Source: an uncultured bacterium
Lineage (GTDB): Bacteria; Hydrothermota; UBA3072
Assembly (NCBI GenBank): GCA_964556365.1
Contig: CAZKVT010000001.1
Location: 71,158 to 135,157 of the forward strand
DNA length: 64,000 bases
Reading direction: 5' to 3'
Part shown: in pieces, positions 1-64,000 of the stretch
How positions within the stretch are numbered: the first letter of the stretch is position 1
Layout of the letters: each line of letters begins with the position of its first letter
Position numbers and translations under genes: made by a program
The notes under the pieces: model-generated
Told to the model about the DNA's origin: nothing
What the model saw: only the letters and a program-made list of their open reading frames with translations
Databases searched by the model: none

Positions 1-92
1 TATCATTACTCTTAATGTTAAAAGCCCTTTAAATAATAACCTATCAACCTTGACTAAGTAGTTTTCTAATATTATAATATAGCGAGGTATAA

Positions 93-383
93 ATGGAATC
101 AAAAAACACAATAGAAAAAATACTTAAGGAAAATAAATCTCTACTACACGATAAATACAAAGTAGAGAAAATAGGAGTATTTGGTTCTTATGCGAGAGGA
201 GAAGAATCCGCACAAAGTGACGTAGATATATTGGTAACGTTCTATGAACCTATAGGTTGGGAATTTGTTGATCTAAAGGATTTCCTTGAAGAAATTTTAA
301 ATAGAAAAGTAGATCTGGTAACCGTAAAAGCTTTGAAACCACAACTAAAAGACGAAATTTTAAAAGAAGTAGTTTTTGCATGA
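93..383 (+). CDS. Nucleotidyltransferase-domain protein (MNT-type antitoxin of a HEPN/MNT pair)
   Basis: Minimal NTase motif GVFGSYARGEE...SDVDILV. ATGA 4-nt overlap with the downstream DUF86 ORF. Confidence 0.85.
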   Translation: MESKNTIEKILKENKSLLHDKYKVEKIGVFGSYARGEESAQSDVDILVTFYEPIGWEFVDLKDFLEEILNRKVDLVTVKALKPQLKDEILKEVVFA

Positions 384-724
384 AGGGCAGAAACCAAAAA
401 CTTGTCATAGAAGATATACTTGAATCCATAAATAAAATAGAAAGATACATAGAGAATCTCAAATATAAAGATTTCGAGAAAAATGAATTAGTTATAGACG
501 CTGTCATAAGAAATCTTGAAATAATAGGGGAAGCTTCAAAAAATATATCTGATGATATTCGGAATGAATATAAAAACATTCCATGGAAAAGAATGATAGG
601 ATTAAGAAATATTACTACCCATGAATACTTTGGTATAGACTTAAGTATTATATGGGAAATAATTACTGTAAACCTTCCCGAAACAAAATCGAAAATTGAA
701 TTAATTGTAAAAGATTTGAGTTGA
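380..724 (+). CDS. HEPN/DUF86-family protein (HepT-like toxin)
   Basis: 114 aa with the R-x4-H motif in GLRNITTHEYF. Translationally coupled to the NTase gene. Confidence 0.85.
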   Translation: MKGRNQKLVIEDILESINKIERYIENLKYKDFEKNELVIDAVIRNLEIIGEASKNISDDIRNEYKNIPWKRMIGLRNITTHEYFGIDLSIIWEIITVNLPETKSKIELIVKDLS

Positions 725-789
725 GTTTCCACTTTTAAACCTAAGCCAACTAATCGAATTACAATTCAAAGTTAGAAAAAGCAAAAAAA

Positions 790-909
790 CTCTGTGTTCT
801 CCGTGGCTCTGTGTGAGATTATTTTGTTTGGGATAGGTGATGTTTTTAAACAACATAAATTTTTCTCTGTGATCTCTGTGAGTTTCTTTTTTCTCTGTGT
901 CCTCTGTGG
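790..909 (+). repeat. Three clusters of CTCTGTG-type tandem 'word' repeats in an intergenic region
   Basis: ctctgtgttctccgtggctctgtgtgag (790-817), ctctgtgatctctgtgag (865-882), ctctgtgtcctctgtgg (893-909). The same word family recurs in about 10 other intergenic regions of the window. Confidence 0.7.
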
Positions 910-963
910 TTAGATTAGTTTTTTTATTGCGAAAATTGTTTCCAATACTATAATCATTACAAT

Positions 964-1713
964 ATGTCAGAGATAAAAATAAAAACAAAGGATTATGATT
1001 TTTACAAAATTTTTCATTCCGGGCTTTTTTATTTTTTCTACGAGGATACGCCTATAAGAAAAATCTATTTCAATAATCGAATGTTCGACCTTAGTTTTAA
1101 AGCACAAAAAGATTCTTTAACAATAGATATATCCCCCGGCATGGAAAAAGGTGAATTGAAAACATTGAGGAAACATATTTCCTATTGCCTTGGGCTGGAT
1201 GAAGACTTAAAAGATTTTTATTCACTCTGCAGAAAAGATAAAGTTTTAAAAGAATATCTTCCGAAAATAAAACAAACGCGCGTTGTTTCGGCTTTTTCGG
1301 ATTTCGAAGCATTGGTCGGGGCTATGGTCTCACAGAATAATTCTTATAGAAATTATAGAACACAGATGAGAAAGGTTTACAGGACGCTTAATTTTAAGCC
1401 GAAAAATTATTCGGAAGGAAAACTTAAAAAATTAAAACTCGGATATAAAACCGCTTATATTCTGGAACTTAAAAAGAATTATAATAAATTAGATATAAAG
1501 GATATTAAAGGAATAGGTAATTATTCCGTAAATCTTTATAACATTTTCCAGAAAAGAGACTATAACGCTTTTTATGTGGACTGCCTGAGTGAAAAAATCA
1601 TGAAAGAAAACTACGGAATCAATAAAGACTTTGATTTAAACAGTAAAAAGCTTTGGGGAAAATATAGAGGTCTCGCGGAAGCCTATCTGCAGAGATTCTT
1701 TGAAAAAAAATAA
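964..1713 (+). CDS. HhH-GPD superfamily DNA glycosylase-like protein (AlkA/Ogg-like)
   Basis: FEALVGAMVSQNNS block, helix-hairpin-helix-like IKGIGNYSVNLY followed by an Asp (YVDCL). Family-level call only. Confidence 0.5.
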   Translation: MSEIKIKTKDYDFYKIFHSGLFYFFYEDTPIRKIYFNNRMFDLSFKAQKDSLTIDISPGMEKGELKTLRKHISYCLGLDEDLKDFYSLCRKDKVLKEYLPKIKQTRVVSAFSDFEALVGAMVSQNNSYRNYRTQMRKVYRTLNFKPKNYSEGKLKKLKLGYKTAYILELKKNYNKLDIKDIKGIGNYSVNLYNIFQKRDYNAFYVDCLSEKIMKENYGINKDFDLNSKKLWGKYRGLAEAYLQRFFEKK

Positions 1714-1794
1714 TTGTTTTTCGGGGTCGGAAGTTGTTTATGACTTTGAACATTGGACATAGGACTTTGGACTTATATAACCTGCGTTATATAA

Positions 1795-3093
1795 TCATTC
1801 GGTTCTACTAAATTTAACCTGATTTCTTCCTTCTTTTTTAGCTCTATAAAGAGCCTTATCGGCCATTCTGAAAACTTTTTGTAATGTTTGTGCTTTGCCA
1901 TGGCGATGTGAAATTCCAACAGAAACATTTATTTTTACTGTTTTTTTACCTGCTCTAATAGAGGTCTTTGCTATTTTTTTTCTAATTAACTCCATCATCA
2001 TTTTGACCTTTGTCGTGCTCTGATGAGGAAAAAATATGACAAATTCCTCCCCACCGTAACGGCAAACAATACCGTCCGGAACCACTTCGTTCGACAGCAC
2101 TTTGACCAATTGAATAAGAACTTCATCGCCTGCCCTATGTCCGTACTTATCATTAATTTTTTTAAAGTGGTCGATATCTACCATAGCTATACCGAAAGGA
2201 GGTTCTGTGTTTACTTTCGTTTGTTCGTTTAAAATGCGCTCACAGTAGCTGCGGTTATACACGCGGAGCAATGGGTCGTAAGAAGCTCTGTGTTCCATTC
2301 TTGCCAGCCAGTGCACAAAAAGACCGATAGCGAGAAAAAGCGGAGCCACCGCGAATATGTAGGAATCAAAAAGCAGTAATTCGGCTCTAAAATTACCGAA
2401 ATACCATCCTCCTCCGAAAAAAACAACCATCCCTCCCATAACCCCACCCAAAAAGAACTGATTCTTTAACACAAAGACAGAAATGATTAGAGTCGAGAAT
2501 ACCAATAAACCGGGAATAAGATTCAACCATACACGCAAATCGTTATTGCGCAAAGCCTCGAGAGAAATCATTTTAAAAGGTGTTTTCCAAAAAAGAAAAA
2601 GAAATACTGCTTCTACAATGAGAATCGAAACAGTAATTCGTTTAGTCCATCTGTACTTCAAAAATGTAGGCAACAATGTACTGGTTAGAATGCCTATAAT
2701 CATAAATAAGTAAATGCCGGGAACAAAGTTCCCCGATGCCGGAAGAGAAAAAATTCCGGCGGGACTAAAAAAACAAAAAGCAAGAACGGATAAGCCGGTT
2801 ACATGAGCGGCAAGAAATACCTTCAAGTTGTGTATTCTGGGGTAAGAAAAATATCCGACCGAAAATACTCCGGTACCTGTTAAAATTCCTATATAGGAAA
2901 ATAATTTTGCGAATGTTGCCGCACTGAATTTCTGAGGCAGAAAACCCGCGAGCCAGTACCCACTCCAGAGCAACACTAAACCGAGAACGAATACAACAAT
3001 ACCCCATTTGCCTTCATATATATGCTCCTCAAGAGAAGGCTTATCGAAACTTTTTTTATCCGTTTCCTTCTGCATTAATTCAGGTCCCCTCAA
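1795..3093 (-). CDS. Membrane-anchored diguanylate cyclase (GGDEF domain)
   Basis: About 260-aa polytopic N-terminus, then a GGDEF domain with DIDHFKKINDKYGH and RYGGEEF. Confidence 0.85.
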   Translation of the reverse strand: MRGPELMQKETDKKSFDKPSLEEHIYEGKWGIVVFVLGLVLLWSGYWLAGFLPQKFSAATFAKLFSYIGILTGTGVFSVGYFSYPRIHNLKVFLAAHVTGLSVLAFCFFSPAGIFSLPASGNFVPGIYLFMIIGILTSTLLPTFLKYRWTKRITVSILIVEAVFLFLFWKTPFKMISLEALRNNDLRVWLNLIPGLLVFSTLIISVFVLKNQFFLGGVMGGMVVFFGGGWYFGNFRAELLLFDSYIFAVAPLFLAIGLFVHWLARMEHRASYDPLLRVYNRSYCERILNEQTKVNTEPPFGIAMVDIDHFKKINDKYGHRAGDEVLIQLVKVLSNEVVPDGIVCRYGGEEFVIFFPHQSTTKVKMMMELIRKKIAKTSIRAGKKTVKINVSVGISHRHGKAQTLQKVFRMADKALYRAKKEGRNQVKFSRTE

Positions 3094-3297
3094 TAGGAAG
3101 AATAGGGCAAATCGAGGAAATAGTCAAGGGAAAAATCTTAAGCTCTCCCCACAAACAAAAAACAATATCTCACACAAAGGCACAGAGAACACAAAGAGAA
3201 AAAATTATTAGACCAGGAAACACACTAAATATACGAAACTTTTTATTGCTTTTCCTATTCAACTATTCAACAACCTTTCTGGCTCCTGATTGCTTTT

Positions 3298-3624
3298 CTA
3301 TTCTCCTTTGTCTCTCAGTCTTACCGCGGTTCCGTATGCCATGAGTTCTGCCGCGCCCTGCATAACGGAAGAAGTCGTGAAACGTATTCCGACTACGGCA
3401 TCTGCTCCGAGGCTTCTCGCTTCCGCCATCATTCTGTCCAATGCCTGTTCTCTCGATTCTGCCATCATCTTTGTGTAATCTGTGATTTCTCCACCGACTA
3501 TGTTTTTAAATCCGGCCATAATATCTTTGCCTACGTGCCTGGCGCGAATTGTATTTCCCCTCACCAACCCCAAAACTTCAGTTATTTCTTTTCCCGCGAT
3601 TTCGTTAATAGTAGAAATTATCAT
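3298..3624 (-). CDS. YbjQ/UPF0145 family protein
   Basis: 108 aa with a typical YbjQ sequence (GLVRGNTIRARHVGKDIMAGFKNIVGGEI...GADAVVGIRF). Confidence 0.8.
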   Translation of the reverse strand: MIISTINEIAGKEITEVLGLVRGNTIRARHVGKDIMAGFKNIVGGEITDYTKMMAESREQALDRMMAEARSLGADAVVGIRFTTSSVMQGAAELMAYGTAVRLRDKGE

Positions 3625-4061
3625 CTCTTAACCTCCTTAGAATATTTATCGGTTTTTGACAGGGTTATTCTTTCTCTTAGAACTGAAACAAAAAGAATAG
3701 CGAGACCCAATATTAATGAAATAAGCCCAACTTTTGCGTATAGAGCAATCTGCGGGTCCCGGATTACCTCTTTTATAAACTGAAACCCTAAAAAGGTCAG
3801 GGTTAAAATAGCTCCTACCCCGAATACGATCCATCCTATTCCCCTTTCAAGTCTATTGTAGAGAGAACTCCAATATTCCTCCCAATCTTTTTCGGGATTG
3901 ACCGGTTCGAGCATTTCTATCACCTCCTTTAACTTATCCATATCTTTTAGTTCTTTTGCGGTTTTTTTATTCTTTTTTATTAGCCGTGCAAGTTCTTCTT
4001 TTTCCTCTGCCGATAAATCTTCTTCGAAATATTTATTTTTTAGTTCTTCTTCTCTATTCAT
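3621..4061 (-). CDS. Putative membrane anti-sigma factor
   Basis: Overlaps the upstream ECF sigma gene by 8 nt. Charged N-terminus followed by two TM helices. Call is by position only. Confidence 0.45.
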   Translation of the reverse strand: MNREEELKNKYFEEDLSAEEKEELARLIKKNKKTAKELKDMDKLKEVIEMLEPVNPEKDWEEYWSSLYNRLERGIGWIVFGVGAILTLTFLGFQFIKEVIRDPQIALYAKVGLISLILGLAILFVSVLRERITLSKTDKYSKEVKR

Positions 4062-4581
4062 CTTCCATATACTCCTTAAGCAAAGTTTTTCTGGCGTAGT
4101 AGAGCCTTGACATTATTGTACCTTCGGGCAAATCGAGAGCTTCTGATATTTCTTTGTAACTCATTTCCGCGTAATGCCTGAGATATATAATTTCCTGTTT
4201 TTCCTTATCTAATTTTAAAAGAGCTTCCTGTAATCTCTTTACTTTCTCCTTTTTAATTAAGCTTTCTTCCGGAGAATCGATGCTCTTAAGTGGCAAATCG
4301 TTTTTTTTCTCATCCTCTTTTCTTTCTTGCTTGAAACTGCTCAATGCTTCGTTTTTGATTATCGCGTAAAGCCAGGGGAAAAAAGGTCTTTTCATGTCAA
4401 ACTTTTTTATTCCTTGCCATGCATTTATAAATCCCTGTTGAGAAATGTCCCAGGCATCGGTTGGATTTTTTGTATAATAAAGCGCTACATTATACGCTTT
4501 TTTCATATATTTTTTAACCAGCTTTTCGTAAGCTTCCATATCGCCTTTTTTAATTTTTTCTATTAAAATCGAATCATCCAT
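4054..4581 (-). CDS. RNA polymerase ECF-type sigma-70 factor
   Basis: Region 2 (DISQQGFINAWQGIKKF) and region 4 HTH (YAEMSYKEISEALDLPEGTIMSRLYYARKTL). Confidence 0.85.
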   Translation of the reverse strand: MDDSILIEKIKKGDMEAYEKLVKKYMKKAYNVALYYTKNPTDAWDISQQGFINAWQGIKKFDMKRPFFPWLYAIIKNEALSSFKQERKEDEKKNDLPLKSIDSPEESLIKKEKVKRLQEALLKLDKEKQEIIYLRHYAEMSYKEISEALDLPEGTIMSRLYYARKTLLKEYMEDE

Positions 4582-4814
4582 AAGTATTAATCCTTTATTT
4601 GGCTTTTATTCAAAATTTTTTTAATTATAATAAAATACAGATAAATTACAAGAGATTGTAAAGTAAGCTTCAAATATTATTAAAGGATTACTTTGATTTT
4701 TGTAATTTATTGTCTTCTCTGAAATTAAGAAGATAATACATGTTTTTGAAACCGTTGGGCCGTTGGGTAGTCTAAAGATCTAACTGCTATATTTATGGTT
4801 GCTTCTTTGCTACC

Positions 4815-6005
4815 CTACAGAATAAATATAGCAACAATTGTGGCGAAAATCAGGGAAAGAAAAACCGGAACAATCATACTTTTAGAATATTGAGTAAAAG
4901 TTGTTTTAAAGTATTCAAGCGAAACGGATACACACGGATGAACAGGAGAAAGGATATATCCCATATAAACCGAAAAAAACATTACCGCAAAAGCTAATCC
5001 GGGAATAGAGTCAACCGAGTATTTCGCGAAGTAAATAGGAACAATTATGGAAACTGGTACTTGCACTCTTCCCGTCACGAATGCGAGGACTGCTCCTACT
5101 ACCACCAGAAGCAAGGTTTTAGACATAGCAATTTCAGCAATCAGTGAAGACATTTTTGAAGCTTTAAAAATGTTTAAAAAAAGAAACATACCGAATATTA
5201 TCAGCGGGAAAATCCAGATTTTCATCTCTTTTGCTACCGCAATAGTATCTTTTAACCGTAACCTGGAAACATATAGAGCGAAGAACAGACTTAAAGAAAC
5301 TCCAATAAAGAGAGGGATCTCGGAAAGAGTGAAAAATCTCAGAAAGAAAAAATGGAATAGCGGCGCAAGCAATATTATACCTAAAGGGATAAACAATCCC
5401 TTTAGGTCAAATTTACTTTTATACTCAATAGTGCCCTGTATTTCTCTCGCCAAAAAAATATATCCCAAAACGAAAGAAAATACGAGAAAAGGAATCATAT
5501 ATATAATTTCTTTATAAAGATTAATATTAGCAATCTTTGTGGTTGGCAGTAACTCTCCGAGAGGATAAACAAACATTAACAGGTGCCTGAACCAGACATT
5601 CATTTGCGTTTTCAAAGGATCTTTCACGTCTTCACCGGCTCTTTCAACAAGAGGGGCTGAAAGAAGAGCTCCACCGGGTATAGGCAGCATCCCGAATACC
5701 GCTGGTCCCGCCATAAGAATACCCTTTTTCCCAATACGTAAATTCTGCACAAGGGATTCCATCAAATGAGATTCCTTCATCACACCACCAATTAAAGGTA
5801 TAACCGCAACCGATACAGCGAGTAATATAATCGACGGATCTGTCAGGGTTTCGAAAAAGATTATAAAGACTTTTCCAAAAGGAAGGCTCAAAAAACCTAA
5901 AATAAAAGCCCCAAGCGTTAACGAAAGCCATAAACTTTTCTTCGCCATGGAAATCACAACTATAAAAGCAGCAATAAAACCAAACCATAATATAAGATTA
6001 TCCAT
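4815..6005 (-). CDS. Polytopic membrane protein, DUF401-like putative transporter
   Basis: 396 aa, about 10-12 TM helices. GMLPIPGGALLSAPLVE resembles the DUF401 signature as I recall it. Confidence 0.45.
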   Translation of the reverse strand: MDNLILWFGFIAAFIVVISMAKKSLWLSLTLGAFILGFLSLPFGKVFIIFFETLTDPSIILLAVSVAVIPLIGGVMKESHLMESLVQNLRIGKKGILMAGPAVFGMLPIPGGALLSAPLVERAGEDVKDPLKTQMNVWFRHLLMFVYPLGELLPTTKIANINLYKEIIYMIPFLVFSFVLGYIFLAREIQGTIEYKSKFDLKGLFIPLGIILLAPLFHFFFLRFFTLSEIPLFIGVSLSLFFALYVSRLRLKDTIAVAKEMKIWIFPLIIFGMFLFLNIFKASKMSSLIAEIAMSKTLLLVVVGAVLAFVTGRVQVPVSIIVPIYFAKYSVDSIPGLAFAVMFFSVYMGYILSPVHPCVSVSLEYFKTTFTQYSKSMIVPVFLSLIFATIVAIFIL

Positions 6006-6337
6006 TAAACATCCTATCTCCTTAATACTCTTGAATTTGTTTTGAGTTTACAAGAAGAAAAACAAAAGTCAAGGGAACACCCCACCCCCCATTTTGAACC
6101 ACAAAGCTCACAAAGACCACAGAGATTTTTTTGTTGTTTTTAATTGCCATTAGCCGAGAGCTGTAAGCCGTCAGATTCTTTCTCACATATAGAAACTATA
6201 GTTCTTTATTTTTTTGACACAAGGCTCTCGACGCACGACTCAAGACATAATTAAAAGGAGAATTTAATGATACAGGTTGCACAAAGTTTAAAATTAGTTA
6301 TTTTTATTATCGTATTTAAAACCAGGAGGCTAATATA

Positions 6338-6502
6338 ATGATAGATAAAAAATTGTTAGATATTCTTGTTTGTCCAAAGTGTAAAGGTTCTCTAAAATTT
6401 GATAAAGATAACAACAAATTAATATGCAACGAATGCAAACTTGCCTATCCTATTAAAGATGATATACCGGTAATGTTAATCGACGAAGCAGAAGAAATAT
6501 GA
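6338..6502 (+). CDS. Trm112/UPF0434 family zinc-ribbon protein
   Basis: 54-aa ORF absent from the track: MIDKKLLDILVCPKCKGSL...LICNECKLAYPIKDDIPVMLIDEA. SD aggagg 8 nt upstream. Stop overlaps the next ATG (ATGA). Confidence 0.8.
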   Translation: MIDKKLLDILVCPKCKGSLKFDKDNNKLICNECKLAYPIKDDIPVMLIDEAEEI

Positions 6503-9500
6503 TCTTAATTTATTTGCTTTCTTTAGTTACGGTTCTTTCCGACACCCCGGATTCTCTTACTTTCAAATATACTGCCGAATATAGTAAAGATAAAATTGGA
6601 AATAAGATTCAATATAATTTAAAAGATGGCGGAGTATTTCCCGAAGAAAAAGGGTCCCCGGCATTGGCTTCAGTTAAAAAAAGCATATTGACTCCTGTAG
6701 ATGGAAAGGTTGAATTATGGTATCAAGTTTTAAGCACACACACCGAGAGAGGAATCCCAACGATGATTCAATTTTATGGAGAAAAACAGACAGGACAAAA
6801 TCCTTCAAGTTATACTCCTCTTCCTGTAACGTTAAGAAAAAACAATCCTTCCCCTCACGGTAATACCACAATAACGATAAACCCATTTTCTTTCGATGGG
6901 AAAAGCGTAAAGGTTAGAAATTCGATTTTGATTAAAATATATTTTAGAGGCGGCAAATGGATACGACCAAGTGGTTACCAGAGAAGAATTTCTCAAATTT
7001 TCTTGAATGAAATTAGAGGAGAAAAAATAAGAACCTCAGCTGTTCGCAGTTTACGTCAGGAAGCATTTTTATACGCTAAAATAAAAACCACAAGGGAAGG
7101 GTTGTATGAGATTATCCCTGAAGATTTAAACGATATAGGAATAGATCCTTTATCGATTGATCCTGAAGAAATAGAAATTCTTGGCGGGTATAATAAAATA
7201 ATGGAATGGAGTTTGGACAGCATGAAAATTATGGATACTCTTCCGGGTGTATTACCCGCAATATATGAAAGCAACGGCAATGGCGTTTTCGAAGAAGGGG
7301 AAAGAATTATTTTCCATGCTCATTCCCTTTCCGGTTGGGGAAGGAATAAATTTACTGATAGCAAATTCTTTTATTTTCATCCTTACACAGATACAAATGT
7401 TTACTGGCTGCGTTTTAGCGGTGAAAGCCCGCTGGAGATGCAACAAATCTCACAGTCCGGAGGGGAGCAGATTAATCATTTCACCGATACAATACATCTT
7501 GAAGAAGAGTTAAACAATCCTTTAAAAAGCGGACTTGCATGGGGATGGGAAGAACTGAATACGACAGGTGGCACTTCTGATAATTATCTGCAAACATCTT
7601 TTAATATTTTAAACAATTACAATGACCGGGCAATCATCAGGGTAGCATTTTATCCCAAGACCCCTGGAGATTATGGTATAAATGTTTCTTTAAACGGACA
7701 GAGTGTTTCAAAAACAGTTGCTTACCAGGGAAACCCCGCAACTAATAGAACGGTCTTCACCGATACAATCAATACTCTTAACTCAGGTTCAAATGATTTA
7801 GTTGTTACACTGGAAACTCCTGAAGAATCGGTCATAATGGATTATATAGAGATAATATATGAAAGAAGATTAATAGCAAATGAAAACAAATTGTTGGTAA
7901 CGCAGAATCAATCTTCAGTAAGAAATTATACAGCAGAAGGATTTTCAAGCAATCCTTATATTATAAACATAAGTAACTCTAAAAATCCTTCTTTAATCTC
8001 TCATTCTTTCAGTAATGATAACGCTGATTTTTCAACTGATTCAAGAAAAATCTTATTACAGTCTTTCCCATATACTATCGAAAACATCTCTTTAGCAGAT
8101 CCTACAAATTTACTTCAGGGCGGAGCCGATTGGATTGTAATAACCGACAATCAATTTATATCTCCGGCTTCGACATTAAAAAACTGGAGAGAGATTCACC
8201 TTAGAGGTATTACCTCTCCTTCGACCAGGGTTATAAAAATAGATGATATTTACAATAATTTTTCCTATGGCGTAAAAGATCCTTCCGCCATAAAGAGATT
8301 TTTGTACTGGACACAAGAAAACTGGAATCTTCCTGTTAGTTATGTACTATTATTCGGAGACGGCAGTTATGACGATAAAAATTTAACCGGAATTGGAAAA
8401 ACTTCATTTATTCCAGTTCATACTAAAGGTATAACCATTTATGCGACCAGTGGTTACCTTACATCGAATCCTTCTTTAGATAGCTGGTATGTGGATTTCA
8501 ACGAAGATGGGAATTCTGCTCCAGATATACCAATCGGAAGAGTAACCGTTTCCAATATATCGGAAGGAATTGAATGGGTAAACAAATTGATAGACTACGA
8601 AAAGAGTACAGGCAATTGGCGGGCTAAAGCAATACTTATGGCTGATGACGCCTTCGCCCCTCCCACTACATGTAGAACTGAAAAAGCTCATACTGATTAT
8701 ATGGAAACATTCTCTAATCTTTTACCTAACTGGCTATACAGAGACAAAATTTATCTAATGGAATATCCGTGGGATCCTCCGAACAATACATCCGGCACAA
8801 AACCCGGCGCCAGGCAAGCCCATATGGAAGCAATGAACGATGGAGCTCTTATTGGATTGTATCTTGGACATGGTAATTTAAGAGAAATTGCGCATGAATC
8901 CGTTTTTCAGAGTGAAAACATCAATGCATTATCTAATTGGAGAAAAACCCCCTTTTACTATTTTGGCTCCTGTGACGTCGGCTATTTCGAAAGACCAGAT
9001 GAAGATTGTATTGGCAGTTCTTTGAATCTTTATAAAGACGGAGGGACCATCGTTTCAATCGCCGCGGGTAGAGCAAGCGACTACTTTACTAATAGCACTC
9101 TGGGACGCAGGTTGATACAAAATCTTTTTAACGATTCGGTAAAGACCGGAGGTGACGCTTTTCTTCTCGCAAAAGAAGCCGGAGGGGAAAAGACCTATAC
9201 CTTTTTCGGAGATCCCGCTACTTCTATACTTATTGATTCTGTCCCCCTTAATATTACGTTACCCGATACCGTTTTAGGTGGAACCCGTTTGGAAATAAAA
9301 GGAGATGTTCGTAATTCAGCCGATAAAATTTTCTGTGTTATAACAGAGGCGAGCTATGATACCATTTTGGACGCAACAGAAGGGACCGATGATTTTATTG
9401 CAGTACCAATAACAAAAGAAGGAAAAACTTTATTCAGAGGAAGCGCTCCTGTAGTAAGTGATTCATTTACGGTAGAAATAAACATCCCTTACGATATAGA

Positions 9501-10212
9501 GTCTGATTCGGGTAAGATCCGCATCTATTCTAAAGGAGAAAAAGAATCGTATAATTCTTCCCTTATATATTTTACCGAAGGTTCACTTCCCGAAGATTCG
9601 ATTCCGCCTTCTGTAGAATTCAGAATAGAAAACAGAGTTATAGAAAAAGGAGATTTAATACCTCCTAAGGGAGAAATCATTCTCGTTGTTAGGGACAGCA
9701 GCGGAATTGATTTAAGAAAAAAGACAAATATTCAGGTCATCGTCAATGATATAGATGAATATTTTTTGGCCGATAGATTTTCATATATAACAGGCAGTTC
9801 AACTACTGGAGAAGTTACTTTTTCTTATGCTGTTCCGGCTTTAAACGATTCCGTAAATTTTAAAGTGTTAGCGAGAGATAACGCCGGAAATATAGCTATT
9901 TCCGAGACATCTTTCAGGATAGGAGGAGAAGAATTACTCTGGAATGTTCACAATTATCCGAACCCAATGAAGGACAAAACCGTGATAGTATATCATCTTT
10001 CAGAAGAAGTATCGGTGGAGATAAAAATATTCACAATAGCAGGGAGATTAGTGAAAGAACTTCAACCGGGCGTTGCCAGATATGGGGCAAATTATGTGGA
10101 ATGGGACGGAAGAGACAGAAAAGGGAGAAAAGTTTCTAACGGAATTTATTACTACTCTATAAAAGCGGGTGACGCCAAACCGTATTATGGAAAAATAGCT
10201 GTGATAAGATGA
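6499..10212 (+). CDS. Secreted C25 (gingipain-like) cysteine peptidase with T9SS C-terminal sorting domain
   Basis: C25-like blocks LLFGDGSYDD, YLGHGN and FGSCDVGYF. C-terminal FlgD-Ig/T9SS-type domain (NYPNPMKDKTVIVY...NGIYYYSIKAG). Confidence 0.75.
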   Translation: MILIYLLSLVTVLSDTPDSLTFKYTAEYSKDKIGNKIQYNLKDGGVFPEEKGSPALASVKKSILTPVDGKVELWYQVLSTHTERGIPTMIQFYGEKQTGQNPSSYTPLPVTLRKNNPSPHGNTTITINPFSFDGKSVKVRNSILIKIYFRGGKWIRPSGYQRRISQIFLNEIRGEKIRTSAVRSLRQEAFLYAKIKTTREGLYEIIPEDLNDIGIDPLSIDPEEIEILGGYNKIMEWSLDSMKIMDTLPGVLPAIYESNGNGVFEEGERIIFHAHSLSGWGRNKFTDSKFFYFHPYTDTNVYWLRFSGESPLEMQQISQSGGEQINHFTDTIHLEEELNNPLKSGLAWGWEELNTTGGTSDNYLQTSFNILNNYNDRAIIRVAFYPKTPGDYGINVSLNGQSVSKTVAYQGNPATNRTVFTDTINTLNSGSNDLVVTLETPEESVIMDYIEIIYERRLIANENKLLVTQNQSSVRNYTAEGFSSNPYIINISNSKNPSLISHSFSNDNADFSTDSRKILLQSFPYTIENISLADPTNLLQGGADWIVITDNQFISPASTLKNWREIHLRGITSPSTRVIKIDDIYNNFSYGVKDPSAIKRFLYWTQENWNLPVSYVLLFGDGSYDDKNLTGIGKTSFIPVHTKGITIYATSGYLTSNPSLDSWYVDFNEDGNSAPDIPIGRVTVSNISEGIEWVNKLIDYEKSTGNWRAKAILMADDAFAPPTTCRTEKAHTDYMETFSNLLPNWLYRDKIYLMEYPWDPPNNTSGTKPGARQAHMEAMNDGALIGLYLGHGNLREIAHESVFQSENINALSNWRKTPFYYFGSCDVGYFERPDEDCIGSSLNLYKDGGTIVSIAAGRASDYFTNSTLGRRLIQNLFNDSVKTGGDAFLLAKEAGGEKTYTFFGDPATSILIDSVPLNITLPDTVLGGTRLEIKGDVRNSADKIFCVITEASYDTILDATEGTDDFIAVPITKEGKTLFRGSAPVVSDSFTVEINIPYDIESDSGKIRIYSKGEKESYNSSLIYFTEGSLPEDSIPPSVEFRIENRVIEKGDLIPPKGEIILVVRDSSGIDLRKKTNIQVIVNDIDEYFLADRFSYITGSSTTGEVTFSYAVPALNDSVNFKVLARDNAGNIAISETSFRIGGEELLWNVHNYPNPMKDKTVIVYHLSEEVSVEIKIFTIAGRLVKELQPGVARYGANYVEWDGRDRKGRKVSNGIYYYSIKAGDAKPYYGKIAVIR

Positions 10213-10655
10213 AAGTAGTCGGAGTTATCGGCGGAGCTAAAATCTCAAAAGATATTTACGATCTTAGCCGCAGAATGGGAAACTTAATCGGAGAAAGAAA
10301 GTACGTTCTTATAACAGGTGGATTGGGAGGAGTGATGGAAGCAGTTTCAAGAGGAGCAAAGGAAAAAGGAGGATTGGTTATTGGAATACTACCCGGCAAT
10401 TCCGGAGCCTCTGCTAATAAATGGGTAGACGTTCCGATAGTAACAGGAATGAGCCACGCTCGAAACGTAATCATAGCCGGGAGCGCGGATATATTGATAG
10501 CAATCGACGGTTCTGTGGGCACACAAAGTGAAATCGCTTTTGGCAATATATACCGAAAGAAAATAATAGGAATAAAATGCAAAATACCCCTTCCTTTTGA
10601 AGAAGCCGATTCCCCGGAAGAAGCGATAGAAAAAGTAGACCAGTTCTTTAGCTAA
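10209..10655 (+). CDS. TIGR00725/LOG-like Rossmann-fold protein
   Basis: VIGGAK...LITGGLGGVMEAVSRGAKEKGGLVIGILP...GSVGTQSEIA. Confidence 0.7.
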   Translation: MKVVGVIGGAKISKDIYDLSRRMGNLIGERKYVLITGGLGGVMEAVSRGAKEKGGLVIGILPGNSGASANKWVDVPIVTGMSHARNVIIAGSADILIAIDGSVGTQSEIAFGNIYRKKIIGIKCKIPLPFEEADSPEEAIEKVDQFFS

Positions 10656-10686
10656 TTTCACCACAAAGCACACAGAAAACTTAAGA

Positions 10687-10770
10687 GTTAGGTAATTGGA
10701 TGGTTAGGATGTTAGGTGGTTTAAAAAGAGTCCGAGCCAACGATCCCACAATCCAACGAACCAACTAAAA
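10687..10770. repeat. About 84-nt composite intergenic element, copy 1 (GTTAGG-word arm / GTTTAAAA core / CCAACG-word arm)
   Basis: Shares roughly 80% identity by eye with 43428-43511. Both copies end in ...ATCCAACGAACCAACTAAAA. Confidence 0.7.
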
Positions 10771-11174
10771 TAATAACAACAATATTTTTTTTCTTTGTGA
10801 TCTCTGTGTCTTTGTGTGAGAAAAGTTTGGTTGTGGGCTGGGCTTAAAAAAATTCCTAAAAATCTGCATTCATCTGCATCCAATTATTTGATTGGGAGTT
10901 AGATTTTAAACAATATATATTTTTCTCTACGTTCTTCGTGATTAATAAAAGTCTCACGTTTTGAGTTCCGTATTTCGAGTCAAAACAAAAACCCACACCA
11001 CCCATCTTTTAACAACAAATAACACAAATAAATTAATTCTGTTTTTTTATATTCGTGCTATTTGTGTAATTCGTTGTTCCTCTATGGTGGGGCGAGGTGT
11101 GTATTAAAATACATAATAAATATTTCGTGTCTTTAGTGTGTTTCGTGGTTGAATAAGGGGAGTGGTGTTTTCCC

Positions 11175-11202
11175 TTGACAACAATAAAAATTTCTCTATA
11201 TT
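11175..11202 (+). promoter_or_regulatory. Sigma70-like promoter upstream of hom
   Basis: TTGACA (11175-11180), 16 nt, TATATT (11197-11202), 33 nt upstream of the ATG. Confidence 0.45.
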
Positions 11203-11234
11203 TATTCGGAAATAAGAAATAAAAGGAGATACAA

Positions 11235-12260
11235 ATGAAATTGGCTCTTATCGGGTTGGGTACTGTAAATAGAGGTTTATTAGAATTACTTATTGAAAAA
11301 CAAGATTTTCTTTCAAAAGCGTACGGTTTTACGCCTTTAGTTACAGCTATTTCCGACCCTGTTGTTGGTTCGGTTTTTTCCGAAAAAGGAATTAATATAA
11401 AAGAGATATTATCTTTTCTGGGGAAAGAAAACAATATCAAAAATTATCCCGTAGGAATGAAAGGTTGGGATTCAGAAAAAACGATAAAAGATGGGGATGC
11501 GGATACGATCGTAGAAGCAACTCCAACCGATATAAAAACAGGAGAACCCGGTTTATCTTTAATTAGAACCGCGCTAAAATGTAAAAGAAATGTAGTCACA
11601 ACAAATAAAGGGCCCCTGGTTCTTGCTTACAGAGAACTAAAAGAACTTGCCGCGCAGAATGGCGTTCTTCTGCGTTTCGAAGGAACTATTCTTTCCGGCA
11701 CTCCCGTATTGAGTTTCGTCGAGTCTAATTGCAAAGGTATCGAGATAAAAGAAATCAGAGGAATAATGAACGGGACCGCGAATTATATTCTAACCAAAAT
11801 GGAAATAGGTCTTTCTTATGAGGAAGCTCTGAAAAGAGCAAAAAAGAAAGGTATAGCAGAAGAACAATCCGACGCAGACACAAAAGGTTGGGACGCTGCC
11901 GCGAAAATAGTTATAGCCGTGAACGTTCTTATGGGCGGCAATCTTAAATTTGAAGAAGTACCTATAAAAGGGATCGAAACTGTATCGGAAACGGATATAA
12001 TAAAAGCACTAAAGGAACGTAAACACTGGAAGCTTATAGCTACGGCAAAAAAGACCGAAAAAGGGATAGTCGCTTCCGTTGCTCCGGAAATTTTAAGCGA
12101 CCAGGACCCCCTTTCTAAGATTACCGGTTCAATAAACGCGATAAATTTTACCACGGATGTTTTGGGTAACGTAATGATTTCGGGTCCGGGCGCCGGTAAG
12201 AAAGAAACCGGTTACGCTCTTCTCTCTGACCTGCTTAATATACACGAATCGAGGAGGTAA
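11235..12260 (+). CDS. hom: Homoserine dehydrogenase
   Basis: N-terminal Rossmann LIGLGTVNRG, NKGP, and the GIMNGTANYIL motif. Confidence 0.85.
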   Translation: MKLALIGLGTVNRGLLELLIEKQDFLSKAYGFTPLVTAISDPVVGSVFSEKGINIKEILSFLGKENNIKNYPVGMKGWDSEKTIKDGDADTIVEATPTDIKTGEPGLSLIRTALKCKRNVVTTNKGPLVLAYRELKELAAQNGVLLRFEGTILSGTPVLSFVESNCKGIEIKEIRGIMNGTANYILTKMEIGLSYEEALKRAKKKGIAEEQSDADTKGWDAAAKIVIAVNVLMGGNLKFEEVPIKGIETVSETDIIKALKERKHWKLIATAKKTEKGIVASVAPEILSDQDPLSKITGSINAINFTTDVLGNVMISGPGAGKKETGYALLSDLLNIHESRR

Positions 12261-12262
12261 CA

Positions 12263-13738
12263 ATAAAAAAAACAAGAGAAAGGTGGAGTTCGAGGTCTTC
12301 TTTCCTTTTTGCCGTTATTGGTTCGGCGATAGGTCTCGGTAATGTATGGAGATTCCCGTACATAACTTACGAAAACGGAGGAGGGGCATTTCTAATACCT
12401 TATCTTATAGCTCTAATAACTGCCGGAATCCCACTTATGATTCTGGAGTATTACGTTGGGCATTTTACACAGAGCGCCCCGCCGATTGCTTTTAAAAAAA
12501 TATGGCACAGAGCCGAGTGGGCGGGATGGTTTGCCATATTACTTATATTTATTTTGTCAACATATTATGCTACTATTATGGGATGGAGCGTGAATTATCT
12601 TTTTCACTCTTTTAAACTGGGTTGGGGCAATACAGCCGAATCCGTAAGTTCATTTTTTAACAACGATATACTGCGGCTGTCAGAATCTCCTTCTGCTTTT
12701 GGCGGCATCAGACTTCCTATAATAGGTGGGTTGGCTCTTGTATGGCTGTTTATTTATTTGAGTCTGTTTAAGGGTATAGAAACATTAGGAAAAATTGTCT
12801 ATTTTACCGTTATAATTCCCTGGCTTATAATTATTATTATGGTCATAAGGGGGCTTACTCTTCCCGGAGCAATGGAGGGTATTAAATTTTATTTGACTCC
12901 CGACTTCTCGGCTTTGCTAAAACCACAGGTATGGCTTGCAGCGTACGGACAGATATTTTTCACGCTATCTCTTGCAATGGGAACTCTGATTGTTTACGCG
13001 AGTTATTTGCATGAGAAATCGGATATTACCGTAAATGCTTTTCTTACAAGCATAGCCAACTGCTTAACTTCTTTTGTCGCCGGATTTGCCGTTTTTTCCA
13101 CGCTTGGATATCTGGCACAAACGCTTGGCGTTTCGGTTAAGGATGTTACAACCTCGGGAATTGGACTCGTCTTTGTCACTTATCCCATGGCGATTAGTTT
13201 ACTGCCTGTCGCGGCACGTTTTTTTGCCGCTCTTTTCTTTTTACTTCTTCTGACGCTAGGCATCGACTCGGCTTTTTCTATGACCGAACCTGTGGTAGAA
13301 AGCATTGTGGATAAATGGGGAGTAAAGAAAAAATACGTTTTACCTATTGTTTGTGTATTTGGTTTTCTGGTGGGATTGCCTTTTACTACCAGGGCAGGAC
13401 TTTATTGGATTGACATAGCAGACCATTTCATTACCAATTACGGGATTACTGTGGTTGGTTTTCTTGAATGCATAGTTATAGGCTACGTACTTGGAGCAAA
13501 AAAAGCAAGAAATTATATTAATCAGGTCTCGGAAATGAAGATAGGTATATGGTGGGATATATTTATAAAATTTCTTACACCTGCTTTTCTTGGAACCTCC
13601 CTGGTTTTCCAGTTTGTAAAGCTGATAAAAAATGGGTACGGAGGTTATCCAATCTGGACGACCTATACAGGTTTGGGATTAATAATCGTTTTAGCTATAG
13701 CCGCTATAATTCTCGCTAAAAGAAAAGGAGCGGTATAA
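12263..13738 (+). CDS. Neurotransmitter:sodium symporter (NSS/SNF) family transporter; probable non-canonical ATA start
   Basis: The track ORF starts at M12437, but the conserved NSS N-terminus (RWSSRSSFLFAVIGSAIGLGNVWRFPY) is encoded in-frame upstream with no ATG/GTG/TTG. GAGGAGG lies 5 nt before ATA at 12263. Confidence 0.75.
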   Translation: MKKTRERWSSRSSFLFAVIGSAIGLGNVWRFPYITYENGGGAFLIPYLIALITAGIPLMILEYYVGHFTQSAPPIAFKKIWHRAEWAGWFAILLIFILSTYYATIMGWSVNYLFHSFKLGWGNTAESVSSFFNNDILRLSESPSAFGGIRLPIIGGLALVWLFIYLSLFKGIETLGKIVYFTVIIPWLIIIIMVIRGLTLPGAMEGIKFYLTPDFSALLKPQVWLAAYGQIFFTLSLAMGTLIVYASYLHEKSDITVNAFLTSIANCLTSFVAGFAVFSTLGYLAQTLGVSVKDVTTSGIGLVFVTYPMAISLLPVAARFFAALFFLLLLTLGIDSAFSMTEPVVESIVDKWGVKKKYVLPIVCVFGFLVGLPFTTRAGLYWIDIADHFITNYGITVVGFLECIVIGYVLGAKKARNYINQVSEMKIGIWWDIFIKFLTPAFLGTSLVFQFVKLIKNGYGGYPIWTTYTGLGLIIVLAIAAIILAKRKGAV

Positions 13739-13837
13739 TTTTTTCACGAAATACTTTTTTAGTCCCGCGGAAAATCTTTTATATTCTTAACATAATACAT
13801 AATATTCAGTATAATCAATAAAAAAAGGAGGACATAC

Positions 13838-14980
13838 ATGTTTTTAAAATGTCAAAAGTTGAGTTATATTATTTTTTCTGTATTTGCTTTTTTTGTTTTC
13901 TCTTCTACAGGTCTTTCTCAAGGATTAATAATCGATCATACATGTGTTAATCTCCCACAGATACCTGCCGAGTGGATCGATTCGGTTCAGGCAAATTGTA
14001 GATTGCATTATGCCCATACATCCCACGGCGGACAATTAACCTCGGGACTCGGAATGATAGAATCTTCCGATACCAGCTATAATTTTGCCAGAGCGGTGAG
14101 TTCTCTACCGAATGAAAATGGAGCTTTTTGTATATTCGACGGACAGGAATTTGACGACTATATAACACCCGATGAATACTGGCAAACAGGAGCCGGAATG
14201 GATTTCACGAGGAATGTTCTAAACAATAACCCGTCCATTAATTATTCGATGTGGTCCTGGTGCACACAGCCAAATAGCTATTCTGAAGAAGCAATTCAAG
14301 CATATCTCGATTCCATATCACAACTTGAAACCGAATTCCCTAACGTCACTTTTATATATATGACAGGTAATGCTCAGTCATGGCACGGGCATCACACATA
14401 TACATCAGACGCGAACGGATATAATAGATATCTCAGAAATGAACAAATCAGGCAATACTGTCGGGACAACGACAAAGTCCTTTTTGACTTTGGAGATATC
14501 GATTGCTGGTACGACAGCGATATGGATACTTCTTCGTATGAAGGAAATGTCTTCCCTCGTGAGCACGACCAGTACAATGTAAACGAAAGCGCTCATACCT
14601 CCAACTTAAACTGTGAGCATAAGGGCAAAGCCCTCTGGTGGATGATGTCGCGCCTCGCCGGTTGGGAACCGTCCTCCGGGATCGACCAAACAGGATTTAC
14701 TTCGGGTGACAAACTAAGGCTCTCTCTTGAAAAAGCTTATATCCCAAACATCAAAGTAACATATGAGATCCCAACAACCTCCATGTTTTCCTTAAAAGTT
14801 TATGATCTTTTGGGAAAAGAAGTCAAAACCCTGGCAAACGGAATAAAAGAAGCCGGAGTTTATACGGTAAACTGGAATAAAAGAGGAAACACCAATAAAC
14901 CTTTACCTTCGGGTATATACTTTATCCGTGTTGAAGCGGGAAGAGAAGCGGTAACAAATAAAGTATCTATTCTCAGGTAA
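13838..14980 (+). CDS. Secreted protein of unknown function with T9SS C-terminal sorting domain
   Basis: Signal peptide. C-terminus [14 protein letters not shown]...GVYTVNWN...[12 protein letters not shown] is typical of T9SS type-A CTDs. Confidence 0.6.
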
Positions 14981-15034
14981 ACTTAAAAAGAAGCTGAAGC
15001 AGTAATCGTAACAGTCTAAACCAGCGAAATCTTC

Positions 15035-17056
15035 TTAATGTAAAATAAGAAGAACTCCGCCGAGAAGTGTTAGTATTATTCCAAAAGCGATTTTTACGTG
15101 AAAGACATAACAGTTGCTTTTACCCGCCGAAGTTTTCATGCTTTTTATCTCTATATAAGGAGTCGGTGAACGACGATACCAGCCTGTAATTTCTACCTCT
15201 TCACCCTTATATCGCTTTGCTCTCAGTAAACCGAATAAGAAGTTCCAAACGCCAAGCGGTTGTCTGTAATCTAAGAATATTATACCTGTATCATCTTGAA
15301 GAACAAAATCCTCACTCCAGATGAGTCCCGGTACACCTCTACCTATAATTTTACCTTTTACAGTGCAGGGGACAGGACGGACTCCGGAAACTTTAACTTT
15401 CTTCAAAAGAGAAGAAATTTTCATCCCGGGGAAGAAAGAAAAGTTATAAGAAAAAAAAGTTCTCAGGAGATAAGTCCCCCCCAATAAAAAAACACCTAAT
15501 TCAAGGTATAAAAAATCTTGTTTTATAAAAAAGAGAACGGCGCTTAGGGCAATAGCAATCATAGGTAATAATACAATTATGAAATCGAGAAAGAAATCAT
15601 CCCAGTAACTTTCAGGACGCTTTTCGTTGAAAAGTATATAAGGAACTCTCCCTTTAGTTTCAGATTGCTTGCTTAAAGCAAGCAACCTATTGGCAATTAA
15701 AGGATGAGTAGAATGCAGTTCATAATACTTTGCCCATGGACTCCACATGTCCCATCTCATAACTCTTTGTAAGGTACGTTTATCCACGTCTCCTCCCATA
15801 TACCCCGGATGGTAAGAGGAAATTGCCAAAGACACCGCTGATGTGGGGTCGAATATTCCCATTGCTTTTACCGCCTCTAACTGAGGTCTCCTATCTTCTT
15901 TCTTCTTCTTACCTTTTCCCGCGAGACCGTAACCGATTTTAACGAGAGCGGAAGCCAGGTTGTTAGGATTACAATTTTCCCCCGCGAATCTATCGGCAAA
16001 AAATTCCCTTACACGGGAAAATCCAAGAACAATATATTCGGAAATCAAATAAAGAATGTATGAACCTATCGCGATTGAATATCGAATATGGACAGTTTTA
16101 TCTTTTCCTCTTGATTTAATTCTAATTAAACTACGGTAAACATAGTATAAAACCAGAGGAACAACGTAACAGATAGTCATGATAAGCATATCCCAGTGGA
16201 CGACATGCCCGACCTCGTGTGCTACCACCGCTTCGAGTTCCTTTTCTCCAAGCAAATCGATCAACCCGGAAGTTATGACGATTCTCGCGTTATTGGGAGT
16301 GTGTCCGTAAGTAAAAGCGTTCGGCGAACCATCGTAAATTATTCCAAAACGGGGAACCCTGATATTGCATTTAGGAGAAAGATCTTTTATGAAAGTTTGC
16401 AGATGAGAGGGCAATTTTTCGAGTGGAGTCCATTTCATTTTATACAAAAATCTTAAAGTTAAATCCATTATAAATGGAGAAAATATAAATTGTATAAACG
16501 CGAAACCGATTCCGATAATTAAAGCCAGATTAGGTTGAAGATAACCCATATTTACAAGCGTAATCAATATTAAAGAAAGTAAACCGTAAAGAAGTAAAAG
16601 GGTTACTCCGGAAGTAAGAGCCAAATTAGGTAAATGTAATGGAGGGCCCTTAGTTTTGTTGAGCTCTGACGGAAAAGTATTTTTATCTATTTCTATTTTA
16701 AGAAAGAAATTCTTTTCTTGTAAGAATTGTTCGAGTACTTCTTTATCGATCCAAACTCCGCCTGTTTTAAGACAGTAATAAATTATCATCTCATCTCCTC
16801 TTAAAGGAAGTTCACTAAGAGGAGTTTGAGTATGGGGATTAAATTTTTTAGATAGTCTGGATTTTTTTAATCCGTCTCTAATTCTCCAGCGGAGGAATTT
16901 AGGATTTTTTGTAAAATAAAACAGTTCCCCCCTATCCAGCCAGATACCTTCGCATCGCGGACAATAATTTACTACCACTCCGTTTTTAGTCATCACCGGA
17001 GTTAATTCAGTTTCTTTACAATTCGGACATTTCAAATTTTTGCTCCGTTTATACAA
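15035..17056 (-). CDS. M48-family (HtpX-like) zinc metallopeptidase with N-terminal zinc ribbon
   Basis: HEVGH motif (AHEVGHVVHWD), several TM helices, N-terminal CPNC...CPRCEGIWLDRGEL zinc ribbon. Confidence 0.75.
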   Translation of the reverse strand: MYKRSKNLKCPNCKETELTPVMTKNGVVVNYCPRCEGIWLDRGELFYFTKNPKFLRWRIRDGLKKSRLSKKFNPHTQTPLSELPLRGDEMIIYYCLKTGGVWIDKEVLEQFLQEKNFFLKIEIDKNTFPSELNKTKGPPLHLPNLALTSGVTLLLLYGLLSLILITLVNMGYLQPNLALIIGIGFAFIQFIFSPFIMDLTLRFLYKMKWTPLEKLPSHLQTFIKDLSPKCNIRVPRFGIIYDGSPNAFTYGHTPNNARIVITSGLIDLLGEKELEAVVAHEVGHVVHWDMLIMTICYVVPLVLYYVYRSLIRIKSRGKDKTVHIRYSIAIGSYILYLISEYIVLGFSRVREFFADRFAGENCNPNNLASALVKIGYGLAGKGKKKKEDRRPQLEAVKAMGIFDPTSAVSLAISSYHPGYMGGDVDKRTLQRVMRWDMWSPWAKYYELHSTHPLIANRLLALSKQSETKGRVPYILFNEKRPESYWDDFFLDFIIVLLPMIAIALSAVLFFIKQDFLYLELGVFLLGGTYLLRTFFSYNFSFFPGMKISSLLKKVKVSGVRPVPCTVKGKIIGRGVPGLIWSEDFVLQDDTGIIFLDYRQPLGVWNFLFGLLRAKRYKGEEVEITGWYRRSPTPYIEIKSMKTSAGKSNCYVFHVKIAFGIILTLLGGVLLILH

Positions 17057-17300
17057 TTATGCGCATTTTTGCCTGAATATTCAAGGGGGGGATAATCCTT
17101 CGGATTAGTTGAATGGTCAAATAGTTGAATGGTTGAATAGGAAAAACAAAAATAAAAACTCTGAGTGTAGTTATATTTTATTAAAGAGTACAATAAAAGG
17201 GTACATTGACTTGAAGTGTAAAAATCGTAAAATATAAGGGTGGCGATACTGGAATTTTCATGAGATTGGGCTATTTGTATAAAGATATAGGAGATTATGA

Positions 17301-18530
17301 ATGGGAAAAACATTTGACGCGATTATAATCGGAGCCGGGCCTGCCGGTCTGTTTGCGGCTCAGTTGCTTGCCGGCGGCGGGCTTACTGTGCTTTTACTTG
17401 AGAAAAACAACACTGCCGGGGAAAAATTACTGCTCTCGGGACAGGGACAATGCAACCTTACACACGCAGGCAGGATAGAGGATTTTTTCTGCCATTATCC
17501 TAAAAAAGAACGCTTTGTAAAGCACTCTCTGTATGCTTTTGACAATAATCGTCTGCTGGAGCTTTTTCAGACCACGGGTATAATATTTTTCACGGATGAT
17601 AATGGAAAAATATTTCCCCGTTCGAAAAAAGCGGCTGAGATTCGTGAGTGCATGGTAAATAACTGCCTCTTAGCGGGTGTTAAAGTAAAGTATAATGTGT
17701 TTGTTTCTAAGCTTGAGCGCCCGGGAGACGATGCCTATAAAGTATTCAGCCAAAAAAGTCATTTTACTTCGCGCCATCTGCTGATAGCCACCGGAGGCAG
17801 ATCATATCCGGCTACCGGTTCTACGGGAGATGGGTATAATTTTGCCAGACTTTTAAGCCATAATATAGTTACGCCCAGACCGGCCTTAGCTTCTTTTGTC
17901 ATAGATAAGTATCCTTTTTACAATTGCGCGGGGATTTCTTTTAAAAATATTAAGGTCAAACTTATTCCGCAAAAAACCCCCGCTGTAACTATGAGCGGAG
18001 ATATGCTTTTGACTCATAAAGGTCTTTCCGGACCCGTAATCCTGCATTTATCGCGCTATGCAAGCGATGGCGACCAACTACGAATTAATTTCACGCAGGA
18101 ACAAAATAAAGAAAAATTTAAAGCGGATTTTTTAAATGTTTGCTCCGAGGAACGCAGCCTGTCCGTAAGAACACTGCTCAAACGTTTTCTGCCCGAAAAA
18201 ATCGCCGACGCATTACTGGCAGAGGCGGAAGTTTCTACCGGCGCTGTACTATCTCAATTAAATAAAAAAAATTTACTCGATTTATGTACTCTGCTTTGCG
18301 AATATCCGCTGCGTATAAAAAGCGCGGGCAATTTTGATGAAGCTATGGTCACGGCAGGAGGAGTCGACTGCAGGGAAATAGAACCGCGGAGTATGGAATC
18401 GAAACTGCATAAAGGTTTGTATTTTATAGGTGAAGTACTTGATGTCGACGGCGAAAGCGGCGGATATAATTTACAATTCGCGTTTTCATCAGCATACGCG
18501 GCCGCGCAAAAAATTCTAAAAAACACATGA
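17301..18530 (+). CDS. HI0933/BaiN-family FAD-dependent flavoprotein
   Basis: DAIIIGAGPAGLFAA dinucleotide fold. C-terminal GLYFIGEVLDVDGESGGYNLQFAFSS is typical of the HI0933 family. Confidence 0.8.
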   Translation: MGKTFDAIIIGAGPAGLFAAQLLAGGGLTVLLLEKNNTAGEKLLLSGQGQCNLTHAGRIEDFFCHYPKKERFVKHSLYAFDNNRLLELFQTTGIIFFTDDNGKIFPRSKKAAEIRECMVNNCLLAGVKVKYNVFVSKLERPGDDAYKVFSQKSHFTSRHLLIATGGRSYPATGSTGDGYNFARLLSHNIVTPRPALASFVIDKYPFYNCAGISFKNIKVKLIPQKTPAVTMSGDMLLTHKGLSGPVILHLSRYASDGDQLRINFTQEQNKEKFKADFLNVCSEERSLSVRTLLKRFLPEKIADALLAEAEVSTGAVLSQLNKKNLLDLCTLLCEYPLRIKSAGNFDEAMVTAGGVDCREIEPRSMESKLHKGLYFIGEVLDVDGESGGYNLQFAFSSAYAAAQKILKNT

Positions 18531-18719
18531 AATTTATTTGTGTAATTCGTGCGAGTTAAGGTTTCGTGTTTTGAGTTTCAGGTTAAAAAAACAATAAAAA
18601 AAATCCTTTTAAATCTGCGTCCAATTATTGGGTGTGACTTCGGTTTTTTATCTGTGTTTTATCATTGACAATATTAAATTGCAAGATAAACTTAACAAAT
18701 ATAGGGGGTATTGTTCAAA

Positions 18720-21077
18720 ATGCTTAAAAAATATGTTTTTATTGGTTTTTTTCTATTATTAATACTTAATCCCGGATTGTTTGCTTATAAAATTCTAAAA
18801 GGTTCTGTTAGGGATTTTGAAACAAAGAAAGCATTACCAACGGCAAACATTCAAATCGAAGGAACTTACAGAGGAACCATTACAAACGATGACGGTATTT
18901 TTTCAATCAGATTAGATTCTCTCCCGAAAACTCTGGTTATACGTTATATAGGATATAAAACAAAAAAAATAATGGTCGAAGATAGTACTGAAGAGACTGT
19001 TGACATAGATTTAATTTCGATACCCGTACAGAGCGAGGGAGTTGTTGTTACAGATCAGGACCCGGCAATAAATATAATGCGAAAAGTCATAAAGAAAAAA
19101 CAGGAGATGAAAGATAAACTTAAAAGCTTTAAAGCTGATGTTTATATGAGAACATTCATTTCCAATGAGGATAGTCTAACTCATATGCTCGAATCCGTAT
19201 CTGAGACCTATTGGGATAAAGAAAAAGGATTTAAAGAGTTAGTAAAATCAAAAAAAGAATCAGCAAAGACTCAACTGCCTGGAGTGAATTTTAATATGTT
19301 CTTGAACTTCTATGATGAAGAAATAGAACTCTTGGATTGTGCGTTTATTAATATAGTTCATCCTGATGCTTTTAAGCATTATGATTTTAAACTTTTATCC
19401 GAACGTGAACTTAAAGATAAATTTATTTATGAGATATCTGTAGAGCCAAAGGACAAAATACAACCTTTGTTCAAAGGAAAGATTACCGTTCAAACTCCTG
19501 ATTATGTTTTATTGGATGTCGATTTAAAACCAGCAGGTGGATTCAGGTTACCTCCAGTGGTACGCTTTAAATTTAACGCGAAACAGCAATTTAGTAATTT
19601 TGATAAAGAGTACTGGCTCCCTGTTTCCCTGCTTCTAGAAGGCAAGGCAAAAGAATGGACTTTATTGGTTAGTTATTCAGAATTAACTCGTAAGACTCTT
19701 TTTGAAGTTCGGAATTATCAAGTAAATATTCCGATATCTGATAGTTTATATAAAAACAATAAAAAATTTTCTCCAGTCGAAAACGACACCTTATCAATTT
19801 TAAAAGGAGATAAAGTCCCCTTTGCGAAAGAAGAAAAAAAGGCGTATGAGAATAGCGATAGTACTATCACGGCGGCAAAGATGCTTAAACCAAAAGGTCC
19901 ATTAGCTCCGCTTGCGAAGGGAATGCTCGATATAATGTTTGGAGATACAACCCAAAAAACCATTGATTATTCAATTGGTTTTGGGTGGTCTAACAGTAGA
20001 GTGGAAGGTAATTATTACAGAGTTAATGGAGGTATTTATTACAAAGATCTGTTGGGCTTGAAATTAGGATTAGGCAAAACTGATATTGCTAAAAATTTTC
20101 TCGATTATCCTTTTAATGTGGGATTAATAAGCAGACATTTGGATTTAAAATACTTTAGAGGAAATGATGTCCGCTGCGAGACAATCGTATACTCGCGTTT
20201 TCTAATATCACTATTTGGTAATAGTTATTTTGATTATTACTGGAATGAAGGCATAAGAGGGAAACTAAAATATGATATTGAAAAGCTCAAGACCAGATTA
20301 GCTCTCGGTGTCAATATAGAGAAACATTCATCAATTAGCAATATGACTGGAGAGCAAGACAAAAGGCCTAATCCATCTATTATGGAAGGGAATTTAAGAT
20401 CATTAAATTTCGAGTTATCAATGGGCAAGGATTCTGTTTTACATATAGGCAAGCAAATAAAATTAGAAAAAAGCAACAATTCAGACCGAAAGCTGTTTGA
20501 AAATAAACTTTCTTTAAAAATCGAGCACAGTTCGCCTGACATATTTGATTCGGACTATTCCTTTACAAGAGGTGAATTAAGTTTCGGTTGGAGGTTCAAC
20601 ACTTTCTTCAAAAGGCGAATGTCACCTAACGCTCTTGATTTAAAATTGATCGCAGGAGGTGTGTATGGTGATCCACCTATTCAGAAACATTTAATGCTTT
20701 ATGGTGCCGCAGGCTCTCTTAGCGGATTCGGTACATTCAGAAGTTTAAGACCTGTACCTATCGAAGGTGAAAAATACGCCGCTGTTTTTGCGGAACATAA
20801 CTTTCGTACAGTGCCTTTTGAATTATTAGGATTGGACTTTATAGCTAATTTAGGCTTAGAAATAATCGTACACGGGGCAGTCGGAAGAACCTGGTTTTCT
20901 GAAGAAAAATTAAATAGCTTAAGTTATATTCCCTCGTATTATGATGGGTATACGAGCGAAATCGGTTTTTCTATAAACAATGTTATTCCGTATTACCCCA
21001 TAATCCGTCTCGATTCCACCTACAACCTAAGGGATAAGAAATATTACATGGGCTTTGGTTTTGCTAAAATGTTTTAA
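18720..21077 (+). CDS. CarboxypepD_reg-like/DUF5686-family outer-membrane protein
   Basis: Signal peptide, GSVRDFETKKALPTANIQIEGTYRGTITNDDGIFSI, long beta-rich C-terminus. ATG at 18720 preferred over the track's TTG at 18711. Confidence 0.6.
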   Translation: MLKKYVFIGFFLLLILNPGLFAYKILKGSVRDFETKKALPTANIQIEGTYRGTITNDDGIFSIRLDSLPKTLVIRYIGYKTKKIMVEDSTEETVDIDLISIPVQSEGVVVTDQDPAINIMRKVIKKKQEMKDKLKSFKADVYMRTFISNEDSLTHMLESVSETYWDKEKGFKELVKSKKESAKTQLPGVNFNMFLNFYDEEIELLDCAFINIVHPDAFKHYDFKLLSERELKDKFIYEISVEPKDKIQPLFKGKITVQTPDYVLLDVDLKPAGGFRLPPVVRFKFNAKQQFSNFDKEYWLPVSLLLEGKAKEWTLLVSYSELTRKTLFEVRNYQVNIPISDSLYKNNKKFSPVENDTLSILKGDKVPFAKEEKKAYENSDSTITAAKMLKPKGPLAPLAKGMLDIMFGDTTQKTIDYSIGFGWSNSRVEGNYYRVNGGIYYKDLLGLKLGLGKTDIAKNFLDYPFNVGLISRHLDLKYFRGNDVRCETIVYSRFLISLFGNSYFDYYWNEGIRGKLKYDIEKLKTRLALGVNIEKHSSISNMTGEQDKRPNPSIMEGNLRSLNFELSMGKDSVLHIGKQIKLEKSNNSDRKLFENKLSLKIEHSSPDIFDSDYSFTRGELSFGWRFNTFFKRRMSPNALDLKLIAGGVYGDPPIQKHLMLYGAAGSLSGFGTFRSLRPVPIEGEKYAAVFAEHNFRTVPFELLGLDFIANLGLEIIVHGAVGRTWFSEEKLNSLSYIPSYYDGYTSEIGFSINNVIPYYPIIRLDSTYNLRDKKYYMGFGFAKMF

Positions 21078-21187
21078 GGGGTAGATTGAACTATAGTTTC
21101 GAGTTACGAGTTTAAGGTTTTGGGTTAAAAAAACAAAATTCTTAAAATCCATGTACTATTGTTTTATAATATCTTCAGGTAGAAAAT

Positions 21188-21397
21188 TTACGGTATAGCT
21201 ACCTCTTTTTCTTCTAAAAGACTTGAAAGAGAATTAATTATAAAGTTTTTGGCTCCAAGCACTTCCAATAAAACAGGCTCCCTATCTTTAGAGAAGTGTA
21301 TTATAAATTGGCCTTTTTCTTCCGCAAAATCTATTGGACTATCCGATAATTCAATCATAAGTGCGTCAACATCTTTGCTATATCTAATTTTCCTCAT
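21188..21397 (-). CDS. DUF2283-family protein (putative antitoxin)
   Basis: MRKIRYSKDVDALMIELSD... Start trimmed to Met13 of the track ORF, which has an SD GGAGG upstream. 14-nt overlap with the DUF4258 gene. Confidence 0.65.
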   Translation of the reverse strand: MRKIRYSKDVDALMIELSDSPIDFAEEKGQFIIHFSKDREPVLLEVLGAKNFIINSLSSLLEEKEVAIP

Positions 21398-21647
21398 ATC
21401 TTTTCTTCCTCCCTGGATACATTGTAATAACAATTATTTCATTCTTATTTGGTTCTTCATATACAACCCTCAAAACATGAGTTTCATCAAAACTCCCCTG
21501 CGCCATTAATCTTTCTTTATATCCCTTTTCCACTTTTTGTGGATTTAAAATTATATCTTTAACCATCTTCTTACTTATCATAACCCCATGTTTCCTTAAA
21601 ATGCTTATTTTCTCAAGTGAATGTTTGCTAAATTTTATATGTCTCAT
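21384..21647 (-). CDS. DUF4258-family protein (putative toxin)
   Basis: 87 aa, FSKHSLEKI...VLRVVYEE...IIVITMYPG. Paired with the DUF2283 gene. Confidence 0.6.
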   Translation of the reverse strand: MRHIKFSKHSLEKISILRKHGVMISKKMVKDIILNPQKVEKGYKERLMAQGSFDETHVLRVVYEEPNKNEIIVITMYPGRKKRYEEN

Positions 21648-21733
21648 TGTCTATTGTGAAATTTATACTTTTTCAATTAAAAGTCAATCGTTGAATGGAA
21701 TCAGCAAAGTTCTTGGAATGCGAATAAAAAATC

Positions 21734-21762
21734 TTGACTTAAAGTATAGAAATTAGTAAAAT
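21734..21762 (+). promoter_or_regulatory. Sigma70-like promoter of the SIR2-like gene (predicts a leaderless mRNA)
   Basis: TTGACT (21734-21739), 17 nt, TAAAAT (21757-21762). The ATG lies only 7 nt after the -10 and has no SD. Confidence 0.45.
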
Positions 21763-21769
21763 ATAGTAA

Positions 21770-22942
21770 ATGGAAATTTCTTTTTTAATAGGTGCAGGTT
21801 TTTCTATTCCAGAAGGTTATCCCAAAACAGAGGATATAAACGGAAGATTGCGGAAAATCGACGAAAGTGATATAGGTATATACACTGGTGGAGCATGCTG
21901 GTTCGCAGAAAAAGTAGAAGAGCCGAGGTATAACACAGGAGAAGATACAGAAAGGTTATTTATACAAGAATTTTTGAAATTTTATAATAAAGAAATTCTA
22001 AAGGAAAGATTCCATTACGAAAAATTTTTTGATTTTTATATCGATTTAATAAGAGGAAAATCTTCAGCGAAAATAACTGCAAAATTCAATACATTTATAG
22101 AAACTTTTAATAGGAAAAAAGGGTTCACAATTTTTGGAAATAGTTTAGTTAATTTTGATAATTGCTTTAATCAATTGCTTGCAGATTTTTTTAGTAAAGA
22201 AAAGCTAGAAGATTTCGAGCACAACACTTTATCAAAACTATGCGAAGGAAAATATTCTCCCTTCTTAAATCTTTTAAAATCACTTGGTAGTAAATACAAG
22301 GAAATACATTTACACTCTTTAAATCATGATCTTTTAATGGAAAGACTTTCTTTTTGTGAAGTCATGGAGAATAATTTTTCAGACGGATTTTCTGAGAAAG
22401 GTTCACCTTATCATACAAAAAACAATTCACAATTAAAAATATTTAAAGATGAATTTGGTAAGAAGTTCTGCTTATATAAACTTCATGGAAGTCTGAATCA
22501 ATATTACATTGATAATGATAATTGTATGGTTAGAGTCAAAGAAGCAACTTACCTTGGCAAATTAAATATTGAAAATGAAGAAGGAAAAAACTATCAATAT
22601 GTAGATGATTTCTATAAGCCAGATTTTCTTTCAGGAATTAAAGAAAAGAAGCGAAATTATAAAATGAAGTGTTACTATAAACCTGTCTTTAAGCACTTCA
22701 AAGAAAATTTGAAAAAATCAGATAATTTAATTGTAATAGGTTATAGTTTAAGAGACGATGGTATAAATAATTATATCAAAAAATACTTTTTATCTAAAAA
22801 AGATTCTAAAATGCTCATTATTGATACCAAGAAAGCAAAGAGCCCTATATATAACTATCCAAATGTAATTTATTATGGAAAAGGTTTAGGCGTCCAAGAT
22901 ATAGATAATGAGCGAATCTCTAAGTTATTGGATTTAAATTAA
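21770..22942 (+). CDS. Stand-alone SIR2-like (SIR2_2) domain protein, putative NADase
   Basis: FLIGAGFSIPEGYP, SLNHDLLME (matches TTNYDxLLE), LYKLHGSLN, IVIGYSLRDDGIN. Confidence 0.7.
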   Translation: MEISFLIGAGFSIPEGYPKTEDINGRLRKIDESDIGIYTGGACWFAEKVEEPRYNTGEDTERLFIQEFLKFYNKEILKERFHYEKFFDFYIDLIRGKSSAKITAKFNTFIETFNRKKGFTIFGNSLVNFDNCFNQLLADFFSKEKLEDFEHNTLSKLCEGKYSPFLNLLKSLGSKYKEIHLHSLNHDLLMERLSFCEVMENNFSDGFSEKGSPYHTKNNSQLKIFKDEFGKKFCLYKLHGSLNQYYIDNDNCMVRVKEATYLGKLNIENEEGKNYQYVDDFYKPDFLSGIKEKKRNYKMKCYYKPVFKHFKENLKKSDNLIVIGYSLRDDGINNYIKKYFLSKKDSKMLIIDTKKAKSPIYNYPNVIYYGKGLGVQDIDNERISKLLDLN

Positions 22943-23124
22943 AAAAAATCAAACAGTAAAAAACAAAAATCAATCCTTTTAAATCTGCGTTAATCCGCGT
23001 CCCATTTTAGGGTTTAAGATTTCGGGTTTAGGATTTAGTTAAAAACAAAATAAAATCCTCTGTGGTTAAATAAATACAAAAATTGTTGGGGGGTAGGGCT
23101 TTGTGTCCTTTGTGATCTTTGTGG

Positions 23125-25890
23125 TTAACTTTTCCCCAGGATCTCCTTCAAAAATTTCCCGGTATAAGAACCTTTTATCTTCGCGATTTCCTCAGGAGTT
23201 CCCTCCCCGATAAGTTTCCCTCCTTCAGCTCCGCCTTCGGGTCCGAGATCGATAACCCAGTCCGCGCATTTTATAACGTCCAAATTATGTTCTATAACTA
23301 CAACTGTATTTCCCATATCGACGAGACGTTTAAGTATTTTTAAAAGCAGACGAATATCATGAGCGTGCAGGCCGGTTGTGGGTTCATCGAGAAGATAAAG
23401 AGTGTCGCCTGTCGCGACTTTTGATAACTCTTTCGCGAGTTTTATTCTCTGGGCTTCACCGCCTGAGAGAGTTGTCGCGGGCTGACCGAGTTTTACGTAG
23501 CCTAAACCCACATCCCGCAAAAGTTGCAGTTTTTGTTTTGCCTTTGGAATTTCGTAAAAAAAATCAAGAGCTTCGGATACGGTTAAATCGAGAACATCCG
23601 CGATATTCTTATCTTTATACTCGACTTCCAGTGTTTCCTTTTTGTATCTTTTTCCTTTGCAGGCTTTACATGTAACATAAACATCCGATAAAAAATGCAT
23701 TTCTATTTTTTTCTGTCCCTGACCGTTGCATTCTTCGCATCTTCCGCCCTCTACATTAAAAGAGAATCTTCCTTTATTATACCCTCTTACACGTGATGCG
23801 GGAAGTTCCGCGAAAAAGTCCCTTATGGGATCGAAAACTCCAGTGTAAGTCGCCGGGTTAGAACGCGGGGTTCTTCCTATCGGGCTCTGGTCGATATTTA
23901 TAACTTTATCGATGTTTTCAAGTCCTTCGATTTTTTCGTGTTCAAGCGGTAGGTATCTCGAACCGTGAAAAGTTCTTGCAAGAGCTCTGAATAGAATATC
24001 GATAAGCAGGGTACTTTTACCGGAACCCGATACTCCGGTTACACAAACGAAACAGTTTAAAGGTATTTCAATGTTAATGTTTTTCAAATTGTTGCCTCTC
24101 GCGCCCAGAATCTTAATTGTCTTGTCTTTTTCCGTTTTATTTCGTATAGATGGAATCGGGATTTTTTCTTTTCCGGAAAGGTATTTGCCGGTTAATGTTT
24201 TACCGTTCTTTTTTAAATCGTTTGGGGTACCTTCAAAAACGATTTTTCCCCCTCTTGTTCCAGCTCCCGGCCCAAGGTCAATAACCCAATCCGCGGATAA
24301 AATGCTTTTGAAATCATGTTCCACTAAAATAACCGTATTCCCGATATCACGAAGAGATTTTAAGGTTTTAATTAGACGCAGTATATCTCTTTCGTGTAAT
24401 CCTATTGTAGGTTCGTCCAGAATATAAATAATCCCGACAAGACCCGACCCTATTTGAGTCGCGAGGTGCACCCTCTGGGCTTCCCCTCCAGCAAGAGTTT
24501 GAGTCGAACGTTCGAGTGTCAGATAATCTACTCCCACGTCTTCTAAAAAACGCAACCGATGAAGTATTTCCTTTATTAATTCCGATGCGATTTTTTGCCT
24601 TTCATCCTTAAATTTAATTTTTTCTGTGAACTTCCTGGCTTCAGATATGTTCATTTCTACTATATCATGTATGTTTTTTTTCTGTATTTTTATGGATAGC
24701 GCTTCTTTTCTGAGGCGTGCTCCCCTACATTCCCCGCATGGTGTTACAACCATATATTTTTCTATTTCATTTCTAATCCAGTCGGACTCGGTATAACGAT
24801 GCCTCCTGTTTAAATATGGAATTATTCCTTCCCAATCGTGCGTTCCGTATAATATTTTGTTTTTATCTTTTTCCTCTAATTTTTTCCAGGGCGCGTTTAA
24901 ATCCAGATTATATTTAAATGCGACAGATTCGAGTTCGCGCAGGAGCCTTCCTCTCGGTTCTCCAACCGGAGCTATGGCTCCTTCGAGAATGGATAATGAT
25001 TTGTTATGAATTATATTTTCCGGGTCTATTTCCATATCGGTTCCTATACCCTGGCATTTGGGGCAGGCTCCGTAAGGAGAATTAAAGGAAAACATCCTCG
25101 GAGATATTTCAGGATAACTTATCCCACAGTCAGGGCAGGCGAATTTTGTGGAAAATATTCTACTTGAATCTTTATCTATGTCTTTTAAAATTAACATTCC
25201 CTCGGTCTCGGAAAGAGCCGTTTCAACGGAATCCGCTATTCTGCTTCTTATTTCTTTTTTGGGCTTTATTCTATCTATAACTATTTTGATATTATGTGGT
25301 TTGTTCTTATCGAGCCCCGGAACGTTCTCGATATCGAGAATCTCACCGTCTATTATCACTCTAACATATCCTTTTTCTTCGATCCTCTTCAACTCGGCAG
25401 CGAATGTGCCTTTTTTTCCTCTGGCAATAGGAGCGAGTATGTATAGGCGTGCGTCCTCGGGATAAGATAGGATTTGAGCCACGATTTCATCCACAGTTTG
25501 AGAAGATATTTCTTTGCCACAGTTATAACAGTAAGCGTTTCCGGTTCTCGCGAAAAGGACTCGAAGGTAATCGTATATTTCGGTTACCGTACCAACGGTA
25601 GAACGTGGGTTTTTAGAAAGTTTTCTTTGTTCTATTGAGATCGTGGGAGATAAGTTTGTTATCGATTGAACTTCAGGTTTATCCATCACTCCAAGAAACT
25701 GTCTCGCGTAAGCAGAAAGAGATTCGATATACCGCCTCTGCCCTTCAGCGTATATGGTATCGAAAGCAAGAGAAGATTTTCCGGAACCTGATATGCCTGT
25801 TATAATGACTAACTTATCGCGTGGTATTTCAACGTCTATTCCTTTTAAGTTGTGAACGGACGCTTTCTTGATTTCAATATTTTTTTTCAT
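23125..25890 (-). CDS. uvrA: Excinuclease ABC subunit A
   Basis: 921 aa, two ABC modules ([23 protein letters not shown]; [10 protein letters not shown]; LSGGEAQR twice), zinc-finger cysteines. Confidence 0.95.
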
Positions 25891-27262
25891 ACTCGGATAT
25901 TAACCGTGAAACCTCTTTCGGATCAGCTTTACCTTTGGTTTTTTTCATTACCTGTCCTACGAAAAACCCTATTAATTTCTTCTCTCCTTCTTTTAGTCGG
26001 TTTAGTTCGCCGGGGCACTCTTCGAAAACTTCCAGTAAAACTTTTTCTAAAGTAGTTGAATCCGATATTTGAATAAGATTTTTTTCTTTTACAATTTGTT
26101 CGGGTGTTTTTTTCGATTCTACCATTTCTTTTAAAACTTCCGCTCCCGCGTTTCTCGAAATTTCGCCATCAGCAACCATTTTTATCATTTCCGCGAAATT
26201 CTCCGCGGAGATATCCGGTTGTCCGAGGCTCATGTAATCTCTAAGTATCCATTTGCTGATTTCGACGGGGTCACCTATTATTTTTAAGATTTCTTCGAAT
26301 AAACGAGAACTACCCGGAGAATTTGAGATGATTTTCGCGTCTTCCGCGGTTAGTCCAAGTTCAATGTATTTTTCTTTCCTCTCTGTCGGTAATTCTCCTA
26401 TAGAACTCCTTATTTCTTCGATCCATTCTTTATCAACCACGAGAGGAGGCAAATCCGGTTCGGGAAAATATCTGTAATCGGAAGATTCCTCTTTTGTTCT
26501 GGCTTCCCATGTTTTACCTGTTTCTTCAGAGTAGTGTATTGTAGCTTGTGTTATACTTCCGCCGCTTTCCAAAATTTCTATCTGGCGTTTCACTTCAGAG
26601 GAAAGGGATTTTGTAACCGCCTTAAAAGAGTTAAGGTTCTTCACTTCAGTTCTCGTCCCAAGTTTCCCTTCTTCTTTACTAACGGATATATTAGGCTCAC
26701 ACCTGAATTCGGCTCTTGCCATAACAGCACCAGAAATGCTCTGAGATTGCAATATTTTCTGCAGTATTTTAAGATAAGCTACCGCCATATCCGGTGAATT
26801 TATATCGGGTTCCGTTACAATTTCTATTAAAGGTATACCCGATCTATTGTAGTCTATAAGAGACCTATTTTCTTCATGTATAGATTTAGCCGATTCTTCT
26901 TCGAGATGTACTCTTTTTATTCTTATTTCTTTGCCTTCGACCAGTATTCTTCCACCCGTCGCGATGGGAAATCTGTACTGAGTAATCTGGTAACCTTTGG
27001 GTAAATCGGGATAAAAGTAATTTTTTCTCGCGAAAATCGATTTTTCATGAATCTCACAATTCAAAGTAAGACCGGCTTTGATGGCAAGTTCTACAGCCTT
27101 TTTGTTCAGTGCAGGAAGAACTCCCGGAAGACCGAGACAAACGGAACAAACGTTAGAGTTGGCTTCGTCTCCGAAACTAACAGGACAACCGCAGAATAAT
27201 TTTGTATCGGTTTTAAGCTGAGCGTGAACCTCTATGCCTATTGTTGTTTTGTATTCAGCCAT
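25874..27262 (-). CDS. gatB: Asp-tRNA(Asn)/Glu-tRNA(Gln) amidotransferase subunit B
   Basis: IGIEVHAQL...KLFCGCP...GLPGVLPALN. C-terminal YqeY-like tail. Confidence 0.95.
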   Translation of the reverse strand: MAEYKTTIGIEVHAQLKTDTKLFCGCPVSFGDEANSNVCSVCLGLPGVLPALNKKAVELAIKAGLTLNCEIHEKSIFARKNYFYPDLPKGYQITQYRFPIATGGRILVEGKEIRIKRVHLEEESAKSIHEENRSLIDYNRSGIPLIEIVTEPDINSPDMAVAYLKILQKILQSQSISGAVMARAEFRCEPNISVSKEEGKLGTRTEVKNLNSFKAVTKSLSSEVKRQIEILESGGSITQATIHYSEETGKTWEARTKEESSDYRYFPEPDLPPLVVDKEWIEEIRSSIGELPTERKEKYIELGLTAEDAKIISNSPGSSRLFEEILKIIGDPVEISKWILRDYMSLGQPDISAENFAEMIKMVADGEISRNAGAEVLKEMVESKKTPEQIVKEKNLIQISDSTTLEKVLLEVFEECPGELNRLKEGEKKLIGFFVGQVMKKTKGKADPKEVSRLISEYEKKY

Positions 27263-28667
27263 CTTTAACTTCCTTTAAAAATCCTTTAAACGGCGCGATT
27301 TTCTCTACGAGCCGGACTACAGAAAGAAGTTTTTTCTCATCGAAAGGTTTCCCGATTAATTGATAACCTATGGGGAGCTTACCTATCATTCCCGCCGGCG
27401 CTACTACCGCGGGAAGACCCGCTAAATTGGCTCCGGCAGTCATTCGATCGGGCACATGCATTCTTATCGGATCATCGGTTCGCTCTCCAATAGGAAAAGC
27501 GGGTGTGGGCGTGGCCGGAGTAAGAAGACAATCTACTTCCTTTAGAACTTTATTGAACTCCTGAGTAATTAATCTTCTTATGAGATCCGCTCTCTCATAG
27601 TATTCTGCAATAGCTTCCGAGGAAAGAACAAACGAACCGATAAGTATTCTTCTTTTTACTTCCGGAAGAAAACCTTCGTCTCTGCTTTTTCTTATCGTGT
27701 CGTGAAAGTCTTCTCCTTCTTTGCGTAAACCGTATCTAACTCCGTCGTATCTCGCGAGATTCGAAGAGGCTTCGGCGTATGAGATAACCTGGTATGTTGG
27801 TATGATGTAGTTTGTTGTGGGAAGAGAAACTGATTTGAATGAAATTCCTTCTTTTTCGAGTGTTTTTTTGATTTTTATAACCGATGAGTGAACTTCTGGG
27901 TCTATCTGTTTAAAATATTCTTCCGGAATGCCGATTTTTATATCTTTTGGGATTGTATTTAAATTGCTGTAATCGTCGATTTCCTTCTCTGAAGAAGTCG
28001 AATCCTTCGGATCATAACCGGCTATAACTTCGAGCAGGACGCCCACATCTTCCGCATTCCTCCCTATAATTCCAATCTGGTCCAGGGAAGAACCGAAAGC
28101 GACCAGACCATATCTTGAAACTCTTCCGTATGTCGGTTTAAGACCAACCAGTCCGCAGTAAGAAGCGGGCTGGCGTACCGAACCGCCCGTATCGGAGCCA
28201 AGTGAAATAATAGCACTTCCACAAGCTACAGCGGCAGCAGAACCACCGCTCGAACCGCCCGGAACTTTTGTCAGATCAAAAGGATTTTTAGTCGGTCCAT
28301 AGTATGATCTTTCTGTGGATGAACCCATCCCGAATTCATCGAGATTTGTTTTACCTATAAAAATTCCTCCGTTTTTTTCGATTCGCTCGATTACAGTTGC
28401 GGAAAAAGTAGAGATAAACCCTTTCAGAACATTCGAGGCGCAGCTTGTAGGAATTCCTTTTATATTAATGTTATCCTTAATAGCAATAGGTATTCCTTTT
28501 AATTTACCTTCTACGTTCTTTCCCAATCCTTTTTTTGCCAGATCTTCTGTTACTGTTATATATGCGTTTAAGGATGGATCTATATTCTTAAGACAGTCTT
28601 CGAGAAGATTAAGAGGTGTTATTCTCTGTTTTTTAAACTCTTCTTGATATTCAAGAATCGTCTTCAT
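27255..28667 (-). CDS. gatA: Glutamyl-tRNA(Gln) amidotransferase subunit A
   Basis: Amidase signature GGSSGGSAAAVA...GSDTGGSVRQPA. Confidence 0.95.
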   Translation of the reverse strand: MKTILEYQEEFKKQRITPLNLLEDCLKNIDPSLNAYITVTEDLAKKGLGKNVEGKLKGIPIAIKDNINIKGIPTSCASNVLKGFISTFSATVIERIEKNGGIFIGKTNLDEFGMGSSTERSYYGPTKNPFDLTKVPGGSSGGSAAAVACGSAIISLGSDTGGSVRQPASYCGLVGLKPTYGRVSRYGLVAFGSSLDQIGIIGRNAEDVGVLLEVIAGYDPKDSTSSEKEIDDYSNLNTIPKDIKIGIPEEYFKQIDPEVHSSVIKIKKTLEKEGISFKSVSLPTTNYIIPTYQVISYAEASSNLARYDGVRYGLRKEGEDFHDTIRKSRDEGFLPEVKRRILIGSFVLSSEAIAEYYERADLIRRLITQEFNKVLKEVDCLLTPATPTPAFPIGERTDDPIRMHVPDRMTAGANLAGLPAVVAPAGMIGKLPIGYQLIGKPFDEKKLLSVVRLVEKIAPFKGFLKEVKDG

Positions 28668-28944
28668 TTATCATCCTGTTTATTGTAAAATGATTTTTGC
28701 TAAGATTCTGTGCGTTCGATAAGACTTCTTTTACCGATAAAGGTTCTTCTTTTTTGTCCTCTCTAAAGGGAAGCTTTTCTACACTCAGATGACTTGTATT
28801 CGGCACAGTTTTCACTTCCACTTCCTGTATCCTTCTAATGTGTTTTATGATTTTATCGAGGTCTTCTTGAAGAAGTTTTTCTTCCTTACTATCCAGCTCT
28901 ATGTTCGCTAATTTGGAAAGATGTTTTATATCAATTTCCCTCAC
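28651..28944 (-). CDS. gatC: Amidotransferase subunit C
   Basis: 97 aa, LAKLANIELDSKEEKLLQEDLDKII. Overlaps gatA and pcrA. Confidence 0.8.
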   Translation of the reverse strand: MREIDIKHLSKLANIELDSKEEKLLQEDLDKIIKHIRRIQEVEVKTVPNTSHLSVEKLPFREDKKEEPLSVKEVLSNAQNLSKNHFTINRMINEDDS

Positions 28945-31001
28945 TCGAAAAACCTCCGCTTTATTTTTTTCGTCATACCGTTAAATGATATTAACAATTT
29001 ATCTCCGTCTATCGTATCCAACACTTCTCCTCTGCCGAATAAGGGATGATCTACCCATTTGCTGTTATCCTTCTTATTTTTTAGAATATATCGTTTCTTT
29101 TCTTTTATGCCAGTTGTCAAATTTATGGGTTTCTCGATAGCTTCCGGAGGCAGTTCTTTTATGAACGGTGAGGGTGGAACACGCCTTCCGTTTTTCCAGC
29201 CCGCTCCGTGTTGCAAAAAATAAGACAAAAACAATTTTTCCCTTGCTCTGGTAATCCCCACATAAAAAAGACGCCTCTCTTCTTCCTCGTTTCCTTCTTT
29301 AATGCTTCTAAAGTGAGGCAATAGTCCTTCTCCAAGCCCTACAATAAAGACCACTTTAAATTCAAGCCCTTTTGTGTTATGCAGAGTCATTAAATTAACT
29401 GAATCACTCCGATTCCAGCTATCGATGTCTGCTTTTAATCCTACTTCGATCAAATAATCTTCTGGGAGATATTCTTTAGTATTTTCAGTAAACTCATATA
29501 CCGCGGATAATAATTCCTGAATATTTTCGATTCTGCTTTCGGATTCTATTGTATCTTTCTCTTCTAAGATATCGATATAATGGGTCTTTTCTACAATTGC
29601 CACTATTAATTCATCGATACGTTTTATTTTATCTAGGTCTTTTATAAGTTTAATAAAATTTCCGATATTTGGTTCCTGTTCGGCCAGTTGACAAGAGGCT
29701 TCCCATAGAGATATATTTTCTTCTCTGGCTATTTTTTCTATCTTTTCTCTCGTTACTTTTCCGACACCCCTTCTCGGAGTATTTAAAATCCTGAAAAAAG
29801 AGATCGAGTCATTTTTATTGACTGTAAATTTCACATAGGATAAAATGTCCTTTATTTCTTTTCTCTGGTAAAATTTTACTCCTCCAATAACTACATACGG
29901 AATATTTTCTCGGAGGAGAGCATCCTCTATTGCTCTCGATTGCGCGTTCGTTCTGTAAGCAATAAGAATATCTTTTTTATCGTATTTTTTTAGTTCTTCT
30001 TTTAGAAAAATTACAAGTTTGGAAGCTTCTTCCCGCTCTGTAAGAGCCGAAAAGAGAACTATTTTTTCTCCTTCTTCCTGCTCTGTCCACAATGTTTTAC
30101 CTTTCCGAAAACGGTTATTCTTAACCACATTCGAAGCGACTTCGAGAATTCTTTTTGTAGATCTATAGTTTCTTTCGAGTTTGTAAACTTTCGAATTGGG
30201 AAAATCATCTTCAAAATCGAGAATATTATTTATATCCGCCCCCCGGAAACCATATATAGATTGATCGTCGTCTCCTACCACGAAAATATCTTTATATTTT
30301 TCAGATAATTTTTTTAGTATTTGATATTGCGAGGGATTCGTATCCTGATACTCGTCGACCAATTTATATCTAAACCTGTCGTTTAGTTGATCTCTGATTT
30401 TTTTATTGGTATCGAGAATTATATAAAAATTGCATAGAAGATCGTCAAAATCCATGGCATCATTTTTTTTCAACCTTCTTTGATATTCTTTATAAACATC
30501 TTTAAGTATTTCTGTTTTATAATCGTAGGGCTTGTACTCGTATTCATCTACAAGTTTATTTTTAAGATTTGATATTTTGCGTTGGGCGTAATAAAAATCG
30601 AGTTCTTTTTCTCCTATTTTGAAATCTTCTAAAATCTTCTTTATTAGATTCCTCTGATCCTGCGTGTCGTAGATGACAAAATTTTTCGAATATGGCGTAT
30701 AGTCGGTGAACTCGCGCAGAAGACGGGCACAGATAGAGTGAAAAGTCCCCATCCAGATTGCTTTCAATGAACTTCTTACCAATGTATATAAACGCTCTTT
30801 CATCTCATCGGCTGCTTTATTAGTAAAAGTAACCGCGAGTATATGATAAGGCTTTACATTTGCTTGCTCTAAGAGATAAGCTATTCTGTAAGTTATTACT
30901 CTTGTTTTGCCACTTCCGGCCCCTGCCAACACCAACGCGGGACCGGAAGTATGCGTAACTGCTTTTACTTGCTCTTCGTTAAGCTCTTCTTTAAAACTCA
31001 A
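28941..31001 (-). CDS. pcrA: UvrD/PcrA-type ATP-dependent DNA helicase
   Basis: LAGAGSGKTRVI, VDEYQDTN, FVVGDDDQSIYGFRGA, TLHNTKGLEF, VGITRA. Confidence 0.9.
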   Translation of the reverse strand: MSFKEELNEEQVKAVTHTSGPALVLAGAGSGKTRVITYRIAYLLEQANVKPYHILAVTFTNKAADEMKERLYTLVRSSLKAIWMGTFHSICARLLREFTDYTPYSKNFVIYDTQDQRNLIKKILEDFKIGEKELDFYYAQRKISNLKNKLVDEYEYKPYDYKTEILKDVYKEYQRRLKKNDAMDFDDLLCNFYIILDTNKKIRDQLNDRFRYKLVDEYQDTNPSQYQILKKLSEKYKDIFVVGDDDQSIYGFRGADINNILDFEDDFPNSKVYKLERNYRSTKRILEVASNVVKNNRFRKGKTLWTEQEEGEKIVLFSALTEREEASKLVIFLKEELKKYDKKDILIAYRTNAQSRAIEDALLRENIPYVVIGGVKFYQRKEIKDILSYVKFTVNKNDSISFFRILNTPRRGVGKVTREKIEKIAREENISLWEASCQLAEQEPNIGNFIKLIKDLDKIKRIDELIVAIVEKTHYIDILEEKDTIESESRIENIQELLSAVYEFTENTKEYLPEDYLIEVGLKADIDSWNRSDSVNLMTLHNTKGLEFKVVFIVGLGEGLLPHFRSIKEGNEEEERRLFYVGITRAREKLFLSYFLQHGAGWKNGRRVPPSPFIKELPPEAIEKPINLTTGIKEKKRYILKNKKDNSKWVDHPLFGRGEVLDTIDGDKLLISFNGMTKKIKRRFFE

Positions 31002-31041
31002 TTATAGAAAATCAAGCTGCCAAATCCACGTAGTCCTTTCG

Positions 31042-32802
31042 TTACTCCGTTGTCGAAAGAACTGTGAATTCAATTCTTCTATTCTGACTTCTACCATCTC
31101 TAGTTATATTGGGCGCCACAGGCTGGTACTCTCCATATCCTCTTGCGCTAAGACGTGAAGCAGAAATCCCTCTTTGTATAAGATAGTTTCTAACGGACTG
31201 AGCTCTTCTTTCGGATAAACCCTGATTGTAAGTTTCCGTACCTACCGCGTCTGTATGTCCGCCTATCTCGACCGTTACATTTTTATTGGCTTTTAAAACT
31301 TCTACGACTTGATCGAGGACAGGATATTCAGATGGAGGTATTATTGCTTTACCTGACGCGAAGTTGATACCTCTCAATATAATTTTCTCTTCTTTTTCTA
31401 ACTTTTTAACAAGTTTCACATTTTTAATTGTAGTTTCACCTTTGGTAATCTCTACCGGGAAAGTTTCCGGTAAATAACCTTCGGACGATACACGAATATT
31501 ATATGTTCCTGCTGCGATTTCGGTCTGGAATATACCTTTGACAGGATCTGAAGCAAGGGCATCGATTTCTGTGCCCAAAAATTCGATCTTCGACTGTAAA
31601 GGAATTTCTTCCCTGAAAGAACTTACCGTACCAGAAAAAACACCTTTTTCTGCTTTTTCTTCTTTCCTTAAGACGGTATTAATGTTGACAGTAGCAGAAG
31701 GTTTAACCGTGATAGCAGCTTCTCTCGGGAGATAGCCTTCCTTGGAAAGTTCCAAAGTATAGGTTCCCGGAAGTATTTCTATTGTAATTTTTCCGTCTTC
31801 AGCGGTCTGATAACTGAGAGTAGTATCTTTGAAATTTACATTGGCGACAAGAGGTTCATTTGTTGCTATATCATTCACAGTTAAAACTATCGTTCCTTTC
31901 TTAGGTTCTATTTTTCTTCTTTTTTCTACTATAGTACTTTGTAAAGTGAATCCGATTTTATATCTCCATTGACCAGCCGCATCAAAAACTGCGTCAGGTA
32001 CAAAATCGGTTAAATCGTTAAAAACGTGGTCGACAGCTATGTCGAATGAGAACATTTTTGGCGACACAAACCTGATGCCAAAAGTACCAATTAGAGTATC
32101 CTGCAAATCTTCTTTAGGTCTTATGTTTTTTGTTTCGAAAACAAATCGAGTAAATGGTCCGGCGGCTATTTCAAAACCGCCGCCTATACGTATCTGATCC
32201 ATTCTTTCGATATCGGGAAGAGAACCGATATCCTGGGCATCTCCTTTCATAACATAACCTAAATTCAAATGTATGAGCAGCGGATAAATTTCAAAATCGT
32301 TCAAGAGATCCATTGCTAAATCCGGGCTGTGTTTATAAGTCGGGTTGAAAAAGTGCGGCAAACCTACTATTGAACTATTATTTGCCGGTTCAAATGGGTT
32401 CAACGCGGTTCCCAGATGTCCCCCTATCAACCATTTGAAAGATTGATCCATTTCTTCCAGGGAACCTGTAAGGGGTATACAAAACTTTATACCGCCATAC
32501 ATATCATTCCATCCAAATTCACTGTTCGCGTCATCACCGAAAAATTCATCCTCGTATCCATATTTCCCGTATATTGTAGCTCCCAGATATATCTCCAGGG
32601 GATCTACTACACCATACGTAAAACCAAATTTCGGATTAGCAGCGATATGCTTATATGAACCGTCCTCTTGCATTGCTCCCCCTACACTCGCGTTAAAATT
32701 CAGAGTAGCAAATGGAAGGGTTCTTGCCGAGTAAAGATTAAAGGTTCCGCTTCCCGAGTTAAAAGATGAAAAACCAAACAACAAAAGTAATGTTACTGAC
32801 AT
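31042..32802 (-). CDS. OmpA-family outer-membrane protein with CarboxypepD_reg-like repeats
   Basis: Signal peptide, beta-barrel-like N-terminal part, two Ig-like repeats (GTYTLELSKEGYLP / GTYNIRVSSEGYLP), C-terminal OmpA motif GHTDAVGTETYNQGLSERRA. Confidence 0.85.
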   Translation of the reverse strand: MSVTLLLLFGFSSFNSGSGTFNLYSARTLPFATLNFNASVGGAMQEDGSYKHIAANPKFGFTYGVVDPLEIYLGATIYGKYGYEDEFFGDDANSEFGWNDMYGGIKFCIPLTGSLEEMDQSFKWLIGGHLGTALNPFEPANNSSIVGLPHFFNPTYKHSPDLAMDLLNDFEIYPLLIHLNLGYVMKGDAQDIGSLPDIERMDQIRIGGGFEIAAGPFTRFVFETKNIRPKEDLQDTLIGTFGIRFVSPKMFSFDIAVDHVFNDLTDFVPDAVFDAAGQWRYKIGFTLQSTIVEKRRKIEPKKGTIVLTVNDIATNEPLVANVNFKDTTLSYQTAEDGKITIEILPGTYTLELSKEGYLPREAAITVKPSATVNINTVLRKEEKAEKGVFSGTVSSFREEIPLQSKIEFLGTEIDALASDPVKGIFQTEIAAGTYNIRVSSEGYLPETFPVEITKGETTIKNVKLVKKLEKEEKIILRGINFASGKAIIPPSEYPVLDQVVEVLKANKNVTVEIGGHTDAVGTETYNQGLSERRAQSVRNYLIQRGISASRLSARGYGEYQPVAPNITRDGRSQNRRIEFTVLSTTE

Positions 32803-33282
32803 TTATTCCTCCTTTTCGTTCCACATTTTTTGTAAAAAATTTCTAAATTTTGGGTTTCGCAAGATTGCCCTATTTATATGATAATAGGATTCCAATGAGG
32901 TACTAGTCTGAGAAACTCTCTGACATAGTTCGGTGCATAAACCCATTGTAAATTCACTTAATAATTTAGGATTAGTTGCGGCTAATCTATCTATATCTTC
33001 TTGTGTTATTCTTAATAGTTTTAAATCTGTTATCGCTTTCACTGAAGCGCTTCGGGGATTCCCCGCAAAAAGACTCATTTCCCCGAAAAAATTCCCTTTT
33101 TCCAGAGTAGCAAGAACTATTTCTTTTTTTCCTCTTTTGAGAAGAACCTTTACTTTACCCTCGATTATGATAAACATAAAATCACCGGGGTCCCCTTCTT
33201 TCACTATAAGTTCGCCTTTGTCTTTTTCGATCAAGGATAATTCTTCAACAAAAGCTTCTTTATTATGAACATAGTCAAGCAA
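32803..33282 (-). CDS. Cyclic-nucleotide-binding domain protein
   Basis: cNMP motif GNFFGEMSLFAGNPRSASV. TTG start preceded by GGAGGG. Confidence 0.75.
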   Translation of the reverse strand: MLDYVHNKEAFVEELSLIEKDKGELIVKEGDPGDFMFIIIEGKVKVLLKRGKKEIVLATLEKGNFFGEMSLFAGNPRSASVKAITDLKLLRITQEDIDRLAATNPKLLSEFTMGLCTELCQRVSQTSTSLESYYHINRAILRNPKFRNFLQKMWNEKEE

Positions 33283-33336
33283 ATTTATATGCCCTCCTAA
33301 TATACAAAATTTTCACCATATGCTATTTTAATATTT

Positions 33337-33409
33337 TAGGTCGTGAAGGAATCGAACCTTCGACCCCCGCCTTAAAAGGGCGGTGCTCTGCCGATTGAGC
33401 TAACGACCC
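33337..33409 (-). tRNA. tRNA-Lys (anticodon UUU)
   Basis: Reverse complement GGGTCGTTAGCTCAATCGGCAGAGCACCGCCCTTTTAAGGCGGGGGTCGAAGGTTCGATTCCTTCACGACCTA. Anticodon stem CCGCC/GGCGG with loop CTTTTAA, T-arm GGTTCGATTCC. CCA is not encoded. Confidence 0.9.
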
Positions 33410-33459
33410 ATTCTATAATTTATAATTATATAGAAAAACGAAAATTTATCAACCCTTAA

Positions 33460-34083
33460 TTACTTTTTTATTTTTTTTCTTACAAGTGAAGAGATTTCTT
33501 CCTGCAGAGATTGCACTTCCTTCATAATTATCCTATATTGTTCTTCAATATTCTCGGAGTAGTCTTCGTCTTTTAAAAAACCCAGGTTGATAAGCACATT
33601 GTAAGATGCGCTTTTGCAGGCGGAGAGTGCCATTTCTCCGGCAATTCCGGCATCGCTAATAGCATTCAAATTTCCTATTTCCGCCATGGTAAGCGCTAGT
33701 TCTGCGGCACGCTGGCTTTTTTTCATTGTATTAAGAGGAACCTCGATTGCTTTTTTTGTCGCCTGCCCGATGGCCTCACTCCTTTTTTCCTTTTCTTCTT
33801 CTGTTTGTCTCGGAAGACCGAAAGTTGCCATCAATTTTGTAAAGACTTCCATATCTTCGTAGAAAAGGGAAAGAAAATCTTCCCTTAAGGTTTTTGTTTC
33901 TTCGACGATTTCTTTCGATTTTCCCCAATGTTCTTCGTAATTCTTTTTCCCGTAAGTCAGATTTCCTACCATAGAAGTAAGAGAACAGGAAAGTGCTCCG
34001 GTAAGGGCCGCTACAGCTCCCCCACCCGGTGTAGGTGAATCGGAAGAAAGCCTTTCCAAAAAATCAGAAATTGAAATGTTCAT
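33460..34083 (-). CDS. Formiminotetrahydrofolate cyclodeaminase-family protein
   Basis: SDSPTPGGGAVAALTGALSCSL, typical of the cyclodeaminase/cyclohydrolase family. Confidence 0.8.
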   Translation of the reverse strand: MNISISDFLERLSSDSPTPGGGAVAALTGALSCSLTSMVGNLTYGKKNYEEHWGKSKEIVEETKTLREDFLSLFYEDMEVFTKLMATFGLPRQTEEEKEKRSEAIGQATKKAIEVPLNTMKKSQRAAELALTMAEIGNLNAISDAGIAGEMALSACKSASYNVLINLGFLKDEDYSENIEEQYRIIMKEVQSLQEEISSLVRKKIKK

Positions 34084-35102
34084 AATATCTCCTTTTTTAT
34101 TTTGTATTCCAAAATTTTTTCTTCTGGGTTAAAATTAGTATTACGGGCTAATCCGAGGTAATCGATAGCCGCGTCGATTATTTTATTTTTAGAATCTGTT
34201 TCATCATATAAATTCTTAGCAAGATAAAATTTGCCGGTCTCGAGAATGGCTTCTTCCGGCATCAATCCCACCAATTCACTGCCGGTAACCTCTAAGCCTA
34301 ATTTATTTGCTTCTTTTTTTACCTCTTCAAAAAGGCAATAAAGAGGTGTTATTCTGAAATTGGTTAGATTTGTAGATACCTGAGCGTATCCCAATTCTTT
34401 AATATACCACCCAATCGCTTTTACTTTTTTTAAGGTTCCCGGTGTTTTAACTTTTTTGCCGGTTTCGTCAGTCTTTATTGTTCCCGATTCACGAATTTTT
34501 TCTGCTATTATATTTGCCGGAGTTTTATCTTTTGTGTTGAGATTTATATTAAAGGCAATAAGAAAATCACGCGCTCCTATTACGCTTGCTCCCGATTTCC
34601 CGTTGAATTTTGACTCTCCGAAATCCGGTTTCCATTCAGGATTTTCTATTTTTTTCTTAAGACCCTCATATTCTCCTTTACGTATATTGGATAAATCTCT
34701 TCTTTTTTCGTCTGTTGCCGATTCGCCGTACAGGTAAATCGGTATTCCTAATTCTTTGGCTATTTTTCGTCCTATATCCCTTGTAATATCTATACATTCT
34801 TCCATTGTTGTCTCCCAAACGGGTACAAAAGGACAGACATCAAGCGCTCCAATTCTCGGATGGACTCCTTCGTGTTCTCTCATATCTATCAGTTCCGAAG
34901 TTTTTTTGAATATTCTATAAACCGCTTCTTTAATGCTTTCCGGATTTCCGGCTAAAGTGAGCACCGTCCTGTTTGTCGAATTTCCCGTGTATACATCCAG
35001 CAAATAAGCTCCGGGAGTACTTTTTGCTTCTTCCGTTATTATATGGATTTTTTTTAAATCTTTCCCTTCGGAAATATTAGGAATACATTCAATAATCTTC
35101 AT
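34080..35102 (-). CDS. Glutamate formimidoyltransferase
   Basis: MKIIECIPNISEGKD...HPRIGALDVCPFVP. Start trimmed to the internal Met at 35102. 4-nt overlap with the cyclodeaminase gene. Confidence 0.85.
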   Translation of the reverse strand: MKIIECIPNISEGKDLKKIHIITEEAKSTPGAYLLDVYTGNSTNRTVLTLAGNPESIKEAVYRIFKKTSELIDMREHEGVHPRIGALDVCPFVPVWETTMEECIDITRDIGRKIAKELGIPIYLYGESATDEKRRDLSNIRKGEYEGLKKKIENPEWKPDFGESKFNGKSGASVIGARDFLIAFNINLNTKDKTPANIIAEKIRESGTIKTDETGKKVKTPGTLKKVKAIGWYIKELGYAQVSTNLTNFRITPLYCLFEEVKKEANKLGLEVTGSELVGLMPEEAILETGKFYLAKNLYDETDSKNKIIDAAIDYLGLARNTNFNPEEKILEYKIKKEIL

Positions 35103-35343
35103 TGTTTTAAGAATAAGAAATATGGAATTAAAGTCAAGAAGAAATTTTGAATAAAAATCTAACCACAGAGGACACAAAGATTTTTTTGTTTTTTTACACA
35201 GACCCTGGAATCCTCGAAACCTCGGTTCCTAAATTTCAATTAACAACAAATAGCTCAAATATCAAGAATACTTTTAATCCATAAATTTGATCTTACAATT
35301 CAAAGCTTGACATAAATACTTTATCTTTTAACTTTACGCAAAA

Positions 35344-36036
35344 ATGGTTAAATATTTAATTGTTTTTGACATAGATGGTACATTAATAAATCATGAGTTC
35401 GCTGTAAAAAAAGCACTTGGATCGATTCACAATAAAATTGCTGAAAATATTAGCCTAGAAACTTTCACTAATATATGGAACAAGAAGCAGCAAGAATATG
35501 TAAACCTTTATTTGGAAAACAAGTTAACATGGGAAGGACAAAGATTACTTAGAGTAAAAGAAAGCTTCAAAGAGGGAAATATAAAATTAAATGATAAAGA
35601 AGCAAAAGAAATATTTTTACTATATTTAAAGCAGTATGAAAACAATTGGAAATTATATGAAGATGTATTACCGGCTTTAGAAAGCATTAAGCATAATATT
35701 TTATGTATTGTATCGAATGGGAATTCTACTCAACAACGTTATAAAATAAAGAAGACTAAAATAAATAAATATTTTGACAGAATTATAATCTCCGGAGATA
35801 TTAATATTTCAAAACCGGACAATAGGATATTTGAAGAATGTATTAAGAATTATAAATTAGATAGAAACCTTATTTATCACGTTGGAAATAGTTATGAAAC
35901 GGATGTAATAGGGGCTCTAAATGCTAATATAGTACCGATTTTAATAAATAGAAGCGGTAAAAGTAATAATAACAATAACAAAAATGAGTTTCTTGAGATA
36001 AATAGTTTGTTAGAAATTGCAGATATAATAAGATAA
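35344..36036 (+). CDS. HAD-superfamily hydrolase
   Basis: Motif I VFDIDGTL, motif II VSNG, a K in the motif III position, GNSYETDV. Confidence 0.75.
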   Translation: MVKYLIVFDIDGTLINHEFAVKKALGSIHNKIAENISLETFTNIWNKKQQEYVNLYLENKLTWEGQRLLRVKESFKEGNIKLNDKEAKEIFLLYLKQYENNWKLYEDVLPALESIKHNILCIVSNGNSTQQRYKIKKTKINKYFDRIIISGDINISKPDNRIFEECIKNYKLDRNLIYHVGNSYETDVIGALNANIVPILINRSGKSNNNNNKNEFLEINSLLEIADIIR

Positions 36037-36087
36037 ATGGAATACGAAAGAAAAAACCTTAAACTTTAAAGAAAGGAGAGAACAAAA

Positions 36088-37236
36088 ATGAAAAAATCTA
36101 CTATTTCTGCGCAAAAAACAGTTGTTATTTTATTGCTGCTTTTCGTAAATATATTTAGCGTAAATGCCCAGGAAAACGGCGGACAGTTAACCGACACAAT
36201 AATTCCGGCCCCTTCGATAGAAGGGAATATTTTGCAAGCTCCAGCCGAACAACCGGTAGCAATCTATCTGCCTCCTTCATACAATGCTTCTGATAAGAAG
36301 TATCCCGTAGTATATTATCTGCCCGGATTCGGCACTCCTACGAGGTATTACACTCAATACGGGGCTTTTCAGGGATTTTTCCTGAAAAATGCAATGGATC
36401 AGCTCATTAATGAAAAAAAGATAAAGGATATGATTGTTGTAATACCAAACGCAGTCAATATTTTTGGAGGACATTTTTACGTTAATTCTCCTGTAACTGG
36501 TAATTGGGAAGATTTTATTGTAAAAGACCTCGTTAACTTTATTGACAAAACTTATCGAACACTGGTAAAACCCGAGGCGCGTGGTATTGCCGGCCATTCT
36601 ATGGGAGGATTCGGGGCTTTGAATCTGGCGATGCTTCATCCTGATGTTTTTGGAGTAACCTATGCGATTTCACCGGGATTGTTTGATAAAGAGGGAATTA
36701 ACAAGCATTTACCTTTGACTGGGGAAAGATACGTTAAAACATTTTTTGAGAAACAAGAGGAACTAAGCAAGATGGAAGAATGTAAGGCTTTAGCGAATTT
36801 ATTATATGATGGATTTCACGAATTTGAGATACTTGGAGATAGTTGGACGGCTTTTTGTTTTGCATATGGAGTTGCCTTTTCTCCTAACCCAAATACAAAT
36901 CCGCCCTTTATTAATTATTTGTATGATAAAAAAGGCGGAAAAATAGTAAAAAATGAAAAAAATTGGGAAGCATACGAATCCGGCTTTGGTAATTTGGAAG
37001 AAAAAGTTAAAAAATATGAAAAGAATTTGCTATCTTTGAAGGCAATTTATATAGATTATGGAACAAATGATGAATATATATGGATTCCTGAAGGCTGTGA
37101 ATATTTCTCTGGATTATTGGACAATAATAATATCGAACACAGATTATTAAAGCATGAAGCCGGGCATGGAGATAATTTAAGGGAACGGTTAGAAAAATTC
37201 ATGCTTCCCTCTTTTTCAGAACAATTACAATTTTAA
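36088..37236 (+). CDS. Secreted alpha/beta-hydrolase ('putative esterase' family)
   Basis: Signal peptide, YPVVYYLPG, nucleophile elbow GHSMGG. Confidence 0.7.
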   Translation: MKKSTISAQKTVVILLLLFVNIFSVNAQENGGQLTDTIIPAPSIEGNILQAPAEQPVAIYLPPSYNASDKKYPVVYYLPGFGTPTRYYTQYGAFQGFFLKNAMDQLINEKKIKDMIVVIPNAVNIFGGHFYVNSPVTGNWEDFIVKDLVNFIDKTYRTLVKPEARGIAGHSMGGFGALNLAMLHPDVFGVTYAISPGLFDKEGINKHLPLTGERYVKTFFEKQEELSKMEECKALANLLYDGFHEFEILGDSWTAFCFAYGVAFSPNPNTNPPFINYLYDKKGGKIVKNEKNWEAYESGFGNLEEKVKKYEKNLLSLKAIYIDYGTNDEYIWIPEGCEYFSGLLDNNNIEHRLLKHEAGHGDNLRERLEKFMLPSFSEQLQF

Positions 37237-37330
37237 AAGAAAGAGCTATTTCTCGAATAGTTACACCTCCATTTACCTGTAAAGTTATTTTTTAGAAATT
37301 TAGAGGTCATCTATTTGTGTTTTTTCCACC

Positions 37331-37358
37331 TTGACAAGGAAAGTTATCAAAATATAAT
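37331..37358 (+). promoter_or_regulatory. Sigma70-like promoter upstream of glyA
   Basis: TTGACA (37331-37336), 16 nt, TATAAT (37353-37358). Confidence 0.5.
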
Positions 37359-37416
37359 AAAGACGTAAACCATCTATTAATTGGTATAAAAACCATAAAA
37401 AAAGGAAAATTGAGAA

Positions 37417-38679
37417 ATGGATGAACTATACAAAACAGATCCTGAAATTTACGAAGCCATAATCGGAGAAGCTAACAGGGAACACGAAAGTCTTGAATTA
37501 ATCGCTTCCGAGAATTTTGTGTCTAAAGCGGTACTTGAAGCTATGGGTTCGGTAATGACAAATAAGTACGCGGAAGGCTATCCGGGCAAGAGATACTACG
37601 GAGGATGTAAGTGGATGGATGTTGTGGAAAATCTTGCTATAGAAAGAGCCAAAAAGTTATTTGGAGCTGAGCATGTAAATGTTCAGGCTAATTCGGGAGT
37701 ACCCGCCAATATGATTATATATTCGGCGCTGCTCGAACCTGGCGATTTATTTTTCGGGCTTTCCCTCTCCCATGGAGGACATCTTTCTCACGGATATAAG
37801 GTAAGCTTCACAGGTACTTTCTGGGAAACTTTTCAGTACACTGTAGACCCTGAAACAGAACAAATAAATTATGATGAACTTCTTAAACTCGCCAGAGAAA
37901 AAAAACCTAAGTTAATAATGACCGGAGCTTCCGCCTATCCGAGAACTCTGTACTGGGATAAATTTAAAGAAATTTGCGACGAAGTAGGAGCCTACCTGGT
38001 TGCCGATATCGCTCATATCGCGGGTCTTGTTGTCGCCGGAGAACACCCTTCTCCTATTCCCTACGCCGAGGCTGTATCGACAACTACACATAAAACACTC
38101 AGAGGTCCGAGAAGCGCGATTGTGCTTTGTAAAGAAAAATGGGCAAAAGCTATCGACAAAGCCGTTTTTCCAGGACTTCAAGGCGGACCGCATATGCATA
38201 CGATTGCCGCAAAGGCTGTCGCATTTAAGGAAGCGCTTTCTCCCGATTTCAAAAAGTACCAGCATCAAATAATCTTGAACGCGAAAGCTTTTGAGGAAGA
38301 ATTCAAAAGTTTGGGATGGAGGTTGGTCGCGGGAGGAACCGATACACATTTAATTCTTGTCGATGTTAAAAGTAAAGGTATTACGGGAAAGCAGGCAGAG
38401 GAAGCTCTCGACAGGGCAAAAATAACCGTAAATAAAAACACTATTCCGTTTGATAAGGAAAAACCTTTTATCGCAAGTGGGATAAGAATAGGAACCCCTG
38501 CTTTGACTACAAGGGGAATAAAAGAAGAAGAAATAAAGAAAATTGCAAAATTGATCGATAAGGTTCTTACTAATATGGATAACGATAAGGTTCTAGATGA
38601 AGTAAGAGGAGAAGTCAAGGATATAGCCGAAGAATTTCCTTTATATCCAGGAATCAGAAAAGAAAAAAAGGAGGAATGA
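37417..38679 (+). CDS. glyA: Serine hydroxymethyltransferase
   Basis: [35 protein letters not shown]. Confidence 0.95.
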
Positions 38680-39746
38680 TGCACAGGAAATTATTTATTC
38701 CCGGACCTACCGAAGTAAGAGAAGATGTTCGACAAGCCATGAATTTTCCTATGTTTGGCCATAGGATGCCGGAAACATCTAAATTGATGGATGAAACCGT
38801 ATCCAAACTTCAAAAACTTCTTTTCACAAACAATTTTATAGTTATAGGAACTTGTTCGGGAACAGGTCTGATGGAAGCGGCAGTCAGAAATTGCGTGCAG
38901 AAGAAAGCTCTTCATGCTGTATGCGGAGCATTCGGAAAAAGGTGGGCATCAATATCCAAAAGCTGCAACAAAGAAATAGATGTTCTTGAATATGAATGGG
39001 GAAAAGGTATCTCTCCTTCCGATATAGAGAATAAACTAAAAACAGGCGAATTCGATACAGTATTTATAACACACAACGAAACTTCAACAGGTGTTATGAA
39101 TCCTCTCAAAGAGGTAGCGGAAGTGGTTAACAGGTACCCCGATGTGGTTTTATGCGTGGATGCTGTATCTTCTATGGCCGGAACAGAAATAAGAGTCGAT
39201 GACTGGGGTATAGATTATATCTGCGCTTCCGTACAAAAATGCTTTGCCCTGCCTCCGGGATTAGCTGTTGCCGTGGCAAACGAAAAAGTTATGCAGCGTT
39301 CTAATGATGCGGAAGACAAAGGGTATTATTTTGATTTCATGGAATACAAGAAATACTGGGATAAGGCAAAACAACCTTCTATAACAGGCGCGTTAAACCT
39401 GATAACGGCACTCAACTACCAGTTGGATAAAATAGTAAATAAAGAAGGCATAGAGAACCGTTTTAAAAGACATGCTGAGATGGCATCCATAGTTCAGAAT
39501 TGGGCAAGAGAAAATTTCGCTTTATTCGCGGACGAAAACAATCTTTCGCCCACCGTAACCTGTATCAATAACACAAAAGGTATTTCAATCAAAGAACTCA
39601 ACGAAGAATTGTCAAAAAGAGGAGCTTTTCTCTCCAATGGATACGGCAATCTAAAAGAGAAAACATTCAGAATCGCTCACATGGGAGATTTGACCGTAGA
39701 GGAAATCAAATGGCTTTTAGGAGAAATCGAAGATATAATAAAATAG
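38676..39746 (+). CDS. Class V PLP aminotransferase (serine-pyruvate / alanine-glyoxylate / phosphoserine aminotransferase-like)
   Basis: FIPGPTEV N-terminus. PLP lysine context [11 protein letters not shown]. 4-nt overlap with glyA. Confidence 0.75.
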
Positions 39747-39765
39747 GGTAGATTGCAAAAAGGGT

Positions 39766-39798
39766 AAAGGGTCGAGTTTAACTCGACCCTTTCTTTTT
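39766..39798 (+). terminator. Rho-independent terminator after the aminotransferase gene
   Basis: AAAGGGTCGAG / loop TTTAA / CTCGACCCTTT followed by CTTTTT. Confidence 0.7.
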
Positions 39799-39841
39799 AT
39801 AGTAAGCGGTAAATTTTTGGAATAAAAGTATAAATAGACTC

Positions 39842-39870
39842 TTGACATTCAATTCCAATGATTGTAACAT
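39842..39870 (+). promoter_or_regulatory. Sigma70-like promoter upstream of the MCP gene
   Basis: TTGACA (39842-39847), 17 nt, TAACAT (39865-39870) with TG at -15/-14. Confidence 0.4.
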
Positions 39871-39886
39871 AATGTTAGGAGGGTTG

Positions 39887-41536
39887 ATGATAAAATTTAA
39901 TTCGTTAAAAGTTCAGATATCTGTACTTTTAATTGTAATAATTTTAGCAATAAATATATCTATATTAATATCAGCGAATATAATCGTAAAATCAGAGTTT
40001 GACACTCTTTTGAAGAGCCGGGGCGAAAACATACTTAATTCTATTAATTCTACTCTGGAATTTAGTTTGAATTCTAAAAATCCTTCTTTTCTTGAGTCAT
40101 CTCTTTCCGAATTGGCAGAAAGAAAAGATATTTTGTATTTAAAAGTATATGACCTTTCAGGTAAAACATTTACTAAAGTAGGAAAAATCGAAGTAGAGGA
40201 TACTCTGTCAACGGAAACTATAGAGAAAGTAAAAGAGGGAAACACAGATAAAACAGCTAAAAAAGTAGGGTTTAATAGGTTCCTCGACTGCTATTTCCCA
40301 GTTTACGGAAGAATGGGTAAGGGTGAAGTAATAGGTATCTTCAGAGTAGGGATTTCCAAACAAGAATCTTTTGCAGTAACAGGCAGACTTTCCTCTGCTC
40401 TTTTAAAGATAATCCTTGTGATAACTGTTATTGCCCTTCTGGGAACATTGGAATTGTTGAACTATTTTTTCCGTCCCTTAAACAAGGTCAGGGAAAATTT
40501 AAAAAGCATAGCTGAAGGAAAAGCAGATATCCATGTCAGAATATCCGAAAAATTCTTAACCGCGGAAAGTAAAGAACTTGCTGCTTCCTTTAATCAGTTT
40601 GTAGATAAATTAGAAAAGGACAAAGACTTAATACGTCAAGTCGCCGAAAGAATATCCGCGCAGGCAGAAGAGCTTTCAGCTTCCGCCGAGGAGATGACCG
40701 CTTCTTCCGAGGAAGTTTCCTCCACTATGGAACAGATTGCCCATGCCTCGGAAAAGCAAGCGCAGGAATCTCAGATTGCGTCCGGAATGTCACAAAAAGC
40801 TCTTACGGTTGTACGCCAATCACTGGATTCGGCACAGGAAACATTGAGTTCCTCGGAGAATATTTCAGAGCTTTCAGGTAAAGGTAAAAAATCCTCCGAA
40901 GCTGTTCGGGTTGCGATGGATAATGTTACAAATACCATTCATGAATTGGAAGAAGTTATTCAGGGCATACAGCGTTATTCAGAAGAAATTTTAGGGATAA
41001 CCGAAAAAGTCAGAGAAATAAGTAAAAGAACGAATATCCTTGCTCTTAACGCGACCATCGAAGCAACCAAAGCCGGAGAATCAGGCAGGGGTTTTGCAGT
41101 AGTTGCGGATGAGATTAGAAAACTTGCCAATCAATCTTCTGAGGCTACCAGGGTTATTTCCGAAATCACAAATGAAATCACCTCAGTTATAAATTCGGTA
41201 ACACAAAAAACACAGGAAACCGTGGAAGAGGTCAACAAAGGAAAGGAAACTTCTTTGAAATCCGCGGATTTCTTGAAGGATATTGCCGCCGAAATAAATC
41301 ACATTACAAAAAGAATAAGGCAAATCGCGGAGATAAACAAAAGGGGCGAAGAGGAAGTCAATACTATAACCGAAGCCCTGGAAAATATCGCGGCGATAGC
41401 CCAGGAAAATGCCGCTTCTTCCGAAGAACTTTCCGCGGCAATAGAAGAACTCTCAGCTTCAGTCGAAGAATTATCTACCACTTCACAGGAAACAGCCGAT
41501 ATTGCAGAGAATTTACATGATATTACAAGCAGCTAA
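39887..41536 (+). CDS. Methyl-accepting chemotaxis protein
   Basis: TM, sensor region, TM, HAMP, then the MCP signalling hairpin [35 protein letters not shown] at 39887 has SD GGAGGG. Confidence 0.85.
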
Positions 41537-41552
41537 TTATTTGTAGGAATAG

Positions 41553-42743
41553 ATGTCCGGATTAATTTACGTATTAGCAGTGAGCCTATTTCTTTATTTC
41601 CTTATTATTTTAACGATTAGAAGACAACGAGAAGGAGTAAAAAGAACTGTTTATTATTCCGCGTTACCTATTTGCTTGATATTTAGTAGTTTTATCTTTT
41701 ATAAAACAGGTTCTATTTCGGAAGAATATCTTAAAGCCGCGGGGTTCTTTTCTCTTTACGCGTTCGGTTTTCTTTTCCTTTTGAGTATGTTAATTAATTT
41801 CCGGGAAAAAGGAGTAGATTTAAAGATTATTGCGGGACTTGGCATTGCTGTAGTAGCAACGGCGTTTCTTCACAAATTGGGTTATATTAATACAGTTACA
41901 CTTTTTCTTTCAGAACCGAGAATTAATATAGGGGATAAGGAAATAAGTCTGAACGGATTTATCGTAGCGATATTGATTTTCTATTTATCTTTCAGACTTT
42001 CTAAAGGATTAGAAAAAACCGCAAAAGCGCGTCTCGAAAAAGTACCTTTCCTCGATACGACAAGAACGAATACTATTTCGATGTTGATACGTTATATGAT
42101 TATAATAATAGGTGTCCTTGTCGCATTTGCTATTGTAAATATAGATTTTACTACTCTTAAAGTATTAATAGGAGCTCTTGGTGTAGGTATAGGGTTCGGG
42201 CTTCGAGAAATAGTTAACAACCTTATAAGCGGATTTATACTGCTTTCAGATAAGACTATAGTTCACAATGATCTGATCGAAGTTAATGGCCTTCTCGGAA
42301 AAGTGGAAACAGTCGGAATCAGGACGACTGTGATAAAAACGTTTAATAATGTCGAGGTTATAGTTCCGAATACAAATCTCGTCAATAATGAATTGATAAA
42401 CTATACTCATTCCGATCCGATAATAAGGATAGATATTCCGATTGGGGTATCTTATAAATCGGATCCTTTCAAAGTTAAAGATGTATTGACTGAGAATTTA
42501 TATGAAATTGAAAATATTTTGAAGAATCCGGAAGTTAACGTATATTTTATCGATTTCGGAGAAAGTTCACTGAATTTCCAGGTTTCCGTATGGACAGATA
42601 ATCCGTTAAAGAAGAAAGTGATCGAGAGCGATGCTCGTTACGCTATCTGGAAAACTTTAAAAGAAAACAATATAAAAATCCCCTTCCCGCAATTAGACGT
42701 ACACATGAAAGAAGAAAAAACAAAGGGAACCACTCAAATTTAA
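41553..42743 (+). CDS. MscS-family mechanosensitive channel
   Basis: GALGVGIGFGLREIVNNLISGFILL pore helix followed by a beta domain. Confidence 0.85.
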   Translation: MSGLIYVLAVSLFLYFLIILTIRRQREGVKRTVYYSALPICLIFSSFIFYKTGSISEEYLKAAGFFSLYAFGFLFLLSMLINFREKGVDLKIIAGLGIAVVATAFLHKLGYINTVTLFLSEPRINIGDKEISLNGFIVAILIFYLSFRLSKGLEKTAKARLEKVPFLDTTRTNTISMLIRYMIIIIGVLVAFAIVNIDFTTLKVLIGALGVGIGFGLREIVNNLISGFILLSDKTIVHNDLIEVNGLLGKVETVGIRTTVIKTFNNVEVIVPNTNLVNNELINYTHSDPIIRIDIPIGVSYKSDPFKVKDVLTENLYEIENILKNPEVNVYFIDFGESSLNFQVSVWTDNPLKKKVIESDARYAIWKTLKENNIKIPFPQLDVHMKEEKTKGTTQI

Positions 42744-42749
42744 CATCCC

Positions 42750-43334
42750 TTAAGGGATTCTTTTGTTTCTGGTTATTTTATCCCAGACCCATTTAGCATT
42801 ATTTTTTAGACTTTCCGGGGTTCCATCATTTTCGATTACAAAGTCAGAATACTTAATGTAAAGGCTGCTGTCCCCTTGAGAGTTTAACCTTCCCGTTATG
42901 ATTTCCTCGCTTAAACCCTGGCTTTTTAATCTTTTTCTCTTATCTTCGAGAGTGGAAGTTAAGAGAACAATATAATCGAACCAGTTTTCGATTTCCCATT
43001 CAAATATTAAGGCTCCATCCACCACCACTATCTTTTCTTTTGGTAATTTGATTTCCTTCTTAAGTTTTTTAAGGAGTTCGGGATGGACTATGTTATTTAA
43101 TTCTTCGAGTTTCTTTTTATTATCAAAAACAACAGCCCCGAGTTTTTCTCTGTTTACTTTTCCGCCTTCGACAGCTTCTTCGAAATTTTCTTTTATTTGT
43201 TCTATTATATGAGGTTCTTTTAGCACTTCCCAACCGAGTTCATCGCAGGAAATCACTCTAGCTCCCAATTCTTTATAGAGTTCTGAGATAACTGTTTTAC
43301 CAGTACCTGTATTTCCTGTTACTCCAATAAGCAT
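42750..43334 (-). CDS. coaE: Dephospho-CoA kinase
   Basis: IGVTGNTGTGKT P-loop, size and layout typical of CoaE. Confidence 0.8.
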   Translation of the reverse strand: MLIGVTGNTGTGKTVISELYKELGARVISCDELGWEVLKEPHIIEQIKENFEEAVEGGKVNREKLGAVVFDNKKKLEELNNIVHPELLKKLKKEIKLPKEKIVVVDGALIFEWEIENWFDYIVLLTSTLEDKRKRLKSQGLSEEIITGRLNSQGDSSLYIKYSDFVIENDGTPESLKNNAKWVWDKITRNKRIP

Positions 43335-43427
43335 GTTTTATTATAGTAAAGAGTATTGGTATTAGCAAGACCACGAAAACCCCACCACACGCCTTAATTG
43401 GACGCAGATAAACGCAGATTTTTGAAC

Positions 43428-43511
43428 GGTTAGGACGTTAGATAGTTAGATCGTTAGGCAGTTTAAAAGATCCCGACCTAACGTCCCCACGATCCAACGA
43501 ACCAACTAAAA
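43428..43511. repeat. About 84-nt composite intergenic element, copy 2
   Basis: GGTTAGGACGTTAGATAGTTAGATCGTTAGG...GTTTAAAAGA...CCTAACGTCCCCACGATCCAACGAACCAACTAAAA. Paralogous to 10687-10770 and embedded in a longer word-repeat block (43396-43546). Confidence 0.7.
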
Positions 43512-43613
43512 ACCTATTCAACTATTCGACAATTCAACTATTCAACTTACTTCTCGGAGAAAACTCCGAGAAACACTCTTGACATCTTAAGTTTAAAATA
43601 TATACATAAAAGA

Positions 43614-43886
43614 ATGAAAAGGATACATGTATGGGTAAGTGGTGTTGTTCAGGGAGTTGGTTTCAGGTATTTTACCATAAGAAAGGCAAGAGAATTAGAA
43701 ATTTCTGGGTGGGTTAAGAACACACACGATGGTAAAGTTGAGTTTGTTGCCGAAGGAGAAGAGTGGCAGCTGAAAAATTTTACTGAACAAGTAAAAGTGG
43801 GTCCGTCTCATTCTTCTGTACGTGGAGTAGAAGTACAGGAAGAAAAATATCAAAACGAATTTAACGAATTTGAAGTGAGGTTTTAA
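43614..43886 (+). CDS. acyP: Acylphosphatase
   Basis: VSGVVQGVGFRYF...GWVKN..DG.VE. Confidence 0.85.
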   Translation: MKRIHVWVSGVVQGVGFRYFTIRKARELEISGWVKNTHDGKVEFVAEGEEWQLKNFTEQVKVGPSHSSVRGVEVQEEKYQNEFNEFEVRF

Positions 43887-43887
43887 A

Positions 43888-44403
43888 ATGGAAGAATTAA
43901 AAAAATATATTAGAGTCATCCCGGATTTCCCCAAAAAAGGAATTTTGTTCAGAGATATTACTACCTTATTACAAAACAAAGAAGCTTTTAGAAAAGCCGT
44001 CGATGTCATGGCTGATTCAATAAGAGATAAAGAAGTCGATCTTATTTTAGGTGTGGAATCGAGGGGCTTCATATTCGCAGCACCAATCGCGTATAATCTC
44101 GGTATACCTTTAAATATAATCAGGAAACCGGGAAAATTACCCGCTGCGGTCTTAAGGGAATCTTATACTCTTGAATACGGAGAGAATACAATAGAATTGC
44201 ATAAAGACGCGATAAATAAAGGAGATAAAGTAGTTATAATCGATGATTTGCTCGCAACGGGCGGTACAGCCCTGGCAAGCGCTCATCTGGTAGAAAAATT
44301 CGGCGGCACGGTAAGCACCATTCTTTTCCTCATCGAATTAATGGATCTCGACGGTAGGAATAAATTGAAAGATTATTGCGTGGAAGCGGTGGTGAAATTT
44401 TAA
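43888..44403 (+). CDS. apt: Adenine phosphoribosyltransferase
   Basis: FPKKGILFRDIT and PRPP motif VVIIDDLLATGGT. Confidence 0.9.
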   Translation: MEELKKYIRVIPDFPKKGILFRDITTLLQNKEAFRKAVDVMADSIRDKEVDLILGVESRGFIFAAPIAYNLGIPLNIIRKPGKLPAAVLRESYTLEYGENTIELHKDAINKGDKVVIIDDLLATGGTALASAHLVEKFGGTVSTILFLIELMDLDGRNKLKDYCVEAVVKF

Positions 44404-44658
44404 TAAAGAGAATTCAGGAGTCAGAAGTAAGAATCCAGAATCCCATCCCCCCAGCCATTAATTAGCCACAAAGGTACTAAGACACAAAGATTATTTTGTT
44501 TTTGCTAAATCCTATATTCTAAATCCAAAATCCTAAAATAACTATTTGACCATTTTTCTATTTTTTTTATTTAACTTAGATCCGAAGAAACTATTAAGTG
44601 GACACAGATTACATAGGTTTCAACGAGATTTTTTTGACTGGGACCCGGTATCCGGGAC

Positions 44659-45369
44659 CTAATATTTCACCTTAATCAGGAAAAGACCCTGAGGAGGGGC
44701 GACTGGCGGACGTCTTTTCTTTCCGGAAAGCACATCTTTAACTTCATCAGGAGAAATTTCACCCCTTCCGACCGCGATTAAAAGTCCCACGATACCCCTT
44801 ACCATTCTCCTGAGAAAACGATTCGATTCTACCTCGATAAAAATATTGTTTTCGTCCTCGGAGATTTTCACTCTTTTTAAATTACATTTTCCACTGTCTT
44901 TGGTCGCGAGATTAGAAAAATCTTTCTCTCCCAAAAGTTCTTTTCCGGCTTTTTTCATTTTTCTTATATCGAGTTTGTAATCGACTTGATAGAAATATCT
45001 TCTGTTAAAAACCGATTTTTCTTTCGCTATCTGGTATCTATATATCCTAGAACTCGCGGAAAATCTCGCGTTAAAGTCTTCAGGAACTTTTTTACATTCC
45101 TTTATAATGACGTCATATGAGATATTCCCGTTTATTGCTTTTTTTAATTCTTTAGAAGGAATTTTATCAGGGCAGGCAAACGAAGCTACTTGTTCTTTCG
45201 CGTGGACACCGGCATCGGTTCTACCCGAACCGGTTATTCTTATTTTATTATTATAGATTGTTTTTAACGCTTTTTCTATTTCACCCTGAACGGTTCTTTT
45301 CCCGGGCTGAACCTGCCAGCCGAAAAAGTCCGTTCCGTCATATTCTACTATTATTTTTATATTCCGCAT
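44659..45369 (-). CDS. truA: tRNA pseudouridine(38-40) synthase
   Basis: YDGTDFFGWQ...GSGRTDAGVHA. Confidence 0.9.
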   Translation of the reverse strand: MRNIKIIVEYDGTDFFGWQVQPGKRTVQGEIEKALKTIYNNKIRITGSGRTDAGVHAKEQVASFACPDKIPSKELKKAINGNISYDVIIKECKKVPEDFNARFSASSRIYRYQIAKEKSVFNRRYFYQVDYKLDIRKMKKAGKELLGEKDFSNLATKDSGKCNLKRVKISEDENNIFIEVESNRFLRRMVRGIVGLLIAVGRGEISPDEVKDVLSGKKRRPPVAPPQGLFLIKVKY

Positions 45370-45717
45370 ATTTCAAAAATTTTCAACCACAAGATTACAC
45401 TGATTAACACAAGATTCCCCAACCTCCTCCCTCTTTTTTTGTTTTACTAAATCCCAATTTTACCACAAAGACACAAAGCCACTCCACACCCATTTATTTT
45501 TTATTATGTTTAATTGGACCGCTCCACGCAACCCCCAAAGTTAATCTCACACTGAACCACAGAGAACCCCCTGGTACGGTCGTTCCTCCCTACAGGGCAG
45601 GCAGAGAAAAAAAATATGTTGTTTTTTTAACTAAATCCCAATCCCTAAATTCAAAACCCTAAAATTTAGACGCGGATAAACGCGGATTGACAGGGTTTTT
45701 AAGATGAAATTTTGGGC

Positions 45718-45748
45718 TTGACATAATAATTTAGATTATTACTATAAT
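45718..45748 (+). promoter_or_regulatory. Possible promoter of the cas operon
   Basis: TTGACA (45718-45723), 19 nt (long), TATAAT (45743-45748). Confidence 0.3.
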
Positions 45749-45842
45749 TATAGTAAAAAATGATTTTAATAATGAATTTTTTATTATACAGCAATATATT
45801 TCATTTTCCACATTCTATAAATTATAGAAAAACGGAAGAAGA

Positions 45843-46607
45843 ATGCGGATAAAAATACAATTCTCACCAGCAAACAATATTTTCAGAATTCCCGTGAATT
45901 ATAACTATCTTGTTCAATCATTCATCTATAACAACATTTCAGCCAAACTATCGGATTTTCTGCATAATAAAGGATACATAGATGGAAAAAGGTCGTTTAA
46001 AATGTTCACTTTCTCAAGGCTTCAGGGAAAATGCAATTACAATAACGAAAGCAAAAGTCTGATCTTTAAAGATAATTTTGAGCTTTGGGTTTCCTCTCCC
46101 GAAAGCGAATTTCTTGAATCGTATGCCACAGAATTACTTAAAAATCCGGAAATAAGACTTGGTAAAAACCAAATATATATAAACTCCATCGAAGTGAGTA
46201 TGACCCCTGCTTTCAAGGAGGAAATACTGATAAAGATGATTTCACCGGTCACTGTTTACAGAACCTTAGAAGACAGAGAAGGAAATAAAAAGACCTACTA
46301 TTTTCATCCCAGGGAATCGGAATTTCCAAAATTAGTAAGCGAAAACATCAAAAGAAAGTACAGGGCTTTATACAAGAACGAACCACCGGACGTTGAACTT
46401 AAAATTATTCCAGAAAAATTGAGTAAAAGGAGTGAGCAAATTATTTTTTATAAAGATAAATATGTAATCAAAGGATGGCTTGGGGTATATAAAATTAAAA
46501 GTCATCCGGAAATGCTAAAACTTGCCTGGGACGCGGGCATCGGCTCCAAAAACCCCCAAGGGTTTGGAATGTTTGAGATAGTGGGGGAGAAAAAAGAAAA
46601 ACTATGA
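45843..46607 (+). CDS. cas6: CRISPR endoribonuclease Cas6
   Basis: 254 aa with the C-terminal glycine-rich loop GIGSKNPQGFGMFEIV. First gene of the cas operon. Confidence 0.85.
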   Translation: MRIKIQFSPANNIFRIPVNYNYLVQSFIYNNISAKLSDFLHNKGYIDGKRSFKMFTFSRLQGKCNYNNESKSLIFKDNFELWVSSPESEFLESYATELLKNPEIRLGKNQIYINSIEVSMTPAFKEEILIKMISPVTVYRTLEDREGNKKTYYFHPRESEFPKLVSENIKRKYRALYKNEPPDVELKIIPEKLSKRSEQIIFYKDKYVIKGWLGVYKIKSHPEMLKLAWDAGIGSKNPQGFGMFEIVGEKKEKL

Positions 46608-46718
46608 ATTTGTGGAATCTCTACCCTAACGGACAAACCGACCAACTGACTAACTATAAAATAAAAGAAAATTTTGACCTTGGCGGTGAAGAATTTTTGA
46701 AATTCCCGAAGGAGGCTT

Positions 46719-48068
46719 ATGATGCATTTCCGAGGCGAGGGTGAAGGGAAGACATTCCTTAATTTTACTGGGAATCCATTTGTTGATGCAGGAATATACG
46801 CAATTGAGGCATACTATGGAAAAGATTTCTCGCTCTTAACCCCGGAAGAACTGGAAAACAAGATAGACGAAATCGTTGAACTTTATATGACCGAGGGCTG
46901 GAAGAAAAATATATATTCCGTTTTCACAGGGAACAGCAAATTTACAAATCCTTCTATTAAGAATAAAAAAGAAAGCTCAGAAAAATATTTAAAAGATTTA
47001 TTAGAAAAGTTTTCCTTACCGGATAATTCAGGAAGTTGTATTGCCTGTGGAAGAAGAAACGCCTTACCCATTAGAAAGAGAGAGGAAATTCCTTTAACAG
47101 GTTCCGGAAAATTAATAAATTTTTTCTCCGGAGCATCAGAAGGTGAACGATATTGTCCTGTATGTACTTTTGCGGTTCAGTTCTTACCACTGTTTCTATA
47201 TTCCCTTGGAAAATATTTCTTGCTTTTTCATTCAGTATCTCACAAGATAATGCAAATCTGGGCAAAAAATGGAATTAAAAATATACGTGAACAAAATTCT
47301 GCTAACAATTATACAGGATGTATGCAAGATGAGTATAAAAATGGAGAAAATGCTTTATTTCACATTGTGGAAGAAACTATAAGAGAACAGGAAGACATAT
47401 TGCCTGAAGAGAATCCTTCTATTACTGCATATATATTCTCGAATTACGGACAAAATCCTCCACCAATGAGAATGATTCATTTGCCAAACAATGTATTTAG
47501 GTTCTTGGTTTATATTCAGAGAATTGATAATGTATCATGGCGAAAAATCGTACATAAAGGATACGGAATTTTAAAGAAAGAAGATGATTATAAATGGAGA
47601 AACAATAGAGTTTATAAGAATTTGCTTGACGGGGTGTCCATAATTAGATTTTTCCTATCAAAAGATAAAAATACAATAGGGAATTGGGAGATTTTCTCCT
47701 ATTACTTAAAGGAGGTGAGAGAAATGGACGAAAAAAGGATAGATGTACTAAAAAAAGTCGGTGATAAGATTGCTAATTATATAGAAAAGAGTGACAATAC
47801 AAAGAGGCTCTTTACATTAGAAACCGCTAAAAGTTACGAAGGGATTCGAAATATTCTTCTAAAAATTACAAAAGATATGATTACAAATGGAATGGATGTG
47901 CCTTTATTTACAACAGATGAATTTCTGAATGACTTGTTCCCGGAAGGCGCATTGAAGTGGAAGGAAACAAGAGATATATTGTTATTCAGAATATATGAAA
48001 AACTATCTGACTACTTAAAGAGTAAAAAAGAAATAATAGAAGAAATAAAAGCAAACGAGGAGATTTAA
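46719..48068 (+). CDS. cas8b: Type I-B large subunit Cas8b (Cst1-like)
   Basis: Zinc-binding pairs CIACGRR...CPVCTFAV as in Cst1/Cas8b. Position between cas6 and cas7. Confidence 0.7.
   Translation: MMHFRGEGEGKTFLNFTGNPFVDAGIYAIEAYYGKDFSLLTPEELENKIDEIVELYMTEGWKKNIYSVFTGNSKFTNPSIKNKKESSEKYLKDLLEKFSLPDNSGSCIACGRRNALPIRKREEIPLTGSGKLINFFSGASEGERYCPVCTFAVQFLPLFLYSLGKYFLLFHSVSHKIMQIWAKNGIKNIREQNSANNYTGCMQDEYKNGENALFHIVEETIREQEDILPEENPSITAYIFSNYGQNPPPMRMIHLPNNVFRFLVYIQRIDNVSWRKIVHKGYGILKKEDDYKWRNNRVYKNLLDGVSIIRFFLSKDKNTIGNWEIFSYYLKEVREMDEKRIDVLKKVGDKIANYIEKSDNTKRLFTLETAKSYEGIRNILLKITKDMITNGMDVPLFTTDEFLNDLFPEGALKWKETRDILLFRIYEKLSDYLKSKKEIIEEIKANEEI
47724..48068 (+). CDS. cas11: Putative Cas11b small subunit from an in-frame internal start within cas8b
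   Basis: AAAGGAGGTGA (47709-47719) lies 8 nt upstream of the in-frame ATG at 47724 and would yield a 114-aa helical C-terminal product. Confidence 0.45.
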   Translation: MDEKRIDVLKKVGDKIANYIEKSDNTKRLFTLETAKSYEGIRNILLKITKDMITNGMDVPLFTTDEFLNDLFPEGALKWKETRDILLFRIYEKLSDYLKSKKEIIEEIKANEEI

Positions 48069-48069
48069 A

Positions 48070-49104
48070 ATGCGCAAAACCATAAATGGATTTATGTTAG
48101 TTGATGCACCATGGTCAGCATTAAACAATGCTGGTATGGATGCAGGCGAAAGAACAGATAATGCAGTGAAGGTCAAAACTGTAAGAAAAGGCAGGGATGT
48201 TTATCCCTATGTTTCTGGTCAGGCAGTAAGATACTGGTGGAGAGAAACACTTGCAAATAAATTTGGATGGAATTTGTCCCCAATAGAAAGAGCGGCAAAA
48301 GTTGCCTACACTGCTGCTAATCCTATTGACTACGACGATGATGATATGTTTGGGTATATGAGGGCTGCAAAAGAAGAAGTTGAAGAAAAGGGGAAAAAGA
48401 AAAAAGTAAATGTTACTGTAACCCGTATTTCCCCGCTAAAAAATTCTCCTTTGTTTTCACTATATCCACAGAATCCAACTAATGACTTTGGGGTAATGGC
48501 AAGACAAACTGAGGGAGCCCCTGTTCCTTACGAACACCAATTTTATTCAACAATTTTTAAAGGAATATTCTCTGTAGATATTGAATGTGCGTGTAAACTC
48601 TATGAAATTGAAAAAACTGGATATAAGAATATGTCTCCAAAACTCATTAATAAGGCAAAAGAAATGGGATTAGAGTATAATGAGGAAGAAAAATTCTGGA
48701 GATTACCTGTTAATATCCGAAGGAAAAGGATAAAAGAGACAATTCTTGTTCTACCATATCTTTCTGGTGGTGCGAAACTCACTGAGCATTTGACAGATGT
48801 TTCACCTAAATTCCTGATTCTGGCAGTGATTGAAGGTGGAAATCATATTTTTATGAATATCGCTGATGAAAATGGAATAAACTTTGATGCTCTAAACAAA
48901 GTAATAGAAGATTATAAAGAAATTATCCTTTCTGATATATTCATAAGCAAAAGAGAGGGATTTTTTGATGAAATGGATAAGGAACTATCTGCATTTGCGA
49001 AAAAGAAATGGGAATATAATGGAAAGAACATTGAAGTAAAAACAAACTCAATAAATAATACGGTGTTAGAATTTACAAAAATTCTGGATGAGTTTATTGT
49101 ATGA
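48070..49104 (+). CDS. cas7: Type I-B Cas7 (Cst2/DevR family)
   Basis: NAGMDAGERTDNAVKVKTVRKG..YPYVSGQAVRYWWRE is typical of Cst2/DevR. Confidence 0.85.
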   Translation: MRKTINGFMLVDAPWSALNNAGMDAGERTDNAVKVKTVRKGRDVYPYVSGQAVRYWWRETLANKFGWNLSPIERAAKVAYTAANPIDYDDDDMFGYMRAAKEEVEEKGKKKKVNVTVTRISPLKNSPLFSLYPQNPTNDFGVMARQTEGAPVPYEHQFYSTIFKGIFSVDIECACKLYEIEKTGYKNMSPKLINKAKEMGLEYNEEEKFWRLPVNIRRKRIKETILVLPYLSGGAKLTEHLTDVSPKFLILAVIEGGNHIFMNIADENGINFDALNKVIEDYKEIILSDIFISKREGFFDEMDKELSAFAKKKWEYNGKNIEVKTNSINNTVLEFTKILDEFIV

Positions 49105-49116
49105 AGGAAGTATAAA

Positions 49117-49749
49117 ATGGCATCTTTTTTTAGAGTAAAAATTACCGGGTGGACGGCATCGTTTAGATACCCCATTTTTATTTATGGCTATCAACCTACT
49201 TTACCTGTGCCTCCTTACTCCACGATTTATGGTTTAATTTCAGCAGCAGTAGGAAAATGGGTAACCCCGGATGATATTGATGTAAAATATGTTTTCAAAA
49301 GTACCGCAAAGGGAATAAATCTTGAAAAAATCTATGAATGGGAAATTGGCAAAATCAGCAAATCAAATGTGATAAAACGAGAATTTCTCCTTAATCCAGA
49401 ATTATATTTATATGTTAATCAGAAAGAAATAGCTGATTGTTTTAAGAAACCGTTCTATCCTTTACTACTTGGCAGAAGCACAGAACTCGCCTTTGTTGAA
49501 GAGATAAAAAAAGTCAATCTGATTCAAAAAGAGAATTGCAAGGTTGGAGGTATAATTCTTCCTTTTCCACCAATACGTCCGCTTAACGGAACAATTCAGG
49601 CATTACCGACCCACTTTTCCAAAACTTTCCCACGTGAACCCATTGGAACCCGACCATGGTTCCTTGTAAAAGACTTTCAGAATTATGAAGGAAAAGGCTG
49701 GGTTGATGAAGAAAAGGGATGGGGAGTGATAATTGAGAAGGAGAAATGA
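49117..49749 (+). CDS. cas5: Type I-B Cas5 (Cas5t)
   Basis: FRVKITGWTASFRYP...PTLPVPPYSTIYGLISAAVG...LLLGRS. Confidence 0.85.
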   Translation: MASFFRVKITGWTASFRYPIFIYGYQPTLPVPPYSTIYGLISAAVGKWVTPDDIDVKYVFKSTAKGINLEKIYEWEIGKISKSNVIKREFLLNPELYLYVNQKEIADCFKKPFYPLLLGRSTELAFVEEIKKVNLIQKENCKVGGIILPFPPIRPLNGTIQALPTHFSKTFPREPIGTRPWFLVKDFQNYEGKGWVDEEKGWGVIIEKEK

Positions 49750-49750
49750 G
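49705..49750 (+). repeat. 46-bp direct repeat, copy A (authentic cas5 3' end)
   Basis: GATGAAGAAAAGGGATGGGGAGTGATAATTGAGAAGGAGAAATGAG. 43/46 identical to 50857-50902. Confidence 0.9.
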
Positions 49751-49791
49751 GGGAACAAGAACTTCTTCGTATTTATTATGAGGGCAGACAA

Positions 49792-50853
49792 ATGATAAGA
49801 AAGACCATATCTAAAAAAACCACTTATCAGGGTTTGATTGATAGGATTGCTGAAATTCTTAAGCAGGCAAGGACTAAAGTGCTAAAAGAAATAAACAGAA
49901 CACAAGTTTTGGCATACTGGGAGATCGGCCGTGAAATTGTGGAATTTGAGCAGAAAGGTAAGGCACGAGCAGCATATGGAAAGGGATTATTAAAAAAACT
50001 TTCGGCAGACATGACTGCCAAATTTGGAAAAGGATTTTCACGTTCTAATCTTCAAAATATGCGACTTTTTTACCTTGCTTACCAAAAATGCCAGACGGTG
50101 TCTGGCAAATCTCAATTTGAACCCATATTATCCTGGTCTCACTATTGCGAATTGTTGAAGACAGAAGAACCCCTTGCCCGCTCTTTTTATGAGAAAGAGG
50201 CATCTCAGAATAACTGGTCTGTAAGAGAATTGAAAAGGCAAATTAACTCTATGCTTTTTGAACGATTGGCTTTGAGCAAGGACACCAGAACCGTAATGCG
50301 GATGGCAAAGAAGGGGCAAATTATAGAGAAACCAGAAGATGCTATTAAAGACCCTTATATTCTGGAATTTCTTAATCTTAAAGAAGAAACCTCCTATACT
50401 GAAAGTGATTTGGAACAGGCAGTAATAGATAAACTGGAGTATTTCCTTCTGGAGATTGGTAAGGGTTTTAGTTTTGTTGCCCGTCAGAAAAGGATTACCA
50501 TTGCTAACAGACATTATTATATTGACCTTGTCTTTTATAATCGTATTCTGAAATGTTTTATGTTAATAGACCTGAAGACTGGCGAACTTGACCATTCTGA
50601 CATTGGACAGATGAACTTTTATCTGAATTACTTCAAGGAAAATGAAAAAAGAGAAGAAGAAAACGACCCTATTGGTCTTATTCTTTGTGCTAAAAGAGAC
50701 GATATATTTGCAAAATATGTTTTAGGAGGATTGAACAACAAAGTTTTTGCCTCTAAATATAAATTAGCATTGCCCTCGGAGCAGGAAATAAAACGGAAAC
50801 TAAAATCAATCCCTTTATCATTAGATATGAAACATAAAAAGGGGAAAGGCTGA
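49792..50853 (+). CDS. DUF1016/YhcG-family PD-(D/E)xK nuclease
   Basis: YhcG-like N-terminus (VLAYWEIGREIVEFEQ...YG..LLK.LS..L), SWSHY, and a C-terminal nuclease core YIDLVFYN...LIDLKTGEL. Confidence 0.75.
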   Translation: MIRKTISKKTTYQGLIDRIAEILKQARTKVLKEINRTQVLAYWEIGREIVEFEQKGKARAAYGKGLLKKLSADMTAKFGKGFSRSNLQNMRLFYLAYQKCQTVSGKSQFEPILSWSHYCELLKTEEPLARSFYEKEASQNNWSVRELKRQINSMLFERLALSKDTRTVMRMAKKGQIIEKPEDAIKDPYILEFLNLKEETSYTESDLEQAVIDKLEYFLLEIGKGFSFVARQKRITIANRHYYIDLVFYNRILKCFMLIDLKTGELDHSDIGQMNFYLNYFKENEKREEENDPIGLILCAKRDDIFAKYVLGGLNNKVFASKYKLALPSEQEIKRKLKSIPLSLDMKHKKGKG

Positions 50854-50856
50854 ATA

Positions 50857-50902
50857 GATGAAGAAAAAGGTTGGGGAGTGATAATTGAGGAGGAGAAATG
50901 AG
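50857..50902 (+). repeat. 46-bp direct repeat, copy B (relic cas5 tail fused by ATGA to the cas10-like start)
   Basis: GATGAAGAAAAAGGTTGGGGAGTGATAATTGAGGAGGAGAAATGAG. Would encode DEEKGWGVIIEEEK* versus cas5 DEEKGWGVIIEKEK*. Confidence 0.9.
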
Positions 50903-52910
50903 CGATAAAAATAAATTTGTTCCAGAATTGCATGATATTGGGAAGCTTGTAGATAGACAAGCTCTCAATCAGGCAGGTATTCAAATTACTGGTCATACCT
51001 TTCACGATTTTGACTTTTCACAAATTGGCGTTTCACAACCATTCTCTCCAAGTTGGTACGCTCAATATTTGGAAAAAGACGAGTTAAGACCACCTGACAA
51101 AGACTTGTTGAACTCTCAAGAAGCAAAAGAATACATTCCCGACCCACAAATCCGTGCTGATGTTTTAATCACAAAAATGGCAGACGGTATATCAGCGGCA
51201 ATATCTCGACTTGAGTTGTATGGAAAGCGTATTCATAGAGGTCAAGTTAGTGAAGGTGTCCACAAACTTTGGAATGCTAAATTCTACGAGGAGAAAAAAC
51301 AAGGAGGGCAGTATTGGTCACCTTTTACTGATACTGAAAGTTTCAAGGGGATGTTCCAGTACATTGATTCATGTTTAAGTTATCAAGACTTTTTCAGAAA
51401 ATACGGGGAATATCTCAGCCTCACTCCAGAGGATAAAACCGCCCCCGGTAATATCGTAAGTCTTTATACCCATTTGGAACTTGTTGGTAAAATCTATCGC
51501 ACTTTAAAGAAACATTCACTACTTCAATTACAAAATGCACAAAACATTCTTCTTTACAACAATCAACCAATAAAAAGTGTCCAAGAAGCTTCTGGACACA
51601 TCGACCCTAAAGAAGATCAAGGTAAGTGGATATTTCGGATAGTAAATTGTAACATTGGATTTCCCCAATCTTTCTCTCGCCTCCAAGATCTTAACGTCTT
51701 TAGAAAAAGGGCTGATTTGATTAAAGCCTTTTCAGAAGATGAAAACACGAAAGATTATGTTTTATTCTTTACAGATGATTTAATTTGTCTGTTTATCCCG
51801 AAAGATGGCGAAGTTAGAATCCAAGAGTTATTAGACTCGTTTCTTGAAGCAAGATTTATAATTGACTACAAAGAAATGGAGGCAGAGTTGAATCTCCTAA
51901 CCTCTTCTATGAAAAAAGCTTACGAAAAGTTTCACTCTTTATCAACAACCAGACATCTAAAACTTTATGAAAAAAGAGCAAACTTTGATTTTTCTCCAGA
52001 AATTCGTCCACATCTTTGTGATTCTTGTCAGATGAAACACGGTAAAGAAAGGGTTAAAGATCAGATTTATGAGTATTTATGTGATACTTGCTACGATATT
52101 CGCGAAATGGGTGACCCTGCTCGTGAATATGCTAAATGGGAAGAAAAAGGATTAAGAGCAGGATGGATGAAAATCACACTTGACCAAGAGCAGTTGTTAA
52201 GGACACTTTATAGACTGTATGAAGAATATGTCGATACTCATTCAGCAATGCAAAGTATAAGCAATAGTGATAAAACAGTGTTAAAAGATTCATTTAGACC
52301 TCTTGCTGTTCAGATGGATTTTGTAAAGGATTACAAGTTGCTATTAAAGGCTTTCAATGACCAGATATACGAAATAAAAGATAAAGAAGGAAATCCATTT
52401 TTCATCGAAGAAAATTTTCTTTATCCAATTGAAGGATATTATGAATTTGGTATATTCAAGGTTTATTCAGGTGAGGATATTTTGAAAGTCCTTGACTTAT
52501 TCTATAATCTCTTGAAGGAGTATTTCCCTGAATGCTTGAAAGATTCTCCTATCAAATTGTCAATAAGTCTTGCTCAGGTGAAATATCCTTATCAAGAGCA
52601 TTGGCGATTTTTGTCAATGCCGAAAAATGTTATTAACATACAAAGCCTTGGAAATTCAAAACTTAGTATAGATATCTCTCAATACAAATTGCTCAGAGAG
52701 AAAATTAGAAGAGAAGACACCAAATTGAGCCACTTTTTACATCGTTTGGCTGATATTGAAATTGAGACAAAAAGCGATATGACTGTGATGCTTGAAATAT
52801 TTAACAACCGAAAGAGATTTCCGGTTTTATTGGAATTGACTCAAAGTGAGTTATCAGTTAATCAAATACTTGACTTTTACAAATTAACTCGTGAGGTGGC
52901 TATTCCATGA
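50898..52910 (+). CDS. cas10: Cas10-like large subunit (HD domain; degenerate cyclase motif SGED)
   Basis: HD motifs ELHDIGK / GHTFHD / KMADGIS. Csm1-like NIVSLYTHLELV. Palm1-like VLFFTDDLICLF. CxxC-x17-CxxC (C374-C398). Palm2-like WMKITLDQ ... VYSGEDIL ... KLSISLAQVKYP. Confidence 0.7.
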   Translation: MSDKNKFVPELHDIGKLVDRQALNQAGIQITGHTFHDFDFSQIGVSQPFSPSWYAQYLEKDELRPPDKDLLNSQEAKEYIPDPQIRADVLITKMADGISAAISRLELYGKRIHRGQVSEGVHKLWNAKFYEEKKQGGQYWSPFTDTESFKGMFQYIDSCLSYQDFFRKYGEYLSLTPEDKTAPGNIVSLYTHLELVGKIYRTLKKHSLLQLQNAQNILLYNNQPIKSVQEASGHIDPKEDQGKWIFRIVNCNIGFPQSFSRLQDLNVFRKRADLIKAFSEDENTKDYVLFFTDDLICLFIPKDGEVRIQELLDSFLEARFIIDYKEMEAELNLLTSSMKKAYEKFHSLSTTRHLKLYEKRANFDFSPEIRPHLCDSCQMKHGKERVKDQIYEYLCDTCYDIREMGDPAREYAKWEEKGLRAGWMKITLDQEQLLRTLYRLYEEYVDTHSAMQSISNSDKTVLKDSFRPLAVQMDFVKDYKLLLKAFNDQIYEIKDKEGNPFFIEENFLYPIEGYYEFGIFKVYSGEDILKVLDLFYNLLKEYFPECLKDSPIKLSISLAQVKYPYQEHWRFLSMPKNVINIQSLGNSKLSIDISQYKLLREKIRREDTKLSHFLHRLADIEIETKSDMTVMLEIFNNRKRFPVLLELTQSELSVNQILDFYKLTREVAIP

Positions 52911-53563
52911 ACGAATCAAATAAGACCTTCCTTCATTTTGAAGTGAATACAGAAGCCATAGCAATTGGAGAGAGGATTAAAGGGGGAACTTACCGACCTT
53001 GCATAGAAACCATACCAACTTCAACTTTAAAAGGCTCTTTTAGAGATTATTTTGGCTTGACAGATACTCTAGCAATTGGTTTTTTTAGAGAAGGGACATA
53101 CGAGAAAGACACTTTTACTTATGCTCCCTTTGACACCTTCTTAGGAACTGCTAAACTCCCTATTTCTCTGGAGTACCTCAAACCAGCAAATGGCACAAAA
53201 GCAGTTATAGCAGATATTTATGCAGTGAAAATGGGAACAACAGAGTTTCTTACCAAAGCTGCTCCAACAGAAATTTCTCTTGGTGCTTTAAAGAGCAAAG
53301 GATTTGGCAGATGTGAATTAAGATACATCGGGGAAGTCAAACCTTATTTGAAAATTGGATACCTAAAAGGACGTTTTATTGAAGAAGAATGTGCCGCTTT
53401 TGGAATCGCTAAAGTTATTAAGCCATGTTATGGCTATCTATTTTACCCAACATCAGAGGTGAGTGGCGTGTATAAGAGAGCATTATTTGAAGGAAGCATA
53501 ATTGAAGGACCTGAAATCTTGATCAAGGAGGAATATAAATATGATTACAAAAACATTGGATGA
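52907..53563 (+). CDS. Small RAMP protein, Cas5-family-like (Csm4/Cmr3/Csx10 position)
   Basis: IPTSTLKGSFRDYFG N-terminal RAMP motif and glycine loop GALKSKGFGRCEL. ATGA overlap with the cas10-like gene. Confidence 0.55.
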   Translation: MNESNKTFLHFEVNTEAIAIGERIKGGTYRPCIETIPTSTLKGSFRDYFGLTDTLAIGFFREGTYEKDTFTYAPFDTFLGTAKLPISLEYLKPANGTKAVIADIYAVKMGTTEFLTKAAPTEISLGALKSKGFGRCELRYIGEVKPYLKIGYLKGRFIEEECAAFGIAKVIKPCYGYLFYPTSEVSGVYKRALFEGSIIEGPEILIKEEYKYDYKNIG

Positions 53564-54134
53564 TGTGATGAGGCGGATGATGAACGACTCTTATATATTT
53601 AGCCCACCGTATGATAGAAATGCAAAATCTGCTATACCTTTACTATTTGAAACGGAGGAGTGGAAACAACTTAAAGAAGCCTTCGAGGGAAAAGATAAAA
53701 ACTCTTTTAACTCCATTGTGGATAATCAATGCCAAAAACTTCAACAAAAAGAGCAAAATGCAAACCAGTGGAGAAAGAGAAGGATAAGAGATACAATTAA
53801 ATTAGGAAAAGCATTGAAAAACGCTTATGATCAAAAGCCTTACATTTTAGAACAGATGTTTGATAAACTCGATTCATTTGGAATTATTGAGTGCAAATTG
53901 CCCAACACGGAGGATTATGGTAAGGTCATTGAAAATCACAATCGCTCAACAGTGGAACAGTACTTCCTTTCTAAAATAGATAGAGCAAGAGGTTATCAGA
54001 AACCTGCACTTCGAAAAACATTAGAATATGTAAAGGAATTATACGCGATGAAGCTTGATGTACTTGAGATAGCATTCTTTATTAGGAAACTAAATTCTTT
54101 AACCCAGTTTATGGAGGTGATAAAAGATGAATAG
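53541..54134 (+). CDS. Putative Cas11-like small subunit (helical, by position)
   Basis: 197 aa, charged and helix-prone, SD AAGGAGG. Sits between the two RAMP genes as Csm2/Cmr5 do. I could not recognise a diagnostic motif. Confidence 0.35.
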   Translation: MITKTLDDVMRRMMNDSYIFSPPYDRNAKSAIPLLFETEEWKQLKEAFEGKDKNSFNSIVDNQCQKLQQKEQNANQWRKRRIRDTIKLGKALKNAYDQKPYILEQMFDKLDSFGIIECKLPNTEDYGKVIENHNRSTVEQYFLSKIDRARGYQKPALRKTLEYVKELYAMKLDVLEIAFFIRKLNSLTQFMEVIKDE

Positions 54135-54975
54135 CATTGGAAAAATGGATAAATTGCCAGAAAGCAAGCAACATGGGATAGTGACGGTGCTTCAGGTTCC
54201 ACTGAAGATAACCGTTCAGGAAGGCTCGTTCCTACACATCGGAGGTAGTTCTTCGCCACTTACAGAGAAGAAGGCCCCCGTCTTTTCTGTAGATGGAAAG
54301 CCAGCGATACCTGCATCCAGCTTTAAGGGGGCATTCAGATATCAAGTAGAGCAACTGCTAATCGCTAAAAAAGACGAGCTCAAATTAAAACTTGGGACAA
54401 CAGATGATAAGCTAATTAGACCGTGTATCCCCACACCAAGACCTTCAAGAGCCGAACAAGAATTACTGAACTTAGGATACAGGAAACACTGTGCGATAAA
54501 AGTCGAGGAAGATAAAGTTGAGATACCCAAGGAGAATAATAAACTTATTGGACTTTGCCCTGTTTGCTATCTCTTTGGTGCCACAGGTTTAATGGGGTTC
54601 CTTCGCATACCCAACTTTTGGCCTGAGACGGGAGAATACAGAATAAACCAGACAAGTATTAGGATAGATCGTGAAAGCGGAACAGCAGCTACGGGGGCAA
54701 TTGTTACGGGTGAACAGGTGAAGCCAGGAACAGTGTTTAAAGGAATATTAGAAATTATTTCTCAACAAAGAAATTTCCAATTTGGCAAAGCGAGAGAGAT
54801 CGGAGAAACAAAAGTTGACCTTTGGTTGGATGGCATTGCTTTAAAACCGATAGAAGAAGCACAACTCTTATTGATTAATGAGATCCTAATTCCTGCTCTG
54901 AATAACATAACCGTTCTCGGAGGTCAAAAGAGTAAAGGTGCGGGTAAGGTAAAAATTGAAATAGAAAATTCGTAA
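54127..54975 (+). CDS. Cas7-family RAMP (Csm3/Cmr4-like), the only backbone subunit of the cassette
   Basis: FLHIGGSSSP, KPAIPASSFKGAFRYQVEQLL, CPVCYLFGATGLMGF, C-terminal glycine loop LGGQKSKGAGKVKIE. Confidence 0.7.
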   Translation: MNSIGKMDKLPESKQHGIVTVLQVPLKITVQEGSFLHIGGSSSPLTEKKAPVFSVDGKPAIPASSFKGAFRYQVEQLLIAKKDELKLKLGTTDDKLIRPCIPTPRPSRAEQELLNLGYRKHCAIKVEEDKVEIPKENNKLIGLCPVCYLFGATGLMGFLRIPNFWPETGEYRINQTSIRIDRESGTAATGAIVTGEQVKPGTVFKGILEIISQQRNFQFGKAREIGETKVDLWLDGIALKPIEEAQLLLINEILIPALNNITVLGGQKSKGAGKVKIEIENS

Positions 54976-54982
54976 GATTTCT

Positions 54983-57196
54983 ATGTTTTTTGCCAAACCT
55001 GACGAATCCTTAAGCGACCATACAGAGAATACATTAAAAGTGTTTTCTTCCTTGAAAGAAGGTTATCAAGAAATTCCGGAATTATGTAATGTTCCTCAAT
55101 TCTGGAATAATTTATTTTATGCGATTTTCTTACACGATTTTGGAAAGATAGCAAGTGGCTTTCAAGAAGAACTAAAAACTGGTAAAAGATGGAATTATAG
55201 ACACGAAATTTTATCTGCAGGTTTTGTATCCGCTCTTGATGTGCCGGAGAAAGATAAAAACGCAATAGCTCTTGCTATTATAACACACCATAAGGATATA
55301 AAGGAACTAAGAGAAAAATATGCTACATATCCAAAAGAAAACCCCGGTTATCAAAGATTTCAAGAAAAACTAAAGGAACTAAACTTAAACGAATCAAACA
55401 ACCTTATTGATAATATAAAGAATTTTAGCTCAAAATATCTTGGAACGAAATTAACAAACTATCATTTCATTAATACTTATGAAGAATTGACAGATGTCTA
55501 CAGCAAATATGTATTACCTTATTATAGAGCATACAAATCAGAAGAATTGACGCCTCTTCACAGAAACTACGGCATTTTTATGAAAGGATTTCTTACCGCC
55601 GCCGACCATCTTGCTTCCGCGGGAGAATACGAAATAAAAAAAACAGTTAAGGAAATCAAAGATTATATAAAATTCAAACAGTTAAATACTGTTCAAAAGC
55701 AAGCAAGTAAATATAAAGGAGATATGTTTATTGTTTCTCCCACAGGAAGTGGAAAAACCGAAGCGGCATTGTTCTGGGCGCATAATAATCAGAACCCAGT
55801 TAGCTCCAAAAGGATCTTCTATATACTGCCTTATACCGCAAGTATCAACTATATGTATAAAAGATTTATTAAGCTTTTTGGAAACGACGAACTTGTCGCG
55901 GTTTTACATGGTAAATCTTCTTATTTTCTTTACAGGTTTTTCACAGAAGAAAGAGGATATATTAACTACAAAGATGCTAAAATAAGGGTAAAGGAATACC
56001 AGAGCTTAGCGAAAAAGATTTATAAACCATATAAAGTTATGACTCCCTTTCAAATTATAAAAGCTTTTTTTAGCCTTAAAGGATTTGAACGAAACATTTC
56101 CGAAATGGCAGGGGGTTTATTTATCTTTGATGAGATTCATTCCTACGATCCACATACTACAGCTCTTATTCTTCAGATTGCGAAATTCATAAAAGAAGAG
56201 TTAAACGGAAAACTGTTGTTTATGACAGCTACTATGCCTGAGTTCTTAAAGAATAATTTTCAGAAAGAACTTCAAATTTCTCAGGAAATAAGGATGAAGG
56301 AATCAGAGCTAAGGAACTTTACTCGACATAAGGTTAAGATTATTGAAGGCAATATTATAGATAATATTACGCTTATCAAAAATGATATTAAAAAAGGTAA
56401 GAAAGTACTTATTGTTATAAATACAGTAAAACAAGCACAGGATATTTTTCGAAATTTAATCGGTTCAACACCAAACTCCGTCCTCCTTCATAGCCGATTC
56501 ACTCTTAAAGATAGGGAAATAACAGAATCATCACTCAATAACAAAAACCTTCTTGTTGGAACTCAGGTAATTGAAGTTTCTCTAGATATAGATTATGATG
56601 TACTATATTCGGAACCTGCTCCTATTGATGCTTTACTACAGCGATTTGGAAGAGTTAACAGACGAGGGAAAAAGGGTATCTCACCTATTTATATTTTTTC
56701 GGAGGGAAGCGGAGTCGACGAAAGCAAATGGTCAATTTATGATTTAGCAAGAACGAAAAGGAGTATAGCTGCTTTAAAAAAGATCGATGTGCTTCAAGAA
56801 TCAAAAATCCAAGAAATTGTTAATGGAGTTTATAAAGAAGGATATTCGGAAAAAGAATTAAAACTCTTTAAAGATACTTCTGAAAACTTTTATAAATTCT
56901 ACCACAGTAATGTACCCTTCATAGATGCACAGAAAAAGGAAAGTGATTTTTATAATCTTTTCAAATCAGTAGAAGTAATTCCTGTTAAATTTTGGGACCA
57001 ATATAAAACCGAGTTAGAGAACAAAAGGTACTTCGAAGCTATGAAATACACTCTACCAATATCTCTTGGGCAATATGCTTATCTGAAAAATAAAGACAGG
57101 GTAAGTAATACAGATAGAGGAACAATCGTTGATGCCGAATATGACAGTAAATTTGGTTTACTCATAAGCGAACAAACATCTGCAACTTTTGTATGA
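54983..57196 (+). CDS. cas3: Cas3 HD nuclease-helicase fusion
   Basis: N-terminal HD (SDHTENT, FLHDFGK, RHEILS, ITHHKD). SF2 helicase motifs SPTGSGKTEAALFWA, FDEIHSYD, MTATMP. Confidence 0.9.
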   Translation: MFFAKPDESLSDHTENTLKVFSSLKEGYQEIPELCNVPQFWNNLFYAIFLHDFGKIASGFQEELKTGKRWNYRHEILSAGFVSALDVPEKDKNAIALAIITHHKDIKELREKYATYPKENPGYQRFQEKLKELNLNESNNLIDNIKNFSSKYLGTKLTNYHFINTYEELTDVYSKYVLPYYRAYKSEELTPLHRNYGIFMKGFLTAADHLASAGEYEIKKTVKEIKDYIKFKQLNTVQKQASKYKGDMFIVSPTGSGKTEAALFWAHNNQNPVSSKRIFYILPYTASINYMYKRFIKLFGNDELVAVLHGKSSYFLYRFFTEERGYINYKDAKIRVKEYQSLAKKIYKPYKVMTPFQIIKAFFSLKGFERNISEMAGGLFIFDEIHSYDPHTTALILQIAKFIKEELNGKLLFMTATMPEFLKNNFQKELQISQEIRMKESELRNFTRHKVKIIEGNIIDNITLIKNDIKKGKKVLIVINTVKQAQDIFRNLIGSTPNSVLLHSRFTLKDREITESSLNNKNLLVGTQVIEVSLDIDYDVLYSEPAPIDALLQRFGRVNRRGKKGISPIYIFSEGSGVDESKWSIYDLARTKRSIAALKKIDVLQESKIQEIVNGVYKEGYSEKELKLFKDTSENFYKFYHSNVPFIDAQKKESDFYNLFKSVEVIPVKFWDQYKTELENKRYFEAMKYTLPISLGQYAYLKNKDRVSNTDRGTIVDAEYDSKFGLLISEQTSATFV

Positions 57197-57247
57197 TGAA
57201 ACAATGCTAAATAACGGACATCAAATTTTATTTCATTTCAAGAAAAA

Positions 57248-57760
57248 ATGCATCAGAATAATTCAATAAATTTTATCACTCCTTCCCTCATAAACGCCTA
57301 TTGTATATGTAAACGTAAAGCGTGGTTTCAGAGCAGAAGTATAAATCCGCAACAGGATTATTCAAATGTCTCCATAGGAAGGACTATTGATGAAACTTCT
57401 TATAAGAGACAGAAAAAGTCTATCACAATCGATAATATGAAAATCGATTTAATCGAGGAATCGGAAGGAAATCCAATGATATGTGAAATCAAAAAATCAT
57501 CCGCCGGGAAAAAGGCAGCAATAATGCAGATTGCCTACTACCTTTACAGATTGAAAGAAATGGGCATTGATGCGAAAGGAAGACTGCTTTTGCCAAAAGA
57601 AAGAAAAAGAGAGACCGTGGAACTCAACGCGGAATTAGAAGAAGAAATAAAAAAATTGGTGAAGGAAACTAAAGAACTGATTTCACTCGACAAGCCCCCA
57701 GAATTAAAAAAGACAAAATTTTGTAGAAAATGCGCGTATTTTGAATTCTGTTTTACTTAG
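57248..57760 (+). CDS. cas4: Cas4 RecB-like nuclease
   Basis: N-terminal Cys (YCICKRKAWF) plus C-terminal CRKCAYFEFC cluster. EIKKS nuclease motif. Confidence 0.85.
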   Translation: MHQNNSINFITPSLINAYCICKRKAWFQSRSINPQQDYSNVSIGRTIDETSYKRQKKSITIDNMKIDLIEESEGNPMICEIKKSSAGKKAAIMQIAYYLYRLKEMGIDAKGRLLLPKERKRETVELNAELEEEIKKLVKETKELISLDKPPELKKTKFCRKCAYFEFCFT

Positions 57761-57768
57761 GAGGTGAT

Positions 57769-58761
57769 ATGAGAAGTTTATACGTAACATCAAACGGAAC
57801 ATTGCATAGAAGACAGAATACTCTGTATTTTGAAACGGAAGATGGTAAAAGGAAATATGTTCCTGTAGAGAATACACAAGAAATACTTATATTCGGAGAA
57901 GTTTCAATCAATAAAAAACTTATTGATTTTATTTCACAACAAGGGATTTTACTACATTTTTTTAATTATTATGGGTACTATTCGGGAACGTTTTATCCCA
58001 GAGAACATAATAATTCCGGTTGTACTATATTAATGCAAGCTACCTTTTATCAGGATAATGAAAAAAGACTTGAACTCGCAAGAAAATTTGTTGAAGGAGC
58101 AATTGAAAGTATTCTTAAAGTGCTTGGATATTACAATAACAGAGGCTCTGACCTTAAACAAAGAATTGAAAATATTGAAAGGATAAAGGAAAATATTTGC
58201 AAAGTTAACAATATCCAGGAACTCATGGGAAATGAAGGCAATTGTCGAGATATTTATTATGGGGCATTCGACGCAATACTGAACAATGAAGATTTTTCCT
58301 TTGATAGGCGTTCAAGACAACCGCCAAAGAATAGACTCAATGCCTTAATAAGTTTCGGAAATTCTCTGATTTATATCGTGACTTTAAGCGAGATTTACAA
58401 AACTCATCTTGACCCAAGAATCGGATTTTTACATTCTACTAATTTCAGGAATTTTAGTCTGAACCTCGACCTTGCTGAAATATTTAAACCTATCATAACA
58501 GACAGAATAATATTTACATTGATAAATAAGAAAATGATAAATAAAAATGATTTTGATTCAAAGATGAAAGGAACTTACCTTAGTGAAAAAGGAAGGGAAA
58601 CATATCTCAGGGAATTTGACAATAGGATGGAACAGACCATAAAGCATCCCAATTTAAAACGTAATGTCTCATACCGAAGATTAATACGTCTTGAAGCATA
58701 TAAAATTGAAAAACACCTTCTTGGTGATAAGAAGTATAGCCCGTGGGTAGCAAGATGGTGA
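57769..58761 (+). CDS. cas1: Cas1 integrase
   Basis: 330 aa, LYVTSNGTLHRRQNTLYF..., NALISFGNSLIY, DPRIGFLH. Confidence 0.9.
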   Translation: MRSLYVTSNGTLHRRQNTLYFETEDGKRKYVPVENTQEILIFGEVSINKKLIDFISQQGILLHFFNYYGYYSGTFYPREHNNSGCTILMQATFYQDNEKRLELARKFVEGAIESILKVLGYYNNRGSDLKQRIENIERIKENICKVNNIQELMGNEGNCRDIYYGAFDAILNNEDFSFDRRSRQPPKNRLNALISFGNSLIYIVTLSEIYKTHLDPRIGFLHSTNFRNFSLNLDLAEIFKPIITDRIIFTLINKKMINKNDFDSKMKGTYLSEKGRETYLREFDNRMEQTIKHPNLKRNVSYRRLIRLEAYKIEKHLLGDKKYSPWVARW

Positions 58762-58768
58762 CGAAACC

Positions 58769-59032
58769 ATGTATGTAATTCTCGTTTATGATATAGAAGA
58801 AAAAAGGGTGGCAAAAGTACTAAAAACTTGCCGAAAATATCTCAACTGGATACAGAATTCTGTATTTGAAGGAGAAATAACAAAAGCCCGATTGGAGAAG
58901 TTAAAGGCTGCTTTGAAAGAAATTATAAATAAAGAAAAAGATTCGGTTGTTTTTTATAAAATGAGAACCACCAAATATTTTAAGAAAGAAATAATGGGTA
59001 AAGAGAAAAGTGAAATATCTTCATTTATTTAA
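58769..59032 (+). CDS. cas2: Cas2
   Basis: 87 aa, MYVILVYDI...RVAKVLKTCRKYLNWIQNSVFEGEIT. Confidence 0.9.
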   Translation: MYVILVYDIEEKRVAKVLKTCRKYLNWIQNSVFEGEITKARLEKLKAALKEIINKEKDSVVFYKMRTTKYFKKEIMGKEKSEISSFI

Positions 59033-59102
59033 TTCGTCGACCTATAGTAACGCAAAAACATCAGGGTACCGACGAACATACAAAATTCCACCAAATTCAC
59101 TA

Positions 59103-59131
59103 TTGACAAAAGGTCTCAAGAAATCTACAAT
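59103..59131 (+). promoter_or_regulatory. Leader promoter of the CRISPR array
   Basis: TTGACA (59103-59108), 17 nt, TACAAT (59126-59131), about 65 nt upstream of repeat 1 within the 163-nt AT-rich leader (59033-59195). Confidence 0.55.
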
Positions 59132-59195
59132 ATTACTATGTATAGCTATATGAAAAGACGAAAATTTAAACCCTTGAAACAGCTATACTCGACGA

Positions 59196-62100
59196 CTTCC
59201 AATCCTACCTATGAGGAATTGAAATGTGTCAATCCTTTTACCCCTAAATTTTATTTCTCGCACTTCCAATCCTACCTATGAGGAATTGAAATTAATTAAA
59301 GAAGCGATACACTCCACAAAGAAATCAATCTTCCAATCCTACCTATGAGGAATTGAAATAGCTGTACCTCAGACAAATTCTCCATCACCTCATTCTTCCA
59401 ATCCTACCTATGAGGAATTGAAATCCTGTTAATAGTTCTCGGAGATACGCCGAGTCTCTTCTTCCAATCCTACCTATGAGGAATTGAAATTTGTTTTATG
59501 ACACCGATTACAATAGAAATATCTCAAGCTTCCAATCCTACCTATGAGGAATTGAAATAGTTAATCACCTCCTTTGGGTGTTTTGAAAGTTTCGCTTCCA
59601 ATCCTACCTATGAGGAATTGAAATTATTCCAAAGTCTTATATCCAGCAAGAGAAGTTTTGACTTCCAATCCTACCTATGAGGAATTGAAATTGTAATTCC
59701 CCTCAGATTCCCTCGGTTGACATCTTCTTCCAATCCTACCTATGAGGAATTGAAATCCAACTCATCGTTGCGAAAACAATATTCTGGGGTACTTCCAATC
59801 CTACCTATGAGGAATTGAAATTTGAATTCGACATTTGCAACTCTATATTTATTGTACTTCCAATCCTACCTATGAGGAATTGAAATACGAATATGATGGC
59901 GAAATAGAATTATGCCAAAGCGCTTCCAATCCTACCTATGAGGAATTGAAATGCAGCTTTTGCTGCCTTAGTTTTGTTGACCCTTTTCTTCCAATCCTAC
60001 CTATGAGGAATTGAAATGCTCCTTAATCTTCCTTCTGAGTTTGTTTATCTGTTCTTCCAATCCTACCTATGAGGAATTGAAATAGTTCAAAACCTCCTAT
60101 TCCGGAAAACATTGAAAACTTCCAATCCTACCTATGAGGAATTGAAATTTGTGTATCACTTACGCCTTTCGTCCATCCATCAGGAACTTCCAATCCTACC
60201 TATGAGGAATTGAAATGCCATTCTCAAGCCTTACTTCTTTTCGACTTCTTATCTTCCAATCCTACCTATGAGGAATTGAAATATAAGATAGGCTTAGCAC
60301 CCTTGCCTCGATTATCCACCTTCCAATCCTACCTATGAGGAATTGAAATTTAATTCTCTTATTTGTTCCAAGCATAAATAAGCCGCCTTCCAATCCTACC
60401 TATGAGGAATTGAAATATTTAATAAGAAAACTAAAATCTATCCGGGAACTTTCTTCCAATCCTACCTATGAGGAATTGAAATAGTAAATTGTATCTCCTG
60501 AGTTTTTAGAATGAGTCCGCTTCCAATCCTACCTATGAGGAATTGAAATCAATATTAAGAAGAAGGCTGACGCTAAGGCATTCTGACTTCCAATCCTACC
60601 TATGAGGAATTGAAATGTGATATTCTGATGCAAGATAATCGGAAGCTTTACCCTTCCAATCCTACCTATGAGGAATTGAAATGTTCTTATCCTTTTCCGG
60701 CAAGTCCTTACAGACACCTTCCAATCCTACCTATGAGGAATTGAAATTTCTCGTTAAATTGACTAACCTATCTGCGAACTTTACTTCCAATCCTACCTAT
60801 GAGGAATTGAAATCAGAACTATTGCAGCGAATGCGGAGGATACTTCTACCTTCCAATCCTACCTATGAGGAATTGAAATTTCGATGAGGAAGGATAAAAA
60901 GGAAAAAAGATGATACTTCCAATCCTACCTATGAGGAATTGAAATTTTCAAACGAATAAGCGTCATCAGAACTTATCCATCTTCCAATCCTACCTATGAG
61001 GAATTGAAATCATTATTTGAAGGAAGCATAATTGAAGGACCTGAAACTTCCAATCCTACCTATGAGGAATTGAAATTTCTTAATGTTTGTTGCAAGACAG
61101 TGAAAAGGTTGACTTCCAATCCTACCTATGAGGAATTGAAATTTCGATGAGGAAGGCAATCAATGAACGCTAAACTCCCTTCCAATCCTACCTATGAGGA
61201 ATTGAAATTTATAACCTTAGCATGACCATCTTTTTCCAACATCTCTTCCAATCCTACCTATGAGGAATTGAAATATAGATCCAGAGACACCACAACGAAA
61301 ACAATGAAAACTTCCAATCCTACCTATGAGGAATTGAAATTTTTTATTTTCTATTAGAAAAAAAATAAATTTACCCCTTCCAATCCTACCTATGAGGAAT
61401 TGAAATCACCATTAACAAGTAAAGACCCGCATACAGGTATACTTCCAATCCTACCTATGAGGAATTGAAATTTGCTATAAGCAACGCTAAGACTGGTAAC
61501 AATGGCAGACTTCCAATCCTACCTATGAGGAATTGAAATATAGAATTTCCAAGCGAACCATAACATCAAAATATACTTCCAATCCTACCTATGAGGAATT
61601 GAAATATATCTGATATTGGGAATTAATTTATGCAAAGAATTCTTCCAATCCTACCTATGAGGAATTGAAATTTCAATATTGTCTATTAATGTTTCTTGAT
61701 TGTAATGCTTCCAATCCTACCTATGAGGAATTGAAATCTGGTTCCACCGCCTGTATGATAACTTAATTTAGTTGCTTCCAATCCTACCTATGAGGAATTG
61801 AAATATCAAACTACTGTTTATAAGCCATGCCAATATTGTAACTTCCAATCCTACCTATGAGGAATTGAAATTGAATAGAAGCCCACTCGTTGAGGACATA
61901 AATTTTCTTCCAATCCTACCTATGAGGAATTGAAATGCTTTTTTATCTCGCTCATCAAGGGTAAAAGTTCGTACTTCCAATCCTACCTATGAGGAATTGA
62001 AATCCTGGAATTTCTCTATTCTATTGTTCATTCCTTCTCCCTTCCAATCCTACCTATGAGGAATTGAAATTCGAATAAGTTCTATGCTACACCGGATTAT

Positions 62101-63334
62101 TGTTTTCTTCCAATCCTACCTATGAGGAATTGAAATTCGGTATGGTTATTGGACATCAGAAAGGCAATTCGTCTTCCAATCCTACCTATGAGGAATTGAA
62201 ATTTAGAAGGGAGAACTATCCAGGCTTTCAAATACATTCTTCCAATCCTACCTATGAGGAATTGAAATCTGTCTTCTTGTAGGTTATCCTGTATTGTTTT
62301 CCTTCTTCCAATCCTACCTATGAGGAATTGAAATCTTTATGCACGAGGTCGGAAGGGTTAATCTCTCTGTCACTTCCAATCCTACCTATGAGGAATTGAA
62401 ATTGTGCATAATGCCTTATACCAGAATCCTTCTCCCTTTCTTCCAATCCTACCTATGAGGAATTGAAATACACAAAAACCTCTCCTCACCGTTTACGATT
62501 ATTTTCTTCTTCCAATCCTACCTATGAGGAATTGAAATAAATCTTTTGGTATAGAACAAGTTAGAAATGGATTACTTCCAATCCTACCTATGAGGAATTG
62601 AAATGTAAATAATTCGTAAGAACAACAACTGGCTTAAGGGCTTCCAATCCTACCTATGAGGAATTGAAATCCATTTTTGCTTATCTTCTTCACTGTTTTT
62701 AGGGTCTACTTCCAATCCTACCTATGAGGAATTGAAATATAATTACATGGGAGAAAAGGGGGATATGTTATCAATACTTCCAATCCTACCTATGAGGAAT
62801 TGAAATGAATATAAGGCTCATCTGTCGATTCCTGTTCTTGTGCTTCCAATCCTACCTATGAGGAATTGAAATAGCTTTTAGCTCTTCGTTTGGGATTTAG
62901 ATACGCGCCTCTTCCAATCCTACCTATGAGGAATTGAAATCCCGGAACCTGCCGGTAAATGAAAATCATTAAGCAACTTCCAATCCTACCTATGAGGAAT
63001 TGAAATATGAAACAAATATATAGCCCAGACGCGGAGAGAGCGCTTCCAATCCTACCTATGAGGAATTGAAATATTATATGGTAGCTTCCTTATGGCAAAA
63101 ATTGGTTCTTCCAATCCTACCTATGAGGAATTGAAATCCGGGGATTTAAACGAGGGTAAGAAGTGTAATCTGCTTCCAATCCTACCTATGAGGAATTGAA
63201 ATATGGCTTGTGGATTGGTGGTGAACTGTGAATAGATGCTTCCAATCCTACCTATGAGGAATTGAAATCCTGCCTGGAAGGTCAAGAGACTTATAGCGGA
63301 ACTCCTTCCAATCCTACCTATGAGGAGTCGACTT
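59196..63334 (+). CRISPR. CRISPR array: 63 x 30-nt repeats (CTTCCAATCCTACCTATGAGGAATTGAAAT), 62 spacers of about 35-39 nt
   Basis: Counted by hand; mean period about 66 nt. The repeat 3' end ATTGAAAT equals a canonical 8-nt crRNA 5' tag. The last repeat (63305-63334) is degenerate in its final 8 nt. Leader and cas2 lie at the 5' side. Confidence 0.97.
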
Positions 63335-63370
63335 ATCAACAGTATCAGGTTTTTTAGGGTGTCGGGTTTT

Positions 63371-63415
63371 TCCTAACTTTACACTTTTGTCCGGGACAAA
63401 AGTGTAAAGTTAGGA
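63371..63415. repeat. 45-nt near-perfect palindrome just downstream of the array
   Basis: TCCTAACTTTACACTTTTGTCC-G-GGACAAAAGTGTAAAGTTAGGA (22-nt arms). No U-tract follows. Confidence 0.85.
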
Positions 63416-63697
63416 TTATATTATGCAAACTTTTTCTACCAAGGAATTGAGCGATTGCTTCTCGCGGGTAAAGTGAGAAACGAAACTCTTAATGACGATA
63501 TTATTTAGCAACTACAAGTTCCACGTATCTTACATGCAAATTTAGTCAAATGATTAATTGTTGAACAGTTGAATTGTAACAAAAAATTTCCGTGCTCTGT
63601 GTGAGATCAATTTGTTGGGAGGTTGAAAGTTTTAAACAATAATATCAAAAGTGGTGTGTGTAGTGGGCTCTGTGTCCTCTGTGGCTCCGTGTGAAAA

Positions 63698-64000
63698 TTA
63701 GTTTTTTTCGAGTTTCGATTTAATCCTCTCCCATACCTTCAACCCATTTTTGAATATTTTATATCCCTCTAACGAATCCACGAGCATCCCTTTTTCCTCG
63801 TAAAAAGGGATCCCCGCGATTCTGGCTTTTTTGTAATCGAATGTTATATCCGAACCCTTAAGCCCCATAAGCCCCGTATCCGTTTGATATTGGATTGAAA
63901 GAAACATATCTTTTGCGAGCTCGATCGCGTCTTCCAGAGAGTATTCGGCTCCAACCATATCTTTAGGAGAATCACTTTCCAACTTCGGAGGATTTACCGT
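63698..64000 (-). CDS. Hypothetical protein, C-terminal fragment (ORF runs off the window)
   Basis: The reading frame stays open to position 64000. The track's 'M' at 63982 is an in-frame TTG. No family recognised. Confidence 0.4.
   Translation of the reverse strand, partial: TVNPPKLESDSPKDMVGAEYSLEDAIELAKDMFLSIQYQTDTGLMGLKGSDITFDYKKARIAGIPFYEEKGMLVDSLEGYKIFKNGLKVWERIKSKLEKN

Follow-up and report, generated by a model that had tools for sequence, protein, structure and literature searches.

A DUF1016/YhcG nuclease gene lies between two genes of a CRISPR–cas operon in the 64,000-nucleotide stretch of DNA analysed here (the window), bracketed by two copies of the 3′ tail of the preceding gene, cas5. 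The tail is duplicated, related loci carry the empty site, the nuclease motif is intact and the insert contains no recombinase. We propose that a minimal DUF1016 cassette was inserted in the 3′ end of cas5t with long target duplication, a reading that we consider probable and in which the locus is a new example of a known, poorly understood mode of restriction-type gene movement. The DUF1016 protein is more likely to be a selfish or independent defence nuclease (of the candidate system PDC-S02) than a CRISPR accessory because it is absent from related cas loci, has widespread homologs in unrelated contexts and matches the PDC-S02 profile. Insertions inside CRISPR–cas operons for which filled and empty sites can both be read at base resolution are rare, and this one shows a foreign nuclease gene wedged between coupled cas genes with both frames kept.

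A type I-B operon with a type III-F module

The host operon is a composite, a type I-B system with an embedded type III-F effector module, and all of its features described below are on the forward (+) strand. The type I-B (Tneap) gene set is complete. It begins with cas6 (45843–46607; Pfam Cas6 domains and TIGR01877), followed by cas8b1/cst1 (46719–48068; TIGR01908, E = 4e-49), cas7/cst2 (48070–49104; TIGR02585, E = 1e-54) and an intact cas5t, encoding the type I-B Cas5b (49117–49749; TIGR01895, E = 5.5e-40, and the open reading frame list). It ends with cas3 (HD plus helicase; 54983–57196; TIGR01587 and TIGR01596), the adaptation genes cas4, cas1 and cas2 (57248–59032; assigned from the open reading frames, tblastn to related loci and the Pfam labels of homologs there) and a CRISPR array of 62 identical 30-nt repeats, CTTCCAATCCTACCTATGAGGAATTGAAAT (59196–63268; 62 exact matches; TRF).

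Embedded in this set are cas10f, encoding the type III-F large subunit with an HD domain (50898–52910; PADLOC Cas10a/Cas10f, 1.8e-117), the type III-F cas5 (52907–53563; PADLOC Cas5_IIIf, 3.3e-57), cas11f (53541–54134; PADLOC Cas11f, 7.8e-45) and the type III-F cas7 (54127–54975; PADLOC Cas7_IIIf, 6.1e-81; Pfam RAMPs). The module thus comprises Cas10f, Cas5, Cas11f and one Cas7 and lacks its own cas6 and adaptation genes; its four-gene layout is the same as that of the exemplar Tlet_0097-0100 (PMC8036902). A preliminary description of this DNA had correctly noted a cas10-like gene, but its membership of a type III-F module within a type I-B operon went unrecognised. The reading frames are all unbroken and the array is large and uniform. 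No terminator-like site was found on the + strand between cas5 and cas10f; counts in the promoter and terminator scan are at chance level and support no more than the absence of obvious polarity.

The 3′ tail of cas5 is present twice

A repeat search of the window places the cas5 tail at both 49690–49750 and 50842–50902, a 61-nt repeat with 54/61 identity and a spacing of 1152. It consists of a 46-nt core (49705–49750 versus 50857–50902; 43/46 identity), extended by 15 nt upstream. Three differences fall in the core: AAG to AAA, GGA to GGT and AAG to GAG, the last changing K to E. The core, its identity and these three differences had been reported in the preliminary description and hold on the sequence and the open reading frame list; what does not hold is the 46-bp extent, as the repeat runs for 61 nt. 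Because it extends those 15 nt further upstream, the DUF1016 stop codon falls inside the downstream copy, where a TGG of cas5 corresponds to the TGA that ends DUF1016.

The upstream copy is the live tail of cas5, made up of the last 57 coding nucleotides and the stop (TGA, 49747–49749), and reads GKGWVDEEKGWGVIIEKEK before that stop. The downstream copy is a non-coding relic, in frame with DUF1016: it contains the DUF1016 stop (50851–50853), then reads IDEEKGWGVIIEEEK to a stop of its own, and is contiguous with a cas10f 5′ end resembling that of the related locus L039 described below. Translated on its own, the second tail copy gives DEEKGWGVIIEEEK and a stop, and this TGA (50899–50901) overlaps the ATG of the cas10-like gene (50898–50900), an ATGA overlap already seen in the preliminary description and borne out here. 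A Shine–Dalgarno motif and the ATGA stop/start overlap, GAGGAGGAG (50887–50901), are thereby kept 5′ of cas10f, where they probably serve its translation; the same layout occurs at the L039 empty site (GAGGGGGAGAAATGA) and in a further related locus, L015.

The similarity of the two flanks is well above background. Their local-alignment score is 43.5, compared with 10.0 ± 1.1 (maximum, 14.5) in 200 shuffles, about 30 standard deviations, and the tail motif occurs exactly twice in 64 kb, with an expectation of 0. The copies have diverged by 7/61, which equals the divergence of either copy from the tails of cas5 genes that are about 80% identical in protein. A simple recent duplication in situ is therefore insufficient: the event must be old or have drawn on two alleles.

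The insert carries a single nuclease gene

Between the two 61-nt copies lies a segment (49751–50841) composed of a 41-nt leader (49751–49791) and most of the DUF1016 open reading frame. If the true duplication were only 46–49 nt, the cassette would reach the stop codon at 50853 and positions 50842–50853 would represent microhomology with the target. DUF1016 homologs end in KRKKGR or KRKKGGDIK directly before their stops. The insert of approximately 1.1 kb has one credible open reading frame, DUF1016 on the + strand (49792–50853; stop TGA at 50851–50853), preceded by GAGGG (49780–49784), a Shine–Dalgarno-like element 7 nt 5′ of the ATG that may act in its translation. When aligned with the sequence preceding three close homologs, the leader resembles it solely over the roughly 20 nt adjoining the ATG.

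The gene encodes 353 amino acids with DUF1016_N and YhcG_C PD-(D/E)xK nuclease domains (Pfam and PADLOC), both Pfam domains exceeding their gathering thresholds (PF17761: E = 9e-48, 162.3 bits, cut-off 32.8; PF06250: E = 5e-57, 192.6 bits, cut-off 32.5). The catalytic residues Glu221, Asp245, Asp260 and Lys262 (E221, D245, D260, K262) show no variation among 10 or among 30 aligned homologs and fit the YhcG PD-(D/E)xK motif, E...D...(D/E)-x-K (PMC1189080). Residues 8–342 match the PADLOC PDC-S02 profile PDLC04807 (E = 5.6e-144), PDC systems being candidate defence systems only; a literature search found no experimental paper on PDC-S02. The protein also matches the PADLOC profile PD_DExK (PDLC01464; E = 2.6e-43), which is labelled 'CAS-I..VI; associated', so a functional CRISPR link has to be weighed. 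A sequence search of the PDB returned nothing for DUF1016 and only noise for Cas10f, and the AF2 model of DUF1016 has a pLDDT of 44 because its 30-sequence alignment is too shallow and its members too similar.

Neither transposase- or integrase-like domains (Pfam) nor terminal inverted repeats at the insert ends (repeat search) were detected. A classical DNA transposon or insertion sequence was therefore rejected, with neither a transposase nor inverted repeats, and a duplication of 46–61 nt rather than less than about 15 bp. A site-specific integrative element at a gene 3′ end was likewise rejected, there being no integrase or recombinase and DUF1016 being the sole gene in the insert. The composition of the segment, proposed earlier as a check, proved uninformative: in GC content (0.363), GC3 and codon-usage divergence, DUF1016 cannot be told apart from the other cas genes, so there is no signature of recent import.

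Related loci preserve the empty site

In L039, L040 and L041, cas5 (7001–7633) overlaps the cas10-like gene, cas10f (7630–9633), by ATGA, without DUF1016. The order in these loci is cas6–cas8b1–cas7–cas5–cas10-like–...–cas3–cas4, their Cas5, present on at least 24 contigs, is 81% identical to that of the window, and they carry the tail once, flanked upstream by cas5 and downstream by cas10f. Over its first 48 nt, cas10f matches between these loci and the window at 43/48 positions. With a cas5 nucleotide identity of 76% and dS > 1, the empty-site locus is a diverged relative, not a sister strain.

The arrangement is general among relatives. The tail abuts or overlaps the start of the next gene in all eight distinct cas5 relatives, and DUF1016 is absent from all seven distinct cas10f relatives. 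A tblastn search of L001–L016 and L033–L041 gave no DUF1016 matches, that is, none in about 15 distinct related loci. The comparison of filled and empty loci suggested in the preliminary description thus finds L039–L041 empty and every related locus without the gene. The empty-site relative confirms the sequence of events proposed there, in which cas5 would originally have been coupled directly to the cas10-like gene and DUF1016 would have entered later.

We propose that the target was an operon in which cas5t was translationally coupled to cas10f through the ATGA overlap, and that the incoming cassette consisted of one DUF1016/YhcG gene with its 41-nt leader, the 3′ end lying at the gene's stop codon or a few bases from it. 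The event would have duplicated 46–61 nt of the target ('insertion with long target duplication'), such that the upstream copy completes cas5 while the downstream, non-coding relic would still set a GGAGG ribosome-binding site and the ATGA start context 5′ of cas10f. The junction may have formed by break repair or template switching, aided by an 11/12-nt microhomology, GGRAAAGGCTG, between the cassette 3′ end and cas5. DUF1016 is probably co-transcribed with the cas genes and is predicted to be a Mg-dependent DNA endonuclease, acting selfishly or as a stand-alone single-gene defence and not as a CRISPR subunit.

One allele or two

The two tails could also derive from two alleles, as the preliminary description had suggested for the relic, a possibility that we entertain only tentatively. 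A block from cas6 to cas5 plus DUF1016 would derive from one I-B locus in which DUF1016 already followed cas5. Homology-facilitated illegitimate recombination would have joined it to a second, related locus, or else a circle bearing the tail and DUF1016 would have entered by a Campbell-type single crossover. The relic would then represent the cas5 tail native to the resident locus and the live tail an import, making this a variant of the target-duplication reading.

Several features agree with such a history. At the 7 sites at which the copies differ, L039 is matched by the relic at 5 and by the live tail at 2; the relic–L039, live–L039 and live–relic distances are 8/58, 11/58 and 7/58, respectively. 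The relic runs directly into the L039-like 5′ end of cas10f, of which the first ~17 codons are L039-like and the remainder L033-like (alignment, sliding identity), with the rest of Cas10f only 36% identical to that of L039. Judged by these and similar alignments, the locus is clearly a mosaic: cas5 is 96–100% identical to a further relative, L038, over its first 150 nt and 71–95% over the remainder in 60-nt windows, and the upstream genes have a dS of 0.2–0.5 to L038 and 1.3–2.8 to L039, with a dS of 0.36 to L039 for cas11f. The microhomology at the right junction would also suit illegitimate joining. Against this, 61 nt with 7–15 differences lack the statistical power to separate one allele from two, the matches to L039 (50/58 versus 47/58) not being significantly different; the live tail is not notably L038-like (15/58 differences); no cas5–DUF1016 donor locus occurs among the ~15 relatives; and the tail copies remain each other's nearest sequence. 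The earlier suggestion is compatible with the 5/7 matches to the empty-site allele and with the mosaic locus, but the tail is too short to decide it.

Selfish, independent or accessory

DUF1016 might instead be a recruited CRISPR accessory nuclease for the I-B or III-F effector, kept for better immunity, which we judge unlikely. It could, for example, supply an extra DNase to a III-F system that lost cyclic-oligoadenylate signalling, cyclase motifs and effectors being described as absent from type III-F (PMC11229360). The gene has the orientation of its neighbours and is apparently transcribed together with them, its reading frame is intact with conserved catalytic residues, and it is fixed on every contig of the population; besides the PADLOC cas-associated PD_DExK match, a PD-DExK 'possible nuclease' cluster is found among type III accessory candidates (PMC6546367). 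An accessory role is opposed by the absence of DUF1016 from all ~15 distinct related I-B, III-F and composite loci, and by the lack of a CARF, SAVED or other sensor domain in a Pfam search of the protein.

The wider distribution of the family points the same way. DUF1016 homologs with 70–84% identity number in the thousands, across Bacteria and Archaea and in unrelated contexts; the closest adjoin hsdS, aro or MNT/HEPN genes, not cas genes, and in L025 an hsdS (Methylase_S) gene is found two genes downstream of one close homolog. Such conservation across phyla implies that DUF1016 functions independently of its neighbours. Of the 'accessory or selfish role' offered in the preliminary description, the selfish or independent half is thus favoured by 0/~15 related cas loci, unrelated contexts and PDC-S02, and the accessory half is not.

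A very improbable alternative is that DUF1016 is ancestral and was lost elsewhere by recombination between the tail copies, the empty site being a secondary deletion. Direct repeats of 61 nt can mediate precise excision, and one empty-site lineage alone gives no polarity. Set against these points are ~15 distinct relatives without the gene, including some with quite different modules downstream of cas5, in which the tail is joined to the next start; the nearest DUF1016 homologs, which occur in unrelated taxa and contexts; and the duplicated gene tail itself, which has no plausible origin other than insertion.

All contigs with an identical Cas5 (11), Cas10f (9) or DUF1016 (11) protein in the collection searched have the same gene arrangement, and exact-protein look-ups with Cas5 and Cas10f for presence/absence polymorphism within the population returned filled sites only. 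Eight independently assembled contigs (JGI and Logan) are base-identical to the window over 49601–51000, across both junctions, so the duplication is no assembly artefact, an eventuality against which the preliminary description had warned. Together with the shuffle scores, and with copies of 61 nt and 89% identity that would not mislead an assembler, they leave artefact or chance similarity a negligible probability.

DUF1016 cassettes at other sites

DUF1016 relatives also occur on viral contigs, of which repeated scans of a viral collection gave the same 25. On one (L052), DUF1016 is bracketed by a ~110-nt direct repeat with 91% identity; on another (L067), by a 34-nt repeat (32/34) in which the opening 11 codons of the radC-like gene that follows are duplicated. 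By comparison, 0/165 other open reading frames of at least 200 amino acids in the same loci are bracketed by such repeats. Counting against the insertion reading, a flanking repeat is absent from most of the distinct DUF1016 loci examined (~19/22). The L052 cassette (1802–2873) recurs in L051 at another position, with 92% identity, and terminates exactly at the DUF1016 stop codon; it has been relocated, and older, decayed copies lie close by. The repeats in L052 and L067 hint that the cassette may be recurrently mobile.

In a more speculative and rather doubtful extension, DUF1016/YhcG genes would be self-mobilising nuclease cassettes: a break or staggered nicks made by the nuclease would enable a unit of leader plus ORF, bounded by its stop, to copy itself elsewhere while generating target duplications of 30–110 nt. 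Behind this stand three independent bracketed cassettes (in the window, L052 and L067), the L052/L051 relocation and extreme conservation across phyla. Since both neighbours would be restored by the duplicated gene end or start, coupled operons could be invaded without inactivation, and DUF1016 could then enter CRISPR–cas, type I restriction–modification and conjugation operons. The bracketing repeats offer a handle on whether DUF1016 genes move themselves.

Comparison with known systems

Insertion with long target duplication was reportedly described for restriction–modification genes by Nobusato et al. in 2000. Long, variable target duplications without a mobility gene are known for type I–IV restriction genes (Furuta, Abe and Kobayashi 2010, PMC2853133), including a Haemophilus influenzae case with 46-bp repeats that overlap gene 3′ ends and are 44/46 identical between copies, and a solitary mcrA that was accepted although the screen required both R and M genes. 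The preliminary description had recognised an inserted segment, which stands, but not that long target duplication is a described hallmark of restriction-gene insertions. Like those inserts, the present one has direct repeats of more than 30 bp, is short (<20 kb), lacks a mobility gene and has its repeat once at the empty site. The classical cases carry a methyltransferase or a recognised type IV enzyme, whereas the cargo here is DUF1016/YhcG, a candidate nuclease with a restriction-endonuclease-like fold, no methyltransferase and restriction activity that is predicted at most. The target also differs, being the translationally coupled junction of two genes in a CRISPR–cas operon; the copies have diverged further (54/61), and the empty site comes from a diverged relative, not from a strain of the same species. 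The phenomenon is thereby extended from restriction–modification genes to the widespread, uncharacterised DUF1016/YhcG (PDC-S02) family and to a CRISPR target.

Single DUF1016 genes have been found between the hsdR, hsdM and hsdS core genes of type I restriction–modification operons (PMC9881135) and between traU and traW of a Rickettsia conjugative element, where the arrangement was termed piggybacking (PMC4316617). The present gene is likewise a single co-oriented gene wedged between core operon genes; those reports describe neither flanking target duplications nor an empty site, and the host here is CRISPR–cas.

The duplicated tail resembles the outcome of integration at gene 3′ ends, with the target intact through a second 3′ end and a displaced relic, mostly synonymous in its differences, at the other end. 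Elements such as e14 and phage 21 in icd, and those in tRNA 3′ ends, carry a replacement 3′ end of the target gene. They have a site-specific integrase and measure tens of kilobases, unlike the 1.1-kb insert described here, which has no recombinase. Free-standing homing endonuclease genes of phages are solitary, lie between host genes, are dispensable and sporadic, and their homing leaves no target duplication. DUF1016 is similarly a solitary nuclease gene between two genes and sporadic among relatives, but here the target is duplicated, and any site-specific cleavage of empty alleles by DUF1016 would be hypothetical.

The CRISPR-associated PD-DExK candidates (Shah et al. 2018, PMC6546367; PDLC01464) share with the present gene a profile match and a position inside a cas operon. 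The difference lies in conservation with the cas locus family, which for DUF1016 amounts to 0/~15 relatives, and the comparison carries a caution: a nuclease inside a cas operon need not be a CRISPR accessory.

Duplication of the cas5 tail around DUF1016

In the window, ORF listing and direct reading of 49500-51100 place a 353-aa DUF1016 ORF (49792-50853) between cas5 (49117-49749) and a 670-aa ORF, cas10f (50898-52910). The preliminary description reported that the 46 nt at 49705-49750 are found again at 50857-50902 with 3 differences, the TGA of the second copy overlapping the ATG of the 670-aa ORF. This proved exact, and a repeat search lengthens the repeat to 61 nt (live tail, 49690-49750; relic, 50842-50902; 54/61 identical, spacing 1152). 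Because the repeat reaches 61 nt, the DUF1016 stop codon (50851-50853) is part of the downstream copy and aligns with a cas5 TGG codon; relic and DUF1016 ORF share a reading frame. Flank-versus-flank alignment scores 43.5 compared with 10.0 ± 1.1 for shuffles, and the window contains exactly two occurrences of the tail motif, against an expectation of 0.

An identical DUF1016 protein is found on 11 contigs of the collection. The eight of these compared at the DNA level, which represent different samples (JGI and Logan assemblies), all match the window base for base over 49601-51000, excluding the assembly artefact considered at the outset. Gene order is unchanged on all 11 contigs with the exact Cas5 and on all nine with the exact 670-aa protein. 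The insert is an intact predicted nuclease gene, co-oriented with the operon and fixed in the population, and disrupts no reading frame.

A composite I-B/III-F host operon

Type I-B (Tneap) genes—cas6, cas8b1/cst1, cas7/cst2 and cas5t, then cas3, cas4, cas1 and cas2 (NCBIfam, Pfam)—are joined by four genes, lying between DUF1016 and cas3, that form a type III-F effector module (PADLOC profiles Cas10f, 1.8e-117; Cas5_IIIf, 3.3e-57; Cas11f, 7.8e-45; Cas7_IIIf, 6.1e-81), and by a CRISPR array after cas2 (59196-63268; 62 identical, perfect 30-nt repeats). What was described as a cas operon thus combines I-B and III-F components, and its large, uniform array is consistent with a system recently active despite the insertion. 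In its four genes the module is laid out like the exemplar Tlet_0097-0100 (PMC8036902). Type III-F systems generally keep the HD nuclease and lack cyclase motifs and effectors (PMC11229360), and most III-F loci are missing an array of their own (PMC12669027).

The module (cas10f-cas5f-cas11f-cas7f) sits inside type I operons of varying architecture (window 45843-59032; database contigs L001, L003, L035/L036, L037 and L039-L041): in the window and L039 it lies within the cas5t-cas3 interval; in L001, L035 and L037 it comes 3′ of cas3 and ahead of cas6b or Cascade genes; and in L003 it follows a cas6 gene. Embedded modules are often linked through overlapping stop/start codons. These arrangements suggest that III-F is a guest module using the Cas6, array and adaptation genes of its type I host. 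In TM1802-type I-B loci with the module 3′ of cas3, a conserved leader of about 58 nt, (GAC)GACATTTTGCTTGGCGGCT...CCAAAAGGAG, lies ahead of cas10f (L001 7942-8000; L002 7940-7997; L033 553-610; L034 20-79); this leader, which may be a regulatory element, is not present in the window or L039.

An empty site in related loci

Relatives were gathered by a genome scan with Cas10f and a metagenome scan with Cas5, tracing the closest proteins to contigs. Contigs L039, L040 and L041, with a Cas5 81% identical to that of the window and present on at least 24 contigs, have the order cas6-(TPR)-cas8b1-cas7-cas5-cas10f-cas5f-cas11f-cas7f-cas3-cas4, with DUF1016 absent. Their cas5 (7001-7633) and cas10f (7630-9633) share an ATGA overlap (L039 junction, ...GGTTGGGGAGTCATAATAGAGGGGGAGAAATGAAAGATAAAAATAAATTTGTTCCAGAA...), and at the start of cas10f L039 and the window agree at 43/48 positions. 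This junction is the predicted ancestral arrangement, and the empty site bears out the earlier proposal that cas5 was once coupled directly to the cas10-like gene, DUF1016 arriving later. The relic keeps GAGGAGGAG and ATGA ahead of cas10f, as at the empty site, and would persist as the translation-initiation region of cas10f.

The proposed comparison of loci with and without DUF1016 also found the gene in none of eight distinct cas5 relatives (L006, L007, L008, L009/10, L011/12, L015, L038, L039-41) and none of seven distinct cas10f relatives (L001, L002, L003, L033, L034, L035/36, L037). In all eight cas5 relatives the next gene starts directly at, or within, the cas5 tail; which gene that is varies among them. 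Judged from these comparisons, insertion of DUF1016, not its loss, is the parsimonious polarity.

Related I-B loci carry differing RAMP modules directly 3′ of cas5t: a cas7f-like gene only, then cas3 (L009 2535-5702; L010); three RAMP genes plus a 1018-aa protein (L038 3309-10201); or a RAMP beginning (M)xEFKVTFKTLTPLWTG in L006, L007, L008 and L015 (362 aa in L015, 424 aa in L007, incomplete in L006 and L008, where the contig ends). Given this variety, the cas5t tail seems to be a recurrent swap point for type III-like modules. In L011 (4462-6450) and L012 (6594-8405) the post-cas5 RAMP is shortened to 115 aa and followed by two genes of about 255 aa, which may represent another insertion at the cas5 junction.

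Mosaicism and the origin of the two tails

There are 7/61 mismatches between live tail and relic. Across the first 58 nt, distances are 7 for live-relic, 8 for relic-L039, 11 for live-L039 and 8 for both live-L007 and live-L015; L039 agrees with the relic at 5/7 differing sites. The TGG>TGA change of the relic occurs in 0/8 relatives compared, L038 sharing the A at that position. The relic runs directly into an L039-like cas10f 5′ end: Cas10f is a chimera, L039-like in its first ~17 codons (MSDKNKFVPELHDIGKLVD) and otherwise of the L033/L034/L001 lineage, the N-termini of which read MNDRSFIAEL. Overall identity is 82-86% to that lineage and 36% to L039, and the switch occurs within the conserved HD-motif region (window 50898-50950; L039 7630-7690; L033 611-670). 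The cas5 gene is likewise mosaic, with its first ~150 nt 96-100% identical to L038 (2678-3322) and the following 60-nt windows 71-95%; from about nt 480 on, L006/L007 are equally close or closer. Genes upstream show dS of 0.2-0.5 to L038 and >1.2 to L039, compared with 0.36 to L039 for cas11f. The mosaic cas5, chimeric Cas10f and contrasting dS values together indicate frequent recombination among these loci.

Such recombination lends plausibility to the suggestion in the preliminary description that the relic derives from a different allele. We regard as possible, if tentative, that the relic is the resident tail and that the live tail was imported along with the cassette (short leader plus DUF1016 ORF), as the match of the relic to L039 and the adjoining L039-like cas10f start would favour; however, 61 nt are too few to separate this from the alternative of an old in-situ duplication of the tail that diverged afterwards. 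The imported-tail reading has an analogue in e14 at icd, where the resident 3′ end is displaced and the element brings a replacement.

The DUF1016/YhcG gene

The inserted ORF contains DUF1016_N and YhcG_C domains, with E221/D245/D260-x-K262 invariant among homologues, and matches the PADLOC candidate single-gene defence system PDC-S02 (5.6e-144) as well as a cas-'associated' PD_DExK profile (2.6e-43). There are at least 8000 homologues at E<=1e-20; the top 120, 69-84% identical, come from Bacteria and Archaea (for example, Bathyarchaeota, Zixibacteria, Edwardsbacteria and Euryarchaeota). Three close homologues lie in mutually unrelated neighbourhoods—near hsdS, beside chorismate synthase and beside an MNT/HEPN pair—and relatives are also present in viral and prophage contigs. 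YhcG/COG4804 was previously predicted to be a PD-(D/E)xK nuclease lacking a conserved neighbourhood (PMC1189080).

The suggested comparison of insert with flanks found no difference in GC content or codon usage between DUF1016 and the operon. A GAGGG motif lies 7 nt upstream of its ATG, and no terminator-like site was found on the plus strand between DUF1016 and its neighbours. Two minus-strand terminator-like hairpins within the coding region (50107-50089 and 50022-50001) may be chance, as the total count for the region is at shuffle level.

None of the related cas loci carries DUF1016, and its conservation across phyla holds whatever its neighbours; we therefore infer a DNA endonuclease that probably serves itself or functions as an independent defence gene (PDC-S02). 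Recruitment as a CRISPR accessory nuclease, with which a III-F system without signalling effectors and the cas-associated profile match would fit, is improbable in view of that same distribution.

Bracketed cassettes and mode of insertion

Two viral contigs carry further bracketed cassettes. In L052, a direct repeat of ~110 nt (1695-1801 and 2933-3043; 91% identical), including a terminator-like hairpin belonging to the upstream unit, surrounds ORF 1885-2874. The cassette (1802-2873) comprises an 83-nt leader with a perfect TTGAAA-17-TATAAT promoter-like site and the ORF, ending at the stop codon; it is found again in contig L051 at a different position (92% identity), and decayed DUF1016 fragments lie in L052 at 505-580 and 607-665. 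L051 has an intact DUF1016 gene (2617-3606), then a partial copy (~3690-4031), with internal repeats (2793-2844 versus 3865-3916) 81% identical, which suggests one hotspot repeatedly invaded. In L067, a 34-nt repeat (1329-1362 and 2586-2619; 32/34) surrounds ORF 1468-2580 and corresponds to codons 1-11 of the radC-like gene that follows (2587-3264), its second copy lying upstream of the cassette; with the 5′ end of the downstream gene duplicated, L067 is the mirror image of the window.

Long flanking repeats thus occur at 3 of ~22 distinct DUF1016 loci and at 0/165 other ORFs >=200 aa in the same loci; without the ascertained window, the counts are 2/21 versus 0/165 (rough p ~0.01, hypergeometric). 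A transposon was rejected: the 46-61-nt duplication far exceeds that of a transposon, and the insert contains neither a recombinase nor terminal inverted repeats. Homologues end in ...KRKKGR* or ...KRKKGGDIK*, so the ...KHKKGKG* of the window is probably largely native. The cassette would then end at the DUF1016 stop codon and the true duplication would be 46-49 nt, GGGAAAGGCTGA and GGAAAAGGCTGG representing a putative 11/12-nt junction microhomology. Self-mobilization of DUF1016 cassettes through long target duplication is possible but unlikely.

The arrangement in the window fits the pattern that Furuta, Abe and Kobayashi (PMC2853133) defined as 'insertion with long target duplication', in which variable direct repeats >30 bp, occurring once in the empty-site genome, surround type I-IV restriction genes with no mobility gene; examples include a solitary mcrA gene and Haemophilus influenzae cases with 46-bp repeats overlapping gene 3′ ends (44/46 between copies). 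YhcG genes are found between core genes of type I R-M operons and are enriched beside phase-variable defence genes (PMC9881135), and one piggybacks within a conjugation operon (PMC4316617). Precedents thus exist both for long target duplication at restriction-type genes and for the placement of DUF1016 inside operons; new here is their combination, a DUF1016 cassette that occupies a translationally coupled junction within a CRISPR-cas operon and has an empty site available, together with the two further bracketed cassettes.

Follow-up and report, generated by a model that had tools for sequence, protein, structure and literature searches.

Subtype III-F, a rare subtype of the type III CRISPR–Cas systems with Tlet_0097-Tlet_0100 of Thermotoga lettingae as its archetype (Makarova et al. 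2020), is composed of cas10 (with an HD domain and no cyclase motif), cas5, cas11f and a single cas7. The archetypal module itself lacks cas6, adaptation genes, an array and a CARF effector, and it has relatives of the same III-F family in Pseudothermotoga elfii, Thermosipho and Thermotoga. According to the classification papers, most III-F loci have no array, and their target is given only as “DNA?”; in our literature search, expression, crRNA-binding or interference data were found for no III-F system. In Pyrococcus furiosus, the Cst, Csa and Cmr complexes all hold Cas6-made crRNAs with a common 8-nt tag (PMC4436667), and experiments showed that crRNAs with the tag AUUGAAAG load both the type I and type III complexes (PMC4666368, PMC4436667). 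In Marinomonas mediterranea, a type III-B system uses type I-F crRNAs and thereby counters PAM/seed escape (Silas et al. 2017; PMC5576922). In the 64,000-nucleotide stretch of DNA analysed here—hereafter called the window—the genes at 50898-54975 are, by their sequences, a complete subtype III-F effector module lodged within an ordinary type I-B operon.

The type I-B operon and its array

The host operon is a complete type I-B (Cst/Tneap) system in which cas6, the adaptation module and the array each occur once, all on the + strand. It begins with cas6 (Cas6b; 45843-46607; TIGR01877 2.5e-45, above cutoff; PADLOC Cas6b 1.5e-79), the sole crRNA-processing endonuclease gene of the window, followed by cas8b1/cst1, encoding the large subunit (46719-48068; TIGR01908 4e-49; PADLOC Cas8b 5e-61), cas7b/cst2, encoding the backbone subunit (48070-49104; TIGR02585 1e-54), cas5b (Cas5t; 49117-49749; TIGR01895 5.5e-40; PADLOC Cas5b 1.8e-63) and a DUF1016 gene. 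Beyond the III-F cassette, the I-B cas3, which encodes an HD nuclease and helicase (54983-57196; TIGR01587 7.5e-81; TIGR01596 1.3e-28; PADLOC Cas3b 8.6e-223), starts 7 nt past the end of cas7f. The adaptation module (57248-59032) contains cas4 (57248-57760; PADLOC Cas4b 2.5e-56), cas1 (57769-58761; PADLOC Cas1b 4.9e-141) and cas2 (58769-59032; PADLOC Cas2b 5.2e-40). The leader (59033-59195) carries a near-consensus promoter-like site, TTGACA-17-TACAAT at 59103-59131 (11/12), and the array (59196-63334) consists of 63 repeats of CTTCCAATCCTACCTATGAGGAATTGAAAT, of which 62 are identical and the last is degenerate, with spacers of 35-39 nt. A protospacer search with these spacers gave no match.

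This gene order on both sides of the cassette is the one reported in the initial annotation, and its four coupled open reading frames (670, 218, 197 and 282 aa) were recovered with the same overlaps. Our searches likewise found no second cas6, cas1/cas2 or array in the window, and no family match to a CARF, Csm6 or Csx1 effector among the scanned ORFs (all but ~10 smaller ones distant from the locus). The operon genes are co-directional and tightly packed, with gaps of 42, 44 and 7 nt and overlaps of 4, 23 and 8 nt, and no convincing + strand terminator was found between cas6 and cas2. A promoter-like site, TTGACA-16-TACTAT, lies 5′ of cas6 (45718-45745; 10/12); it is a consensus match alone, and such sites in the region do not exceed the shuffled expectation. 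The III-F module is very probably co-transcribed with the type I-B operon.

The III-F genes and their junction with cas5b

The first gene of the cassette, cas10f (50898-52910; 670 aa), matches the PADLOC Cas10a|Cas10f profile over its full length (1.8e-117). The protein consists of an HD nuclease domain (His12-Asp13, Asp96 and His192), Palm1, a Cys4 zinc knuckle (C374xxC377-x17-C395xxC398), a degenerate Palm2 and a helical C-terminal domain. Its AlphaFold (AF2) model has a pLDDT of 89.2 and a pTM of 0.91, and the best 40 Foldseek matches of this model are all Cas10/Csm1 chains; the profile and structure searches favoured the earlier reading of this protein as Cas10-like. The ELHDIGK motif of the HD domain is invariant in 33 of 33 cassettes; Asp96, His192 and the knuckle residues are invariant too. 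A GGDD-like motif is absent, and Palm2 has a single conserved acidic residue; the cyclase site is absent.

The three following genes are cas5f (52907-53563; 218 aa; PADLOC Cas5_IIIf 3.3e-57), cas11f, the small-subunit and signature gene (53541-54134; 197 aa; PADLOC Cas11f 7.8e-45), and cas7f, the single backbone RAMP gene (54127-54975; 282 aa; PADLOC Cas7_IIIf 6.1e-81; Pfam RAMPs 3e-18). All three match their III-F-specific profiles over the full length, which bears out their earlier assignment as a Cas5-like protein, a protein in the Cas11 position and a Cas7-like protein. Cas5f had no match in Pfam, NCBIfam or the PDB sequences, and Cas11f, which is predicted to be all-helical and whose single-sequence model is poor, had none among the PDB sequences; the identities of these two proteins rest solely on the PADLOC profiles and gene position. 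The motifs quoted in the initial annotation are present (ELHDIGK, IPTSTLKGSFR, GALKSKGFGRCEL, IPASSFKGAFR, CPVCYLFGATG, GGQKSKGAGKV and the Cys4 knuckle), and the resulting gene content—an HD-containing Cas10 with a dead cyclase, Cas5, Cas11 and one Cas7—agrees with the literature description of III-F.

Csm3/Cmr4-type proteins have a catalytic, RNA-cleaving Asp at the position held by Lys48-Lys49 in Cas7f. These lysines are invariant in the family, while sequence alignment places Asp there in the III-D Cas7 paralogs, and by this alignment the canonical RNA-cleaving Asp is replaced by an invariant Lys in Cas7f. The Cas7 of a divergent III-F variant (locus L053) retains a Csm3-like TDSPIVR motif. 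The dN/dS values of cas10f, cas5f, cas11f and cas7f range from 0.13 to 0.29, and all four genes are under purifying selection.

The DUF1016/YhcG gene between cas5b and cas10f (49792-50853) encodes a PD-(D/E)xK nuclease (Pfam YhcG_C 5e-57, DUF1016_N 9e-48; PADLOC PDC-S02 5.6e-144 and CRISPR-associated PD_DExK profile 2.6e-43). It is missing at all of the other III-F loci compared and is flanked by a 61-nt direct repeat, and by these features it is a secondary insertion. Copy 1 of the repeat (49690-49750) comprises the 3′ end of cas5b, including the TGA stop codon, together with the ATGAG that overlaps it, while copy 2 (50842-50902) terminates in the cas10f ATG; the two are 89% identical. This duplication points to an ancestral ATGA overlap between the cas5b stop and the cas10f start, and in L053 the same overlap is intact, so that the ancestral state is seen directly. 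The arrangement implies that cas10f was originally translationally coupled to cas5b, and that the DUF1016 gene came between them later.

Recurrence of the nested layout and its explanations

The nested layout noted in the initial annotation is real in the window, and genome comparison revealed that it is not a one-off: other members of the III-F family show it repeatedly. At ~25 of the 36 informative loci, counts that ignore shared ancestry, the immediate neighbour of the cassette is a type I or adaptation gene, and the cassettes occupy at least seven two-sided junction types within type I operons, with an identical gene order at every full-length locus examined. In the Cas10f tree, the nested and stand-alone states are interleaved. 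Cassettes with a dS of ~0.45 reside in operons whose Cas3 proteins share only 25% identity, and related type I-B operons (73-84% identical proteins) hold, at the same junction, a III-F cassette only 24-36% identical or a III-C module. By these comparisons, the cassette appears to behave as an exchangeable plug-in among different type I operons, at various junctions. Many cassettes are stand-alone and have neither cas6 nor an array in their vicinity (L002, L008, L010, L044, L046 and L047), which indicates that the module can last without a type I system next to it; stand-alone modules presumably use crRNAs produced elsewhere in the genome. The Rosettibacter cassette separates the mod and res genes of a type III restriction-modification system. 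The one “helicase” beside a stand-alone cassette was considered as a Cas3 and rejected, since it is a type III restriction Res subunit.

How is this pattern to be read? The fixed gene order at so many junctions, the interleaved tree, the discordant divergences of cassettes and operons, the Rosettibacter locus and one cassette on a plasmid-like contig would all suit a hitch-hiking guest that exploits the promoters, Cas6, crRNAs and spacer supply of its host operons, with host benefit secondary. This explanation concerns evolution and dependence, and overlaps in part with the one we prefer. We hold it to be unlikely, albeit the strongest competitor. The window cassette is not bordered by a transposase, an integrase or terminal repeats, the one repeat beside it being that of the DUF1016 insertion, and no such cassette was present on the viral contigs scanned; a maintained biochemical function is indicated by the purifying selection and the invariant catalytic HD motif. 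Alternatively, the cassette might be a passenger in decay, or two genomes might have been joined into a chimera; the slightly raised G+C at 53.5-55 kb (0.38-0.40 vs 0.32-0.34 in the flanking cas3-cas2 region), which could reflect foreign origin, would be compatible with this. However, the four ORFs are intact and overlapping, with low dN/dS and invariant catalytic HD and zinc-knuckle residues, and the layout is seen in many unrelated assemblies. Because four independent assemblies from different samples (L048-L051) carry the junctions at 99.97-100% identity, a chimera is ruled out, and the sequence data refute a remnant or artefact to the extent that such data allow.

Another explanation assigns the sensing of target RNA/DNA to a cyclase-dead type III complex (III-F in the window, III-C in related loci), which would then recruit or license the neighbouring Cas3; Cascade and the III-F complex would then feed one common shredder. 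The cassette directly adjoins cas3 in the window, with the 7-nt gap, and at L001, L006, L012, L019, L027-L030 and L053. In addition, at L052 and L054, which carry the two nearest Cas3 relatives lacking III-F, a III-C module immediately precedes a cas3 69-78% identical to that of the window, and in L054 no Cascade gene lies between this module and cas3-cas4-cas1-cas2. Such coupling is nevertheless improbable in our judgement: Cas10f has an invariant HD nuclease itself, which leaves no obvious need for an external one, many cassettes adjoin cas1, cas2, cas4 or cas6 or stand alone without cas3, and these adjacency counts, too, ignore shared ancestry.

Proposed function and comparison with known systems

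We consider it probable that the window holds a genuine, maintained III-F module that shares the I-B crRNAs as a second arm, and is an exchangeable plug-in once fused to cas5b. At every functional step we infer its role, of which the likeliest is a second, cOA-independent interference arm acting on I-B crRNAs. Cleavage of the array transcript by the single Cas6 would yield crRNAs bearing the predicted 8-nt tag AUUGAAAU. The arrays adjoining III-F cassettes at nine loci are co-oriented and all end in A(U/C)UGAAA(C/U/G), a Cas6-type tag, and this agrees with one Cas6 and one crRNA pool serving both arms. Both Cascade (Cas8b-Cas7b-Cas5b, then Cas3) and the III-F complex would be loaded with these crRNAs, and the III-F complex would recognize complementary invader transcripts. 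Since the cyclase site is gone, the window has no cOA-dependent effector and the Cas7 Asp is an invariant Lys, the complex would act by the Cas10f HD nuclease alone. The outcome would be a PAM-independent arm backing Cascade/Cas3 against escape mutants. The frequent lodging of III-F inside type I operons suggests two killing machines with a common set of guide RNAs.

While the archetype-like III-F loci that we examined are stand-alone four-gene cassettes, the window cassette lies between cas5 and cas3 of a complete I-B operon, has a 63-repeat array beside it and formerly showed translational coupling to cas5b. III-C resembles it in lacking a cyclase active site and known effectors, and in the position upstream of cas3 at L052 and L054, but has a different and larger subunit set (Cmr1, Cmr3, Cmr4, Cmr5, Cmr6 and Cas10c) with no cassette-level homology to the four window genes. 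In M. mediterranea, crRNA sharing is the functional model that we propose for the window, but it involves two separate loci, each with its own array, instead of one operon with one array. The P. furiosus locus has the same type I flavour (Cst1/Cst2/Cas5t/Cas3), a type III module in the cluster and one Cas6, with the tag AUUGAAAG as compared to the predicted AUUGAAAU. Its III-B complex has six subunits and works with Csx1, in contrast to the minimal III-F module, whose cyclase is dead and which has no ancillary effector. The window module also differs in interrupting the junction from the type I effector genes to cas3, and in its former coupling to cas5b. For the concept as such, the P. furiosus Cst + Cmr locus is a well-studied precedent.

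A III-F module inside a type I-B operon

The operon hosting the cassette is of subtype I-B (Cst/Tneap variant), with its full gene set, identified at curated NCBIfam cutoffs, and an adjoining array. On the + strand, cas6 (45843-46607; TIGR01877), cas8b1 (cst1; 46719-48068; TIGR01908), cas7b (cst2; 48070-49104; TIGR02585) and cas5b (cas5t; 49117-49749; TIGR01895) are followed by a DUF1016 gene (49792-50853) and then by cas10f (50898-52910, 670 aa), cas5f (52907-53563, 218 aa), cas11f (53541-54134, 197 aa) and cas7f (54127-54975, 282 aa). Immediately after the cassette come cas3 (54983-57196; TIGR01587 and TIGR01596) and, 3′ of it on the same strand, cas4, cas1 and cas2, which were confirmed by the Cas4b, Cas1b and Cas2b profiles; all of the TIGR models scored above their curated cutoffs. 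The four cassette ORFs overlap by 4, 23 and 8 nt. All genes of the operon are co-directional, the gaps around the cassette measure 7-44 nt, and no convincing + strand terminator was found among the operon genes around it. The initial annotation had described, from the sequence alone, a minimal type III-like cassette, with the gene content of subtype III-F, between cas5 and cas3; its ORF coordinates, sizes and overlaps were reproduced exactly by our ORF map, and all of the protein motifs that it quoted were found.

The CRISPR array (59196-63334) consists of 62 identical 30-nt repeats and a degenerate last one, 63 in total, with spacers of 35-39 nt. It is preceded by a 163-nt leader, with a near-consensus promoter-like site at 59103-59131. 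The cas6, cas1, cas2 and cas4 genes all belong to the I-B operon, while the cassette comprises four genes only; as the initial annotation had stated, the window holds one cas6, one adaptation set and one array. The predicted 8-nt crRNA tag of the array in this single cluster is ATTGAAAT, and the crRNAs expected from it would bear the AUUGAAAU tag. A further promoter-like site lies within cas5f (53130-53157, + strand; TTGACA-16-TAAACT with an upstream TG, 10/12), in a region where such sites are not more frequent than by chance; it could serve as a candidate internal start for cas11f-cas7f-cas3. The G+C content of cas11f-cas7f (53500-55000) is 0.38-0.40, as compared to 0.32-0.34 for cas3-cas2, which is compatible with a separate origin of the cassette.

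The four proteins were assigned to families with the PADLOC library, which holds subtype-specific Cas profiles. The 670-aa protein matches the Cas10a/Cas10f profile (E 1.8e-117, residues 5-663), the 218-aa protein Cas5_IIIf (E 3.3e-57, full length), the 197-aa protein Cas11f (PDLC01223; 7.8e-45, residues 3-195 on positions 2-167 of the 167 in the profile), and the 282-aa protein Cas7_IIIf (E 6.1e-81, full length). In Pfam and NCBIfam, no model recognises Cas10f, Cas5f or Cas11f, and Cas7f is matched only as a generic RAMP. The AlphaFold (AF2) model of Cas10f, computed from a 41-sequence alignment, reached a pLDDT of 89.2 and a pTM of 0.91, and its best 40 Foldseek matches in the PDB are without exception Cas10/Csm1 chains from type III complexes (E values to 1.2e-10, TM about 0.5). 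By sequence, the sole significant PDB match of Cas10f is a III-D Cas10, which indicates that no III-F structure has been solved. For Cas5f, phmmer found nothing among the PDB sequences. Cas11f yielded no meaningful PDB sequence match, its profile matches being coiled-coil noise, and its single-sequence model is all-helical with low confidence (pLDDT 50.8).

The cassette of the window thus encodes a Cas10 with a retained HD domain and a cyclase site judged lost, Cas11f, one Cas5 and a single Cas7, and has no cas6, adaptation genes or cOA-dependent ancillary effector of its own. No Csm5, Cmr1 or Cmr6 paralog or other cassette RAMP gene was found in the locus, nor any match to CARF, Csm6 or Csx1 among the window ORFs scanned, a set comprising all but a few small distant ORFs. 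This is the III-F gene content that the initial annotation had recognised, now upheld by profile matches over the full length of the proteins, by the motifs and, for Cas10, by the predicted structure. Subtype III-A (Csm) shares the Cas10 profile with III-F, and Csm1 is the nearest solved fold to Cas10f. The cassette nevertheless does not fit III-A: the GGDD motif, Csm5 and Csm6 are missing, and the small subunit fits Cas11f rather than Csm2.

Cassette placement in the III-F family and at the cas5/cas3 junction

III-F loci were gathered from a genome scan, a metagenome scan with a family alignment, and the context of homologues on long contigs, and their neighbours were labelled by PADLOC or by BLASTP to PADLOC-annotated references. 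The gene order cas10f-cas5f-cas11f-cas7f is constant in all listed loci holding the full cassette. In at least about 25 distinct loci, counted irrespective of kinship, a type I or adaptation gene directly adjoins the cassette on the same strand. At least 11 of them could be seen on both sides, and these represent at least seven junction types: cas5/cas3 (the window and the I-B locus L053), cas3/cas6 (L001, of the I-B Hmari type), cas3/cas8 (L006), cas6/cas1 (L003, I-A-like), cas1/cas2 (L021, L038), cas2/cas4 (L031, L035, L037) and cas4/array (L032). The search for nested loci elsewhere shows that the cas5/cas3 placement recurs in L053 and that nesting is a habit of the family. At least 11 loci have no cas neighbour despite adequate flanks (L002, L007, L008, L010, L014, L017, L018 and L044-L047). 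These stand-alone loci, which include that of Pseudothermotoga elfii, the nearest available relative of the archetype host, agree with the published view of III-F as an orphan module that mostly lacks arrays.

Two of the stand-alone cassettes lie next to repeats. In L018, a three-repeat mini-array ending in ATTGAAAT (14465-14625) is located just 3′ of an otherwise stand-alone cassette. In L045 (1-14437), the cassette is directly 3′ of a 41-repeat array, whose repeat (GTTTTTAGCTTACCTATAAGGGATTGAAAC) resembles that of the window; among the genes on the contig are plasmid-type ones (Replic_Relax, a TraG/VirD4-like ATPase and an ALP_N partition protein), and no cas6 is in view.

In a neighbour-joining tree built from 33 Cas10f sequences, nested loci are interspersed with stand-alone ones. 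The window forms a tight clade with L012, L001 and L006, whose Cas10f proteins are 82-86% identical to that of the window (dS about 0.45 versus L001 and about 0.5 versus L006). The operons within this clade have different Cas8b families, and their Cas3 proteins are only 25% identical. The cassette therefore travels as a whole from one type I operon to another. The viral contigs scanned yielded no III-F relatives, and no significant inverted or direct repeats bound the cassette; the only significant repeat brackets the DUF1016 gene. The most similar cassettes are held by Atribacterota. The window itself encodes a C25 peptidase that bears a type IX secretion sorting domain, together with several CarboxypepD_reg proteins (ORFs 6499-10212, 18711-21077 and 31042-32802), which suggest an FCB-like (Bacteroidota/Ignavibacteriota-like) host rather than an Atribacterota host, and would fit horizontal transfer of the cassette.

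What occupies the cas5/cas3 junction in the relatives of this operon? Among the nearest Cas3 relatives, the three whose context could be retrieved all bear a type III module immediately 5′ of cas3, and an empty site, with cas5 followed directly by cas3, was not found among them. In L053 (Cas3 73% identical to that of the window), the order is cas8b-cas7b-cas5b, then Cas10f, a 57-aa ORF, Cas5_IIIf, a short Cas11f and Cas7_IIIf, then cas3. The other two carry III-C modules: Cas10c-Cmr4-Cmr5-Cmr3 upstream of cas3 in L052 (1-3520; Cas3 78% identical), and Cmr1-Cmr6-Cas10c-Cmr4-Cmr5-Cmr3 followed by cas3-cas4-cas1-cas2 in L054 (1385-10014; Cas3 69% identical). In L054, no Cascade genes were seen between an AbiEi gene and cas3-cas4-cas1-cas2. 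While the I-B proteins of the window and L053 are 73-84% identical (Cas4, 52%), their nested III-F proteins are just 24-36% identical and Cas11f is not alignable. Either the two cassettes were captured independently or one supplanted the other. The cas5/cas3 junction is a recurrent docking site for type III modules in this I-B lineage. The L053 cassette (3199-7181) represents a second III-F variant, with a 112-aa Cas11f (PDLC01224), the extra 57-aa ORF and the Cas7 loop GVTDSPIVR. Four loci embedded in type I or adaptation operons (L035-L038), whose Cas10 is 23-28% identical and which lack a long Cas11f, are probably members of this variant or of III-H.

At the 5′ border of the window cassette, a 61-nt direct repeat, with copies 89% identical, brackets the DUF1016/YhcG PD-(D/E)xK nuclease gene. 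The first copy (49690-49750, + strand) covers the 3′ end of cas5b, with the TGA stop within AAATGAG; the second (50842-50902, + strand) also ends in AAATGAG, and its ATG is the cas10f start codon. On the simplest reading of this arrangement, cas10f formerly overlapped the cas5b stop codon (ATGA), and a 1152-bp DUF1016 unit would have been inserted later, duplicating the junction. The proposed ancestral state is shown by L053, where the end of cas5b and the start of cas10f both lie within AAAATGAGTGAT. By this ATGA overlap, a Cascade gene from a type I system was translationally coupled to a type III gene.

Predicted activities of the cassette proteins

The HD nuclease motif ELHDIGK is invariant in 33/33 cassettes, as are D96 and H192, and the four cysteines of the Cas10f Cys4 zinc knuckle are also invariant. 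G[GSA]D[DE] is absent from Palm2 in all 41 sequences. In Palm2 (residues 420-590), E516 is the sole conserved acidic residue, and the candidate GGDD position, SGEDIL in the window, varies across the family. The cyclase site of Cas10f is, to judge from this alignment, lost.

Cas7f has an invariant SPLT-x-KK loop (20 Cas7f sequences). Its K49 aligns, by HMMER, opposite the Asp of two III-D Cas7 paralogs, in the loop bearing the catalytic Asp of Csm3/Cmr4, and the RNA-cleaving Asp is apparently missing from Cas7f. The Cas7 of the divergent L053 variant retains the Csm3-like TDSPIVR motif.

Classification tables give the III-F target as “DNA?”, and no experimental III-F study was found in the literature searched. 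When the whole array was searched for protospacers, there was no match in the phage collection, and the matches in the plasmid collection were only repeat-to-repeat with other arrays.

Alternative readings, proposed mechanism and known composite loci

Is the cassette intact and functional? The possibility that it is a decaying remnant or an assembly chimera is effectively excluded. Four contigs from different samples (Logan SRR8556705, SRR8556428 and SRR8556479, and JGI 3300031278) match the window at 99.97-100% and jointly cover cas8b-cas7b-cas5b-DUF1016-cas10f-cas5f-cas11f-cas7f-cas3-cas4-cas1-cas2, which rules out the chimera that the initial annotation had considered; the protein collection also contains a Cas3 identical to that of the window. 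Moreover, dN/dS is 0.13-0.29 in all four genes (versus three relatives, dS unsaturated), and selection maintains the cassette. The view that it is a hitch-hiking guest module is supported by its mobility, as well as by the Rosettibacter firmus locus (L007 7218-16616), where it is flanked by a type III methyltransferase (mod) fragment and the restriction Res gene. This view complements the favoured reading, a second interference arm that would use the I-B crRNAs, and does not exclude it. In this locus, the mod gene itself seems interrupted by a nucleotidyltransferase/HEPN pair: defence genes within defence genes.

The cassette often adjoins cas3, and III-C modules occupy the same site in relatives, which suggests a functional link of the III-F complex to Cas3. 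This link is weakened by the invariant HD motif of Cas10f itself, by the many loci in which the cassette does not adjoin cas3, and by the nature of the sole helicase next to a stand-alone cassette: the Rosettibacter helicase, considered as a Cas3-like partner, turned out to be the Res subunit of a type III restriction system. We regard it as very improbable that type III modules with a dead cyclase (III-F here, III-C in the nearest relatives) serve as interchangeable plug-ins that dock at the effector/cas3 junction of type I operons and are functionally wired to Cas3, with an RNA- or DNA-sensing III-F complex, its Cas7 unable to cut RNA, recruiting or licensing Cas3 besides or instead of using its own HD domain. 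If this were true, the locus would encode a genuine hybrid pathway of type I and type III interference, as opposed to two systems working in parallel.

We favour the sharing of one crRNA pool. In nine loci, the arrays adjoining the cassette are co-oriented with it and end in A(T/C)TGAAA(C/T/G), a Cas6-type 8-nt tag. By analogy with the P. furiosus and Marinomonas systems, Cascade and the III-F complex likely both receive the I-B crRNAs. The III-F complex would sense either RNA, like other type III systems, or DNA, as the classification tables query, and would act via the Cas10f HD nuclease without cOA signalling, probably leaving the target RNA uncut. The outcome would be a PAM-independent backup arm.

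Few CRISPR subtypes are as poorly understood as III-F. If type I operons house most III-F cassettes and supply them with Cas6, arrays and adaptation genes, then III-F should be studied together with its type I host and not as an orphan. Loci such as that of the window, with one array, one cas6 and both effector sets within 17 kb, would then be natural compact test beds, which could show how a crRNA pool is split between DNA-targeting and type III complexes, and how immunity proceeds without cOA signalling. The very different type III cassettes at one junction of close I-B operons point to modular effector-cassette exchange. In the literature searched (the full text of Makarova 2020 excepted), we found no description of III-F cassettes residing mostly within type I operons and at many junctions, of divergent III-F and III-C cassettes swapped at one junction of related I-B operons, of cas10f translationally coupled to cas5b, or of the Cas7 catalytic Asp replaced across the main III-F clade. 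Overall, this is a testable reframing of an uncharacterised subtype, not a new principle.

The cassette belongs to a defined subtype, a current CRISPR typing tool would label the locus a I-B/III-F hybrid, and composite type I and type III loci sharing Cas6 are already well known. In P. furiosus, co-purification and RNA sequencing showed that a single tag, AUUGAAAG, is shared by the Cas6-made crRNAs bound to the Cst, Csa and Cmr complexes (PMC4436667), and the Marinomonas III-B system employs I-F crRNAs against escape mutants (PMC5576922). The locus of the window resembles the P. furiosus-type composite locus in combining type I and type III effector modules in one cluster that has just one cas6 and a shared 8-nt tag.

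Follow-up and report, generated by a model that had tools for sequence, protein, structure and literature searches.

A self-matching CRISPR spacer in a type I-B locus with a nested III-F module: most likely a tolerated acquisition from a site lacking a PAM

Introduction

Self-matching spacers are carried by a sizeable share of genomes with CRISPR. The locus described here lies in the window, that is, the whole 64,000-nucleotide stretch of DNA that was analysed, and it raises the question of how a type I-B system with intact interference genes can carry, in the middle of its array, a spacer identical to a gene of its own cas operon. The features of the locus are listed in Table 1.

Table 1. Coordinates of the cas genes, the CRISPR array and the self-matching sites in the window
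Feature	Position	Strand	Evidence and remarks
cas6	45843-46607	+	NCBIfam match, nearly whole model
cas8b1/cst1	46719-48068	+	NCBIfam domain, residues 102-398 of 449; PADLOC Cas8b 5e-61
cas7/cst2	48070-49104	+	NCBIfam match, nearly whole model
cas5b	49117-49749	+	NCBIfam match, nearly whole model
YhcG/DUF1016 PD-(D/E)xK nuclease gene	49792-50853	+	Pfam YhcG_C 5e-57, DUF1016_N 9e-48; PADLOC PDC-S02 5.6e-144
cas10 of III-F (cas10f, 670 aa)	50898-52910	+	PADLOC Cas10a|Cas10f E=1.8e-117; model labelled CAS-III-A, not III-F-specific
cas5 of III-F (cas5f, target gene, 218 aa)	52907-53563	+	PADLOC Cas5_IIIf E=3.3e-57, residues 8-213 against model positions 2-194 of 195
PAM position of the protospacer	53478-53480	+	GAG; differs from YYA at 3/3 positions
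Protospacer within cas5f	53481-53516	+	Encodes ALFEGSIIEGPE, the C-terminal motif most conserved in the family
cas11 of III-F (cas11f, 197 aa)	53541-54134	+	PADLOC Cas11f E=7.8e-45; start codon 25 nt downstream of the protospacer
cas7 of III-F (cas7f, 282 aa, Csm3/Csx7-like RAMP)	54127-54975	+	PADLOC Cas7_IIIf 6.1e-81; Pfam RAMPs 3e-18
cas3 (HD nuclease and helicase, 737 aa)	54983-57196	+	PADLOC Cas3b E=8.6e-223, residues 3-734 against model positions 5-702 of 705
cas4	57248-57760	+	Pfam Cas_Cas4 2.8e-55
cas1	57769-58761	+	Pfam Cas_Cas1 1.3e-99
cas2	58769-59032	+	Pfam CRISPR_Cas2 7.2e-27
Leader	59033-59195	+	Sigma-70-like promoter TTGACA-17-TACAAT at 59103-59131, 11/12 consensus matches
CRISPR array	59196-63334	+	63 repeats, 62 spacers; degenerate terminal repeat 63305-63334
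Spacer 28, self-matching	61011-61046	+	Exact 36/36 match; number 28 among 62

The self match

In the window, CATTATTTGAAGGAAGCATAATTGAAGGACCTGAAA (36 nt) has exactly two copies, both on the plus strand and with 0 mismatches, one being spacer 28 of the array and the other lying within cas5f; none of 100 shuffles that preserved dinucleotides gave a match. The identity ends at the spacer ends, where the preceding base is T in the repeat and G on the chromosome, and the following base is C in the repeat and T on the chromosome. The chromosomal copy is preceded on its 5′ side by ...tgtataagagag and followed on its 3′ side by tcttgatcaagg. The initial annotation had described the 36/36 identity to a cas5-like gene, its exact limits and the flanks AAGAGAG and TCTTGA, and all of these were recovered as stated. 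Spacer 28 is thus a self-targeting spacer in the usual sense, belonging to a bona fide array and matching, over its full length, non-repeat sequence elsewhere on the same molecule. The first base of the protospacer is the second of the Ala192 codon, and the site lies 5.7 kb upstream of the array on the same strand. In an alignment of 30 sequences, residues I198, G201 and P202 of the encoded motif are invariant and A192 and L193 are conserved in at least 90%.

The match is a solitary one. The other spacers of the window gave no match to the window outside the array with up to 8 mismatches allowed, and 0 of 435 other spacers associated with the same repeat matched it. An array variant with four new spacers (L065) has no second self-matching spacer among them. 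Priming around the protospacer was rejected, as no second self match was found among the 436 spacers or among these new ones.

Linkage of the array and the target gene

CRISPR arrays are often mis-assembled and the data are metagenomic, so the co-occurrence might be an artefact joining the array of one strain to the cas locus of another. A second, separately assembled contig of 91 kb (JGI 3300031379 Ga0307434_1000067), which begins inside cas6, carries the array and the protospacer together; its cas operon, its protospacer and the full 62-spacer array are identical to those of the window. The identical protospacer was also found beside the same cas genes on contigs from more samples (L002–L006, L065). 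On two of these contigs (L002, L065) the sequence runs on from the protospacer through cas2 and the leader into the first repeats, and pieces of the array from further contigs (L035, L037, L047) overlap consistently. Mis-assembly is judged very unlikely because the second contig and the further samples present the same arrangement, and the probability left to an artefact is close to negligible. A wrong joining of different strains or contigs, named in the initial annotation as the finding that would overturn the self match, is not borne out.

Structure, orientation and age of the array

The array adjoins cas1–cas2 and is built of a 30-nt repeat, CTTCCAATCCTACCTATGAGGAATTGAAAT, of which 62 of the 63 copies are identical, and of spacers 35–39 nt long. 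Spacer 28 is present in the array variants L001/L064, L035 and L037, the last two coming from two further samples. L037 carries spacers 19–54 and L035 carries spacers 19–47 minus spacer 26, while the spacers on the cas2 side differ between both; the L065 array has its four new spacers on the cas2 side as well. This variation marks the cas2-side end as the one where spacers are added. Strain variation at the cas2 end, the promoter in the leader and the position of the PAM on the 5′ side all show that the array is read on the plus strand from the cas2-side leader, and crRNA 28 therefore has the same sense as the cas5f mRNA, as had been proposed for an array transcribed in this direction. The repeat folds weakly on both strands, and its folding does not decide the orientation. 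The predicted crRNA handle of the array is the 8-nt AUUGAAAU.

Judging by its distribution, spacer 28 is old and tolerated, because it is common to at least three array variants whose leader-end spacers, added later, differ; the earlier view that a mid-array spacer such as this one is not a recent acquisition holds. Adaptation in the population went on for at least 10 to 18 more spacers after the self-derived spacer had been fixed. In the strain represented by L065 the cas locus is the same, but spacer 28 is missing.

Derivation of the PAM

To derive the PAM, 30 phage protospacers were used, all belonging to arrays with the exact repeat of the window; a strict subset comprises the 20 distinct spacers with at most two mismatches. 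The derived PAM is 5′-YYA, mostly TTA (12 of the 30, with CCA 4, TCA 2 and CTA 2; TTA makes up 10/20 in the strict subset). In the 20 spacers, position −3 is T in 13, C in 6, G in 1 and A in none, position −2 is T in 13, C in 6, A in 1 and G in none, and position −1 is A in 16/20. None of the 30 phage protospacers has an RRN flank. The PAM is on the 5′ side of the strand with the spacer sense, and no motif was found on the 3′ side. Among the 20 flanks in the strict subset, one or two are not YYN (CAT, GCA), and non-canonical uptake therefore occurs in this repeat family.

Most of these flanks belong to spacers of sibling arrays, which share the repeat and maybe come from other strains or species (in the sibling L038, Cas1 is 63% and Cas4 50% identical to that of the window), and only 3–4 come from the lineage of the window itself. 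Within that lineage, window spacer w3 has a CCA flank in two phage variants, and overlapping spacers gave CCA for window spacer w19 and CCG for n148; the flank of n110/n132, with 4–5 mismatches, is ACG.

Viral contigs were scanned with spacer pairs merged into IUPAC patterns. A pattern built from the target shared by two overlapping sibling spacers led to phage contigs, and a search with N-terminal peptides of the phage major capsid protein added one more close contig (L053) and a distant relative (L054). One pattern from sibling-array targets (n214/n327, n63/n370) gave no match in the viral contigs, and neither did spacers 1, 2, 5, 6, 19, 20, 26, 30 and 35 of the window or its lineage, or n153. 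No real protospacer came from comparing the whole array with INPHARED phages and PLSDB plasmids; the single INPHARED phage match was spurious and the PLSDB plasmid matches were repeat-like arrays. Phages and a PAM are now identified for the sibling arrays.

In a type I target competent for interference, the PAM occupies positions −3 to −1, directly 5′ of the protospacer on the strand identical to the crRNA; at the cas5f site these positions read GAG, drawn from the Arg191 codon AGA and the G of the Ala192 codon. Integration in the flipped orientation would not help, as the 3′ flank on the opposite strand is AGA, which is no PAM either. The homologous flank in 25 other cas5f genes is GAG in nine, AAG in three, GGG in three and YYA in none. 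It is purine-rich and not a PAM in 24 of the 25, because codons for Lys or Arg followed by Ala encode this site. In type I systems, the range of PAMs that allow interference can exceed the range used in acquisition, and several unrelated trinucleotides serve as PAM in some I-B systems. With all three positions of GAG deviating from the 5′-YYA carried by same-repeat protospacers, we infer that GAG is non-permissive for the I-B system of the window. The idea, put forward in the initial annotation, that the flank is a non-permissive PAM thereby gains direct support; of the PAM check proposed with it, the logo was obtained and GAG does not fit it, while the spacers used are mostly those of sibling arrays and permissiveness is read from the sequence. 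For work on the PAM of an uncultivated I-B system, spacer 28 offers a natural negative control.

The I-B operon and the nested III-F module

The I-B assignment follows from Cas8b1/Cst1, Cas7/Cst2, Cas5b, Cas6 and the core and HD parts of Cas3, all of which match above the NCBIfam cut-offs, together with Cas4–Cas1–Cas2. In Cas3, the HD motif (residues 51–52), Walker A GSGKT (255), DEIH (383) and TAT (415) are present. The I-B interference genes, described earlier as intact, are indeed so, being of full length with the catalytic motifs of Cas3 kept. In the first 45 kb of the window, the checked ORFs are housekeeping genes, none of which looks prophage-derived. FCB-group marker genes were noted in the window.

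Between cas5b and cas3 of this operon sits the module cas10f–cas5f–cas11f–cas7f. The III-F-specific models Cas5_IIIf, Cas11f and Cas7_IIIf match across nearly the full length, while the match of Cas7f to NCBIfam Csx7 is under the model cut-off. Cas10f has an HD motif at residues 12–13 (in ELHDIGK) and two CxxC pairs; no GGDD/GGDE cyclase motif was found in its 670 residues, and no CARF or SAVED gene was found at the locus. The profile matches, the HD motif without GGDD and the lack of cOA-dependent ancillary effectors assign the module to subtype III-F. This subtype was reportedly defined in the 2020 evolutionary classification of CRISPR–Cas systems, and we know of no published biochemistry on it. 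A survey of type III systems describes III-F as having HD, no cyclase motifs and no effectors (PMC11229360). The module of the window has the same gene set, with a Cas10 bearing HD without GGDD and with no cas6, adaptation genes or ancillary effectors of its own; what differs is its place inside a I-B operon, after a YhcG-type nuclease gene. That gene, between cas5b and cas10f, has no counterpart beside the III-F module in any of 28 other genomes (0/28) and is, to judge from gene neighbourhoods, outside the conserved module.

The target protein, Cas5f, matched nothing in Pfam or NCBIfam, and no solved structure with detectable sequence similarity to Cas5f or Cas10f was found. The AlphaFold model of Cas5f has a mean pLDDT of 85, and its top Foldseek matches are RAMP subunits from effector complexes of types I and III. 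The matched chains are of about 300 aa in the type III entries and about 200–220 aa in the type I entries, and we take them by size to be Csm4/Cmr3/Cas5. Both HMM and fold evidence agree with the earlier description of the target as a Cas5-type RAMP gene of a nested type III module, and the precise name for the type III-like cassette is III-F. Cas5f is 60–87% identical across Ignavibacteria, Thermodesulfovibrionales, Atribacteria, WOR-3 and archaea, and the III-F module has clearly been exchanged between distant lineages. Base composition is no clear mark of foreign origin, with a GC content of 0.33–0.41 in the cassette (highest over cas11f–cas7f) against 0.31–0.37 in the I-B genes. Recurrent targeting of III-F cassettes was also considered and rejected, since the spacers of 14 arrays beside other III-F modules match no cassette. 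The locus, an intact I-B operon hosting a III-F module with both sharing one array, is of more interest than the spacer.

Origin and tolerance of spacer 28

Spacer 28 is best explained, with a probability of about 0.7, as the leftover of a non-canonical acquisition from the cas operon itself or from a virtually identical copy, unusable by either effector of the locus and tolerated. It would have been taken up from a self or near-self site that has no PAM. Lacking this motif, the DNA would not be opened by the I-B Cascade (Cas8b1–Cas7–Cas5b), nor would Cas3 be recruited. The III-F complex, which would require complementary RNA, would meet none, because crRNA 28 is sense to the only expected transcript. 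Out of reach of the I-B system for want of a PAM and of the III-F complex for its sense crRNA, the spacer would therefore be neutral. Self spacers with a working PAM would kill their carriers, leaving as survivors those taken from non-PAM sites. Most likely, then, spacer 28 is a tolerated accident of a well-known kind and the case is one more tolerated self-matching spacer.

An unlikely alternative is that the protospacer can be targeted and I-B interference is switched off by an anti-CRISPR from a prophage elsewhere in the genome or by transcriptional repression of the effector genes, or is outlived through efficient repair from extra chromosome copies, with adaptation still running. Adaptation and interference can be uncoupled, genomes with self-targeting spacers often carry anti-CRISPRs (PMC7708048), Haloferax survives I-B self-targeting via repair (PMC7521656), and with 64 kb inspected an anti-CRISPR or repressor encoded elsewhere is conceivable. 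Such a device is unnecessary when GAG misses the PAM at every position, so the earlier suggestion of inhibited or repressed interference is possible but not required. With interference off and self DNA freely sampled, more self matches would be expected than the 1 of 436 spacers that matches the window outside the array; moreover, all I-B genes and the catalytic motifs of Cas3 are intact, and none of the ORFs checked in the first 45 kb is prophage-like. Given about the same small weight is an origin from a near-identical III-F cassette that came in on a plasmid, in a virus or in transforming DNA of a neighbouring strain, the resident gene being matched through extreme conservation. The exchange of the module between lineages and the position of the protospacer in the most conserved motif speak for it, and so does the cas5f of an Atribacteria MAG (L007), to which spacer 28 has three mismatches, with six to two others. 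Against it, 36/36 matches were found only in the resident gene and its population variants, those three mismatches being the nearest approach of any other cas5f gene found; no spacer of the 14 arrays beside other III-F cassettes matches any cassette, and a foreign source would be no more canonical: since the flank is not a PAM in 24/25 homologues, the acquisition was non-canonical whatever the source. Sampling of the cassette on its arrival with a mobile element, one of the initial readings, is thus neither needed nor well supported. This alternative concerns origin only and leaves the reason for tolerance unchanged.

That selection keeps spacer 28 as a regulator of the cas operon is highly improbable. 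In one version, Cascade or the III-F complex with crRNA 28 would bind the 3′ end of cas5f and tune cas11f–cas7f–cas3–cas4–cas1–cas2; in another, the III-F complex would sense antisense transcription of the cassette. The site does lie just upstream of the ribosome-binding site of cas11f, with all downstream cas genes co-oriented, and the spacer is retained in at least three array variants; this retention is common to the neighbouring spacers 19–47, so that no selection is needed, and the L065 strain dispenses with the spacer in the same cas locus. A sense crRNA cannot pair with the operon mRNA. As for an antisense promoter, a consensus scan gave one nearby weak site, the total count in the region being within about 2 SD of the shuffle mean and not clearly above chance. 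Autoregulators resembling crRNAs do exist in I-B cas operons, as outlined in a preprint (bioRxiv 10.1101/2023.03.10.532045), but unlike CreR spacer 28 is an ordinary member of a 62-spacer array and pairs over 36 nt with a coding region that offers no PAM, and the suggestion that it had been co-opted for regulation finds no support. Little credence is likewise given to spacer 28 being kept as a link between the two effectors sharing the array, through a III-F response triggered by antisense RNA or PAM-independent tuning near cas5f/cas11f. In the antisense version, the trigger could be, for example, an insertion or invasion within the cas locus. If true, the hybrid I-B/III-F locus would have a built-in guide for self-surveillance or autoregulation.

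Comparison with known systems

A tolerated, PAM-less acquisition has precedents. Only 29.5% of I-B self-targeting spacers have the consensus PAM, cas genes are intact in 88% of genomes with such spacers and mid-array self-targeting spacers are known (PMC7708048). In Pectobacterium atrosepticum (type I-F), a natural self-targeting spacer is tolerated through a PAM mutation (Dy et al. 2013, as related in PMC6990116). As far as these accounts go, the I-F case and the roughly 70% of I-B cases share with spacer 28 an intact type I system with its cas genes, a non-consensus flank, a full or near-full chromosomal match, a position away from the leader end and later adaptation. The differences are that spacer 28 matches a cas gene belonging to a second system (III-F) in the same operon and not a prophage or housekeeping gene, and that the PAM was derived in this analysis, with non-permissiveness deduced from sequence.

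Elements of the CreR type are a further parallel. CreR regulators pair partially with a promoter adjoining a functional PAM. Spacer 28 differs from a CreR/CreT-like mini-CRISPR in its mid-array position, its full pairing with a coding region and its lack of a PAM. According to the outline in the above preprint, CreR/CreTA-type elements are degenerate mini-CRISPRs repressing I-B, I-E and V-A cas operons; common to both is a crRNA-like element of a I-B locus with a match to that locus's own cas operon, whereas theirs are described there as stand-alone degenerate units and spacer 28 lies between two perfect repeats with full 36-nt identity.

A parallel for the source of the spacer is Pyrococcus furiosus, in which new spacers are mostly self-derived and self DNA is heavily sampled, with protospacer hotspots around active CRISPR arrays (PMC5737086). 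Both cases involve an array-proximal source (here on the strand of the array, only 5.7 kb before the leader), Cas4–Cas1–Cas2 and one array shared by type I and type III effectors. The P. furiosus data come from deep-sequenced cultures and mostly show a CCN PAM, whereas a single fixed non-PAM event is recorded here in environmental genomes.

Spacer 28 and its target

Spacer 28 (36 nt) has exactly one other copy in the window; both copies lie on the forward strand with 0 mismatches, and the match is non-random, as it was found in 0 of 100 shuffles. Identity between the spacer and the chromosomal copy, which has ...TGTATAAGAGAG as its 5′ flank and TCTTGATC... as its 3′ flank, stops at both spacer boundaries. 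The self-match reported in the initial annotation (36/36, same strand, ending at the spacer edges) is real and was accurately described. The remaining spacers of the array have no match in the window outside the array with up to 8 mismatches allowed. The same protospacer and GAG flank are present in every population contig carrying cas5f.

Features of the CRISPR-cas locus (window positions)
Feature	Position	Strand	Remarks
cas6	45843-46607	+	
cas8b1/cst1, cas7/cst2, cas5b	after cas6, ending 49749	+	
YhcG/DUF1016 PD-(D/E)xK nuclease	49792-50853	+	first inserted gene; PADLOC candidate system PDC-S02
III-F module, cas10f-cas5f-cas11f-cas7f	50898-54975	+	four genes, PADLOC profiles
cas5f	52907-53563	+	target gene, 218 aa
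Protospacer of spacer 28	53481-53516	+	inside cas5f
cas3	54983-57196	+	HD, Walker A, DEIH and motif III residues present
cas4, cas1, cas2	after cas3, ending 59032	+	followed by leader and array
CRISPR array	59196-63334	+	63 copies of repeat CTTCCAATCCTACCTATGAGGAATTGAAAT, 62 spacers
Spacer 28	61011-61046	+	
Degenerate last repeat	63305-63334		

The operon reads, all on the forward strand, cas6, cas8b1/cst1, cas7/cst2, cas5b, five inserted genes, cas3, cas4, cas1, cas2, leader and array. None of the type I-B genes is truncated, and the catalytic motifs of Cas3 are present, so the interference genes are intact, as initially noted. Four of the inserted genes match PADLOC subtype III-F profiles across nearly their full length: Cas10f (670 aa; Cas10a/Cas10f model, 1.8e-117, labelled CAS-III-A by PADLOC), Cas5f (the 218-aa target; Cas5_IIIf, 3.3e-57), Cas11f (7.8e-45) and Cas7 (Cas7_IIIf, 6.1e-81). 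The AlphaFold model of Cas5f has a mean pLDDT of 85, and Foldseek matches it best to RAMP subunits from effector complexes of type III-D, Csm, Cmr and type I-C/I-D/I-E; the matching chains of ~300 aa (type III) and ~200–220 aa (type I) are, judging by size, presumably Csm4, Cmr3 and Cas5. No sequence-related entry was found in the PDB. On the basis of the profiles and the modelled fold, the gene correctly described at first as a Cas5-like RAMP gene of a type III-like cassette can be named as cas5 of subtype III-F. Cas10f contains an N-terminal HD motif (ELHDIGK) and lacks GGDD, in line with PMC11229360, where III-F is described as HD-positive and cyclase-negative.

The YhcG/DUF1016 gene between cas5b and cas10f was seen in this lineage only. 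In a population variant (L005, JGI 3300031575), a 13-bp deletion between short GAAAA repeats (window 51911-51923; L005 ~2075) frameshifts cas10f; thus, the III-F module is disrupted in some cells. The window also encodes the type IX secretion sortase PorU, a SusC/RagA-like protein and an OmpA-family protein (6499-10212, 18711-21077, 31042-32802); the SusC/RagA TonB-linked outer membrane protein match is weak, N-terminal and far under the family cut-off. Together they suggest a host from the Fibrobacteres-Chlorobi-Bacteroidetes group, possibly similar to Ignavibacteria, in spite of the Atribacteria affinity of the III-F homologues given below.

Protospacer-adjacent motif

Public phage and plasmid records contained no protospacers for the window's array, and a scan of viral contigs with nine window spacers and one more of the same array lineage gave no match. 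A metagenome scan with the repeat yielded 15 loci with 374 further spacers. Mutual overlap among some spacers was used to read a few flanks directly; window spacer 19 is flanked by CCA, and n148, a spacer of the same array lineage, by CCG. A pattern from one doubly hit target led to two viral contigs of the same sample series. These carry genes for terminase, portal, protease and major head proteins and, combined with related phage contigs, supplied protospacers of 30 distinct spacers. Among the 20 protospacers with at most two mismatches, position -3 was T in 13, C in 6, G in 1 and A in 0, position -2 was T in 13, C in 6, A in 1 and G in 0, and position -1 was A in 16; half of them (10/20) had a TTA flank. 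No bias was seen at -5 or -4 or in the 3′ flank of the phage protospacers. Two phage variants match window spacer 3, with 6 mismatches in one and 7 in the other (a similarity well beyond chance), and the flank is CCA in both. This gives 5′-YYA as the PAM of the repeat family. One or two of the 20 well-matched protospacers have a non-YYN flank, so non-canonical uptake does happen at a low rate.

The flank of the self protospacer is wrong at all three positions, which supports one of its initial readings, that it is non-permissive. GAG is set by codons, namely AGA of Arg191 and the first base of GCA (Ala192). In 25 other cas5f genes, the corresponding triplet is GAG in 9, AAG in 3, GGG in 3 and mostly purine-rich in the rest, with YYA in 0/25. 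Given this codon-dictated flank, uptake of spacer 28 was non-canonical whatever the source DNA.

Many spacers in sibling arrays (L036, L038, L041, L043, L045, L048) target a family of HK97-type tailed phages (L050-L053, L055, L058, L062) that have terminase, portal, protease and capsid genes. The TTA flank is strict for L038 spacers (8/8); L045 spacers have looser flanks (CTA, CCT, CAT, CCA, TTG), and the adaptation module behind L045 may be a different one or less selective. Of 436 spacers (window 59196-63334 and L035-L049), 83% have A or T at position 6 and 5% have G there; at positions 3-4 G is frequent and C scarce, and at positions 1-2 pyrimidines are frequent. The pattern resembles a base preference within the protospacer.

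Array orientation and turnover

Population variants of the array have a block of spacers in common but not the end next to cas2, where L037 carries 10 other spacers ahead of 19-54, L035 carries a single one ahead of 19-47 (26 is missing), and L065 carries 4 new ones. The leader contains a forward-strand promoter, TTGACA-17-TACAAT, and the PAM falls 5′ of the protospacer on the spacer-sense strand, the 3′ side being motif-free. These three independent observations place the leader at the cas2 side, with crRNA made from the forward strand; crRNA 28 therefore has the sense of the cas5f mRNA, as the initial annotation had proposed.

Spacer 28 is common to at least three array variants, with 18, 10 and at least 1 different spacers gained later at the leader end. 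It thus predates their divergence and, as had been supposed, is not recent; the further leader-end spacers indicate that adaptation continued after it was fixed. L065 combines the same cas locus with a 5-spacer array lacking spacer 28, which is therefore not indispensable. Outside the array, the window is matched by none of the other 435 spacers with the same repeat; a cluster of secondary self-spacers from priming is thus absent.

Spacers 26 and 30 (60880-60915, 61143-61178) are the same over 14 nt from their start (TTCGATGAGGAAGG) and differ thereafter; apparently they represent one site in two related elements, where a gene end and a ribosome-binding site precede different downstream starts. 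L035 has lost spacer 26. The window array ends directly after spacer 62; other strains keep at least 55 older spacers beyond it (L040, L047, L065 and L042 compared; window 63269-63334). Such arrays and the 5-spacer array at the same cas locus indicate that large internal deletions are common in the population.

Tolerance of the self-matching spacer

The favoured explanation, with a probability of about 0.7, is non-canonical uptake of self or virtually identical DNA, tolerated since neither effector can use spacer 28. Its observed parts are the identity, target, polarity, family PAM, non-PAM flank and persistence. Cas8b would fail to license an R-loop at the GAG flank, leaving Cas3 unrecruited; the III-F complex would need a complementary transcript, which should be absent because crRNA 28 is sense. 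Spacer 28 would then be neutral baggage. Adaptation takes up self DNA as well, above all close to active arrays (PMC5737086). Such array-proximal sampling fits the position of the protospacer, which shares the strand of the array and is 5.7 kb upstream of the leader. Carriers of functional self-spacers die and those of non-PAM ones survive; most surviving I-B self-spacers lack a consensus PAM, with cas genes intact (PMC7708048; review PMC6990116), and spacer 28 follows this general survivorship pattern. It is a fresh example of a known phenomenon, and the data favour its most conservative reading.

On the evidence of the 64 kb of sequence, silencing or inhibition of I-B interference is unlikely: it is unnecessary and predicts more self-spacers than the one seen. 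Acquisition from a foreign, near-identical III-F cassette seems about equally doubtful; the module is apparently mobile and its closest other copy differs at 3/36 positions, but no 36/36 match was found outside this population, and such a source would alter only the origin of spacer 28. A regulatory role is highly improbable, since it would require PAM-independent binding or antisense RNA, the single nearby antisense promoter-like site is weak and every hallmark of known cas autoregulators is missing. Mis-assembly of array and cas locus can practically be discounted, as a second contig carries the whole arrangement and partial contigs overlap.

Spread of the III-F module

More interesting than spacer 28 is the nested III-F module, which seems to be mobile and tends to adjoin I-B loci. 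The four-gene module was found in 28 representative genomes of many bacterial and archaeal phyla, usually adjoining I-B-type cas genes or arrays in varying arrangements, which suggests a horizontally mobile effector module dependent on I-B loci. Its proteins are 60-87% identical across Ignavibacteria, Thermodesulfovibrionales, Atribacteria, WOR-3, Bathyarchaeia and Odinarchaeota (loci L007-L033); the cross-phylum identity of Cas5f alone, also 60-87%, points to recent horizontal transfer. In the representative-genome scan, the nearest III-F homologues of the window were from Atribacteria.
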